Source: Setoptus koraiensis
Lineage: Eukaryota > Animalia > Arthropoda
Direction: 5' to 3'
DNA length: 64,000 nucleotides
Assembly (NCBI GenBank): GCA_048013815.1
Contig: CM106585.1
Coordinates: 10,664,001 to 10,728,000, forward strand
Of the stretch, positions 1 to 64,000 are shown piece after piece; the first letter of the stretch is position 1; every line of letters begins with the position of its first letter. The position numbers and the translations under genes are program-made. The notes beneath the pieces were generated by a model. That model ran no database searches, was not told where the DNA came from, and saw only the letters and a list, made by a program, of their open reading frames with translations.

Positions 1-766
1 TCGGAGGCTTGTTTAAGGAATTAACTGCGGCAGTGTTGTTTGAACGCTGGGCTATTTCGATAGGAGTGAGGCCCAAGTTATTTTTGGCATGTAAGTCAGC
101 TCCTGTTTTGATCAGAGCTTCATAGATTTGTGAATTGAACAGTGGACATTTAACAGCTAAGTGTAGACATGTTTCTCCCCGTGTATTTTTAATACTGCCG
201 TCACACTTATTTGAATCGATCAAATAGCTTAAGGCAACTATAGATTCTGTCATGAGAACCCAATGAAGGGCCGTGTTACCATCGGAATCTGCTGTGTTTG
301 GATTCGCACCATGTCGGATAAGGTATTCAACGAGCTGATCGTGACCACATTCGATAGATTTTATCAAGGGCGTTCTGCCATCGCTGTCTTTTATATTAAC
401 ATTGGCCTTGTTATCGATCAACAATTTCACCAATGAAAAATTCCCATTAACTGTGGCCAAGTGCAGAGGCGATCGTTTGGAATTGTCCTGGTCATTGCAA
501 TCAATTTTACGAATATACTTCCTGGCTCTTATATCATCGTTTAATAGGCAAGCCCTGTGGAGTTTGTTGAAACTGTTATCAACTTTATTGAGGTCAATAT
601 TATAAGCTCCTCGAACGATGTGTATGTTTTTTGTAGTCAAGTTTGTTGTTGATACTCTACGCAAAGATTTACCATTTGATCTATCTGCGCCTGGCCAACC
701 GTTACGATTGATTGCACTCTGATCTAGTGACGGTTGCCGTTTAGTAAGATGGAGGAATTTTTTCAT
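1..766 (-). CDS. Ankyrin-repeat protein (N-terminus resembles the ANKRD26/ANKRD7/POTE type); continues past the left edge of the window
   Basis: My manual translation from the ATG at 766 is open for 255 codons to the window edge: MKKFLHLTKR...NKLHRACLLNDD...DNSKRSPLHLATVNGNFSLVKLLIDNKANVNIKDSDGRTPLIKSIECGHDQLVEYLIRHGANPNTADSDGNTALHWV...GETCLHLAVK...GLTPIEIAQ. This gives about five ankyrin consensus repeats. The ORF track omits it because no stop lies inside the window. Confidence 0.9.
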   Translation of the reverse strand, partial: MKKFLHLTKRQPSLDQSAINRNGWPGADRSNGKSLRRVSTTNLTTKNIHIVRGAYNIDLNKVDNSFNKLHRACLLNDDIRARKYIRKIDCNDQDNSKRSPLHLATVNGNFSLVKLLIDNKANVNIKDSDGRTPLIKSIECGHDQLVEYLIRHGANPNTADSDGNTALHWVLMTESIVALSYLIDSNKCDGSIKNTRGETCLHLAVKCPLFNSQIYEALIKTGADLHAKNNLGLTPIEIAQRSNNTAAVNSLNKPP

Positions 767-1299
767 AATACCTAGATACCAGATCGAATCGCTATAACTT
801 GTTTCTTATCTAATTGTTGCGTTGTCCCATTATTACAAAATAAACAAGAAAGGATAATTACAAACGAAGATGGCGCAGTGTCAACATTAGTAAAGGCAAG
901 GTTTTCTTATTGCACGACACCTATGATATCAATAGTATTGCCTCTCGAAACGCATTAATTTCTGCAATATGCTGAAACAATCGTGCATTCATGTGTGTGC
1001 AAAGAGAATAAACCGTGAAATGTTCGCAATAACACAAGTAGCAAAACAATAGCACGGTATCGGATAGCAGAGCGCAACTACTTCGGGCTGACTTGTGAGT
1101 GCATTAACACTGAAATATGTGTCGCTTTATCCGGGTATCGCGGGTGAATCCGGGATCTAAATGCCGATTGGGGGAGGGGGGGCGTACCGGGACTCGGCAA
1201 CTTGCAACTTATGGCGCCGTTTGGTCATCACAATGGAGTCCATTTTGTTGTTACACACAACAATGAAAAAGATGTTTTAATCGTTATTTTTCTTTGTTA

Positions 1300-1635
1300 G
1301 CCGAGCAAGTCAAGCCAAACCAAGCCAACCAAGTTGAACGAGTTGACCAAACAGCCAAACGAAACCAAATCAAACCAACCTAACCAACCAAGTCGATGAA
1401 AGCACAAAAAAACCAACCAAGTTAACCAACCCGCCAAAACAACCAACACAGCCAACCAATTTAACCAACCTGCCAAACCAGCCAACACAGCCAAACCAGC
1501 CAACACAGCCAACACGGCCAACCAGCAAAACCAACCAAGTTAACCAACCGGCCAAAACAACCAACACGGCCAACCAACCAAACCAACCAAGTTAACCAAC
1601 CGGCCAAAACAACCAACACAGCCAACCAACCAAGA
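1300..1635. repeat. AACC-rich minisatellite (~43-nt unit plus degenerate sub-units)
   Basis: aaccaaccaagttaaccaacc(g/c)gccaaaacaaccaacac(a/g)gcc recurs near 1413, 1531 and 1583 within an A/C-skewed low-complexity tract. Confidence 0.85.
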
Positions 1636-2262
1636 CAAACATGTATCAACGTAGAAGATGTCAAGGACGACAGTCCAATGGCCGCCCATTCATTGTACCA
1701 GACAGTGATAAAAAAGTCGCTACTCGAATGGACAGAGGTTACAGGCCGACCTCAATCTATCAAGTTAGTAGATGGTGCGCGTCGAAGATGTCGACGCAGC
1801 TAATTGACGATAACAATGATGTCGCCACGCAAACTAGTCTACAAACATCTGAAGTCCAAAATGTACGGGTGCCTGATCTCGATGGTCATTTCAGTGAGGT
1901 TCAGGGATCAGTGAGCGATGGCTCAAGCTACGACTCCTCATAAATGGAACAACACTACGACATTCGTAAATTCCACTCGCTGAAGATGGTAACCACGTGT
2001 CATGCGATTTGCACCACAAAGAATGCTCAATGAACGTATGTTTTGTGCGCTACTCGCATATCGAGCGCACATGTGAATAAACTTGAAACTAAAATAAATG
2101 CAACGAAAACAATAGCTACTAAAGATATTTTTGATTGCCTTATCTCATCTATATTTGGTCCGTATTTACATTATTTAATCTGATGAAATGGTCCTTTTAA
2201 AAATAGTATTGGTTGTTGGTATGTAAGAATAATATATACAACTGTGGATCAACCAAGAGAGG

Positions 2263-2649
2263 ATGTTTATTACACAAGCGAGGTCACAGATATTTAAATT
2301 GACCAGATTGAGGGTTGTCGACATCAGTGCCTTTAGAAAGGGGGCCTCATTAGCAACTAAACCGGTTAAGTGTATTCATATTTATAACAAAAATGAATCG
2401 AGACATGGTGGTGTTGGAGACAAGAAGCCAGTCACCATTTTAGGACAGATGAAAAAGGGCTATGTTGTCGGATTTGTGGCAAAACAGCGCACCTTCGTTC
2501 CATACGTTGTAACATGTATTTTCTCTGGTTTTCTCATATATGCATGGACCAAGCGAGATAAATCCCTTGAGGAGAATGGTATATCTGAGATAATACATAA
2601 CTTTAAAAAGAGACTGTATCATATGCTACCATTGAGAGTGACATCTAGT
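2263..2649 (+). CDS. Unknown protein, N-terminal fragment with one hydrophobic segment; truncated by gap
   Basis: 129 stop-free codons from an ATG up to the gap. Basic N-terminus and a hydrophobic stretch FVPYVVTCIFSGFLIYAW. No family recognised. Confidence 0.4.
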
Positions 2650-3149
2650 NNNNNNNNNNNNNNNNNNNNNNNNNNNNNNNNNNNNNNNNNNNNNNNNNNN
2701 NNNNNNNNNNNNNNNNNNNNNNNNNNNNNNNNNNNNNNNNNNNNNNNNNNNNNNNNNNNNNNNNNNNNNNNNNNNNNNNNNNNNNNNNNNNNNNNNNNNN
2801 NNNNNNNNNNNNNNNNNNNNNNNNNNNNNNNNNNNNNNNNNNNNNNNNNNNNNNNNNNNNNNNNNNNNNNNNNNNNNNNNNNNNNNNNNNNNNNNNNNNN
2901 NNNNNNNNNNNNNNNNNNNNNNNNNNNNNNNNNNNNNNNNNNNNNNNNNNNNNNNNNNNNNNNNNNNNNNNNNNNNNNNNNNNNNNNNNNNNNNNNNNNN
3001 NNNNNNNNNNNNNNNNNNNNNNNNNNNNNNNNNNNNNNNNNNNNNNNNNNNNNNNNNNNNNNNNNNNNNNNNNNNNNNNNNNNNNNNNNNNNNNNNNNNN
3101 NNNNNNNNNNNNNNNNNNNNNNNNNNNNNNNNNNNNNNNNNNNNNNNNN
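2650..3149. other. Assembly gap (500 N)
   Basis: Run of exactly 500 N. The true length is unknown and the gap hides the start of the repeat gene. Confidence 0.99.
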
Positions 3150-6100
3150 GCCGTAATAAGTGCTTCCGGCAGAGATTTATCTCGATCGAGAACAGCCAAA
3201 GATGATATTGGCTCGAAGAAGGCCTCAAGATCGACCTCTAGTGATTCTTCGAAAGAAGTCAGCGGATCGAAACCGTCCACTACCGCCGTAGTCAGCGCAT
3301 CTGACGCCGATGTATCCAAATCACATCCTTCGAAAGAGGCCATTTCATCTGAAGCAACCCAGAAACCGGCAACAAGTAGATCTTCGAAGTATATTGACGC
3401 TTCCGAAAAAAGTGGTCGCTCAAAGCAATCTACAATGGCCGTAATAAGTGCTTCCGGCAAAGATTTATCTCGATCGAAAACAGCCAAAGATGATATTGGC
3501 TCGAAGAAGGCCTCAAGATCACCCTCTAGTGCTTCTTTGAAAGAAGTCAGCGGTTCGAAACCGTCAACTACCGCCATTGTGAGTGCCTCTGGCGCCGATG
3601 CTTCCAAAACAAAGCCTTCGAAATCAGATATCACATCGAAGAGTACCTCAAAAGCACCATCAAGTGCTACTTCCAAGGAAGTTAGCGGTTCGAAACCGTC
3701 CACCACCGCCATTGTGAGTGCCTCTGGCGCCGATGCTTCCAAAACAAAGCCTTCGAAAGAGGCCATTTCATCTGAAGCAACCCAGAAACCGGCAACAAGT
3801 AGATCTTCGAAGTATATTGACGCTTCCGAAAAAAGTGGTCGCTCAAAGCAATCTACAATGGCCGTAATAAGTGCTTCCGGCAAAGATTTATCTCGATCGA
3901 AAACAGCCAAAGATGATATTGGCTCGAAGAAGGCCTCAAGATCACCCTCTAGTGCTTCTTTGAAAGAAGTCAGCGGTTCGAAACCGTCCACTACTGCCGT
4001 AGTCAGTGCATCTGGCGCTGATGTATCCAAATCACATCCTTCGAAAGAGGCCATTTCATCTGAAGCAACCCAGAAACCGGCAACAAGTAGATCTTCGAAG
4101 TATATTGACGCTTCCGAAAAAAGTGGTCGCTCAAAGCAATCTACAATGGCCGTAATAAGTGCTTCCGGCAAAGATTTATCTCGATCGAAAACAGCCAAAG
4201 ATGATATTGGCTCGAAGAAAGCCTCAAGATCGACCTCTAGTGATTCTTCGAAAGAAGTCAGCGGATCGAAACCGTCCACTACTGCTGTTGTCAGCGTCTT
4301 TGGGGCAGATGTATCCAAATCACATCCTTCGAAAGAGGCCATTTCATCTGAAGCAACCCAGAAACCTGCAACAAGTAGATCTTCGAAGCATATTGACGCT
4401 TCCGAAAAAAGTGGTCGCTCAAAGCAATCTACAACGGCCGTAATAAGTGCTTCCGGCAAAGATTTATCTCGATCGAAAACAGCCAAAGATGATATTGGCT
4501 CAAAGAAAGCCTCAAGATCGACCTCTAGTGATTCTTCGAAAGAAGTCAGCGGATCGAAACCGTCCACTACTGCCGTAGTCAGCGCATCTGGCGCCGATGC
4601 TTCCAAAACAAAGCCTTCGAAAGAGGCCATTTCATCTGAAGCAACCCAGAAACCGGCAACAAGTAGATCTTCGAAGTATATTGACGCTTCCGAAAAAAGT
4701 GGTCGCTCAAAGCAATCTACAATGGCCGTAATAAGTGCTTCCGGCAAAGATTTATCTCGATCGAAAACAGCCAAAGATGATATTGGCTCGAAGAATGCCT
4801 CAAGATCACTCTCTAGTGCATCTTTGAAAGAAGTCAGCGGTTCGAAACCGTCCACCACCGCCATTGTGAGTGCCTCTGGCGCCGATGCTTCCAAAACAAA
4901 GCCTTCGAAATCAGATATCACATCGAAGAGTACCTCAAAAGCACCATCAAGTGCTACTTCCAAGGAAGATAGCGGTTCGAAACCGTCCACTACTGCTGTT
5001 GTCAGCGTCTTTGGGGCAGATGTATCCAAATCACATCCTTCGAAAGAGGCCATTTCATCTGAAGCAACCCAGAAACCGGCAACAAGTAGATCTTCGAAGC
5101 ATATTGACGCTTCTGATGACATTGCTCGCTCAAAGCGATCTACAACGGCCGTAATAAGTGCTTCCGGCAAAGATTTATCTCGATCGAAAACAGCCAAAGA
5201 TGATATTGGCTCGAAGAAGGCCTCAAGATCACCCTCTAGTGCTTCTTTGAAAGAAGTCAGCGGTTCGAAACCGTCCACTACTGCCGTAGTCAGCGCATCT
5301 GACGCCGATGTTTCCAAATCACATCCTTCAAAAGAGGCCATTTCATCTGAACCAACCCAGAAACCTGCAACAAGTAGATCTTCGAGGCATATTGACGCTT
5401 CCGAAAAAAGTGGTCGCTCAAAGCAATCTACAATGGCCGTAATAAGTGCTTCCGGCAAAGATTTATCTCGATCGAGAACAGCCAAAGATGATATTGGCTC
5501 GAAGAAGGCCTCAAGATCACCCTCTAGTGCTTCTTTGAAAGAAGTCAGCGGTTCGAAACCGTCCACTACTGCCGTAGTCAGCGCATCTGACGCCGATGCT
5601 TCCAAAACAAAGCCTTCGAAATCAGATATCACATCGAAGAGTACCTCAAAAGCACCATCAAGTGCTACTTCCAAGGAAGTTAGCGGTTCGAAACCGTCCA
5701 CTACTGCTGTTGTGAGTGCCTCTGGCGCCGATGCTTCCAAAACAAAGCCTTCGAAAGAGGCCATTTCATCTGAAGCAACCCAGAAACCGGCAACAAGTAG
5801 ATCTTCGAAGCATATTGACGCTTCCGAAAAAAGTGGTCGCTCAAAGCAATCTACAACGGCCGTAATAAGTGCTTCCGGCAAAGATTTATCTCGATCGAAA
5901 ACAGCCAAAGATGATATTGGCTCAAAGAAAGCCTCAAGATCGACCTCTAGTGATTCTTCGAAAGAAGTCAGCGGATCGAAACCGTCCACTACTGCCGTAG
6001 TCAGCGCATCTGACGCCGATGTTTCCAAATCACATCCTTCAAAAGAGGCCATTTCATCTGAAGCAACCCAGAAACCGGCAACGAGTAGATCTTCGAAGCA

Positions 6101-9100
6101 TATTGACGCTTCCGAAAAAAGTGGTCGCTCAAAGCAATCTACAATGGCCGTTATGAGTGCTTCCGACAAAGATTTATCTCGATCGAAAACAGCCAAAGAT
6201 GATATTGGCTCGAAGAAGGCCTCAAGATCACCCTCTAGAGTTTCTTCGAACGAAGTCAGCGGTTCGAAACCGTCCACTACAGCCATTGTGAGTGCCTCTG
6301 GAGCAGATGTATCCAAATCACATCCTTCGAAAGAGGCCATTTCATCTGAAGCAACCCATAAACCTGCAACAAGTAGATCTTCGAAGTATATTGACGCTTC
6401 CGAAAAAAGTGATCGCTCAAAGCAATCTACAATGGCCGTAATAAGTGCTTCCGGCAAAGATTTATCTCGATCGAAAACAGCCAAAGATGATATTGGCTCG
6501 AAGAAAGCCTCAAGATCGACCTCTAGTGATTCTTCGAAAGAAGTCAGCGGATCGAAACCGTCCACTACCGCCGTAGTCAGCGCATCTGACGCCGATGTAT
6601 CCAAATCACATCCTTCGAAAGAGGCCATTTCATCTGAACCAACCCAGAAACCTGCAACAAGTAGATCTTCGAAGCATATTGACGCTTCCGAAAAAAGTGG
6701 TCGCTCAAAGCAATCTACAATGGCCGTAATAAGTGCTTCCGGCAAAGATTTATCTCGATCGAAAACAGCCAAAGATGATATTGGCTCGAAGAAGGCCTCA
6801 AGATCACCCTCTAGTGCATCTTTGAAAGAAGTCAGCGGTTCGAAACCGTCCACCACCGCCATTGTGAGTGCCTCTGGCGCCGATGCTTCCAAAACAAAGC
6901 CTTCGAAGTCAGATATCACATCGAAGAGTACCTCAAAAGCACCATCAAGTGCTACTTCCAAGGAAGTTAGCGGTTCGAAACCGTCCACTACTGCTGTTGT
7001 CAGCGTCTTTGGGGCAGATGTATCCAAATCACATCCTTCGAAAGAGGCCATTTCATCTGAAGCAACCCAGAAACCGGCAACAAGTAGATCTTCGAAGTAT
7101 ATTGACGCTTCCGAAAAAAGTGGTCGCTCAAAGCAATCTACAATGGCCGTAATAAGTGCTTCCGGCAAAGATTTATCTCGATCGAAAACAGCCAAAGATG
7201 ATATTGGCTCGAAGAAGGCCTCAAGATCACCCTCTAGTGCTTCTTTGAAAGAAGTCAGCGGTTCGAAACCGTCAACTACCGCCATTGTGAGTGCCTCTGG
7301 CGCCGATGCTTCCAAATCACATCCTTCGAAAGAGGCCATTTCATCTGAAGCAACCCAGAAACCGGCAACAAGTAGATCTTCGAAGTATATTGACGCTTCC
7401 GAAAAAAGTGGTCGCTCAAAGCAATCTACAACGGCCGTAATAAGTGCTTCCGGCAAAGATTTATCTCGATCGAAAACAGCCAAAGATGATATTGGCTCGA
7501 AGAAGGCCTCAAGATCACCCTCTAGTGCATCTTTGAAAGAAGTCAGCGGTTCGAAACCGTCCACCACCGCCATTGTGAGTGCCTCTGGCGCCGATGCTTC
7601 CAAAACAAAGCCTTCGAAATCAGATATCACATCGAAGAGTACCTCAAAAGCACCATCAAGTGCTACTTCCAAGGAAGTTAGCGGTTCGAAACCGTCCACT
7701 ACTGCCGTAGTCAGCGCATCTGACGCCGATGCTTCCAAAACAAAGCCTTCGAAAGAGGCCATTTCATCTGAAGCAACCCAGAAACCGGCAACAAGTAGAT
7801 CTTCGAAGTATATTGACGCTTCCGAAAAAAGTGGTCGCTCAAAGCAATCTACAATGGCCGTAATAAGTGCTTCCGGCAAAGATTTATCTCGATCGAAAAC
7901 AGCCAAAGATGATATTGGCTCGAAGAGTACCTCAAAAGCACCATCAAGTGCATCTTTGAAAGAAGTCAGCGGTTCGAAACCGTCCACCACCGCCATTGTG
8001 AGTGCCTCTGGCGCCGATGCTTCCAAAACAAAGCCTTCGAAAGAGGCCATTTCATCTGAAGCAACCCAGAAACCGGCAACAAGTAGATCTTCGAAGTATA
8101 TTGACGCTTCCGAAAAAAGTGGTCGCTCAAAGCAATCTACAATGGCCGTAATAAGTGCTTCCGGCAAAGATTTATCTCGATCGAGAACAGCCAAAGATGA
8201 TATTGGCTCGAAGAAGGCCTCAAGATCACCCTCTAGTGCATCTTTGAAAGAAGTCAGCGGTTCGAAACCGTCCACTACTGCTGTTGTCAGCGTCTTTGGG
8301 GCAGATGTATCCAAATCACATCCTTCGAAAGAGGCCATTTCATCTGAAGCAACCCAGAAACCTGCAACAAGTAGATCTTCGAAGCATATTGACGCTTCCG
8401 AAAAAAGTGGTCGCTCAAAGCAATCTACAACGGCCGTAATAAGTGCTTCCGGCAAAGATTTATCTCGATCGAAAACAGCCAAAGATGATATTGGCTCGAA
8501 GAAGGCCTCAAGATCACCCTCTAGTGCTTCTTTGAAAGAAGTCAGCGGTTCGAAACCGTCCACTACCGCCGTAGTCAGCGCATCTGACGCCGATGTATCC
8601 AAATCACATCCTTCGAAAGAGGCCATTTCATCTGAAGCAACCCAGAAACCGGCAACAAGTAGATCTTCGAAGTATATTGACGCTTCCGAAAAAAGTGGTC
8701 GCTCAAAGCAATCTACAATGGCCGTAATAAGTGCTTCCGGCAAAGATTTATCTCGATCGAAAACAGCCAAAGATGATATTGGCTCGAAGAAGGCCTCAAG
8801 ATCACCCTCTAGTGCATCTTTGAAAGAAGTCAGCGGTTCGAAACCGTCCACCACCGCCATTGTGAGTGCCTCTGGCGCCGATGCTTCCAAAACAAAGCCT
8901 TCGAAATCAGATATCACATCGAAGAGTACCTCAAAAGCACCATCAAGTGCTACTTCCAAGGAAGTTAGCGGTTCGAAACCGTCCACTACTGCCGTAGTCA
9001 GCGCATCTGACGCCGATGCTTCCAAAACAAAGCCTTCGAAAGAGGCCATTTCATCTGAAGCAACCCAGAAACCGGCAACAAGTAGATCTTCGAAGTATAT

Positions 9101-12100
9101 TGACGCTTCCGAAAAAAGTGGTCGCTCAAAGCAATCTACAATGGCCGTAATAAGTGCTTCCGGCAAAGATTTATCTCGATCGAGAACAGCCAAAGATGAT
9201 ATTGGCTCGAAGAGTACCTCAAAAGCACCATCAAGTGCATCTTTGAAAGAAGTCAGCGGTTCGAAACCGTCCACCACCGCCATTGTGAGCGCATCTGGCG
9301 CCGATGCTTCCAAAACAAAGCCTTCGAAAGAGGCCATTTCATCTGAAGCAACCCAGAAACCGGCAACAAGTAGATCTTCGAAGTATATTGACGCTTCCGA
9401 AAAAAGTGGTCGCTCAAAGCAATCTACAATGGCCGTAATAAGTGCTTCCGGCAAAGATTTATCTCGATCGAGAACAGCCAAAGATGATATTGGCTCGAAG
9501 AAGGCCTCAAGATCACCCTCTAGTGATTCTTCGAAAGAAGTCAGCGGTTCGAAACCGTCCACTACCGCCGTAGTCAGCGCATCTGACGCCGATGTATCCA
9601 AATCACATCCTTCGAAAGAGGCCATTTCATCTGAACCAACCCAGAAACCTGCAACAAGTAGATCTTCGAAGCATATTGACGCTTCCGAAAAAAGTGGTCG
9701 CTCAAAGCAATCTACAATGGCCGTAATAAGTGCTTCCGGCAAAGATTTATCTCGATCGAGAACAGCCAAAGATGATATTGGCTCGAAGAAAGCCTCAAGA
9801 TCGACCTCTAGTGATTCTTCGAAAGAAGTCAGCGGTTCGAAACCGTCCACCACTGCCGTAGTCAGCGCATCTGACGCCGATGTTTCCAAATCACATCCTT
9901 CGAAAGAGGCCATTTCATCTGAAGCAACCCAGAAACCGGCAACAAGTAGATCTTCGAAGTATATTGACGCTTCCGAAAAAAGTGGTCGCTCAAAGCAATC
10001 TACAATGGCCGTAATAAGTGCTTCCGGCAAAGATTTATCTCGATCGAAAACAGCCAAAGATGATATTGGCTCGAAGAAAGCCTCAAGATCGACCTCTAGT
10101 GATTCTTCGAAAGAAGTCAGCGGATCGAAACCGTCCACTACCGCCGTAGTCAGCGCATCTGACGCCGATGTATCCAAATCACATCCTTCGAAAGAGGCCA
10201 TTTCATCTGAAGCAACCCAGAAACCGGCAACAAGTAGATCTTCGAAGCATATTGACGCTTCCGAAAAAAGTGGTCGCTCAAAGCAATCTACAATGGCCGT
10301 AATAAGTGCTTCCGGCAAAGATTTATCTCGATCGAGAACAGCCAAAGATGATATCGGCTCGAAGAAAGCCTCAAGATCGACCTCGAGTGATTCCTCGAAA
10401 GAAGTCAGCGGTTCGAAACCGTCCACTACCGCCGTAGTCAGCGCTCTGGCGCCGATGTATCCAAATCACATCCTTCGAAAGAGGCCATTTCATCTGAAGC
10501 AACCCAGAAACCGGCAACAAGTAGATCTTCGAAGTATATTGACGCTTCCGAAAAAAGTGGTCGCTCAAAGCAATCTACAATGGCCGTAATAAGTGCTTCC
10601 GGCAAAGATTTATCTCGATCGAAAACAGCCAAAGATGATATTGGCTCGAAGAAAGCCTCAAGATCGACCTCTAGTGATTCTTCGAAAGAAGTCAGCGGTT
10701 CGAAACCGTCCACTACTGCTGTAGTCAGCGCATCTGACGCCGATGTTTCCAAATCACATCCTTCAAAAGAGGCCATTTCATCTGAAGCAACCCAGAAAAG
10801 GTCAACAAGTAGATCTGTGATGCATATTGACGCTTCCGAAAAAAGTGGTCGCTCAAAGCAATCTACAATGGCCGTAATAAGTGCTTCCGGCAAAGATTTA
10901 TCTCGATCGAAAACAGCCAAAGATGATATTGGCTCGAAGAATGCCTCAAGATCACTCTCTAGTGCATCTTTGAAAGAAGTCAGCGGTTCGAAACCGTCCA
11001 CTACTGCCGTAGTCAGCGCATCTGACGCCGATGTTTCCAAATCACATCCTTCAAAAGAGGCCATTTCATCTGAACCAACCCAGAAACCTGCAACAAGTAG
11101 ATCTTCGAGGCATATTGACGCTTCCGAAAAAAGTGGTCGCTCAAAGCAATCTACAATGGCCGTAATAAGTGCTTCCGGCAAAGATTTATCTCGATCGAAA
11201 ACAGCCAAAGATGATATTGGCTCGAAGAAGGCCTCAAGATCACCCTCTAGTGCTTCTTTGAAAGAAGTCAGCGGTTCGAAACCGTCAACTACCGCCATTG
11301 TGAGTGCCTCTGGCGCCGATGCTTCCAAAACAAAGCCTTCGAAGTCAGATATCACATCGAAGAGTACCTCAAAAGCACCATCAAGTGCTACTTCCAAGGA
11401 AGTTAGCGGTTCGAAACCGTCCACTACTGCTGTTGTCAGCGTCTTTGGGGCAGATGTATCCAAATCACATCCTTCGAAAGAGGCCATTTCATCTGAAGCA
11501 ACCCAGAAAAGGTCAACAAGTAGATCTGTGATGCATATCGACGCTTCTGATGACATTGCTCGCTCAAAACGATCTACAATGTCCGTAATGAGTGCTTCCG
11601 GCAAAGATTTATCTCGATCGAGAACAGCCAAAGATGATATTGGCTCGAAGAAAGCCTCAAGATCGACCTCTAGTGATTCTTCGAAAGAAGTCAGCGGTTC
11701 GAGAGCGTCCACCACCGCCATTATGAGCGCCTCTGACGCAGATTTATCCAAATCACATCCTTCGAAAGAGGCCATTTCATCTGAAGCAACCCAGAAAAGG
11801 TCAACAAGTAGATCTGTGATGCATATCGACGCTTCTGATGACATTGCTCGCTCAAAACGATCTACAATGTCCGTAATGAGTGCTTCCGGCAAAGATTTAT
11901 CTCGATCGAAAACAGCCAAAGATGATATTGGCTCGAAGAAAGCCTCAAGATCGACCTCTAGTGATTCTTCGAAAGAAGTCAGCGGATCGAAACCGTCCAC
12001 TACCGCCGTAGTCAGCGCATCTGACGCCGATGTTTCCAAATCACATCCTTCGAAAGAGGCCATTTCATCTGAAGCAACCCAGAAAAGGTCAACAAGTAGA

Positions 12101-13567
12101 TCTGTGATGCATATCGACGCTTCTGATGACATTGCTCGCTCAAAGCAATCTACAATGGCCGTAATAAGTGCTTCCGGCAAAGATTTATCTCGATCGAGAA
12201 CAGCCAAAGATGATATTGGCTCGAAGAAGGCCTCAAGATCGACCTCTAGTGATTCTTCGAAAGAAGTCAGCGGATCGAAACCGTCCACTACTGCTGTTGT
12301 CAGCGTCTTTGGGGCAGATGTATCCAAATCACATCCTTCGAAAGAGGCCATTTCATCTGAAGCAACCCAGAAAAGGTCAACAAGTAGATCTGTGATGCAT
12401 ATCGACGCTTCTGATGACATTGCTCGCTCAAAACGATCTACAATGTCCGTAATGAGTGCTTCCGGCAAAGATTTATCTCGATCGAAAACAGCCAAAGATG
12501 ATATTGGCTCGAAGAAAGCCTCAAGATCGACCTCTAGTGATTCTTCGAAAGAAGTCAGCGGTTCGAGAGCGTCCACCACCGCCATTATGAGCGCCTCTGA
12601 CGCAGATTTATCCAAATCACATCCTTCGAAAGAGGCCATTTCATCTGAACCAACCCAGAAACCTGCAACAAGTAGATCTTCGAAGCATATTGACGCTTCC
12701 GAAAAAAGTGGTCGCTCAAAGCAATCTACAATGGCCGTAATAAGTGCTTCCGGCAAAGATTTATCTCGATCAAAAACAGCCAAAGATGATATTGGCTCGA
12801 AGAAAGCCTCAAGATCGACCTCTAGTGATTCTTCGAAAGAAGTCAGCGGATCGAAACCGTCCACTACCGCCGTAGTCAGCGCATCTGACGCCGATGTTTC
12901 CAAATCACATCCTTCGAAAGAGGCCATTTCATCTGAAGCAACCCAGAAACCGGCAACAAGTAGATCTTCGAAGTATATTGACGCTTCCGAAAAAAGTGGT
13001 CGCTCAAAGCAATCTACAATGGCCGTAATAAGTGCTTCCGGCAAAGATTTATCTCGATCGAAAACAGCCAAAGATGATATTGGCTCGAAGAAAGCCTCAA
13101 GATCGACCTCTAGTGATTCTTCGAAAGAAGTCAGCGGATCGAAACCGTCCACTACCGCCGTAGTCAGCGCATCTGACGCCGATGTATCCAAATCACATCC
13201 TTCGAAAGAGGCCATTTCATCTGAACCAACCCAGAAAAGGTTAACGAGTAGATCTGCGATGCATATTGACGCTTCCGAAAAAAGTGGTCGCTCAAAGCAA
13301 TCTACAATGGCCGTAATAAGTGCTTCCGGCAAAGATTTATCTCGATCGAGAACAGCCAAAGATGATATTGGCTCGAAGAAAGCCTCAAGATTGACCTCTA
13401 GTGATTCTCCGAAAGAGGTCAGCGGTTCGAGAGCGTCCACCACCGCCATTATGAGCGCCTCTGACGCAGATTTATCCAAATCACATCCTTCGAAAGAGGC
13501 CATTTCATCTGAACCAACCCAGAAAAGGTTAACGAGTAGATCTGCGATGCATATCGATGCTTCTGAT
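3150..13567 (+). repeat. Coding tandem array: 33 visible units of 288 nt (96 aa) or 423 nt (141 aa)
   Basis: Unit starts (M/T-AVISAS) at ~3147, 3435, 3858, 4146, 4434, 4722, 5145 ... 13019, 13307. Long units start at 3435, 4722, 5433, 6720, 7431, 8718 and 11156. Confidence 0.97.
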
Positions 13568-14956
13568 GCTATTTCTGATTTTCAGAGGCATGGCGCTTTG
13601 ACTCCCGAAAATGGCTCTGACCAATCGGAAAAATTGCTTGGTAATCTGTTGAATCTCACTTCTTCGCACTCATTCCCGCGTTCTCAGGTTCGTCCTCAGA
13701 TTGGTCACACTGTTCAAGCAGCTACGAATATCACTAATGAAGCTTCCTCACTCGATATCGCGGAAACAACTCGATCCGGTTTGTCTGGCATCGATGCTGT
13801 CGTAAAGAGTTCTCACGATTCTGAATCCCCAGATCATGATCTAGATTTGACCAACGACGCTAACGCAATCTATGGATCAAAAATAAAGGCGCTTAGGCCA
13901 GAAAAATCATCAGCCAGTCGTAGCAACAGTAAATCATCGATGATATCAGTCAGATCGTATGAAAAATCTTATCATAAAGAGAACTCAATTTCGCTTGGAC
14001 TGAATAAGGCATCATCTGAGACAACGAATCAAGCCAGTTCTCGCCTCAGTGGCAAAATTTCTCATTCTGAGGACCCATCAACTGATCCAACTAATGAAAA
14101 GTCTGGTGCTGATTCGAGAGAAAAAAATAGAGGACAAGGCTCTGCTTTGGGCAGGAAGAGCAGGGCTAAGATTTCCAAGTATCTTCCCCTAACTAAATCA
14201 CTCGATGACGCTGACTCAAAACTTGTATTGCCTCCCATCCCAGTGAATATCGGATCTTCTGAGCTGCTTACAGAACCTCATAAGATGCCTATGGCTTCAC
14301 CTGACGCTGCAAATGCTCTTGGAACTTTGGCTTCGTTTGGGTCCAATATGAATCGAATCGAGACCGATGACAAGAGCGAAACAAAACGGGAGACGATATT
14401 GAAATCTTCCAAAGTTGCATATAAATCTTGGAAGTCAGATTTTCCAATAGGGGGCAAGTCTACTTTATTCGAACCTGACAGTCGGATCAGGTCATCAGCT
14501 TCGAATCCGGACACAAATCTTAAAGTGAAGCAATCATCAATTGATAAATTTTCCAAGCTTGCCACTAAATCCCGACAATCACCTTCGGTAACATCATCAG
14601 CTAAAGATGCTGACTTAAATGGACTTCCTGAATCTTCAATCAAATCTACCCTATCTGAGACTATAACCAATATCGAAGCTTTGCCAAAGGTATCTGACGT
14701 GGACAAGAGATCAGCCGCGAATACTTACCAATCTGAATCTTCAAGGCTCTTCATCGGATCATCAAGTTCGCCGACGCTGTTGAAACAACAATCTCAGATG
14801 CCGGTGTCGGAAAACGAGAAGCCGGAACAGAGAGAGAGAATGGAGGGAAAATCAGTCAAATCATCTGTTCTTGATTCTGAATCATGGAAATCACTATTAT
14901 CTGGTCGCAGTAATGTTGCACGAAGGAAGAAATCTAAAACAAAAAATAAAGACTGA
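3150..14956 (+). CDS. Giant Ser/Lys/Ala/Thr-rich tandem-repeat protein (>3,900 aa), 5' end in gap, one apparent 1-nt deletion at 10444/10445
   Basis: ORFs 3435..10589 and 10580..14956 encode the same repeat and join if one A is restored (gcgc[a]tctggc). The frame continues through ~460 non-repetitive Ser-rich residues to a stop, ending RRKKSKTKNKD. Length variation among units is always a multiple of 3. Confidence 0.8.
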
Positions 14957-15025
14957 AATACTAAAAAATAGACTTTCTTTGAGAGAGAAACTCGAAAAGA
15001 TGTCGTAGTTGCTAAAAATATGAAA

Positions 15026-15146
15026 ACCTGGATCTTTATACTGTTAGGAAGAAACCATTCTTTTCTCCTTGCGATGCCTTTTCACTTTACTCCTACAAAA
15101 AAAAAAGAAAAAAATGGTTTCTTCCAAACAGTATAAAGATCCAGGT
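15026..15146. repeat. 34-bp near-perfect inverted repeat (hairpin) with 53-nt loop
   Basis: acctggatctttatactgttaggaagaaaccatt (15026-15059) is the reverse complement of aatggtttcttccaaacagtataaagatccaggt (15113-15146) with one mismatch. Confidence 0.9.
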
Positions 15147-15895
15147 GCTGTATTTATCTATAGATTTAGTTAATCATGGTCGCCACACATGTGCTTAGAG
15201 TAACTCCACAGGAAATTTACTCTCTACCACAAGCTCGATGCATGTTATCTAACATTTGTGAATTTCCAGTGATTGCGCTGAAGATTACAGAGAGAATGAA
15301 CTCTGAGTCACATTAAAAAACTTTTAACTCAAGATGGTTGAGTGCTATTCTAGATAATGTTAGAAAGTTTCTAAGATTTTGGTGGCAGTATCAGATTACT
15401 AGAAGACGGTAAACAAATTTTGAGTTTCAATTTTTTGATCCATTTATAGTAAATCTCGACCGACGGCTACAAAATCCTAATCTAAACTAATGAGTTGAAG
15501 CAATAAGAGGAAAAATGATTGGCAAATATTGTTAAATCAAAGTGTCTATAATTTTACTTTGCAAGATTGTTAGTATGCTAGTCATTCTATGTTTAGGCTT
15601 TCACAGACCTAGAAAAATTGCTACTATTTTCGGATATTAGAATCGATAGGCAGTGATCATTTGTCAGTTTGGTCTTGATCTACAGTGAATAATTTCCAAA
15701 ATAATAAGTGAGTAGATGAGAAAAAAACATCTGAGTGCCTTCAATTTTGCCAAGAGCACAGAAAATAGATTCAATTCACGAACCTAATAATAATATTCAT
15801 TGATTTCTTTTATAAACTATTGTCAGAAATATATAATAGGATATACAAGAACTGAAATTAAACGGGATAACCAATCAGACGAACAAAGAACAATT

Positions 15896-16233
15896 ATGTG
15901 TATAACTCTCAAACAAGTTTTCGCTATCGCATTAGTGGCGATAGTAGCGGTCGCTGTTATTGAAGCTGCCTCGGGTAAGCTACATTAGCTTTTGGCATTA
16001 AAACAAGTCATAACAAGTTTTGATTGCTAAGTCTTGTTTCATTTATCTTATTTACACCAAAATTAATAATAAATTCTACTGAAACAGTTTCTGATGGACA
16101 GACAAGCATGGATATGGGGCATGGTGGACGATTCAAGCGTGATATCGACTTGAGAAACTGGGGATATATCAAATTCCCATTCTTAGACTGGATCGTGCCC
16201 AGATTGATCATCGATAACAGACCAGACCCTTAA
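15896..16233 (+). CDS. Small secreted prepropeptide (74 aa); exons 15896-15974 and 16088-16233
   Basis: Exon 1 encodes a signal peptide MCITLKQVFAIALVAIVAVAVIEAAS. A phase-1 GTAAGC...AAACAG intron of 113 nt joins in frame to VSDGQTSMDMGHGG-RFKR-DIDLRNWGYIKFPFLDWIVPRLIIDNRPDP*. Confidence 0.75.
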
Positions 16234-16759
16234 GCACAATGCCTTCGTATTAAAATTTGATGACGATGTCGGAAATGATCAAGTCAAAAATGGCTATAGA
16301 TTTGGCATCGGTAATCAAATAATTGGTGCCTCTGATAATCCAATAAAAGTTTAATTCTGTTGTTATATTTTAAGTGACGATGAGCTTTAGGGCTAGCTTC
16401 TTCAATCTAACATCGAAATTAAAGTATCTACACCGAATGTTCGAGTGCAATCAATTCAAGAGTTCTCCCGAGAATCAATAAAGACAAGATATTAAAAACA
16501 TTAAAGCATCATGTTTGAATAAACGAATCTAATAATTTTCTCTCTCTATGTTGAGGCTTCGATATAGTTGGGATTTTCTGAGCTTCACATTATTAGCACA
16601 CATGCACTCATGGCCAATGATGAATTGCGCCTGAGGAAGTCAAGTTGTGTGCACCAACATTGAGTACGCCATCATCGATGACAATAATCCATTCGGGACA
16701 CATCTGTCACATGTTTCGAGTGATGTGATCTAGCCATTCCAGTCTGTCAGTCGCACATC

Positions 16760-17275
16760 GTCAGCGGTTCGAAACCGTCCACCACCGCCATTGTGAGTGC
16801 CTCTGACGCAGATTTATCCAAATCACATCCTTCGAAAGAGGCCATTTCATCTGAAGCAACCCAGAAACCGGCAACAAGTAGATCTTCGAAGTATATTGAC
16901 GCTTCCGAAAAAAGTGGTCGCTCAAAGCAATCTACAATGGCCGTAATAAGTGCTTCCGGCAAAGATTTATCTCGATCGAGAACAGCCAAAGATGATATTG
17001 GCTCGAAGAGAGCCTCAAGATCAACCTCTAGTGATTCTTCGAAAAAAGTCAGCGGTTCGAAACCGTCCACCATCGCCATTGTGAGCGCTTCGGGCGCCGA
17101 TGTATCCAAATCACATCATTCCAAAGAGGCCATTTCGATTTCATCAGGTTTTCGAAGAAAGTGAATGCTAAAAACAATCTACAATGGCTGTAATCAGTGC
17201 TTCTGGCAAAGATTTATCTCGATCGAAATCAGCCAAGATGATATTGGCTCGAAGGATGCCTCAAGATCACCCTCT
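16760..17275 (+). pseudogene. Detached, degenerate fragment (~1.5 units) of the giant coding repeat
   Basis: Same nucleotide unit as the array, with foreign sequence near 17137-17172, a stop at 17162-17164 and a later frameshift. No start or signal context. Confidence 0.8.
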
Positions 17276-17669
17276 GAGGCTTCAACCGTTGTATGATCAG
17301 AAAAACGGGTTGGTATCATTTCGACGACAGGCTACATTCAACGGCAGTTCCGAACAAGGAAAAAGGTACGATTCGACGATATTTAGTTCACCGACAACAA
17401 CTTCAACGAAATTTTAAATAACGAATATATAACGAACAACGACAATGACGATATGAATCCGGAAACATTAACTTTCGAGGCCAATAATCATAAATTAAAT
17501 CGAGCAGACTGGTGCAATCAATATGAACGATTGATAATTGAATGTGTTCTTGACATGGAAATGTACTGGGTGGTGCTGCATAAGCGCTGCTGCATTATAT
17601 TACACCAATATTATTACCAGTAATATATTAATTTAATGAGTAATAAAATAATACTTACAGAAAATAAAA

Positions 17670-18029
17670 ATGAGTCTAATAACAGACGATTCTATTGTAG
17701 AGGCACATTCAAATTTCTTCGGAACCCGCACAATCATAAACTTAGATCCAGATAAAAAGGAATGGACAAGAGTTGGCCTAACCCTAACTCCTCAACAGGC
17801 TAGTAAACCGACTGCAATTGAAAACTATTTGACAGAATCGAAAGGGATAGAAGTTAGAGAATTTCACGATGCCAGATCTATCTCGAGAAGGCTTCAATTC
17901 ACATTTGATGCGATTCGATGGTGCAGTATGGACAAGATGAGAAAATCAACACACTATTGCGTGAGCATTGGCATTCCTCGAACCGGATGGAATATCGGAA
18001 GCATTCGAGCGAGGTTGTCTTGTGGATAA
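17670..18029 (+). CDS. Hypothetical 119-aa ORF
   Basis: ATG-initiated ORF of ordinary composition with no recognisable motif. Confidence 0.2.
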   Translation: MSLITDDSIVEAHSNFFGTRTIINLDPDKKEWTRVGLTLTPQQASKPTAIENYLTESKGIEVREFHDARSISRRLQFTFDAIRWCSMDKMRKSTHYCVSIGIPRTGWNIGSIRARLSCG

Positions 18030-18238
18030 GGGACGATGCTGATGTCTGTCGTTTCGTCGATTGGTCAAGAAACAACTACATAGGATGAGAACTTGTTTGT
18101 CATTATCTCAATAAAAAAGATCATTACATCTAAATTTCTGATCTCCATTCGGAGGCTTAAATTTTCGAAATAAGTCAATCGTCATTTATCTCAGAGAGAA
18201 AAAATATATAAACTCTAGAGATTGCTCAGTGTGAGCTG

Positions 18239-20337
18239 TCATTCAATAGGTGAAATAAAGAACAAAGTAATAACCGCACCCACTATTAGCAAGTGTGACA
18301 CAGCAACAACGAGATCTAGATAAGGACAATTCAAACTTGATACCGATTCCTTCTTTCCATTCTTTTTCCTTCCCTCGATTTTTATCCCGCTTGGTATGGC
18401 CAGCGTTGTGATACTGTTTGCTTTGACTGTGATTCGCCCCACTAACATCGTATCATCTGAAAATACATTCACCAATTTAGCTTCGGGGGCCTTGTTCAAT
18501 ATAACAACCGAATAATGTGACTTATCTGGCCTCTCAGCTGCTATGACTTTAACCAGAGGGTCGTCATTGTCTGGCTCGCTGCTAGTTGAATTGAATAATT
18601 CACTGTCGAATATTCGTGCATCTGGTTCAAAGAATCGTGAAAAATGCGCCAACACATAATACATGGGATTCTTGTAATAAACTTGCTTGTCCTCATCGAA
18701 CAAAATCGGCGCATCAACTGAGTGAGGAGGGAAAAACAAGCGCATCAATTTATAAATTATTGCGTTAATAACTATTGATTGATCAGTTAAGATAGTCCGG
18801 GTGTAGAAACGCCATGACATACCGTAGTTGCCAACCCAATTTGGGCCTCCTTCCATGTCCAGCACCAAATTCCAGTCCACCCAACCTGCGTCGTATCTTT
18901 TTAGGGTCTACATACATTGCAGGACACACCGACAGTAGAATAATAATAAATAGATAAATAATAATCATTAGCAATCAGGCAGTGAGACGAACGAGTGAGT
19001 TATTGTTACGGCACTATGCTTACCTCGATTATGTCGTCGGCGTACTCCACGCCATTCTGCCATCGCCCAGGATTAGGTGTGCCTATGTTGCATGCCTCGG
19101 AGGATAAAATTATGGCTGAATCTGGTAGTAGCTTTTTAATTTCTTCCAACGGTTCGTAACCCCCGCCTGGTGTTTCACGCGAATACCAATGAATTGCAAC
19201 ACCGGACACGTATTGCATGGCTTCAGTGTCGTCTGTCATTGATTTCACGTACTCTTCAACAAACTTCGTGCTGTCATCATGAATCAACAGATGAAGTTTG
19301 TCTTTTCCAAAGCCATTCTCGGCCAACCTGGGTCCCAAATTGTCCCTGACATAGTCGCGCAATTCATTTGCTTCGAACAACATTGCATTCCAAAAAATCG
19401 AATCAAGAAAGGCAGCTCTTGGTTCATTCTGAGTGGTGATGCCCCAAAAGTCAATTCCGTGCGATTGGTATTCCTTCAAAAACCTAACGTGATATCTAGC
19501 GTAAGCATCGTAGTAATCTTGCGAGCTATTTCCCTTCAGTTTACCCTTGAGCAAACTATCACTTTCTTTCATCCAACCCGGCGAAGACCAAGCTGAACCA
19601 AACAAATTCAGTTTCTGCCCGCATTGAGCACAGTTCATCACAATATCCTGCGCCTGTTTAATAATCGGTATCTTCAATTCGATGTCCTCAGGTTGAAGCT
19701 TGAATCTAGTAAAATCTAAATCCTCTTTCGCACCATCGTTGGTATCGTTAAGGTCTAAGTAGGAATAGTTACGCGATGAAAAGTCACTACCGCCAATTGG
19801 CACTCGACCTATGGTGTATCTTAAACCATTACTACCAAAATAATCCTCCAATGCGAATTTTCTCATCTCTGCAGTCATATGCTGCAGCTGAAGTGTGGCG
19901 GCATCAGTGAACGCACCTCCGAAACCAATAATCTTTTGCCTGGTTCTCTCAGGGTACAGACGAATCGTTAGTTCTTCCAAAGAATCGGCAGATTCACTAT
20001 TTGATGTTGTGGGAGAGTCATCAGTGTCATTTATTCCGATAAGTTTCATGACAAAACGTGCCCCACTCTTGTCCGTCTCAACAGCCAGTATTTCATTTTC
20101 GCTTGGCCAATTGAATTCAATTTTATCGCAATAGGTCTGATTGCAAACGCATACGATATCAAATTCATCTAACTCAAAAGTATGCTTGGCACATCCTTGT
20201 GATTTAACTTCACCCACGTGGACTGTGGCAAAATATTCGTTTGTTGTGGTGTATGTTACACCATAAATGACGATGAGCAGGGGTACCGAGAAAGAGAATG
20301 AGCATGGAAATAAGTACAAATCAAACGATGTAATCAT
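18239..20337 (-). CDS. GBA: Glucosylceramidase (GH30) with C-terminal hydrophobic tail; exons 20337-19024, 18907-18823, 18717-18239
   Basis: Motifs IVCVCNQTYCD, QKIIGFGGAFTDAA, RVPIGGSDFS, SAWSSPGWMK, acid/base TTQNEP, nucleophile SSEAC, GWVDWNLVLDMEGGPNWVGNY|VDAPI and YKNPMYYVLAHFSRF. Two canonical introns (116 and 105 nt) restore colinearity with known GBA. Start codon (20337) is tentative. Confidence 0.93.
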
Positions 20338-20941
20338 GATAGCTGACAAGTTTCGAGGTATGAGGGACGCTTGTGAAACACTCACGAAATAGAAGTAAAT
20401 ACAAAGATATCAACACTTTAATTCCTGTGGCTAAATTTTCTTGACGACCAACGGCTGTTGTTTTGCACTTTTTGGTTTGTTCAAAACTTCCTGCCATTTC
20501 TATCGAAAGGTAGTCTTCGGAAAACAAGAAATCGGTATCTAGTTTTAGCTGTTCTTATCTGCCTGTCGTTGCTGCTTCACTTTTGATGACGGTTCGTATT
20601 GACTCCATCTAAATGAAAATTACAACTTTGAAAGTATCACGAAATGCTGTGCTCATGTTTCTATGATCATAACTTTATCTGCACGATAATGCGTGATAGA
20701 ATTAACTGCTTCGACCCATTTGAATAGTTGATTTTTGTTTCCATGTGTCACCTTTGTGAACGCCTCATGGGACTAGCTGTTGTTCATACGTTGTATAATC
20801 CGAGCTTAAACTCAACCACTCCCAAAGACTTTTCCGGATTTATACTTTGCTCTGCAATAAAATCTTCCCCTCCATCTGCACTGTGCGACATGAGGGAATT
20901 AAACCATCACTCCCTGTACATTCGATATGGATTTGTTTTTG

Positions 20942-21441
20942 NNNNNNNNNNNNNNNNNNNNNNNNNNNNNNNNNNNNNNNNNNNNNNNNNNNNNNNNNNN
21001 NNNNNNNNNNNNNNNNNNNNNNNNNNNNNNNNNNNNNNNNNNNNNNNNNNNNNNNNNNNNNNNNNNNNNNNNNNNNNNNNNNNNNNNNNNNNNNNNNNNN
21101 NNNNNNNNNNNNNNNNNNNNNNNNNNNNNNNNNNNNNNNNNNNNNNNNNNNNNNNNNNNNNNNNNNNNNNNNNNNNNNNNNNNNNNNNNNNNNNNNNNNN
21201 NNNNNNNNNNNNNNNNNNNNNNNNNNNNNNNNNNNNNNNNNNNNNNNNNNNNNNNNNNNNNNNNNNNNNNNNNNNNNNNNNNNNNNNNNNNNNNNNNNNN
21301 NNNNNNNNNNNNNNNNNNNNNNNNNNNNNNNNNNNNNNNNNNNNNNNNNNNNNNNNNNNNNNNNNNNNNNNNNNNNNNNNNNNNNNNNNNNNNNNNNNNN
21401 NNNNNNNNNNNNNNNNNNNNNNNNNNNNNNNNNNNNNNNNN
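20942..21441. other. Assembly gap (500 N)
   Basis: Run of exactly 500 N between the divergent GBA and PLD3-like genes. Confidence 0.99.
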
Positions 21442-22184
21442 GAGATGATAAGGATGCAGACATCATATATGGCCCCAGGATATGATTACCTAGTCGTTTG
21501 AAAGTATCGTAGAACGAATAGAATAAACGAAAAACACTGATGAGACGCCAGAATACAGATTCAGACTTATACGCCTTTTGGCACATATTCTCCATTGAAA
21601 ATCCTGACCATTTCGCGCAGTATTTCACGCAGAAGTGCCGATGAGGAAATAGGCGATAAGTTGAAAGAATTTGTCTGCAAAGAACGCAAGAATCTTGAAA
21701 TCGGCTCCAGAGATGAACAATTCGCAGATCAGGTTTCATTCGGACTCCTTGGAGTCGCTTCAAAACGGATTTTGAATGTTTTTTTGGTCTCCAGAAGGGC
21801 TTCGGTACATCGGAATGAAGTTGTCGATGTTTTAATTTGTATCGTTCAACGATTTTGTGCATAGTCCAACAAAGCCGTTTCTGATGGAAATGCTGAACAG
21901 CTTATTGCTGATTAGGTCCTTTTACAGACGTCACACAGAAAAGCGAAGTATCAGCATTTTCATTTCTTACGTATTGCACATTATTGAAGCGGAATGTTAG
22001 ACTTGTGAACAAACAGGTTATAAATAGTGTCGACATCGAGACTGAGCGATCATAGATACTTCGTATGCCATTCCTGAATTTGAGTTGTCTATATTGACTT
22101 TTTAAATCTGGGATTTCATTTGGTTGAAGCTAAAATTCTAACAATACCGCATAATATCTATATTGTCGCAATTATAAGAATAGA

Positions 22185-23570
22185 ATGAAAAGATATTATC
22201 TTATTATTACAGCTCTGCTATCAATAGTGCTGGTTAATGGCCAACCAACTATTGATGAGTGTGAACTGGATATTGTGGAGACTATTCCAAATGGAATGAT
22301 TGCACATGAACTTAACAATACAATTGCTCTGGAGCCTTTTGAGGCGAACATCCTGGACACTACACAAGTTTATCTCAAGTTGATAGCAAACGCCAAAAGA
22401 AGCATCAAAATTGCGAGTTTTTATTGGTCTTTAACAGAAAACGATGTGATTGCACAAGTGAATAAAGACTTTAAAGACCCTGATAATAGTCAACAGGTTG
22501 GACAGAGAGTATTGGATAGCCTCAAGATTGCCGCGAAAGAACGCGATGTAGCCATTGAAATAGTCACCGACAATTCTATGGCAAAACCAATTAGCTTTCG
22601 TAGTGATTTGATGGAAATAGAAAAATTCGCCACGGTTCATTATCTCAATGCGACTCGTTTATTCGGTCAGGGCATATTACACACAAAATTCATTTTGGTA
22701 GATGACGAGGAATTTTATTTGGGCTCGGCCAACATGGATTGGCGTTCGTTGACTCAAGTAAAAGAGATAGGATTTTATCTTCATGAGTGTCCAAAATTAT
22801 CAAATGATTTGGACAGAATTTTTGCGGGATACAAGCGCCTAGCAACAAGCGTCAATAATTTGGCTGGTCCGGCAACAAACAACCTTATAGAGGAAAATGA
22901 AAGGCACATTTTGAGTGGATTAGTTTCAGAGGTGGCTCACTCTGAATATAGTCAGTTTCGACCGCTCATAGTAAAATTAAACAATAAATTGGCAAAGGTG
23001 CATTTAGCGGCGGCACCCGAATATTTGGCAGGCGTAGGTCGCTCTGTAGATCTGAACGCGATTCGATTGAGTATAAAGAAAGCGCGAGAATTCGTTTACC
23101 TGTCGGCAATGGATTACAGTGAATTCTCTTATCCTAACTTCCAAGAGTGGCCAGCCTTGTCCGAAGTGCTTGAGGAGGCAAAAGAACGTGGTGTTGATGT
23201 TAAAATATTGACAGATAGCCACAAAATATTCAACAAGCAGGGCTATAAATTGAAGAAAGCAGGAATAGATTTTCGTGGATTCATTGTGCCAAAATGCAAT
23301 GAATATCAAAATAACTTGCCAAACTCTCGAGTGTATCATGGCAAATACATTGTCACCGATCAAACTGTCATCATAACCACACAAAATCTGACACCCAATT
23401 ACTTCAATGCAACACTTGGTGTTAGTCTAGTGATAGATGACGAGCCGGATTTAACTCAAAAGATGAAACATTTGTTTGAACGAGATTACATGAGCTCTTA
23501 CGCCTCAGTTTTTGTTCCTAAACCTTGGAAACCTCGATCTCCTGATGTAGCTAAAGATAAATCCACATGA
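22185..23570 (+). CDS. PLD3: Phospholipase D family member 3/4-like enzyme, intronless, with signal peptide
   Basis: Motifs LDIVETIP, SIKIASFYWSL, HKD1 GILHTKFILVDDEEFYLGSANMDWRSLTQVKE and HKD2 RVYHGKYIVTDQTVIITTQN. N-terminal MKRYYLIITALLSIVLVNG is signal-like. Confidence 0.92.
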   Translation: MKRYYLIITALLSIVLVNGQPTIDECELDIVETIPNGMIAHELNNTIALEPFEANILDTTQVYLKLIANAKRSIKIASFYWSLTENDVIAQVNKDFKDPDNSQQVGQRVLDSLKIAAKERDVAIEIVTDNSMAKPISFRSDLMEIEKFATVHYLNATRLFGQGILHTKFILVDDEEFYLGSANMDWRSLTQVKEIGFYLHECPKLSNDLDRIFAGYKRLATSVNNLAGPATNNLIEENERHILSGLVSEVAHSEYSQFRPLIVKLNNKLAKVHLAAAPEYLAGVGRSVDLNAIRLSIKKAREFVYLSAMDYSEFSYPNFQEWPALSEVLEEAKERGVDVKILTDSHKIFNKQGYKLKKAGIDFRGFIVPKCNEYQNNLPNSRVYHGKYIVTDQTVIITTQNLTPNYFNATLGVSLVIDDEPDLTQKMKHLFERDYMSSYASVFVPKPWKPRSPDVAKDKST

Positions 23571-24998
23571 TATCAAAGGGGCTCAAATGTAAAAGTAGAT
23601 GATGTCAACTGATTTTACAGCATTAGATTACGATTTGGAAGACAGGAAGTGGGACAAAGTAGATCGATAGAAAGGAAAATGTACTGCTGTTGAGAGAGGA
23701 CATTTTTATCTGCATGTGAAAATTTTTCTATCGAATCTAAGAAAAAAAAAATAAAAGAAAAACTAATCGAAATAATACTAGATACTTTATTCCGTTTGAC
23801 TGACGTGAGGCGGCGATATTTTCAATAACAGGACGAAAATAACAAGTTCAACAGATATGTCACACGACAACGCGAGACTCTTGTTTTTCTCAAACTATTC
23901 TAGATTTTTTGTAACTTGAAAATCAATCAGGCTCACAACTTGTTAGCAGCTGTGAATGGAAAAGGTATGACAGTTGATTGCACCTGAAGCCTCTCCCCTC
24001 CTGGGAAACTCTTGTTAGCGATAATTAATTTATCACATTAATACACTGTACACTGTACTCAAGTAATCACAGTGATTAACACTTCGGACAAAATATCGAA
24101 ATCTACTCTCTTTTTTCCGTCTGCTCTCATGTATTTCGGTCGGAAAGATAAAGAATATGAGACTGTTAGAATCGCCGAATGCTGGGTAATGGAATAAAGA
24201 GAGATAAATTATTTGATCACGATTGCACAGAAACAAAATCAAACAATACCAAAGGAATAATTACCTCGAGACGGTTCCAGAGAGGAATTTCTGAAGGATC
24301 AGGATGAGTTCGAGGAAATCGCTTCTCATAGTCGCGTTTTTTAATTATCCGGTGAATCTAAATCAACTAGCTACCGTTTCAATTTGCTTTATCATTGGTT
24401 TGTGTGACCTGGTGTCTACTAAAGAAATTTTTGTTGATACGGGCAGTGCCCAGAGCTTTATGTATAATAAATCCGTCAACTGCACACCCCTCAATATGTA
24501 TGAAAAAACGGACGCCCAGCATCATCCTCGTGACTTTTTTTTTTCGTGAATGCATCGCGGGACATCATACTATACAAGATTGTGACATTCATAAATAGGT
24601 TTTTGTATTTTCAAAAATGAACGAGAACATACCATGGAAGACTGAACCTTGAACTCTCTAAAACACGAAATATGTAGTCAAGAGGGGTTCCAAGCAGACC
24701 CAATTGCACCTATGGAGACATGAGAAACTAAAAAAGCGATGCCCCTCATCATCTGTTGGACTCTAAAAATAATTTGCGATGCGGTAGGCGAAGCGAATTT
24801 GTATTTTTGGCTTGTACAGCATTCTCGATAGGACAAAGCCGATGCATTTGTGGATTTCCATATATCGGCGGATCAGCTGTCATTGTGCGGCCGGATCCTT
24901 GCGAACACACAATACAAGAAAGGGTTTTTCTTATATCTCTTCAGAGACATCCGAAGATTCTAACAAAATTTTTATTTTATTATTGATCTGATCAAACC

Positions 24999-26177
24999 AT
25001 GGGAGAAGATTTTACAATTAAATTTACTGTCGCCTGGTTATTACTATCCGCCAGACTAGCAATTCATTTCAGCACGGTCGATGGGAGCTCCACATTGAAG
25101 CAAGTCCTGTTGATTCATCGACACGGAGACAGAACACCGATATCATTCCCCAGTAAAGATCCACTTAGAAACAAACCATTTTGGACATCTGTTGGCTTAA
25201 GCTCACTGACAAATGAAGGGAAGGCCAGACTACATAGATTGGGAAAGTTTATTCGTAATCGTTATTCCGATTTTTTAACTGACAACAGGCACGAAGTTTT
25301 GTCGCGTTCTTCAGGATCAGAGAGATGCTTGGAAAGCGCCCAGCTATTCTTGTCTGGTTTATACACACCTGACGACGATCAGATTTGGGACAATCCTCAC
25401 ACCAATCTCTTGTCTGCTCTATGGTTGCCGATGAAAGTTAGAAGCGCCCCTATACAATTCGATGGCATGCTGGCTGAAGGTTGCAAATGCAACAATTTAG
25501 ACGAGGAGTACAAAGCAATAAATGGAAGTGCTGCAGTTCAAGCAATTTACAAAAAATACGATAGCCTTGCGAAGATGATGAAAGAAGAAATTGATTTCGA
25601 ATATCCGATTTTCTTCAACTGGTTTTATGCTAGCAGCTTAATTGAAATCGAGAAACAGTATTTTCCCGATGAGCTTAATCCAATCATTCTCAACTCATTC
25701 GATGAGATTGATGAAGCCGGTAGAGAGGCGATGGCCGCATGGATCTCTACCGATCGTAGCAAGAGACTGAGGACCGGCCTACTAATCAATGACATGCTGA
25801 ACAGGATGTTAGATTGCGAGAACGGAAAGACTGATATCAAGTTTGTTCACTATTCAGCGCATGATCTCAACATTGTGGCTTTGCTAGGTGTGTTGGATTT
25901 ATTGAAAGTTTTCCCCGGAAGACCAGGATTCGGGAGCAGCATTATAATTGAATTGCACCAGATGGACAAGGAGACATTCGTCAAGTTCTATTATCTTGCC
26001 AAAGAAGGTGACGAACTTCAACAGGTTGAAGTTCAGAGTTGTTCGAAACTTACAAGCAATCGCTTATGTTATCTCAGTAATCTTGTTTCAGTTCTCAAGC
26101 CATATGCGATCAAAAGTTGGAGCCAATGGATGGTCAAGTGCAACAATGCAGTCACCATCGATATGTATGATGATTGA
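24999..26177 (+). CDS. Histidine acid phosphatase (lysosomal/prostatic/venom type), intronless, with signal peptide
   Basis: Catalytic RHGDRTP, LTNEGKARLHRLG, RSSGSERCLESAQLFLSGLY and YSAHD proton-donor motifs. Hydrophobic leader present. Confidence 0.95.
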   Translation: MGEDFTIKFTVAWLLLSARLAIHFSTVDGSSTLKQVLLIHRHGDRTPISFPSKDPLRNKPFWTSVGLSSLTNEGKARLHRLGKFIRNRYSDFLTDNRHEVLSRSSGSERCLESAQLFLSGLYTPDDDQIWDNPHTNLLSALWLPMKVRSAPIQFDGMLAEGCKCNNLDEEYKAINGSAAVQAIYKKYDSLAKMMKEEIDFEYPIFFNWFYASSLIEIEKQYFPDELNPIILNSFDEIDEAGREAMAAWISTDRSKRLRTGLLINDMLNRMLDCENGKTDIKFVHYSAHDLNIVALLGVLDLLKVFPGRPGFGSSIIIELHQMDKETFVKFYYLAKEGDELQQVEVQSCSKLTSNRLCYLSNLVSVLKPYAIKSWSQWMVKCNNAVTIDMYDD

Positions 26178-27126
26178 ACGATTTTGAGCTGTTGAGATCA
26201 AGACAAGACTGTTGAATGGCTTGAATTCATCAACCAGATGAGGTAATAGTTTCAAGTCTGCGTCCAACTATCGCTAGATCGCAATGTGGTCAAATAGAGA
26301 TAATGTCGAAGCGATGCGAATTGATAGGTGGGTACTGTCGAGTGATTAGACAGCATCCTTGTATTTAGGAGTGTCAAATACAGTAGAAAATGGAGGAAAA
26401 GTTGCACGATAAAAGGGAGAATATGCTGCAACGGGGGATCAACATTCTGATCTACAATGGCAGTTTCCGAAGCAGATAAAGATGTTTATCAACCCTATTC
26501 AAAAATAAAAATAAATAAATAAATTAAAATAAAATAAAATAAAACTATATAAAATCAACAAAAAACAAAGCGAAATAGCATCGGACAATTCAAGTTGAGA
26601 TCCATACCCAAAGAAATACTGCACAAAATCGTGATTCTAAACTATTCATCGAGAAACATTTTTTGAACAAGCTCCATCTCACCTAGCAGGTCGAGAACCG
26701 ATGAAATCTAACAAAATATCAGACGAAATATACTCAATTTGACAGCGGCAAGTTGCTCTCGATTTTTTTCTAAATCGATACTCCAGTTCACAACAAGCCG
26801 CTACATTCGAAGTATTCTACATTGTAGTTTATTTCGACTGGAGTCTTTCCGGCAAATGTGACAATCGGAGTTTTTCACACAGAGCGTCACTTAGAGACAT
26901 TAGGGTTGAGAATTCTTTATGTTGCTCGGCGATACAACAGTCAAGAAGAAGATAAAGCACAAGAAAGAAAAGGTTGTCCGAAATACTCTACACTGACCAT
27001 CAGAGCTTTCGATTTCAATCAAATAAATAGACGGCAATATTTCTGTTCAATTGAGCGTTTCTTTATCGACCGACGGGCGTTCTTTCTCGGGCATACGCAA
27101 CAACAATAACTTTTCTGCTTATATCA

Positions 27127-27666
27127 TCATTCCCGCAAAGCTCTCAATATCTTGATGTTCCGGCATGAGAGCCTCATTGTTGGTTCTTCGTTATGGCTGT
27201 CTTCGTTGAACTCCATTAATAAAGCAGTCAATTGGCCAATATCAGCCTTGGACAATTCGTTGTAATTTGTTTTGAATTTTCTCTGTGAATCTGCCATCTC
27301 ATTGATGAGATCTGAATCCAGATGAAACGCGTAAGAGTTTCTACATTTTTTGGCCTCTCTAATCCAAGTGACATCGTTTTTTTCTGGAACTTTTTCGCCA
27401 TAGATAAGTCTGATCAATTGAATCAGCTCCCGTATCGTTATTATGGCATTGTCAAGTTCGTCTTCAAATATTTGATTATCAACTACTGTTTCTCTGAGTG
27501 GGATCAACATTTCGTTTACTCTAGATAACTTTTTGTCATCCTCATTCAGCGCTCGCAGTTCATTGGCTATATTCTCTATGTTGGGCCCTTGGGCAAAAAC
27601 TCTTTCCTCGTATAACACAATGGCCACTGCGAGGCTCACCAAAATAGCCTTTATTATTATCGCCAT
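27127..27666 (-). CDS. Orphan secreted, probably alpha-helical protein (179 aa)
   Basis: The internal ATG at 27666 of the 249-aa ORF gives a clean signal peptide (MAIIIKAILVSLAVAIVLYEERVFA) followed by a charged heptad-like sequence. No family recognised. Confidence 0.6.
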   Translation of the reverse strand: MAIIIKAILVSLAVAIVLYEERVFAQGPNIENIANELRALNEDDKKLSRVNEMLIPLRETVVDNQIFEDELDNAIITIRELIQLIRLIYGEKVPEKNDVTWIREAKKCRNSYAFHLDSDLINEMADSQRKFKTNYNELSKADIGQLTALLMEFNEDSHNEEPTMRLSCRNIKILRALRE

Positions 27667-28010
27667 AATTAATTTTATATCGATTCTGCGTAGATCTTGG
27701 ACGGTAATCTTGGAGGCGTTAATTTTCACCAGTTGAGCATCTCTGCGTTTGGTGTGATCAGTCTGGTAGTAGAACTGCATCGCTCTTTTGCTAACAAAGT
27801 GATATTTTGAAAGAATGTTATTTTTGATCCATCTGTTAGGCGACACGATGAGAGTCAAAAATAGATTTTTGTACAACAGGATGGATTTTGGAAAGCAGAA
27901 GCTGAATCACGATCCTCTTGCTCGAATGGATAAGCACTACCCGAAATTCCTCTGAACAAACAATACAGAAGTGATGTTTTGAAAAAATCTTGATTTGATA
28001 TGATCCAACC

Positions 28011-29196
28011 ATAGGAATAGATTTTACGAATAAATTTACTGTCGCCTGTTTACTACTATCTGCCAGTCTGGCAATTCATTTCGGCGCGGTCGATGGGAGC
28101 TCTACATTGAAGCAAGTACTGTTTATTCATCATCACAGAGACAGAACACCGATATCATTTCCCAGTAAAGATCCATTTAGAAACAAACCATTTTGACTCG
28201 AGCTCATTGACAAACGAGGGGAAAGCCAGACTACATAGATTGGGAAAGTTTATTCGTAATCGTTACTTCGATTTTTTAACTGACAATCAACACGAAATTT
28301 TATCGCGTTCTTCAGGAGCAAAGAGATGCTTGGAAAGCGCCCAGCTATTCTTGTCTGGTTTATATACACCTGACGACGATCAGATTTGGGACAATCCTCA
28401 CACCAATCCCTTGTCTGCCCTATGGATGCCGATGAATGTTAGAAGCGCCCCTATACCGGTACAATTCGATGGCATGTTAGCTGAAGGTTGCAAATGCAAC
28501 AATTTAGAGGATGAGTACAAAGCAATAAACGGAAGTGCTGCGGGTCAAGCAATTTACAAAAAATATGATAGTCTTGCAAAGATTATGAAAGAGCAAATCG
28601 ATTTTGAAGCTCCGATTTTCTTCAACTGGTTTTATGCTAGTAGCTTGATTGAAATCGAGAAACAGTATTTTCCTGATGAGCTTAATCCTATCATTCTCGA
28701 CTCATTCGATGAGATTGATGAAGCCGGTAGAGAGGCGATGGCCGCATGGATCTCTACCGATCGTAGCAAGAGACTGAGGACCGGCCTACTAATCAATGAC
28801 ATGCTGAACAGGATGTTAGATTGCGAGAACGGAAAGACTGATATCAAGTTTGTTCACTATTCAGCGCATGATCTCAACATTGTGGCTTTGCTAGGTGTGT
28901 TGGATTTATTGAAAGTTTTCCCCGAAAGACCAGGATTCGGGAGCAGCATTATAATCGAATTGCACCACAGGACCACCGAGACGTTCGTCAAGTTCTTCTA
29001 TCTTGTCAAAGAAGGTGGCGAACCTCGAGAGGTCGAGTTTGAGAGTTGTTCGAAATTTATTTCGAAATTTTCAATAAGCCACAAATGTCATCTCAATTAT
29101 CTTGTTTCAATTCTCAAGCCATACGCGATCAAAAGTTGGAGCCAATGGATGTCCGAATGCAACAATGCTGTCACCAACGATATGTATGATGAATGA
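28011..29196 (+). pseudogene. Acid phosphatase pseudogene (tandem paralog of 24999-26177)
   Basis: Start ATG is changed to ATA (28011) and RHGDRTP to HHRDRTP. There is a TGA at 28194-28196 with a net 11-nt deletion. The remaining 329 codons are still open and highly similar to copy 1. Confidence 0.88.
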
Positions 29197-29358
29197 CCGA
29201 TTTTGAGCTGTTGAGATCAAGACGAGACTCGCTCTCGCGACAATCAACTACAATGGCGGAATGAGAGCAGTCATGTTATCCGAATTGTACCGAAATTGCA
29301 ATCCTTGAAATTAAATCTAATCCCTCGTTAATCAGCAACAGCTAAAAACTAATCGACA

Positions 29359-29544
29359 ATGCATATCTTTTCTAAAGTATCCATGATCGCCACCATTGTG
29401 GTTGTTGCTTTCGTTTGCTTGTTGTCATCCGACGCCGACTTGGAAAAATGCAAAGCCGAATTGAAGGAACTTCAAGAAACTTTCACAGAAGTGACCTTGT
29501 TTCAACCTGCTATGGTTCTCAGAGGCGATGATGATAAAGGATGA
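29359..29544 (+). CDS. Small secreted peptide candidate (61 aa)
   Basis: Signal-like MHIFSKVSMIATIVVVAFVCLLSSDA, then amphipathic DLEKCKAELKELQETF..., ending in a C-terminal Gly. Confidence 0.5.
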   Translation: MHIFSKVSMIATIVVVAFVCLLSSDADLEKCKAELKELQETFTEVTLFQPAMVLRGDDDKG

Positions 29545-32092
29545 GGAGCCTCAATCAAACCTAAACCACAAAATGATTTTTATTGAATGTATGAGTTTTG
29601 TTGTATTAGAGGTGCAACGCGAGTTTGCTGCACTCAAGCGCGCTTTGCTTGATGGATAGCAAGTTTTTCGCCGACAAGTCACAAAATTTACCTGATTTAT
29701 TCATAGCTTTCGTTGGCTGTATAATTATTCACTCATTACAACTTCTTAAGCTTGCTTATCTAATTCTCGTTCTTACCGCTCGTTTAATTAATTATTTCGA
29801 ATAATAGTTCGCTTAGAGGCTTCGCACATCATCCTCTGTTGGCGTCATGTAAGCGTCATGAGCGTCAATGCAGGCTCTACAATTGGCTGTTGTCAATAGA
29901 GGATTCTTCCCTCATTATTTTCACTATTAATATTGTAATTTTTATTGTTGGTGGTGTTGGCGTATATTGTTGCGAAACAATGATAGACAACCATCTTCAG
30001 CAAGAACAGAGCTGGATAAAACGCCAGTGTGCTAATTGCCAACCGCATGTTAATAGTTATTATTTATTATTAGTTACATGTAGGCAGTTCGGTTTTACAA
30101 TTATTAGTTTTATCGCTACTCACAATAACAATAAACACACACACACACACACACTTGAACTGGTGTCTATTATTTGGTGCAATGGCATAGGAAGGCACAA
30201 CAACCGTTCGAAATCAATCATGTAACACGCTGTATGCTGTGATAATTGTTTTGTACAATATTATTATATGTAATCAACGAGAATATTCACTAGTTGTTGT
30301 CGCTGTTGTTGTTGTGAGACGCCCCGGAGTGCGCGTCACACGAGCTCAGCAGGACGATAATAAAAATTATGCCCGACACTCGGTGTTCTAGACGCCGCCA
30401 TTGCCTATTAGACGGTCGCCCTGGACAGCGCTGTGAGGAAACTGTTTAGCCGACACTGTTTACCTGAGACTGTTTAGCCGAGACTGTTAAGCGAGCCTGC
30501 AAAACATTGCGAGCCGTAAACATTTGGAAGCAGTTCCGAGTATCGCTTGCCAGATAAAACTAGTGTTCTCTATTTTATTCCACTATTGTTGCCTATTGGT
30601 GCAGTGGCTTCCAATAGGCAACGCAGTGAGTTTTAATCAATCAACGATTCCAGCGATTTCATCCAGCAATAGGCTGCTGGTTAAACGGATAACTTTACAC
30701 TTGTTGGTTGATTGCATGAATGCTACAACTATTGCCAGCGATCATAATTGCTGGCTACACACTCTCGCATATCTTGCTATGTACATTTCAATTCAATTTT
30801 GCCCGCTTTGCTATCCAACAATAAAAATCAAACGATGACGCAAACAAAAGACTACTAACAAGATGTAAGATCGACTCTCTTTTTATTTTAATCTGTTACA
30901 GGTGCATCGCATCTATTCATTATGTTCAGTCATTATTTGTTGTAGCGATCGTCATATCGTGTTCATGCTAGATCAATGGTATCAATTGTGTATAAACTTA
31001 TTTGCTGCGGCGGCGGCATTATTGTTGCCGCTGCTGTTGTTGCTGTTGCCAGATTCGCTTGTTGGCATCCACTTTCACAAAAGTTTAGTTACAATTACAT
31101 GTGATTCACAACAGCAACAACAACGACAGCAACAGCCGATCTTTCGACTACTACTTGTGGCCGTCATGTGAAAAGAATTGACAATAATGCAAACTCTGCG
31201 ATGATGTAAACTAAACGAATTTCAATTCAATTCATCTAATGAATGTTGCCAACTTGCATTCCAATTGTCGTTGCGCACGGTTCAATTATCATATGCATAT
31301 ATTGTTCGTCATCAGCATGGAAATGTTGCGATCTGCACGCACCAATTAAGACAAACATAACTGCACCCGATAATAATATCATCGCGCCACCACCGAGGCA
31401 AATTTAATTAGCAGATTAGTATCAGATTAGTGGTACCAATGATAATTAGTGATCGACTTGATCTTGCACCACTAAAACGTTTGAGAATCAACAGCAATCC
31501 AATAGCAAAAAAACAAACAAACAAACTCATTAGTGGCAACAGTAACTCTATCATCTGACACCGCCAACTAACTCGACAGGCAACAACAAGTTAGCTCAGT
31601 AGTCGATAAGGCCATCTTGCTCAATTGAAATGTAACGTTACTCTTACAGTTATTCGACTAACACTCGCAAAGCTGTTAGATCTGTTTCAGCCGTTTGGTG
31701 CAACTAAACAACCTTTAAATAATTAACAACTGCAGAGATTTTCCCATGAAATCAATCATCTCGTGATGACGCTTAAAACTATCACACAACTACAACTAAT
31801 CGGTCAGCACACGTTATTTCCCTTCAAGATTCTTTTCTTCGCATGCATTATGGATCAGCGCCGCTGATTAATAGCGAAATATTGCATCAGCTACACACCA
31901 ACACAAATGTCAAGTCAAACATCAGCAATCATAAATGTACATGCAGATGAAGATACAAAATTGTTTCTTGTTTCACCCAAATTCACCTGAATGCGCTCTC
32001 ACTTTATCTCAACACAGAGCAAACTAACCAAACGAAATCAGCATCCTGCATACTACAAAATTTTAGTCACGTGATAGTGGTTGCACAGCAAT

Positions 32093-34836
32093 ATGGAAGA
32101 TACAAAAGTTTTGTTAGATGAGGATACTCACAATGTGAGACATTCGAGTTGGCTGTTTTTCGATCAACAATTCTCAAATGCCTCCCACAAGCGATCCAAA
32201 TTGAGACTTATCATGTCGAAATTGCTCGCGGGAGCAACTGAACCCACAAGATTGTTGTCACGTTCACCATCGAGCGTCTTTCAATATCCAGAAAAACACA
32301 ATACGAAAAAAGTATTCCGGATCTTTCTATTGACATGGACCTTCATAACGTTGATTTTTGTTGCTTTATATTTTATATCGCGAGCAACATACGACCAGTC
32401 TCGCCTAAAGGAAAAAATTCCACATACTCTCAATGATGATAATGGTGATTACACTGATACGCCCATGCAGTACAACAAGGCCATCAGATGGATCGTGTCC
32501 TCAAAAAAGTGTCACATACCCAACATAGGTGAGCTATAGTTTTTATTGTTAAAGATTATATTAAATTATCGGACTGAATCACTGATGACCTCCAATAACC
32601 ACCAAACCATGTTACCCGTCCAGATCCCTGGCACCAAAACGTCAAGGAGTATGCCGAAGTCCTTAACCCAATCAATTGTAGAGTGTTTGATGATGACAAA
32701 GCCTTAACGTTTGTCTTAGACAACAAGTTGTATTTTTCAAACGATGACTCCAAGGACTATTCAGATTGCTGCTATAGGCGGCTGTTACGAGACAATGATG
32801 ACAGAAATCTAAGGTAACTACTCATCCGTTGCGCGTAGTTTAACGATACTGTTCACGTTTGATGAATTTACTCTTATATAATTGACATGGATATTGTTTG
32901 TATTACGTTTACATATCACAGGTCGGGCGAACCTTGTACACCCATTCCCTTCAATGGCACGGCGATTGAATATGAGCACGTAACTGTTACGTGCAGTCAA
33001 ATCAATTATACCAGTGTGCACTCGTTTGTTCAGGCAGAATCGACTTGGGAGGGCAAATTGATAGATTCAACAGAGAAAAATATCCAACGTGACGCCTACT
33101 ACAATGTTCTATTTGTTGGCATCGACACAATGTAAGTCTTGTCTGTGTGCCCAACAATTCTGACTAATCAATCGTTTGTCAAAAATAATCATGACACCAA
33201 TATTAAAAATAACTGTCTGTATAGGTCGAGATTGAACATGTACAGACAAATGAAGAAGACACTACATGTATTGAAGACACAGTATGATATGCTGGAATTT
33301 CTAGGCTACAGCAAAGTGGGTGAGAACACTTTTCCAAATCTAGTTCCGTTGCTAACAGGACAAAGTCCCGAACAATTGGCTAAAGGATGCTGGAATACTA
33401 CCTACGAAAACGAGTCGGGAGATGATGTACTTGACAATTGTGATTTCCTCTGGAACACCTTCGGTCGGTACGGTTACAGAACTTTGTATCACGAAGATTG
33501 GCCAGAAGCTTCAACTTTTAATTATCTTAAACCTGGTTTTAAAGCACAACCAACACTATTTTATGGTAGACCATGGCAGCTACAAGCGAAAAAACTTGGT
33601 ATATTTCATTCGACAAATCGAAAATCCAATTGTCATGATTGCGTCCACGATCAGGTTGCAGTGGAAGTCTACCTGAATCATTTCAAAGATTTCATTCGCA
33701 TGTACAAGGATGTACCCCATTTTGCATTCCATTGGACCAATTGCCCACCACATGATGATCTCAATGGAGCCTCCAAAGTAGACGAGTATTATGCAAATTT
33801 TTTTCGTCAAATCAAGTACTTGATAGATGAGCGTACTTTCGTCATATTTTTTAGTGATCACGGTTACAGATGGGGCCCATTCTTGGACACTTATATGGGT
33901 CACCAAGAGGCCAGTATGCCATTTTTATCTATGTCTGTACCGAAACTCTTCGAAAAGCAGGTAAATATCAGCGCTCATTTATAAGTTGTGTCTATGCTTA
34001 GATATCATTTTCTCCATTTCTGAACCTAATCGACAAGAAATATCATCTCTCTCATCTGATAGCATGCGGATTTGCTCAGAAATTTGAAACAAGCAAGGAA
34101 TACACTCATCACACCCTATGATCTCTATCAAACAGTTTTAGATATGCTATCTCTCGGCCTCAAAGGGAATGCAACAGACCCTGACAATCCCTTCCATTAC
34201 GATCAAGGTTTAAAAAACAATTTGGTTACACTAGCAAACAAAAATTCCACTTCATTTTCAATACTTAGATCACCGCAGAGTTACTCATCGATCAAAGAAA
34301 GGGATTGCGATGAGGCAGGCATACCAGATAATTATTGTGTTTGCAATGCATTTGTTGATGTGCCGGCAAATTCATCTATTGTGTATGCTAGTGCATTGTT
34401 CTTGGTGGATCACATCAACAAACAATTGGAACCAGAGGAGGAGCAGTGTGCTCATCTAACTTTAGAGTCAATATCAAGTGCCAAAGAGTATCGGGTTGTT
34501 ACAACCAATGAGAATATAAAAAAATCTGAACCTAAGGCTGAATATGAGGTCAAGATAAAAACTATTCCAGGCAATGCAGTCTTTCAAGAGGTTGTACGTG
34601 TCTATAGTGATGTCAAAAAATGTGAATCAGCCATAGAGGACACTAAAAGAGCAGATACCTATACCTGGAGTAAAGATAAATACAAAATGCAAAGATTGAG
34701 GAAAAAATGCAAGTTTAGCATACACAGTCAATCGATATCCCGTTTGAATCTTTATGGGAACCAGTCGGAATGCCTCACACATTCTAACGCTGAATTGAGA
34801 AAAATGTGCTATTGTAACAAGTTCCTAACAATTTAG
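32093..34836 (+). CDS. DUF229-family protein (alkaline phosphatase/sulfatase-like fold), type II membrane; exons 32093-32528, 32624-32813, 32922-33131, 33225-33960, 34063-34836
   Basis: TM segment VFRIFLLTWTFITLIFVALYFIS. Family motifs KCHIPNI|DPWH, NVLFVGIDTM|SRLN, GYSKVGENTFPNLVPLLTG, IFFSDHGYRWG and LITPYDLYQTVLDML. Four GT-AG introns are frame-consistent. Confidence 0.9.
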
Positions 34837-35079
34837 TACCACCGATACAAATAGTTATTAATGACATCACAGTTTATCTTTTGTTAGTAATGTGATACAA
34901 AATCTGTTTGTTTGTTTAACTTATGTAAATCAACTTATTGAACGTCCTATATATTCTATACAAACATTACGATAATAATCAGCTTTGTTTCTATTTACAC
35001 ACCGACGTTAAATTGTTTTACTGAGATTACGTGCTTGCTTTTATCATCTTAACTATTAACAGTGGAATCCAATTGGATA

Positions 35080-38000
35080 TTACTTAAGTCGTTGAGTCAA
35101 TGAGGCTAAAGCTACTCCCATTGCCTGGACTGCGTTAAATGGGTACTGAAAATCAAGAGTATACGCACGATTATCAATGCGTCCAAATTGCATAGCCTAA
35201 GGTTTCGAGGGATTGTTTGAATAGTAAAAAGAATGACGAGAGGTTAGAGAAGAACCTAAGACAGTGAGCCGCTCCAATTCCAGTTATGCTAAGTTGTACT
35301 TACCAATTGACCTTGGTATTCGATTTGAAAATTTTTTGCTGATTCCTGAGTGACACGTCCACCAAAATCTAATTGATAAACTTGACTGAAGGCATTCCAC
35401 ACAGGTGGTTTATTTAGCAGTATGTGCTCATTCAGATACTTATCGATTTTCGGACCTTGTGACTCATCATGTACACACTTGGCTGATTGCGCTGCCTTTT
35501 TATTTATAGACTCTGATGAGTTAATTTTAGAGGTAGCATTCAAATTTTGTAAATTTTCTTTCGAGCGTAGATTAGGTCGTCGGACGCAATTAATTTCTCC
35601 GCTGCTTGTGCAATCAAAATAGGTGAACCTGTTGAACGTGGATATTAAGAGTTAGAAAACTTTCTATAAATATCTTTAAATAAATACATATTGCATCTAG
35701 TCACTGTATATTGATATTACCTTCGTTGTATAGCTTTGGTGACTAGCTTTGTTGTGGATTGGCAACGACGAGGACGCGCTGTATCCCAATCCAAGTTGTT
35801 TTCTTTGTCTTCAGAATTGAAATTGTGTCCTAAAGATCCATCAACCATGTTATTTATACCATCTTTCGAGTAAGATCCCGATAAATCTTGTAGTCTTTCT
35901 TCAAGACCTGCATTCTCATAACAGCCTCGCATTGAGCGTTTCTTCTTGAGTGGAGTGCAAGGTTGACTCTGCGTCATCAGGTGCCCAGAATCTTCTTTTC
36001 CTCTATATTTTTCATTGGTATCTCGAAGCAATGGCTGATGAAGATCATAATCTGCACATGATCCAAATGAAGATCCGATATTGAGGCTCATGGCTGATTT
36101 TTTGAATTGTTCGCGAAGTTTTTTCGTGAATTTCCTCTTGGGGGGTTGAGGTGGGGTTGATCGCATAGAGCAGTCGTCGACTTGATCCGACCAAACGTGA
36201 CAAGGTTCCTCTGTTGTCATAGAAGTGAGCGGTGAACCTTCTTTTGCCTTGATTGCATGAACTTTTGGCTGAACGTCTTCACCAATTGATCTTTTTGGAG
36301 AGTTGTATTGGCTTGTATTCTTATCTTTAGAAACATTCGCACAAGTACGTCTTCTTGGTCTATGCACTGGTGTTTGTGGCACAGGGGGTAATATTGTGCT
36401 ATCTTCCCTGGGAGAATCTAAATGATTCAGCACGACAGTACTGCTATCTTCCTCCGGTTTTATTGAAGTATCTACCAGCAAATCATCATCTTTTGCTGCT
36501 TTAGAAGATAGATCAACAATCATCTTGGTAATGGCACTTATAGACAACAAGTGACCACTTGTTTCCGTAGGAGTCCCTGTTGAATTAAACGATGCTACGT
36601 TATTGGTAGATCCTTTGTAACTTGCCGATGGGATTTGGTCCAAATCATCCCGTTTACTACAAGTAGGATATAGCTCATTGTTTGAGGAGCATCTAGACGA
36701 CATCTTCATAGATATTGATGTTGTCGACCTCTCTTTCTCATCCTTGTCATTTTCACCCACAGATTTTTTGTCCATATAGAGAGTGAGAATGTCATCGTCG
36801 TCATCTACGAAATTATAGCAGCCTGATTGTCTGTCGAATTTTGATTTGTAGTCGTTGATTTGATGGTTGTCTAATGCAAGCTTCTTTGATGGGGATTCTG
36901 CACAGGTCGAATCTAGATTTTGTTGCTGGGTAATTCCAGGCGAGGGCCTTTTCTTGCTCGACTTAACTCGATTATCCACCACTTTCATATGGTCTATTGT
37001 GGAGGATAGTTTAGACGATGTCGCTCGAGATCGATTATCGTAACTATAGATATTCTCGCAGGATATTGCCGAAGACGGCAAATGTTTATCTCGTCGGTGA
37101 GTTCGTCGTCTATGTCTAACAGAGGAAAGTGTGAGGCTATTTGTGTCCCCGACAAAGATTTGTTGATCTGAATCATTATTTACAGGTCTATGAGTGCAGC
37201 TCATCGGAGCGATACGGAGGTTATCTCCTACTTCCAAAAATACAGTACTTGATGACTGATAACCGACACTAGTTGAGGCTGAATCATCTACATCGCAGGA
37301 AAAATCTTTATCATGATCATAATGATTACTTGATGATGCTTTCTCCAATTGACTACTGTCATCTATGTACTTCTTTTCGTGGGCATCGGTCAAGCCAAAA
37401 CAGTTACTGCAAACGGTTTCTAGATCCTTAATGGTTATACAAACCTGTCTAGGCTGAAGGTGCAATAGACTTGTCTTGTAGACCATTGTGGCAATATTTT
37501 CTGGCAACGGATCGCATCCAATAATTTTGAATTTAGTGCCCCAGAAATTGGACTTAACTCTGGCCAATATTCTCTGTTCAGGCAGGTTATCGTAGGCGTG
37601 ATAATGATGTAGATATTGTAGATGTCGTTTAAACGCGTGACGTAATTCATGTGCAGAAGGTGTTTCATCAGCAATGGCAGCCCATTGGGGTGTGGCGTTA
37701 TCACAATCAAGTAAATCATATGCATAATTGTCGCGAGCCATCTGTGTATCGAGGGATAAATCTAGGTAACAAGAGAGAGTATCGCGCTGATTGCCATTCA
37801 TAAATCTAACCAATGATTGAGATTGACTACTGTAGTCGTCTCTGTTTGGCTCAGCTGAGTTTAAATCAGGCAGGACTTCATGTGACAAATTATCACCAGA
37901 ATAGGCCTCCTGTAATGATGGTGTTGCAGATTTGGATCTCAATCGCGATTTAAGATTGTTGAATCTTGTCTTGGTGCAACCATCTCTCAATTGCTGTTGT

Positions 38001-40852
38001 TTATTGTGGCTAGATTGTTTTGCCGATTGTTTCGCGGTTTGTTTCGCAGATGGTCTAGTTGCACTCTGATAAACATTTCGATCTTTCGGCGACTTAACTA
38101 TGGCTTGAGTGTTGAGTGGCTTTTGTGTTTGTGGATCGAAAATGATGAATTCGGGCTTCAAGTGGCCTGTGAGTTTTGCCTTCAGTATAGGTATCAAAGA
38201 ACCCAAATACTCTAAGTAGAGAATGTAATTTGATTCACTCCCATTGATTTGTACCGATGATGATGTTGAGGCAGATGTTGAGATTGTCTCTTGCGTGGTA
38301 GTGTATTGACTCTCGTAACAAATGAGAGTACAGAAGAAACGCTTATTTGGGGTCGGAACCTTCCAAATAAAATCACGCGCATTCTTGGACGTTGGAATCT
38401 GACACCTAAGTGTTCTCGCAAACATGTTATCTATGGTTTGCAATAGTTTCGTCGGTAGTGGTAAACGAAATACTTGTTCACAGTTTTGTTGAAGTCTACT
38501 TTTCGTATCACTTGGTCTAGAATATTCTACAACCCGATGGGAATCAAGATTGCTGTTATCTAATTGAGATGAATGTTTGCCATCTTTGTAACATTGGCAC
38601 AATAGTTTGGGATTCTTAGAGTTGTGTCGAATCACTTCTTCTTTGTTGTCAGCTGTCATTCGCACATTGATCATTCGTTTTATTGTTGTTTTGGCCAAAA
38701 TCTGAAGAGAAGGCACGTTAGTGTAGACATGAGCAGTATGCAGAACTGGTCCAGTTGCCACAAATAAGCGCCGATCCTTGTGTCCCCAGGTGAGAGCACT
38801 TACTGGGTGAGCGCAATACTTGATAAATTGAGAGTAGCGCAAGTTGCCTTGTGGTGTATAGAAGTGTACAACATTTAGATAGTAATTATTGGGTCGCATC
38901 ATAGGATGAACACGCTTTTCACTTTCTGATTCTAGAGCTAGACTCTCTGCTATTTCTTTGAGATTCCGTCCTGAACAACGACGTTCAATCAAAGAGATAG
39001 CTAAAGACAGAGAGGACACTGTGTAGAAACCTGCTACAGCTAAAAGACTACCATCGTGACTCCATTGCATATGTAAACTCTTCAGATTGGTGGTGATGGT
39101 ACGTGGATCTGGGTCTTCTAGACCGCCAGAATAGAGTTGTATGGTGCCATCGCAAAAATCGACAGCCAGAACATTTTTTCCACTGGCAGAATCTGTTGTT
39201 ATGTGACAAGATTCATTTGGCTGTGGTCTCAGAGACTCTGTAGAATGGCCACCTTCTTCTTCATTAGATGTGGATTGCCTAGGTGTGTCGTTGTCGATTG
39301 AAGATGAGTTTGTATTAGGTTGGCACAAACGTTGATTACTATTATACATTGCAGCAGTTGATTGTTGTCGCCACCTAATGGCTGTATTGATACGATTCAG
39401 CCGATAGTAATTGGTATTGATGGAAGAGTTGGCACTTGCGGAGCTTATGGCAGCTCCAGAATTGTTGCTAAGATTGAAACGACCGTTAGATCTAAGAGAT
39501 TCAGTCAAATTGGATCGCGGCTGATTAGCCCACAAAGGTGGTGACTGTGGATATCGAAATTGGTTGCTATTATTGTTGTCCTGTTGCTCCCCATACACTC
39601 CATACGGTGCGCTATTATCAAATGGAAATAATCTCTCAGATGGTAATCGATTAGATGAACCAGCAGGTGGGAACTCGGAGTTATCATTTTTCTGGGATGA
39701 ATTTCGTTGAGCTGACTGGTAGCCCATGGACCAGCACATCGATCTTATTGGAAAGCGTTCCCTTATTGTCAATTCTGTAAGTTCGGAATTCTGAAGATAA
39801 ATCACTAATATACTACCATTGGAAACGCCAAATATAAGTTGCTCATCATCGGGTGACCAAACTCCACATGTTATGTGATAATCGTCTAAATTAAGCATGG
39901 AATGCCAATAACGTTGACCATAACCAGATCCCACAAGAACGAACGAATCTACATAACAAATCAATGCGGTTTCGCCATCGTTACTCCAATCGAAATCCAC
40001 AACTGTTTTGTTTCTATTATTGAGCGGCGACTCTATTTGAAATCTCCCATTTCGCTTTGACCAAATGAATATGCAGCCCTTACTATCTACTGTGGCTAAA
40101 CGCTGATAAGGTTCATTCCACTTGACAATTAAAATCTCCGAACCGTGGCCTCTAAGGTGGTGATTTGTTTTGAAAGCTTCGTCATCTGGATTGTTATGGT
40201 GATTGAGTACAGGTTGTGCCTTTTTTTCAGATCTTTTCGACTTAATCCTCGTGTTTCTTGTAGCTCTCCTAGGCTTCACTTTTCTATCAGCATTTCGCTC
40301 CTGACTATTAGCATCATTGGTCATCACAGACTTTTCTTCATCATTCGGCGATCGTTCTTCGTCTTGAAGTTCTTCATCATGATCACTCTCAAGAGTTGAT
40401 TCTTCTTCAGGCGAGCTACACTTGGTTAGAGATACACCAACTACTCCATTAATATTGCCCACAGCAAGCCAGCCGTGATTGTCTGATCTACCCTGATCGG
40501 TAAACTTCTTTCTATATTCTGATGGATCATTCGTTAAAATATTGCCTAAATTTTGATGGTGATGAAGCTGCTGATTGTCGTTTGGTGTTACACCATTGAT
40601 ATTTAAATTTATTGTATCCACTATGGGTGGCGATTGTTGTGGCTGTTGTTGAGCACTGATGTCAAATTCAACTGACTGGGGATTAATTAACTGTTGTTGC
40701 TGCTGATGGACATGTTGATGATCTTGAGTGATTTGTCCTCTAAGATATTGCCTAAATAGATCATCGTCATAGAAAGGGGTCCAGGCCAGAGTCAATATTG
40801 TACAATTGGAATATGAATTTTCATGAGGATTCTCCTCGAATATGAGATGCAT
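35080..40852 (-). CDS. TULP4: Tubby-related protein 4 (WD40 + SOCS box + Tubby C-terminus); exons 40852-35721, 35628-35304, 35196-35080
   Basis: Motifs [41 protein letters not shown] and SOCS-like VPSLQILAK...LPLPTKL. The C-terminus [34 protein letters not shown]..|[38 protein letters not shown] was recovered by manual splicing. Confidence 0.95.
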
Positions 40853-41898
40853 CTTGCTTTAAACAAGGTTCAATAGAACTTTGTTGTTAGAATTGCTCAT
40901 TGGTTGTTGACTAGGCGAGATTGCTATCACTTGGTGTTGTATCTTGATATAATAATTGACTAGAAGTATTGTGATGATTTTTGTTGTCTTAGTTTAAATT
41001 GATTGAAGAAATACATGAATGTCTTCGTGTTCAAATGAGCGGAAATTTGACTAGAGAGAGAGAGAGTGTGGGACTTTCTTTTAGCAGCCCGCCACAGATC
41101 TACATGTTTATTGATTATTGTTGAGATGGCTATATTAGTTGAAGATAGAAAGCGAGTAGTTGTAGGAAATGAATTGAAGAAGTAAAGCGGTTAATCATAT
41201 AATGTATAATATATATAAAGATAGGATTGCATCACTAGCAGGACTGCGTTGCTTTTATGGTGCTCACTCGGCTGTCTCATTCATTTGAGTTGGATGATAT
41301 AAGTATCATATTAGTATTCAGAAGAAGAAGAAGAATTTAGCGAGAGAAAGCGCTTTTCGCTTCCCCATTTAATATCGAACTGTTGAATAACAGGCTTTGG
41401 GGCAAGCGATTGCGAATAGATTGTATCAAACTGGACGATATAATGGTGCCGCCTGTCAAATTTGGTGGTTATGTTATGGCTGCAATAATGGTCAGTGTCA
41501 ATTAATATGTGAGCGGCAAATGTTGTCGTTGAGTTGTTATTCAAGCCTGTTTAATGATGGCTAGCTAGTTGTTTGCTGGCGGTCACACATTCAACTGGCG
41601 ACAACGGCATCACAAGCGGCAACAAAGTGGCATCAGCTATTTTCCTATTTCACACACAGCTAACCAATTGAAGCAGTTATAGCCAGTTGTTGGTGGACAG
41701 TTGTTGCTTTTGCTTCCTTGTAATTCTTAATACCTAATACCTGATACTTATACTCCATGTTACATTTGAGTTAGTGAAAGGCTTGCACCTCGGTTGCACA
41801 CCGCATGCAGTTGTTTGGTTTTCTAACCTAATACACATATATTAGATGCCAACAGTTGGCGGTCAATCATGGGCTCGTTGTGTCCACAAACAATAATA

Positions 41899-41900
<2 letters not shown>

Positions 41901-41957
<57 letters not shown>
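41901..41957. repeat. (AC)n microsatellite
   Basis: About 28 perfect AC units. Confidence 0.97.
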
Positions 41958-41959
<2 letters not shown>

Positions 41960-42013
41960 ATACAAGAAAGCTGACTAACACTGAGCGACCATTGTGAGAA
42001 TTGTATTCAAGAT

Positions 42014-42023
42014 ACTCACCTTG
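42014..42023 (-). promoter_or_regulatory. Candidate splice donor of a non-coding 5' exon of TULP4
   Basis: Minus strand reads CAAG|GTGAGT, a full consensus match, about 1.2 kb upstream of the TULP4 ATG. No transcript evidence. Confidence 0.3.
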
Positions 42024-43240
42024 CCACTGGTCACTGATCAAGTCCCGAATGATTCATCTTCTCCCAAATTGAGTTTAAGTTGTTGATTTGTTGTCTGCTT
42101 TGTTGTGGGACAAGTGAGTGCTCTCGTTTGTTTGTTTGCTTTGCTTGGCGCTGGCCAGTGGTTGTCCCGTTGTAAATGGCTTATCGTTTTAAGTTTATGC
42201 CCGCCGTCTAATATAATTCGATTGTGTGATATTATACTCAAGTGGGTGGCTCATTCTTCTGTTCCTTGATTATAATCTCGTCTGGTGATGCTGCTGTTGT
42301 TGTTGTGCAATTCGGGCAAACGGAAACCAAACTAATTTTGATTGTATCAATAATAAAGTCAATTGATGCTGCTGCCGACAAGATGCTCGGTTTGTTTTTA
42401 CTCCTTTCCTCGGCAGTTGGCGCTTCGTGAGAACAAATGTAACTGGAACTGGTTCCTTGCAACAGCGCTGGCGTGTCCCATTATTCACTCGTTTTGTTAC
42501 TCACAAGTCAGTTTAATGCGCTTCTCGCACCAACGACCGACCATCGCTCGCCAGTTCCAGAGATGAGATTGATATTGTTGTTGTGCTATTTTGCGCTGCT
42601 TGTGCTGTTGTAGATCAAGTGTAAATTAAGTGACGCAATTAACTAAATAATAACCAAGCTAACAATGATTTTTTTAATTGCAAATTGAAATAATTGCTCT
42701 CGTTGCAAAGCCAGCGGGGAGGATAGAATTTTTTGTTGTTTCATATTACGCATATTCCTTCGCTGAGGCGCACAACAGTTCGGCGCACTATATAGTGAAA
42801 AGGGCCACGCAAACATTAGAGAAGTGCGTTTGTTTGGGCGCTCACGAGCGCCCTTTTGTGTGTGCGTGTGTGTGTGTGTGTGTGCGTGGTAAGCGAATAG
42901 TCAAAAACCACTGTGTCATCATAACCAATGGGCCAACATGGCACGTTTGCGCCAAACACAACGCACGCCATAGTTTTTGGAAACGCGGTGTGTCGCGCGT
43001 ATCTCGTGTGTATTGCATGTATTACATGAAGCGATCGCTTGTGTGGTATAGCTAGTGGTGTGTGACTGCACCATCATCCCGCCTTTGGTCACTGCCTTGG
43101 TCGTCGCTCCACTGCTTTATGTTGCTGCTCGATATAGCACAACATGCGATGCGCACAACTATTCGATAATGTTTTCAGCCATTACACCACGAGCATCACG
43201 GCTGCCGCTGGCTGATGGCTCCACACTGCATATGCATCGC

Positions 43241-43245
43241 TGTGT

Positions 43246-43280
<35 letters not shown>
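43241..43280. repeat. (TG)n microsatellite
   Basis: About 20 TG units with one interruption. Confidence 0.95.
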
Positions 43281-43282
<2 letters not shown>

Positions 43283-45512
43283 GAGCTCGCATTTACATCA
43301 CATTTGAATGGGACACCCAATGGATGATGGCACGAGCAGAATAGCGCACCAACTCGCATTGGGTGACTCATCCAATAGTTGCACTTGGCACGGGGGAAAG
43401 GCACGCAGCGTGGGGGCAGCCGCCTCTAGACGCACACTGCATTTGAACTGCAGTCTGCGGGCACTTACTTGTGTGTCCTCTGGGCACGAGCACGAGCGAA
43501 TGAGGGACGGGGCACGGACGCACACGCTCGTAATGCTAGCCTCTGATCGAACAAACTCCTCGGCCTGAATGCGCATACACAATATTCACTGTGAACATTT
43601 GCGCACACTATACAGTGTATAGTATACACAAGCCAGCAGGGAGGCCCAGCAGTTTCTTTGCGGAATGCCCCACCAACCAGACACACCCACACAAGATTAA
43701 TCTCTTGTGTAATCATAATAATAATAATATTAATAATGATGATGGTAATGAGGGATGGAAGGAAAGAGTCAGACTTGCACCATGGCCAACCAATATCCGT
43801 TATGTGCTATATTCTTTTTACATTGCATGGATAAATTGAATTTTGTTTGCTGGGGCATAGATGGCGCTTCCTGTGACTGACCGTAAGTCTTCACTTACGT
43901 GACGCAAGTTACGTCGCAACCGATAGCAAATATTAGTTCGGCATCGCGACGCTTGGAGGCACAAGGTGACAGCAATGGGGCCGCCCGTAAAAACTATTGG
44001 GGTTTGGGTAGCCGCAACACACTGTGTGTGGTAGTACAGTGCGATCTACTAAAAAAGAATCGGAAAATTATAATTTCTGGTCACATAAAGACCAGAGGAT
44101 CAGAGGCATGAGATCCTTTTGAAGGACGTCTCTGGTCCCATTGTGTTCTCACCGGGGGACTCAATAGTGGGGTTGCAAAGGTTTCATCATCTGTGAGATA
44201 TACGGGATTGAAGAGATGCCGAGATTGTGGGCACGCGATGAGTCTACTTATGAAGCTTTCAATTTTGACGCAGTTCAGCTCACGACAGAAGTTGCTCAGT
44301 CTGCTCTCTCGAGATTGTGATTCCAACCACTTTTAGATCTCAATAGCAATTCTATCTACTAATGTGCTAGCTGGCGAGAGCCGGCTACTGCCGGGAAAAG
44401 GGCCAAGGCCCTGAGTGACGCAATTGGTCCATGTACATTCACACCTATGCTAGACATACGCTAGCAGCCATTTATGTCATTGGGGGAGTCAGGGTCAGAT
44501 ATGTCAATAAATAGTCAGGGTCAATAAACGTCAGGGACGAAACACAAATGACTTGAGCTCACACATTCGTGTCCCGAATGTGCTGCATGTGTCAAATATG
44601 GTGGTACGTGGCAAAAAATGGCTTTTATTGAGACCGAAAAGATTCATTGCGGACGTATCTTATCTGAGCACGATCAGCACCCAAGATAAAAGCTGTTTTT
44701 CGCCGTTTTTCGCCATTGCTGTTATGTTTCCAAATGACTCAATTTAATCGCAACATTCAACATTGGATACAAAATGGAATGAGCATTAGATTTCTAACAT
44801 TTTTGTCGCACTGTTTCTACCCATTCGAAAGCTGAGTGTACCACATGGCGACAATCAGACGAATTGTCCTTATCTATCCACCGTCGATGAGTTGGGTTTT
44901 AACCTAAAACACTCAATCACAGACTTATTCAGTGTGTGTGTTGGCATTGTTATCTCGTTTTGTTGTCGCTGCCTGTTTGTCGCTGTGCTGCTTGTTCATT
45001 TCATGGGTGGCCCCACTGAGATATTAGGCGCTGATAATGTGCCCTGTTTGAAGTGGAATCTCGATGTTGAAGAGCCAGCTAGCTAAAGATTATTTATCTT
45101 AGAAAGTCACCAGATGTTGGCCACACGATATAAGTGATACAGCGCAGTAGTTTGCATGATCAGTAGTCGGCTGTTTATTGTTGTACAGACTGAGAGAGTG
45201 TGTGTTATTGACGATTTTCGTCAGTTCTTCCATCATGATTATGCCAGCGATTGCCGCCAGCACCACCAAAAGCTGCACCACTAACACCACCACTATCTCC
45301 ACCACTGACACCGCCAGTGACAGCTTAAATTTATTTTTTCCAATTAGCAATTACACGCAGTTGCAAATATCATCACCACCAATTGATAAGATCGTCGCGC
45401 TGGTTGCGGAGTAGCCTAGCGCGTCAGTGTGCACGAATGCTGGCAGCAAGGCGGCGGGGGTATGCCGGAGACATTGCGAAAGTAACACGGTCGTAATACT
45501 AGGCTCGTCACG

Positions 45513-45682
<170 letters not shown>

Positions 45683-45970
45683 GTGTCTCCGTCACAACAG
45701 ATGAGCGTCACTTGTCAGTGTTTATGTTTCGAAAAGAATAATAGAATGGTCCCCATTTCCCCCTGTCCTTATGCACGGTTGGAGAATACTTGAGCACCAT
45801 TACATGGTGTTTGCGATCAAGTGTCTCCATCAAGTGTGTCGTCTCGAAGGTATCCACTAGTGGTGGTAGTGTCGCGCAAATGCCAATCGCGGGATCGCCG
45901 ATGCAATCTATCGGAGCGATCTATTTATTTAATATTTAATATTTAGCATTCAGTATTCAGTATTTAATAT

Positions 45971-46002
<32 letters not shown>

Positions 46003-47514
46003 ACTGAGATTGTCTAGCGATAACCAAATCGCTCCGTGTGTTTTTGGTGCTAGCCTAGATATCGGCGTTTGCTCAACTAGCGAGCAGCGATAATTATCAT
46101 TTTAACATCTATGTGTGTCTATTGTGCTGGGTATGTTATTATTATATTATATACATGCATTATAAGGCTCACAATAACGCCGTGTGATTGCCATAATGAG
46201 GCAAAATAATAAAAATCACCCTCATCTAAGTTTGTGTCTTTGTTCATCATTTGTTGCCTATTTGTGGTTGCACTATTACTATGTATTGCTTGTTGCCAGC
46301 AGCGTACATTGCGCCAACAATGCCCCTATATCATCAATTAATTTTGTCGCCCACAATCATCTGACAATCTCTCAATCGTCGTATCTACTGCAAACTGTTC
46401 AACAGTGACATCACCACTACTAGTGGCAGTCGTTATCGCCAGCCAGCCAGCCAGCCAGTCGTTCAGTCAGCAAGCCAGCCAGCCAGCCAGCCAAAGAGAC
46501 AGACGGGCGAGCTTTGCGACTAGCCAACTAACCACTAGAGCATGAGTGGCAACAATCAATTCAGACGACAGTAGATGCGCCAAACCAGATATAAGCGAGT
46601 CGAGTGGCAACACACCAGCGCCGGCAACAGTCATTTGCATTCGCAGTCGGAGCGCCTCAGTCCAGCGAGTGAATCAATTGGCATTGATTGATTTATAAGC
46701 AGCAGCGTGATTGCGTAACGCCATTCATATATGCGTGCCATTGTTTTAGTTTACATGTTCGTGTGAGTGTCATATGTGAGTGAGCCAGCTAACCGCCCAG
46801 CAGCCACTTATTACCTAACCACAACAACAACAACAACAACAACAACAAGTGAAGCCTCCGTTAAGCAACAAGTTTCGCGTATTGCACAATATCGCACACA
46901 GTTGACAGGGCATTATTAGTGCGCCCCAATAGTCCAAAAGTTGATTCCGTCGCCCGCCATTGTGACCACTGTTGATCGGCAAGTGTCAATTGTCAATCAC
47001 ACAATGGCCCAATCAAGTTATTTAATCGCAGTGTTCACGATGAGTAAATCGAGCAAGGCTGGTCTACTATTCGGTTCAAAACAATGTATGTGCCGCGGTG
47101 CCTCATCCCATTTCAAGAGACAATCTAAAAAACGTTAATAATTAGCATCACACAGTATCATACAAACGCCCGCAGCGATTGATATTGTCACGACGTCGTG
47201 TTATTTAGCTTAGTTTAGTTTATTTCATAATAATCATAGCATCACTCATTAGCCTGTTAATCAATTCATTTAATGTTAATTAATTCATCCGTTAATTCAT
47301 TGCACATGCCCAATGTTTAGTTAGGTCATCTCAACGCTGCGTGCTGAAATGCTCAAGTGATTTATTTCAAGTGTCAACCTAAAACTCTAAAAATACCAAA
47401 CACGTCAAATCAGTGGCCACTTAACACTGTGTGCGTAATATTGTGATAATACAAGAGAGAAAATTGTTGCCGCTAATAGTCGCCGAAAACTGTCACTGTT
47501 GTCACTGATTGGCC

Positions 47515-48369
47515 ATGGACAGCGCCGAGCCAATAAACTTGGTTCACACCAGCCTGTCAGCAAGGGCGCCCGACGCGCTTGTTGCAAGCCGAACAACCAC
47601 CAACAACGACTGCCAATGCCGCGGGGCCGTTGCGCCGGCCGTCACAAACAACCGCTCGTCCTGTTATAAATGTCAAAGCTCAAAATCGCCCACGCCACTT
47701 AGGCGGAACTTTAAATCGCACTACATAGACGACATTATAGCCACTGGCACCACCACCAATAATACTTATGCTGCTGCTGCTGCTGTTGTTGTCAACTCGC
47801 TACTAAATCCAATCCAAAAGAGCCACTCGATAGTGGAGTCGTGTTATTCGCGCCAACCAACAACCAGCAAAGCGCCGGCGCCGTCCAACGACAATGCCAG
47901 CTCCAATAGTGAGACGATGGCAAGTGGCTGTGGCACCGGCTCGGCGCAGAGCGAAACTGATCGCAGCACCACTAGCGCTACTAGCACCGCTAGCGACGCC
48001 GGTTACGTAAGCACCGGAAACGGAAGTGAAGCCTTCGCGCCCAGCTCAAGTGGCAGCGGCGGTGGTCGCAGTAGTAGCAGCAGCAGCAGTAGCAGCAGCA
48101 GTAGCAGTGGCAGTGGCAGCGAGAGTGGCAGCAGGCGGAACAGTGCGCAAGACGCTTTTGAGGCCCAGTCGAGATTGCCCGTCAAGAAGCGTCTGCTGAG
48201 TTTGGCCGCCGCGGAACAGTCGTCGTCGCCGCAGCCGTCGTCATCGTGGCCCTCAAATCTCGAGTGCGGCCCGAGTAGACACCACCAACAGCAGCAGCAG
48301 CAGCACCACCACCAGCACCACCACCACCAACAACAACAACAACAACAGCAACAACATCAACAACAACAA

Positions 48370-48446
<77 letters not shown>

Positions 48447-49578
48447 ACATCAACAACAACAAAAAGTAAATGAGATGTTCAATGGCGACTGTCACATTAG
48501 CGGCAGCTACTATTTACCTGACAACTGTTGTGGCTGCCAAGTGGCCAATTGTTGTGGGCACGGCGCCAGCGCCAAATCGTCGTCGTCGTCAGTGAGCAAG
48601 CCGCAGCACCAACTGTTGTCGTCTAGATCGGACAATTCACTAGTGGACGACAAATCGAGCGGCCTCAAGCTGGCCCAGTATGCGCCGGCGGCGGCGCCCG
48701 TGTACGGGGCCCCGTATCTGTTGACATACTGTTCGTCGCAGCCGCTGACCGGCCCCACAAGTGCCAACAAGTTAACTTACTACGACAGCCAGCAGCAACA
48801 ACAGCAGCAGGCCCAACAACAACAGGCCGTGCCAATGAAGCTCATGCAACAGCAACAACAACAACAACAACAAACCGCTCTCTCAATTAACTGTGAGGCC
48901 ACTGTGAATAAAAGCAGCAGGAAAGCAGCCTCGCAATTGCTGGCGGACACTCATCGTGCAACCGACCAATCCTTTTGTATGAAGAAAGTGTTTGCTGGCA
49001 CCGGAAGTGGTGGCTTGACAAACAAAGCGGCGGCCAATTTGATAACGAACAAAACGATGGCCGGTAATGGGGCGGATGCTGATGGCGCAACACAATTGAC
49101 GAGCAAGGTGGCCAGCACCAGTGGTGTGGTGGCTGCTGTCATGCTTAGAAAGAATGCAGCTCACAATGAGGCAATTAGCAGCCACAGACAAACAACAATT
49201 GCGCAACAGCAGCAGCCAATTGCGCAAACGAGGGTGCCGTCCGCGTTCAAGGAGGAACTCGATCAGGATTACATTTACATACCTGGCCGGGGCCGGGGCA
49301 AGTGGGTGTGCATGAAGTGCGGAATAAGATGCAAGAAGCCTAGCATGCTAAAGAAACATTTTCGCACGCACACAAACCTGAGGCCCTTCTTTTGTATCCA
49401 ATGCGCGCGAGCCTTTAAAACCCGGGGCAATCTTACCAAGCACATGAAATCAAAGTCGCACTTCAAGCGGTGCCAGGATTTGGGCATTCACAACGTGCCA
49501 ACAAAGATCGACAACAGGAGCCAGATAGACACCATAGCGCTGGCCATTCAGCGCAACATAGAGCTAGACATGGCCTGA
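47515..49578 (+). CDS. shn: Schnurri/HIVEP-like C2H2 zinc-finger transcription factor, short, poly-Q rich, single ORF
   Basis: [72 protein letters not shown] matches the HIVEP/Shn C-terminal finger pair. RLPVKKRLL and DAGYVS resemble family motifs. An upstream exon cannot be excluded. Confidence 0.88.
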
Positions 49579-49744
49579 TCGCTGCTATTTCGCCGTGCTT
49601 TCGCCGTGATTTTGCCGCGCTTTTGCCCTGATTTTACCCTGACCACATTATCGCCGTCCTGTCGCTGTTATGGGCCGATATTGTCGTCATTGCAACTATG
49701 CCGAGACTATCATTTTTATTATCATTATCATCATCATGAGAGCA

Positions 49745-49775
<31 letters not shown>

Positions 49776-51144
49776 CCACCACATCTCACTATTACTATGC
49801 CGAGACTATTAGTGTTACCATGCCGAGATTACTATTATTATTATCATTATTATTACTATTATTAGTGATATGACCATGCCGAGACAGATTATGGTTGTTG
49901 TAGATATTTAGTATGTGTGTAGTATTGTTTTTGTGAGAGCCACCCACGCACGCACAAACACACGCCGAACGTGACGCGCTTGTGTGACGCTTGCGTTGGG
50001 GCCCCGCCGATCGGGCCAAGGGCGCTCTTTGGCGACAAACACACCACTGGCTCTATTGCGAGCTGTAAATAAAATAAAGCGTCAGCTATGCCAATGCTGC
50101 ATAGAGTGTAATTTGACGACAAACAAACATAACATACATTACATAATAATAATAATAATAATCAATCAATTGGCTGCCATTGGCGTCGCGCCGACCGTTC
50201 GTGAGATGGCGCCCATCGCGGTGTCATATTATGGCTTCCTGTCGCTGGGCGCGCATGACCGTTTGCTCTGTTTATTTTTCGTTCTGTCCCATTCATGCTG
50301 CCAGGCAACTCGCTGCGCGACTCGCCGCGACTCGCTGCGACTCGCTATGCGACTCGACAGTCCACAAGCGAGCCCACAAGCGAGCCAACGAGCGAGCCGA
50401 CGAGCGAGCTGCATAGCGAATCAGCGAATCAGCGAATCAGCGAATTAGCGAGCTAGCGAGCTAGTTGCGAGTTGGCGAGTTAGCGAGTTAGTTGCGACTG
50501 TCGGGCGAGTTTGCCGCTGCAAATCGTTTGCAAATTATCCGCGTCTGCCCCTGGACGCCCGTCGACACACATCGCGTAACACGAAACTGCGCCCATCGCG
50601 CCCGTATCGACTCATCGTATCGACACACATCGATCGAGTCACAACGCGCAGCGTATTGTCAGTATTGTCAGCCAAAAAGCGAGCCCCATGTTGCCAGTGA
50701 GCGCTGGCAAGTCGATGACAAATTATACAAATTTAAAATGTGCGACAAGTTGAAGCGTCACCAATCAACACAACAGAACAATGTTCCAATGGGCGCCAAT
50801 CGCTACTAGCGGCACTCTGGCCATCACATGAATCAAGTGGCGGGCCCATCGCAAGCCAACAGCAAGCCAACAGCAAGCCAATAGCAAGCCAATCGCAAGC
50901 CAATAGCAAGCCAATGTGTCACCACAAACTCACTCATCTGACCAGCCACTAATACACTCGCAATATTGCATATTATTGTGCGCCATTGTATCATTACATC
51001 ATCATCGTATTGTTTCATACGTGGTGTGTTGAGTAAAGTAAGACAGCACAAGCAAACGAGCAGCCGACCAGCACGGTGCGACAACAACAACAACAACAAT
51101 TTAATGATAGCAACCGCAAACTGCGACAATTCAAGCGCGCAATT

Positions 51145-53362
51145 ATGGGCAAATCTAACAGCAAATTGGGCGTTGCGGTGATGGAAAAGTTGAAAAAGGA
51201 AACCTATTGTAAGTATCGGCCAACAGCCAACGCTTGACTGCAAATAACTCGCTCGTCGCCGGACACTGCGCCAATTGCGGGCGCCCGTCATTTGTCGGCG
51301 TTTGTCAGCGTCTGTCATTTGTCATTGGTCGTTTGTCGTTCGTCGTTCGTCGTTCGTCGTTCGTCGTTCGTCGTTCGTCGTTCGTCGTTTGTCGTTTGTC
51401 GTTTGTCGTTCGTCGTTTGTCGTTCGTCGTTTGGGGCCCGCTTTGGCACTGTGGAGCCGGGCGACATTAACGTTAGATCTATCTCTGCTTGTTCGCCGCA
51501 ACTGCGCCCAGCCCCGGCAATATCCGAGGCTGAGCCGCAGCAATATCCGAGGCCAGGCCGAGGCTCCGGCCTCGGATATTTGTGTGCATATATGCCAATG
51601 TATGCATACAAATGTATGCATATACGTTGGTAGTGCGTAAAGCGACTCACGTAAAGCGACGGGCTGTTGCAAGCATATGGACGGCGCTGCGACTGGATCG
51701 GTGAAGGGCTGCTGAATTGTGAGAATATCTCGAAATTATATAAATTCAATATTTTCAACTATTCACTGCGCCCTGCATCGGCGCCGGCCAGCGGCCACTG
51801 TAACTGTGACTCGTGGCCAATTGTCTGCACAGCGTCCGACCGCCAACTGCTTCGAACGGGGGCCGGTTGGCCCCCGTTCGAGACCAGCGCCTTCGATGTG
51901 GCGAGATGGCGAGATGGCGAGATGGCCACTCTGGCGGCGGTGTCGTCATCGCGACCATACACGACATGTAAGATCGTATACACGAAATTACACACAAAGC
52001 GAGAGTGAGAGACAACAGATCTTGGCATCATATTAACATTGCTCGGCCAACACTGACTGACACGATGATTGCGTCGCCGTTGCGGGGGCCACTCGATACA
52101 CTTGCAACATGCATCCATTATGTGCAGCCTATACACATTATGTAACGTTATGTTGATGATGATGATAGCTATATGCATAGTGGTATCGGTTGCAAGTTGC
52201 GACACAAGCAACTCGCCAAGCTAGTTGCTTAATGTTCATGTGACATTTAAATATGTGCCCAGACTGCATGCGATCGGCGCCGCATGTTGGCCGCATGTTG
52301 GCCGCATGTTGGCGCTGCAAACCAGCCGACACAATATGAGCCGACACAATATGAGCCGAGCCAATGGGAGCCGAGCCAATGTGAGCCGACACAATGTGAG
52401 CCGAGCCAATATAAAGTTGCCCTAATGCCCACGTGGTTTGGTCTTACAACGTCACGGTGCCCTCACCGGCCCGGCCCGGCCCGGCCCGGCTTGTTAGTGG
52501 GCGCCCCGGTGGCAGCTCATGGCTCATGGAAATTGCTCATTGGCCATCATGTATTCACTGTGTCGGTCACCATGGGCACAGAATCATGCGCTTCATTAGA
52601 ACTGGGACACGGCTCGTCATCTCGCTTGCTTTTTATCTCTTTGCCTCATCCCCTCTCCATTTCGCCCGTTCCGCCGTTCCGCCCGTTCCGCCGTTCCGCC
52701 CGTTCTGCCCGCTCTTCCGTTCTCCCCATTCGCCCCGTTCTCTGCGTCGGGCGCCGCATCGGGCGCCGCGTGGGGCGCGCCATTCTCGAGCTCACTGGGC
52801 CCGCTGCGGCTCGAGAATGGGCAAGCTCGTTGACGGTTGCACTCGTGCAGTCCGACTGCAGCGGTCGTGCTCAGATGACAATGGCGCGACCCAAGCGAAC
52901 CCGCACGCCCAAATTTTTTGGGCCAAATATCGGCTTGCTATTGGGGCGGGCGGGATATTGCCGGCCAGCAGACATTGTTGGTTTGCACCAACCAATTGAA
53001 GAGCGCCCCATTCACAGCGTGAGCGAGCGGCCAAGAAACTGTGATTGTGCGTCTCACTGGAACTTAATTGTGCGATGCTCACCGTGTCGCCAGTCACCGT
53101 GTTGCCAGTCACTGCGTAGCCAGTCACTGTGATGGCTTGGCGACGCTTGTGGGGCCCCCGCCTGCGAGTTGGTGGCTGGCGCGAGCTTATTATTCAAACA
53201 GAGCCAATGTTTGTTGCAAGTGATGAGTGCAAAAAAGTAGCGTAATAAACGCAAAATAATCGCACACAATATTATGACAAGTGACACACAAAGACGCTGC
53301 CAACAACAACAGCAGCAACATCAACAACCGCAGCAGCAACAACAACAACAACAACAACAACA

Positions 53363-53394
<32 letters not shown>

Positions 53395-56300
53395 AACAGC
53401 CGCCAAGCGCTTGTAGCGACCGATGTAGCCACATCGCAGGCGAGCTGTTTATCGCCCGTTTCGCTCGTTTGGACTCGGCTCGGCTCACATCGGCTCGGCT
53501 CACATCGGCTCGGCTCGGCTGGCTTTGTTTGCGTCGTTTTTGAATCGTTTCCACTCGTTTTGTTGTTCAATTGGGTGAGCGCATCGAATCGTAATGGCGC
53601 TAATAATGGATAATGATAATTATAATGACGTGACGAGATAAATTGACGAGCAGCCCGCTGTTGGCGCTGCCTGCGCTGCATTTGCGCCCCTCAACAGCGA
53701 GCAGCAAACGGCAGGCGGCGACCTAGCGACCTAGCGACCCAGCGCCACAAAGTGGCAACAGCGACACAGTAGGCAAACATTGACTCGGCTCAATTATGCT
53801 ACTTTTGCATAATACGATTGCTGCCATGACACACACACACACATTATCACCACCGTTATGCTCTCATAACGGTACATTATACGCCCGGTTATGTAATCAG
53901 TATGCTCGCTCACCATAAGCGCTTATAATGAGCTGTGTCATTATTTTGTGTGTGTGTGTGTGTTTGTTGTTGTTCTTGTTGCGCTCGCAACTGGCTTCTT
54001 TGGTACACACTCTATACGCCACAGCTCTGCATACGCGGCGCTGTATGGGTGCACAGATCCGCAAATATCCGCACAATATGCGCTCGTGTACGCGAATATC
54101 CGCACAAGCACACGCACACGTACACAAGACGCTCGCCGGCAACAATCTAGCGACAATTCGTTTGGGCCTCTTTTTATCATCTAGCCTCATCACCTAAAGC
54201 CGCGCTGCTGCACGCGTCACACACCGTGAATTGTCCGTGTCTCGCCTACCTGTTTGCTGTTGTTGTTGTTGTTGCGTAAGCGTTGTTTACATTAGACACC
54301 TGAGCAAGTATTGATTGTTGGCGCGCCACATAGCAGCCAATTACACCGGCTATTTATTTATTATTTTTATCTCGCTGCCCCTGTGTGTACACTGTACATA
54401 CACACAGTCTGTGTCACAGACTGTGTGTTGCGGGCTCCCCACGACACAGTCCCGTTACGTGGGGGTGCCCATGGCAGTGGCCGTTACGGAGCGTGCGTTT
54501 AATCTGTTTCCCTGGTGGCCGACGTCAAGCTGCCGTGCGCGCTTGTATGACATGACAGCAACAACGTAACGGCCAGAAATGTATTTATTTGTGTGTATCT
54601 GTGTGACATATAATTAGATTAGCGCAGCGACATAATTACGACTTGGCCCCACTGGCGCGCTACGTGTTGGCTGATGCGGCCGAGCCTCCAGCCTCCAGCC
54701 GCCACTTTAGCCGGCGCTTTGCAGAGCCGTGGGCCCGCAGCCGAAGCCTGCCAGCCAGCCAGTCAGCGAGCCAGCCAGCCAGCCAGCCGGGCCAGCGGCT
54801 CGGACCCGCGTGGGCCGCCCAGCGCCCGAATGAACCGAATGAGTTTGCGAGCGAGTTAGCGAACGCACCGGCGACAGCACACACTCATAGTTTGTTTCGC
54901 TCGCTTGTTTGGGGCCCGAACGGGTGCTGCGCGTTTCGCGATTTGCATCCAGCTTATTCGGCCCGACAGCTCGCCGCCACTCATCTGTCCAGCCATGTAT
55001 GCGGGCCGTCGAGCGGGCCACCGAGCGGGCCACCGAGCGGGCCACCGAGCGGGCCAGCATCGCGACCGGCACGACCCCTGCCGGCGCCCCAAAACAAACA
55101 GCCAGTAAATAATTAGATAATTATATGCTTGCCCGCTCTCCTTGGGCCCCGCTCCTCGGCCCTCGGCCCCTTGGCCCCTTCGTCTGACGGCTCGCCAGAC
55201 AGCGAGGCGGCCAGACTTATCGAGTTGCGGAGTCTAGACTCGTCTCGGTCGCTGGCACTTGCTCGCACAGCGCCCAGGTCGCCCCCGGTCGCCCCCGGTC
55301 GGCCTCGGTCGGCCTCGGTCGCCGCGACCAAGGCGACCGCCTCTGCCCGCCCGCCCGGCTAACCGGCGCGCCACTCGGCTAACCGGCTCACCGTTCGGCG
55401 GGCTCACCGTTCGGCGGGCTGACTGTTTGGCGGGCTGGCTCGGCGCGGCGGTTCGGCAGGCTGGCATCGGAATAACGCTAAATATAGCTTATGTAACAGC
55501 GGCACGTAGATTATGTAACGCACACAAAGATTATATAACGCAGATTATATAATATAGATTGTATTGTGTAAGATTGTATAATGGGCACGAATTGGCACCG
55601 CGGCAACCGGGCGCACCAACTGCAATATTAAATAACGAGTCGACGGCGCCGGCAAACATTGATAAATGTTTGGGCACGCAATATTGGCCAGGTTGGCGTC
55701 GGCCGGGCCCGCTCGCTAATAACTCTGCCTAACAACGATCCCTCAACGCCCCAACGCAGCGCCCCAACGCAGCGCCCGACTACAATGCCCGGCGAGTCGC
55801 TCGCCAGCCTGATGGTTCGGGCCCCGGCGAGCCTGATTATTAGTTTTGCAGCGGGCGCTAGCATTTTTATTATTGCCGATATTATTATTCTGATTATTAT
55901 TATTAGTATTGTAGTACTATTGTTAGTGGCGCTGCTGTTGTTATTGGAGTGGCATGGATATTATCGCGGCGCCTCTATCTTTTGGGGGCCGTAAGCCGCC
56001 GTGCGCAAACTTTGCCAGCCGATATTTGGCTTGCAAACTTTGCCAGCCAAATATCGGCCCAGCCAGCCGATATTTGGATCGGCGTGTGCGTTGCAAGTTG
56101 CAAGTTGCAAGTTGCGAGTTGCAAGTTGCGAGTTGCAAGTTGGAAATTGGGCCGCTCGCGGCTCGAAATTGGCTGCTGGCGAGCGTGCCAAATGGGAATT
56201 ACGCCAACAGTTGCCTGGTAATGGCAACAACAATCGGCTGCCCATTGATCTATTGACAACAAACGGCAGCCAGACTGATTCCATTGTTTTGCATTGTGTG

Positions 56301-56857
56301 CGCGACAGATAAAAAAAATTAGCCAAAAGTCAACAATCGCAAAGTCTCACAAATGCAGCCCCCGAAAGCGACTGCTTACGACTGTTTGCGACTGTTTTCG
56401 ACTGTTTATAACTGCTTACAACGGGCCCCGGCGCACGGCTCGCCAGAACAGGTAAACCAATATCGCCATGTCGTTGTTTTGTTTGTTTGTTTGCGAAGGC
56501 TTTGTTAGCGTGATATATGCGCGTATACATGCACGGCTACATGAGGCCCTATGTGGCGTGATATTAATGAGCAAGCGAGCAACGGGACACTAACGGCGGA
56601 TATTTGCACGGCTGCATGTTCGTTGGCGAGCTAGCCACTTAACCTAATCTAATCTAGTTTTGCCCAAACGACATCTACGCCGGCATGACGCTAATTCTGC
56701 GCGCTTGTGTTTATTTGGCCGTCATGTTGATATTTAATTGAGTTATTCAGTTTATTTTTGAGTGCTGTTGTTTGTCGACGCTGGCACGAGCACTCTCAAA
56801 TTGATTGCCGTCGCCGCTGTCGTGCCGTCGCCGCTGTCGTGCCGTCGCCGTTGTCAT

Positions 56858-56888
<31 letters not shown>

Positions 56889-59800
56889 GCACATAACTGT
56901 CAATATATAACTGCACACACAACTGTGCTCATGTGACAGACAGCGACCAACCATTTAATTATACAATATGATTACATCATTATATGATTATATAGAAATA
57001 ATAATCAAATTAAATTGATGGGGCTCACGCGACGCGCGCTCGTGCGTGCCTGGCCGGCGCTGCGGCCACTTCAATATCGAAAGTCGATCGCCGTATTAGC
57101 GTGTGGGCGCAATCATGTGATCACATTCATTGTTTGCCATGTCGGTTGCCATTTCACCATTGTCAGTGGTTGCGCAATGATTCGCGGCCAATCGCCATCG
57201 TCGAGCAGCGGCCGCAATATCGACGGTTGCAATATCGACGGTTGCGATATCGACGGTTGCGATATCGACGGTTGCGATATCGACGGTTGCGATAGCATGA
57301 CCGCGCGATTACGCAATGATCAACATCGACATCAACATCAAACCAACACGAAGCCAACATGACCCATGACAGTGCCCAACGGAGGCCAATTGTGATTAAT
57401 TGTGTCTCGTCAGCGAGCCAGCGAGCCGACGGGCCAACGGGCCAACGAGCCAGAGATATGGCCAGTGATGATAGATCGGGCGCATGATGTGAGCCTGCCA
57501 TGGAATTGTTTTGTGCCCTTTGTGGCGGTGTCAGTGTTTGTTGGGGCCCCTGACACAGGCCCCAACAAACGCTGTCTAGGGGCCCCTGTCGAACGCTGTG
57601 CCGAGCGGTCGATATAGGCTGTGGCCGGCAGCAAATGTTGTCGCGAATCGCCGTGCGACGGCCAAACAAGCGAGTGTCAACAAGCGGCATAATTCACTTA
57701 TTGATTATTACTTGTCGCTTACTGGCGCACTTATTATTATATCGATTGTGTGCGCCGCCATGGTCCGTCGCCAAGACCATGGCGGACAGCACTGTCATTG
57801 GGCCGGCATTGACAAGCCGCAAGCTGTTGGTTGCAGCTATTAATCACAGTGACTTATCCACTTTGATCTGTGCACTACTGGCACTGGCTCAAATTGGTCT
57901 CAGTGGCCACTTGGCTGCGCTTGTCACTCGGCTGCACTGGTCAGTTGGGTGCAGTGGTCAGTGGTCAGCGCCAATCAAGATCCTTATAAGACACTTATCC
58001 GTGCAAGTGTTTCTGTGCGTGTTGCACTGCCCGTGCACGTCCTATGCGCGCCATCTACGCCAGCGACACACAATCTAACGGTGCGTTTAGTGTGTGTGTG
58101 TGCGGCAACAATATTAAGCGTCTTGTGAGACAAACAACAGTTATGTAACAACAGTTACGTAACTGTTGTTACGTAACAACAGTGGCGCAACAACAGTTGC
58201 GTAACAACAGTTGCGCGGCTCGCGCAGAACGTGACGATCGTTTGTCGTGTGGGGCGCGTTGCGCAACACGGTGTGCCGTTGAGCGAACAACGACAACACT
58301 GTTGACAGCATTGATTCGCAATTGTCAGTTAGTCTCTCAATCGGATAGTTTGTTTGCCGGCCCGCGCAGACACTTGCCGTCACACTGACTGTTATTGCTG
58401 TTGTTGTTGTCGCTGCGCAACAGCGCCGACGACGACAACGACGACAACGACGACAACGACGACGACAACGACGACGACAACAACGACGACAACAACGACA
58501 ACGACGACAGCAGCAGCAAAGACAACGACGACAGCAGCAAAGACGACGTTTTATTGGGGGCCAGTGCGCGACAAAGTGTCTCTATAAGTATGACACTTTG
58601 TGATAAACTGATCGCTGACTTGTGCCGGCTCACAACGACGAGCTCACTTGTTCGCACTTGGCGAGCCCGGCGAGGTTATTTGTCAGTGTCGTTGTTGTGG
58701 CAAGCGCGCTGACACAACTGGCGACACATTTTGAACGCGAGCCAAGAATAACAAACAGCGTGCGTTGGCACAGGAAGACAATCTAATTAATTATGCAGCC
58801 ACTAGTGCCAGTAACAGTTTTTTGCTTACCGCGGCACTGCTTACATGGCGGCACGTTACACGACCATGAGTTGTGCTGCTATGAGTCGTGTGACTCATAA
58901 CTTATAAGACTGTTACACGGCGTCTTGGCGGCCCGTCGCCACTCTCAGCCAGTTTGTCGCCAGTTTGTCGCCAGTTTGTCAAGCTCGCCAATTCGCCTGG
59001 CGTCGGTCGTGTGCGCGTTGCTTGGGCGCGATCTTGTGCAATGTTGCGCGATTTTATTTTATTTTGTCTTGTCGTCGTCGTGTCGTCGTCGTGTCGTCGT
59101 CGTGTCGTCGCATAAGGTCGTCGCATAAGGTCGTCGCATAGGGTCGCGCGGAGTCGCGCGGAGTCTCGCCCAGTCGCTCAGTCCCGTGCGGTGCATGGAG
59201 GCGAGCCTATACTCCGAGTAGCATACTCGTCACTCCGCCGGCACTCACTGGATCCAGTGAATATCCAGTGGATACAATGCGCACTGTTTGGCAAGACACA
59301 CGAGATGCAGATTGACTGCTCACTCGGTGGCCCCCTCAGTTGACGCGCCAGTGTCCGACATGAAGCCAGCCAGCCAACGGCAGTGGCCGCTGTCGCATCG
59401 GCTACACGGGCCCAGCGCACCGGCCGATCCTAACGAGTCCAATGAAGCATGATGTTGGCGATTTAGCAATTTGGCGCCAAGCTACCGTGTTTTACGTGTA
59501 TGTTGTACACGCGTGTACACGTACGCGGTAATACACGTGTACTGCATCTCGCCAGCATGCAGTTGGATGGCAGCTTGCACGTGCTCTTGCACGTACTCTT
59601 GCTTGCACACACTGGCGCACACTGGCGCACACTGGCGCACACTGGCGCATTGTGGCGCATTGTGGCGCACTGTGGCGCACTGTGGCGCCCGCTGGCCAGC
59701 CCAAACACAATTGGGCGTGCACAATATTACGCAACATTGTTTGTGCGGCCAATAGCGCGCTGGCTAATGCCGTTGCGTAATGCCGTTGCGTAATGCCGTT

Positions 59801-62800
59801 GCAGTATGCCGTTGCGTAATGCGGCGGCCGCTTGTGCATTATGATGTAGGCGCAATTGAGAGCAATTGCACAACATCGACAACATGACTGATACCGTTTG
59901 ACTACTCGGCGTAAGCTCGCCATCAATTGCTCGCTCATTGTTGGCCGCTCGCCTGGCTGCATGTGGGGCCCGTTTGGCGCCAAATTGTTATTTGGCCAAA
60001 TTGTTTGTGGCGCGCTACCTAAAACTGCCACGAGCTAAACGCGCCGCGCTGCGCCGCGGCACGCCAGCCAAACGCGCGGCTCGATGCAAGCCAAACGCGC
60101 GGCTCAGTGCCAGCCGAACGCTGCCAATGGCAAACGTTGATCGACGCGACTGGCTCGCATAACCAACGATGGGCGCCAAATGTCGCCCCATATCGACAGA
60201 CGTCACCGATGTTTGGCAGCGTCGCCGATAGACGGCCGATAGCGCGTTATGCCAAATATCGGCGCTACATAACGGTAATGAACGCGCACCGGAGATAATA
60301 AGAGCAAGTGTGAGTGACGCCGCTCACACTGGCTTGCCAGTCGAGTTTTGAGCAGCCTTTTTAGTTGTGTAGCCAAGTGCGAGCCGAAATTAAATGTCAG
60401 CGACATGTTACTTTGGAGCTTACTTGGCAACGTCATTAAATTCAACTTGCCATTGAGTCGTCGTCGTCGGTGGCGAGTCACTTTGGCAACTCACCTTGCC
60501 ATTGCTTACATGTTTGCGCAACGACACACACACACACAAGACGATCTGTCTGTTTGGCGGGGGCGCATAGCGACTTTGCGACTTACAATGTTAGATATGG
60601 ATATAGGTGGCAGCGCCAGCGCCAGCGCCAAACAGCCAGCGCGCAAATATGAAATGGCGCCGGCCCCGGGGCTACAATCATATAATTTATATCGGCTCCT
60701 ATGATGCGCCCAACTCGACCCACTGGCCTCCCCCACGCGACGTCTGCTTGTAGACGTAGTTTTGCTCAGTTGGGTGGCACTGCCAAAAACTAGCCAACAA
60801 AATAAACGCACACGCGAAATTCCTTGGCTAGACAGCAAATTTTGCCAACGGTGGCGCTTATTTGCCTGGCCGCCGCCAGGTAGAGGGAATAATGAAAAGA
60901 AGATTGTCAATCAGTGACGAGCATGACATAGCCTTAGTTACATTGGCGCCCACTTGATTTTCGTTGGCGTTTGTTGGCGTTTTGTTCGTTTGCCCGTTTG
61001 TTTGTTTGTTCGCGTTTTGTTTTTGGCCCCGCTGCCGCGATCATCGCAAACTGGCCCCAGTTTGGCCCCGGTTTGGCCCCAGCAGCGTTGGCGTGACGCA
61101 ATTGGATCGCCATCGGACACGGGCGGAGTGTGGCGCCAGTAATTTCATTTGTGCGCAACTTTGGCACAACAACAACAACGACAACGACAACAACAACGAC
61201 AACAACAACGACAACAACGCCGAACAAAGCCAACAACAACGGACTTTGAGTGAATTTGTGTGCCTCACACATACAAACTTGCGAGCAAATAGGCGAGCCA
61301 AGCGAAACAAATTGAATTATGTCACCAATAGACTGCGCTGCCGCCCAGACCCGCGCCACCGAGGGCGCACAGAAAAACAGTGCGCGCACGCTTTTTTGTG
61401 TTTGCGCGCAAGTCGCTAGGCGCCTCTTTTTTCTGCGCGTTTCTATTCGTTTGTTGCCAGTCTCTTGGTTGGTGTTGCCGCGAATCGTTTTGTTCGTGTC
61501 CGCTCACTCGCCGTGCCAATAATCAATTAGGTGAGTCACGCTGATTGATATGCGATGCAGTAATTAATTAGGTGACACGCACTCAAATGGGTATGCGCAA
61601 TAATTGAGCCGCGAGCGGGCCTGGCGAGCCCGCTCCCGGCTCAATCTCGCGCTAACTAGAGATCGCCGGCCCGAGCTGGGCATCGTCGACCCGAGCTGGA
61701 TATTGCCGGCCCGAAATGAATGCTCGCTGTCCGAAGCGAACATGAAAAATGTGATTAATCTCGGGGCGGCCCGCAACTGGGCCAGCCAATCAAGCAAGTT
61801 TATTTGCTGCCCGACCCAATTGCCACGAGTTGGCGCGAGCTCGCGAGCGCGGCGGCCGGGCCGGCGCACGTCGCTCGCATGCCAACTCGTGTTGACTCAT
61901 GAATTATTTGCGACAAATTAAGTGTTTAATTAGCCATAGCCGATAATAGCTGTCCAGCGCGGTCCAGCGCGGTCCAGCCGAGCGGCTCGTAGCCGGCCGA
62001 CTGGGGTGCGCGGCGGGCCGGCGATGCAAAGGTCGACCCAATTTCAATTCGGGGGCCGCCGTGAGCTCGTTAGGGGCCGCTAGGCGCGCCGTCCCCTTCG
62101 AGCGGCCGAGTAACTCGCGGCGGCGGTTTCCTGTCGACTAATTGGTTTCCCGATGCAAGTGCGCCCATCGTCGGGCAGCAACTATCCGCTGACAGCCAAA
62201 CTGGCCGAGGCTCACCGAAACTGGCCGAAATTAACTGAAACTAACCGAAGCCAACCGAAACTCACCGAAACTCACCGAAACCAACCGAAACTAACCGAAA
62301 CCTTGCCCCCCTCGATTCCCGGCCAAACCCAATCGGCCACAACAGTTTCAGAGAAGGAGATCCGGAGATGGCACAAGGGATTTAGAGAGGATTGTCCGAA
62401 CGGTCAATTGACGGAGCCAGGATTTTTGCGAATCTACAAGCAATTCTTTCCACAGGGCGATCCATCCAAGTTTGCGAGAGCCTGTTTTCGCGTATTCGAC
62501 CAGAACCAAGTAAGTCGCTGGCCCCAAAACGGGGGCGCCTATCACTGCAGCGAGCGTCCAATATCAAATATCCACTGTGCGCTTGTTTATCCGTGTGGCG
62601 GGCCCCCGCGCACTCGATCCACTGGCCCGCAGTAATCAAGCTGGCGCAAAGCTTATAAATCCGTCTGTAAACAAACGGATTGTGAGCGTGGCCTTGAATG
62701 AAATCAGCATAATTGTTGGCGCTCGCCGAATCATGTAAAAGCAGCAGTCAGGTCAGCTCCATGATTGACTAGATACATACAGACAATATGTAAATTTGGA

Positions 62801-63882
62801 AAACACTCGGACGGCATAAAAACGCAGCGCCAGATATAAAACAAGTGACGCCCGTTATGCATTTTCTAGCGGGCCTCAACTCCGCTGCGCCATCTCATTA
62901 TGCAATAATACTCTAGTGTTTGCCGGTGCGTCGGTGTTGCTTGCCATCGGCAGCACGTCGTCACTTTTGGCGGCCTACTGCAACCACGGCAGAGACCACA
63001 ACGGCAACCACCTCAGCAACCGCGCCAACAACCGCGCCAACAACCGCGCCAACAACCACAACAACAACCACAACAACGCCAAAAAGTGCGCCCTCGTGTG
63101 ATAAAGTTTTGATGGATTGCGCGTTTGTTAGCGGCACCAATACGATCTGCTGGCATCCATGACTGTCGGCCGTTGTCGCTGTTGGCTCGAGTTGTCGCTG
63201 TTGTTGTTGCTGTTGTTGCTGTTGTTGCTGTTGTTGCTGTTGTTGCTGTTGTTGCTGTTGTTGCTGTTGTTGTTGCTGGCGTTGGCCGCAAATGCCGATT
63301 TGATTTATCACCGGCGATCGGCTACCAGCGCCATGCATATATCCGTCGCCGAGAACGCTCGGCCGTGCTGGCAAACAAATGCGAAGGGGCCAATTTGACT
63401 GCCACTGTCAGTGGGGCTCAAGTTTGAGATGAGACACTTATCGGCGGCGGCAGGCACGATGTTATTGTTGTTGCTGTTGCGCGTCGCTATAGTGATGATG
63501 AATATAGATGATGATTGTTGTTGGCCATTGTTGTTTGCGTGCGACAAACAACAACAATGAAGGCCCACGAGATGCAATGAGATTAGATGGGACAAGACGC
63601 CGGGCAGCAATGCGACAACACGAGATCAAATCGGATTGCATTGGCTCGCGATGTACATTGCGATGTGACATTGCGATGTGACATTGGGCAAAATAATGAA
63701 TTTATCCAGCTGAGTTTGGGGCCCATTTAAGGCTCACGTAAAAGGCTCGCACTCACTCACTCACTTTTTTGCTTTCTCTGCCTTATTCACTCTTCATACT
63801 TAGGATGGATCAATAGAGTTCGAGGAATTCATGAAGGCGCTCTCAGTGACTAGCAGGGGCAGCCTTGAGGAGAAGCTCACCT
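51145..63882 (+). CDS. Frq1: Frequenin / neuronal calcium sensor-1; exons 51145-51208, 62346-62509, 63804-63882, continuing beyond the window
   Basis: Spliced product [21 protein letters not shown]|[55 protein letters not shown]|[26 protein letters not shown]|(W). It has an N-myristoylation motif and EF-hands. All donors are GTAAGT and phases are consistent (1, 0, 1). Confidence 0.93.
51328..51432. repeat. 7-nt tandem repeat (gtcgtt[c/t])n in frequenin intron 1
   Basis: About 14 units directly visible. Confidence 0.9.
57217..57292. repeat. 15-nt tandem repeat ([a/g]atatcgacggttgc) x4-5
   Basis: Directly visible near-perfect copies. Confidence 0.9.
63195..63280. repeat. (tgttgttgc)n triplet-derived repeat in frequenin intron 2
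   Basis: 9-nt unit repeated about 9 times; CAA/CAG on the minus strand. Confidence 0.9.
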
Positions 63883-64000
63883 GTAAGTGGATCGGATAAT
63901 AATCAGATAAGACACGACACACGAGAGAGATAAGAATATATTTTTGAGTTGTGCTGATGCTGTTGCAAAACTTTACTTTACTTTCTCTCTACTTTTGTGC

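Follow-up and report, generated by a model that had tools for sequence, protein, structure and literature searches.

The window analyzed here, 64,000 nucleotides from Setoptus koraiensis (assembly GCA_048013815.1, contig CM106585.1, positions 10,664,001 to 10,728,000), contains a 10.4 kb tandem array on the plus strand (window positions 3150-13567; 10,418 bp) which reads straight into 462 unique codons. Taken as a whole, the locus is tentatively read as a real, single-copy plus-strand gene for a structural protein that is disordered and specific to its lineage, with an extracellular material as the likeliest role. The product would be a giant, basic, and intrinsically disordered protein of at least ~3,935 residues that lacks Cys and whose 5' end is hidden in a scaffold gap.

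Organization of the Repeat Array

Segmentation divided the array into 73 modules: 33 of type A (45 aa), 33 of type B (51 aa), and seven of type C (45 aa). The corresponding lengths in DNA, obtained from TRF and segmentation, are 135 nt for A and C and 153 nt for B, which bears out the module sizes and the A-B or A-C-B units of a preliminary description made from the letters alone. The computed consensus peptides were also found to be nearly letter-for-letter the same as those given there. The modules are joined into 26 AB units (288 bp) and seven ACB units (423 bp), and a higher-order unit, [ACB]ABABAB[ACB]AB, of 1998 bp occurs three times in the array. The modules had previously been called interchangeable; the three types were recovered, but they follow a rather fixed A-(C)-B grammar inside the higher-order repeat. 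The array starts at position 3150, one residue into an A module, and at its other end the last B module blends gradually into the unique sequence. As assembled, the first part (3150-10444) is read in the frame of base 3150 and the second (10445-13567) in the frame of an ORF at 10580-14956.

All modules have a similar layout, in which small and hydrophobic residues form a start block, [T/M]A[V/I][V/I]SASG.D.S, and are followed by a Lys/Ser-rich, net-positive hydrophilic linker. Homology of A, B, and C is found at the DNA level as well, with 98/129, 96/131, and 89/125 aligned columns identical, in agreement with the common ancestry suggested earlier. Downstream of the array, the unique C-terminal region (13568-14956, plus strand) is an intact ORF of 462 codons and a TGA stop, and the remaining reading frames in this region contain many stops. 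It contains 19.5% Ser, no Cys, and no hydrophobic segment, and ends in a basic cluster of the RRKKSK type, matching the ~460 unique residues with a basic tail that had been reported. An AATAAA motif overlaps the last codons of the gene.

Composition and Predicted Structure

Ser makes up 28.3% of the residues, Lys 13.0%, Ala 11.9%, and Thr 7.7%, while Gly and Pro account for 4.4% and 3.8% of the repeat protein. Not one of the 3,928 residues is Cys, and the net charge is +7 per 100 residues. The repeat also has no Trp and very little Tyr (0.4%) or Phe (0.2%), as the preliminary description had stated. Hydropathy peaks are found at module starts only, and no TM-grade segment was detected (maximum 19-residue hydropathy, 0.7). 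Single-sequence AlphaFold2 modeling gave a mean pLDDT of 44, with 35-40 in the repeat modules, no confident fold, and few short helices, all in the tail. The protein is predicted from this model to be largely disordered, which is consistent with the disorder proposed earlier. Its layout would be that of a block copolymer, in which ~73 weak, beta-prone stickers alternate with hydrophilic linkers on a single chain. Such a chain would presumably be a bulk material and not an enzyme or a ligand.

Comparison with Known Systems

Sericins, the silk glue of Lepidoptera (such as Ser1 and Ser3 of Bombyx mori), form a hydrated adhesive matrix able to set into beta structure. The repeat protein is similar in its ~30% Ser, its hydrophilic and apparently disordered nature, its tandem repeat units, each a few tens of residues long, and its low content of Cys and aromatic residues. 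Its Ser content lies within the 25-40% required of a sericin-like glue, a functional class and not a homology family, and is accompanied by 45-51-residue modules and predicted disorder. However, no sequence similarity to sericins was found by phmmer or word search. Moreover, the repeat protein is basic, whereas sericins are not known to be strongly basic, contain more Gly, Asp/Asn, and Thr, and carry an established signal peptide, with expression in the silk gland.

Among mite proteins, the fibroins of Tetranychus urticae contain 27-39% Ser, and Tetranychidae fibroins in general have more than 50% Gly, Ser, and Ala, GGX and GA/GS dipeptide repeats, fewer than 1,000 residues, and a signal peptide, according to PMC9287230, which cites the Ser values. 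The repeat protein is likewise a mite protein of unusually high Ser content, repetitive and hydrophilic, but it differs in its Gly content, its 13% Lys, and its module length, and shows no detectable similarity. Fibroin/spidroin crystalline motifs (GA, GGX, and poly-Ala runs) are absent from the repeat, which has just a short [AV][VI][VI]SASG block per module. On the C-terminal side, no folded terminal domain of the fibroin/spidroin type was found, the 462 residues having no Pfam match, no relatives, and a pLDDT of 44.

The Balbiani-ring proteins of Chironomus are giant proteins whose largely intron-free genes have hierarchical tandem repeats; they are basic, rich in Lys, Ser, and Pro, and spun or secreted, and conserved cysteines in their repeats cross-link the fiber. 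The present protein resembles them as a giant, basic, Lys/Ser-rich chain with units within higher-order units, but it has no Cys and no homology to them. In barnacle cp-19k, a protein of ~19 kDa without long tandem modules, Ser, Thr, Ala, Gly, Val, and Lys represent about two thirds of the residues. The same six make up 70.1% of the repeat here, a likeness of composition only. As in cp-19k, small-residue blocks alternate with charged blocks, suggesting surface coupling via lysines. Finally, a long Ser/Thr-rich tandem repeat with KPSTT-type clusters resembling O-glycosylation sites recalls mucin PTS regions. Here S+T+P reaches 39.8%, but K+R+D+E is ~28%, and Pro and Gly are so low that they speak against a likeness to mucins or fibroins. 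Mucin flanks (VWD, CK, SEA, and CBM14, searched with Pfam), a TM segment, and a GPI-type C-terminus were all absent on the C-terminal side.

Possible Roles of the Protein

A role as extracellular material is put forward as the leading but tentative interpretation. The preliminary description had weighed a silk, adhesive, or mucin-like secretion against a basic cytoskeletal or nuclear scaffold, with the N-terminus in the gap as the deciding part. The protein would most likely serve as a hydrated glue, silk-matrix, or coat protein outside the cell, in which lysines would provide surface binding and the sticker blocks would allow gelling or setting. The absence of Cys, the basic charge, and the RRKKSK cluster weigh against this, as they suit an intracellular or nuclear protein equally well.

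It is rather unlikely that the gene encodes an intracellular scaffold similar to MAP1B/Futsch or to SR/Nopp140 proteins, in which case a giant basic chain, disordered and open to phosphorylation, would be located in the nucleus, nucleolus, or cytoskeleton. Its Ser/Thr-Lys modules would then serve as a spacer, or else bind nucleic acid or microtubules multivalently under the control of kinases. The lack of Cys across 3,928 residues, the net positive charge, the predicted disorder, and a C-terminal RRKK cluster resembling a nuclear localization signal would all fit such a protein. In addition, neither a signal peptide nor a TM segment nor an extracellular domain was seen in the assembled part; however, the N-terminus lies in the gap, which leaves room for secretion. 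Moreover, Pfam and phmmer revealed no homology to cytoskeletal, nuclear, or RNA-binding domains. Acidic serine clusters and RS dipeptide runs, which mark Nopp140 or SR proteins, were not found when the modules were read directly. MAP1B/Futsch proteins carry a conserved domain at each end of the repeat region; of these two sides, the assembly covers the C-terminal one, which matches no family in either search. Many near-identical units are, in addition, commoner in secreted materials under dosage selection, which counts against a scaffold.

Returning to extracellular material, eriophyoid mites possess an anal secretory apparatus which produces silk or attachment secretions. It is a speculative and improbable proposal that the gene encodes a main structural component of this secretion (used for attachment and, in some species, webbing), with silk or glue having been invented independently at the molecular level. 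In a recent paper on eriophyoid silk, a keyword check turned up neither "silk protein" nor "fibroin" (PMC13027148). If the proposal were true, the secretion would be built from a Cys-free Ser/Lys block copolymer unrelated to spider-mite, spider, or insect fibroins. If expressed and secreted, the protein would define a new sequence family of arthropod biomaterial, with a regular sticker-and-spacer design that is basic, Ser/Lys-rich, and Cys-free, and would be a concrete candidate for the eriophyoid attachment or silk secretion; the animal and its genome would be among the smallest known. As things stand, the gene is one among many lineage-specific low-complexity repeat genes of arthropods.

Coding Potential and Integrity of the Gene

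The array and its extension very likely form a real coding gene on the plus strand. The 89 distinct variants among array copies are distributed over codon positions 1, 2, and 3 as 18, 26, and 45 (chi-square p = 0.0015), and pN/pS among copies ranges from 0.14 to 0.50, although these selection statistics are soft because the copies are not independent. No variant creates a stop codon, versus 3.0 expected (P ~0.05). Length differences among modules are all multiples of three in one frame, except for a 1-bp deletion. Together with the third-position bias of the variation, this points to coding DNA and not satellite. Non-coding satellite DNA was ruled out on the basis of the 18/26/45 codon periodicity, the 135/153-nt modules, and the in-frame junction with the 462-codon ORF.

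Directly upstream of the array, a gap of 500 N (2650-3149) conceals the 5' end of the gene, with its start codon and whatever signal peptide or additional repeats it may have. A second gap of 500 N is located at 20942-21441. Gaps of this size are what 3D-DNA inserts. Inside the array, a 1-bp deletion, the loss of an A, between positions 10444 and 10445 shifts the plus-strand frame within a B module, which reads AGCGC^TCTG where AGCGCATCTG is found in the other B modules. A stop at 10589 closes the frame of base 3150, and the post-deletion frame is open from 10391. The assembly therefore holds two plus ORFs, a 5'-truncated one ending at 10589 and a second at 10580-14956. The residue count is 3,928, with ~7 more at the break, and a total of ~3,935 is reached only with the break read through. 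On that condition the length of more than 3,900 aa claimed in the preliminary description stands, but its single open frame from 3150 to 14956 does not, as the deletion splits the ORF.

Most likely, the frameshift arose as an error in the consensus of an assembly of noisy long reads, or comes from a single haplotype of the pooled DNA; decay of the gene is a less likely cause. A 47-Mb two-chromosome eriophyoid assembly was produced from over 100,000 pooled animals with PacBio CLR reads, Flye, short-read polishing, and 3D-DNA, the scaffolder being named in the paper without a gap size (PMC11920263). The paper also names an assembly of the eriophyoid Aculops lycopersici. If this CLR-based assembly is the source, single-base indels in repeats are expected, and an assembly error at 10444/10445 becomes plausible. 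A consensus error is also plausible because the array is a repeat beyond the reach of short-read polishing. The gene is probably intact in the animal, even though its frame is broken in the assembly. With the array at a contig break and a probable consensus indel within it, the gene will be either divided or left out by automatic annotation.

A decayed partial copy of the array was found on the plus strand at 16760-17283, 1.8 kb downstream of the gene. It consists of the end of an A module, a B, an A, a truncated B, and a frameshifted A. Over its 524 bp, it shows 91% identity to the module consensus and carries four deletions, which amount to two frame-breaking events. Neither this copy nor the antisense ORFs discussed below appeared in the preliminary description.

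That the gene is dead or decaying, or the array an expanded satellite derived from coding sequence, is improbable. The frameshift would then be real, the uniformity of the modules would result from unequal crossing-over alone, and no full-length protein would be made. Such an origin would agree with the broken frame, the position of the array at a contig break, the decayed fragment nearby, and the softness of statistics drawn from non-independent copies. However, the 11.8 kb from 3150 onward has a single break, the one frame-breaking indel in the 10,418 bp of the array, versus two events in the 524-bp stray copy. The third-position-biased variation without a stop in 89 variants and the intact 462-codon tail argue in the same direction, and indels of this type would be expected if the assembly is indeed CLR-based.

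On the minus strand, open frames at 2645-10426 and 10438-13503 have third codon positions in common with the plus frame. They are read here as a by-product of codon make-up and not as a gene. Coding by this strand, which would yield an acidic repeat protein, over 3,600 residues long and rich in Leu, Phe, Glu, Asp, and Ala, is highly improbable: the minus ORFs equal the plus ORFs in length, the third-position signature and codon-usage scores are the same for both strands, and within-array variants are fewer at plus position 1 than at position 2 (18 versus 26), but the ORF starts at 13503 inside the last module with no unique extension, all minus frames are closed upstream of it (15-37 stops across the C-terminal region), and it would have to overlap a 462-codon plus ORF too long for chance. 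Differences between module types fall at plus codon positions 1, 2, and 3 as 27, 16, and 47, with position 2 the most conserved, and pN/pS is lower on the plus than on the minus strand in 7/7 comparisons; these effects are small, and codon-position and pN/pS tests alone are unable to tell the two frames apart because their third positions are common. In addition, when the codons of one ACB unit were shuffled, the antisense frame was stop-free by chance in 23% of cases, and Pfam "hits" on the antisense ORF only added up sub-threshold repeats and had no stretch that passed.

Searches for Relatives and Genomic Neighborhood

No Pfam domain was found in either plus ORF, the unique tail, or the repeat block. 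A phmmer search with 645 residues (two AB units and the tail) against 1.84 billion representatives returned no matches, as did a word-based search with the 1,458-aa ORF, and a metagenome contig scan with the tail gave no confirmed match. Within its own genome, the tail has no paralogue and the repeat is confined to this locus, including the stray copy. The scores of ESM Atlas look-alikes, 0.76-0.80 for the tail and the repeats, were no better than chance. These results agree with the earlier statement that no known family could be recognized. The term "orphan" used at that time is correct in that no relatives were found, but it claims too much. In a calibration with the neighboring PLD3-like gene, no copy from its own genome was recovered, one relative had 67% identity, and the rest had at most 36%. 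Since a conserved neighbor has just one close relative in the same collection, orphan status is weak evidence; the lineage is barely sampled, and a fast-evolving disordered protein would escape detection anyway.

The gene is surrounded by animal genes (PLD3-like, GH30, and WDR35/TULP4-like) on a eukaryotic chromosome, and a bacterial serine-rich repeat adhesin was rejected for this reason. An Rfam scan of positions 1-22000 gave no match. The genome has a small, intron-poor, mite-type character. Upstream of the first gap, an ORF from position 2263 onward was read as mitochondrial ribosomal protein L14, with a sub-threshold Pfam match (E = 0.13).

Module architecture

The Ser/Lys-rich array at 3150-13567 on the plus strand has periods of 288 bp and 423 bp across 3240-13568, with sub-periods of 135 bp (Tandem Repeats Finder). 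Cutting its translation at the recurring [M/T][A/S][V/I][I/V/M]S motif gave 73 modules, namely 33 A (45 aa), 33 B (51 aa), and 7 C (45 aa), whose order is invariably A-B or A-C-B (26 AB and 7 ACB units). The units are arranged three times over as a 1998-bp higher-order repeat, [ACB]ABABAB[ACB]AB, and longer AB runs follow it; self-identity of the array is maximal at lags of 288, 999, 1287, and 1998 bp. Module copies are 85-100% identical to the consensus of their class (class means 94-99%). The A, B, and C consensus modules align at about 71-76% DNA identity and therefore share a common ancestor, as proposed in the preliminary description, whose consensus peptides are essentially the same as those derived from this segmentation. 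The repeat consists of 28.3% Ser, 13.0% Lys, 11.9% Ala, 7.7% Thr, 6.6% Asp, 4.4% Gly, and 3.8% Pro; the reported absence of Cys and Trp and near-absence of aromatics agree with the counts (Cys 0, Trp 0, Tyr plus Phe 0.6%). The roughly 460 unique residues with a basic end that were said to follow the array correspond to a tail of 462 codons at 13568-14956, in frame with the array and closed by a TGA at 14954-14956.

Coding capacity and strand

Among module copies of the same class 89 distinct variants were found, which fall at plus-strand codon positions 1, 2, and 3 in a ratio of 18/26/45 (chi-square p = 0.0015). None of the 89 creates a stop codon, against 3.0 expected (P about 0.05), length differences between modules are multiples of three throughout, and pN/pS among copies is 0.50 for A, 0.48 for B, and 0.14 for C. 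These are signatures of translated sequence, although the non-independence of copies within one array softens them.

The minus strand is also open, at 2645-10426 and 10438-13503. Since the plus and minus frames have third positions in common, the codon-position and pN/pS tests alone cannot pick the strand, and codon usage was of no help in telling the two apart. The coding strand is plus on four grounds. First, the plus frame continues through the 462 codons of unique DNA, where the minus frames have 15-37 stops; the minus ORF starts within the last module. Second, differences between module types, which reflect older divergence, are distributed 27/16/47 over plus positions 1/2/3, with position 2 most conserved, as for a coding frame. 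Third, pN/pS was lower in the plus frame than in the minus frame in all 7 of 7 comparisons. Finally, the same antisense frame was stop-free in 23% of codon shuffles of one ACB unit, so the antisense ORF is an expected by-product.

Frame break and intactness

The B module at 10428 is missing a single base at 10444/10445. The pre-deletion frame ends at a stop at 10589, and a second frame is open from 10391 to 14956. As a result of this 1-bp deletion, the assembly contains two ORFs, one 5'-truncated and 2,479 codons long, the other 1,458 codons long; the frame was left unmended and the pieces were searched separately. The preliminary description gave a length of more than 3,900 aa, and 3,928 residues can indeed be counted outside broken codons; however, no single frame of this size is present, so the figure presupposes read-through of 10444/10445. 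Single-base deletions in near-identical repeats are a typical leftover error of CLR assemblies, which short reads are unable to polish. The Setoptus koraiensis assembly was made with PacBio CLR reads, Flye, NextPolish, and 3D-DNA from more than 100,000 pooled mites, a highly heterozygous source, and was annotated without RNA-seq (PMC11920263). The repeat gene is probably intact in the animal.

A stray, decayed copy of the array (the end of an A, a B, an A, a truncated B, and a frameshifted A) was found at 16760-17283, with 91% identity to the consensus. Its four deletions amount to two frame-breaking events in 524 bp, compared with one frame-breaking indel in the 11.8 kb ORF of the main gene, a contrast which argues that the main array is under maintenance. 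The stray copy sits 1.8 kb downstream of the repeat gene, and a small secreted-peptide-like gene lies in between. This copy, the frame break, and the open minus strand had all been overlooked.

Search for relatives

No Pfam family matched either ORF, the tail, or the repeat block. A phmmer search with two AB units and the tail against 1.84 billion representatives returned no match at E <= 0.001, a word search with the complete 1,458-aa ORF returned none, metagenome contigs yielded no confirmed relatives, and look-alikes in the ESM Atlas had chance-level scores. Within its own genome the tail is without a paralogue, and the repeat is confined to this locus. Pfam, phmmer, the word search, and the metagenome contigs thus had the same outcome as the preliminary description, which recognized no known family; resemblance of the tail or modules to a characterized protein, named there as evidence that would count against its reading, was searched for and none was found.

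This absence was calibrated by a search with a conserved neighbor, an intronless PLD3-like gene at 22185-23570. In the 5.8-billion-cluster collection, the own genome's copy was absent from the results. One close relative, on a 10-kb Logan contig, had 67% identity, and the rest had at most 36%, including Aceria tosichella, Tetranychus urticae, and Oppia nitens; among the named arthropods in this group are several mites at 29-36%. The lineage is therefore hardly sampled, and fast-evolving disordered relatives would be undetectable even if they existed. Hence the label of orphan holds in that databases yield no relative, but it is weak as biology. The repeat gene is real; its kind is familiar, its sequence family is new, and its orphan status is soft.

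Protein properties and proposed role

The locus encodes a giant, repetitive, basic, Cys-free protein which is probably disordered. Net charge of the repeat is +7 per 100 residues, and the chain ends in an RRKK-type basic cluster. The final two modules and the tail, modeled with AlphaFold2 from a single sequence, had a mean pLDDT of 44, with the modules at 35-40 and only a few short helices (55-75) in the tail; built without an alignment, this model is weak evidence. The assembled part contains no transmembrane-grade segment (best 19-residue hydropathy 0.7), and the protein end no GPI-like C-terminus. Hydropathy exceeds 0 only at module starts, in the [T/M]A[V/I][V/I]SAS part of the 12-residue motif [T/M]A[V/I][V/I]SASG.D.S, while the remainder is strongly hydrophilic. 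From these confined peaks, the chain is predicted to be a regular sticker-and-spacer polymer of about 73 short, small-residue, beta-prone blocks with Lys- and Ser-rich linkers between them.

Based on its many near-identical units, sericin-like serine content, and 70% share of Ser/Thr/Ala/Gly/Val/Lys, the protein may act as a bulk material. In these features it resembles hydrated glues and silk matrices, for which sericins, Balbiani-ring proteins, and barnacle cp-19k are the models, a likeness that does not come from alignment. In materials of this type, coupling to surfaces comes from Lys and cohesion from short beta-prone blocks. The anal secretory apparatus of eriophyoids is considered an ancestral feature of the group, and it serves for webbing in some species, with attachment, ballooning, and marking proposed in others (PMC13027148); in a keyword check of that paper, neither "silk protein" nor "fibroin" turned up. 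Spider-mite fibroins are likewise Ser-rich (27-39%), but they are of a Gly/Ala type that carries a signal peptide (PMC9287230) and are unrelated to the repeat protein. An intracellular role, as a scaffold of the nucleus or cytoskeleton, is a fully viable alternative, in keeping with the Cys-free, basic chain, its NLS-like tail, and the absence of a visible secretion signal from the assembled part, the N-terminus being in a 500-N gap. The choice between extracellular and intracellular roles rests on this N-terminus, since the 5' end of the gene lies within the gap at 2650-3149.

Genomic surroundings

The genome comprises 48.8 Mb in two chromosome-size records and has intron-poor genes, in agreement with the published assembly of this eriophyoid, which has 47 Mb in two chromosomes (PMC11920263). 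Elsewhere the window contains ordinary animal genes (Pfam), several of them long uninterrupted ORFs; they encode the PLD3-like phospholipase D, two branch-2 histidine phosphatases, a GH30 glycosidase, and a 1,711-aa WDR35/TULP4-like protein. The last of these, an uninterrupted ORF of 1,711 codons at 35717-40852 (minus strand) with a WDR35/TULP4-type N-terminal beta-propeller, illustrates how intron-poor the genome is. The GH30 gene at 18239-20385 (minus strand) is split over two adjacent ORFs, 19006-20385 and 18239-18880, so that either an intron or a break in the frame must separate them.

A second 500-N scaffold gap lies at 20942-21441, and the long ORFs across 20728-21862 are artefacts of translated N runs. 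Gaps of 500 N are presumably what 3D-DNA inserts; the assembly paper does not give a gap size. A plus-strand ORF at 2263-2649 enters the first gap and, over its first ~63 residues, shows a resemblance to mitochondrial ribosomal protein L14 (PF00238 in Pfam, residues 13-63, sub-threshold at E = 0.13). If real, this ORF also loses its 3' part there, and the gap would therefore conceal more than 500 bp. Further upstream, at 1411-1638, is a CCAACC-rich microsatellite/minisatellite with periods of 13, 26, 39, and 52 bp. Over the last quarter of the window (48000-64000), GC content reaches 51-58%, up from about 40%.
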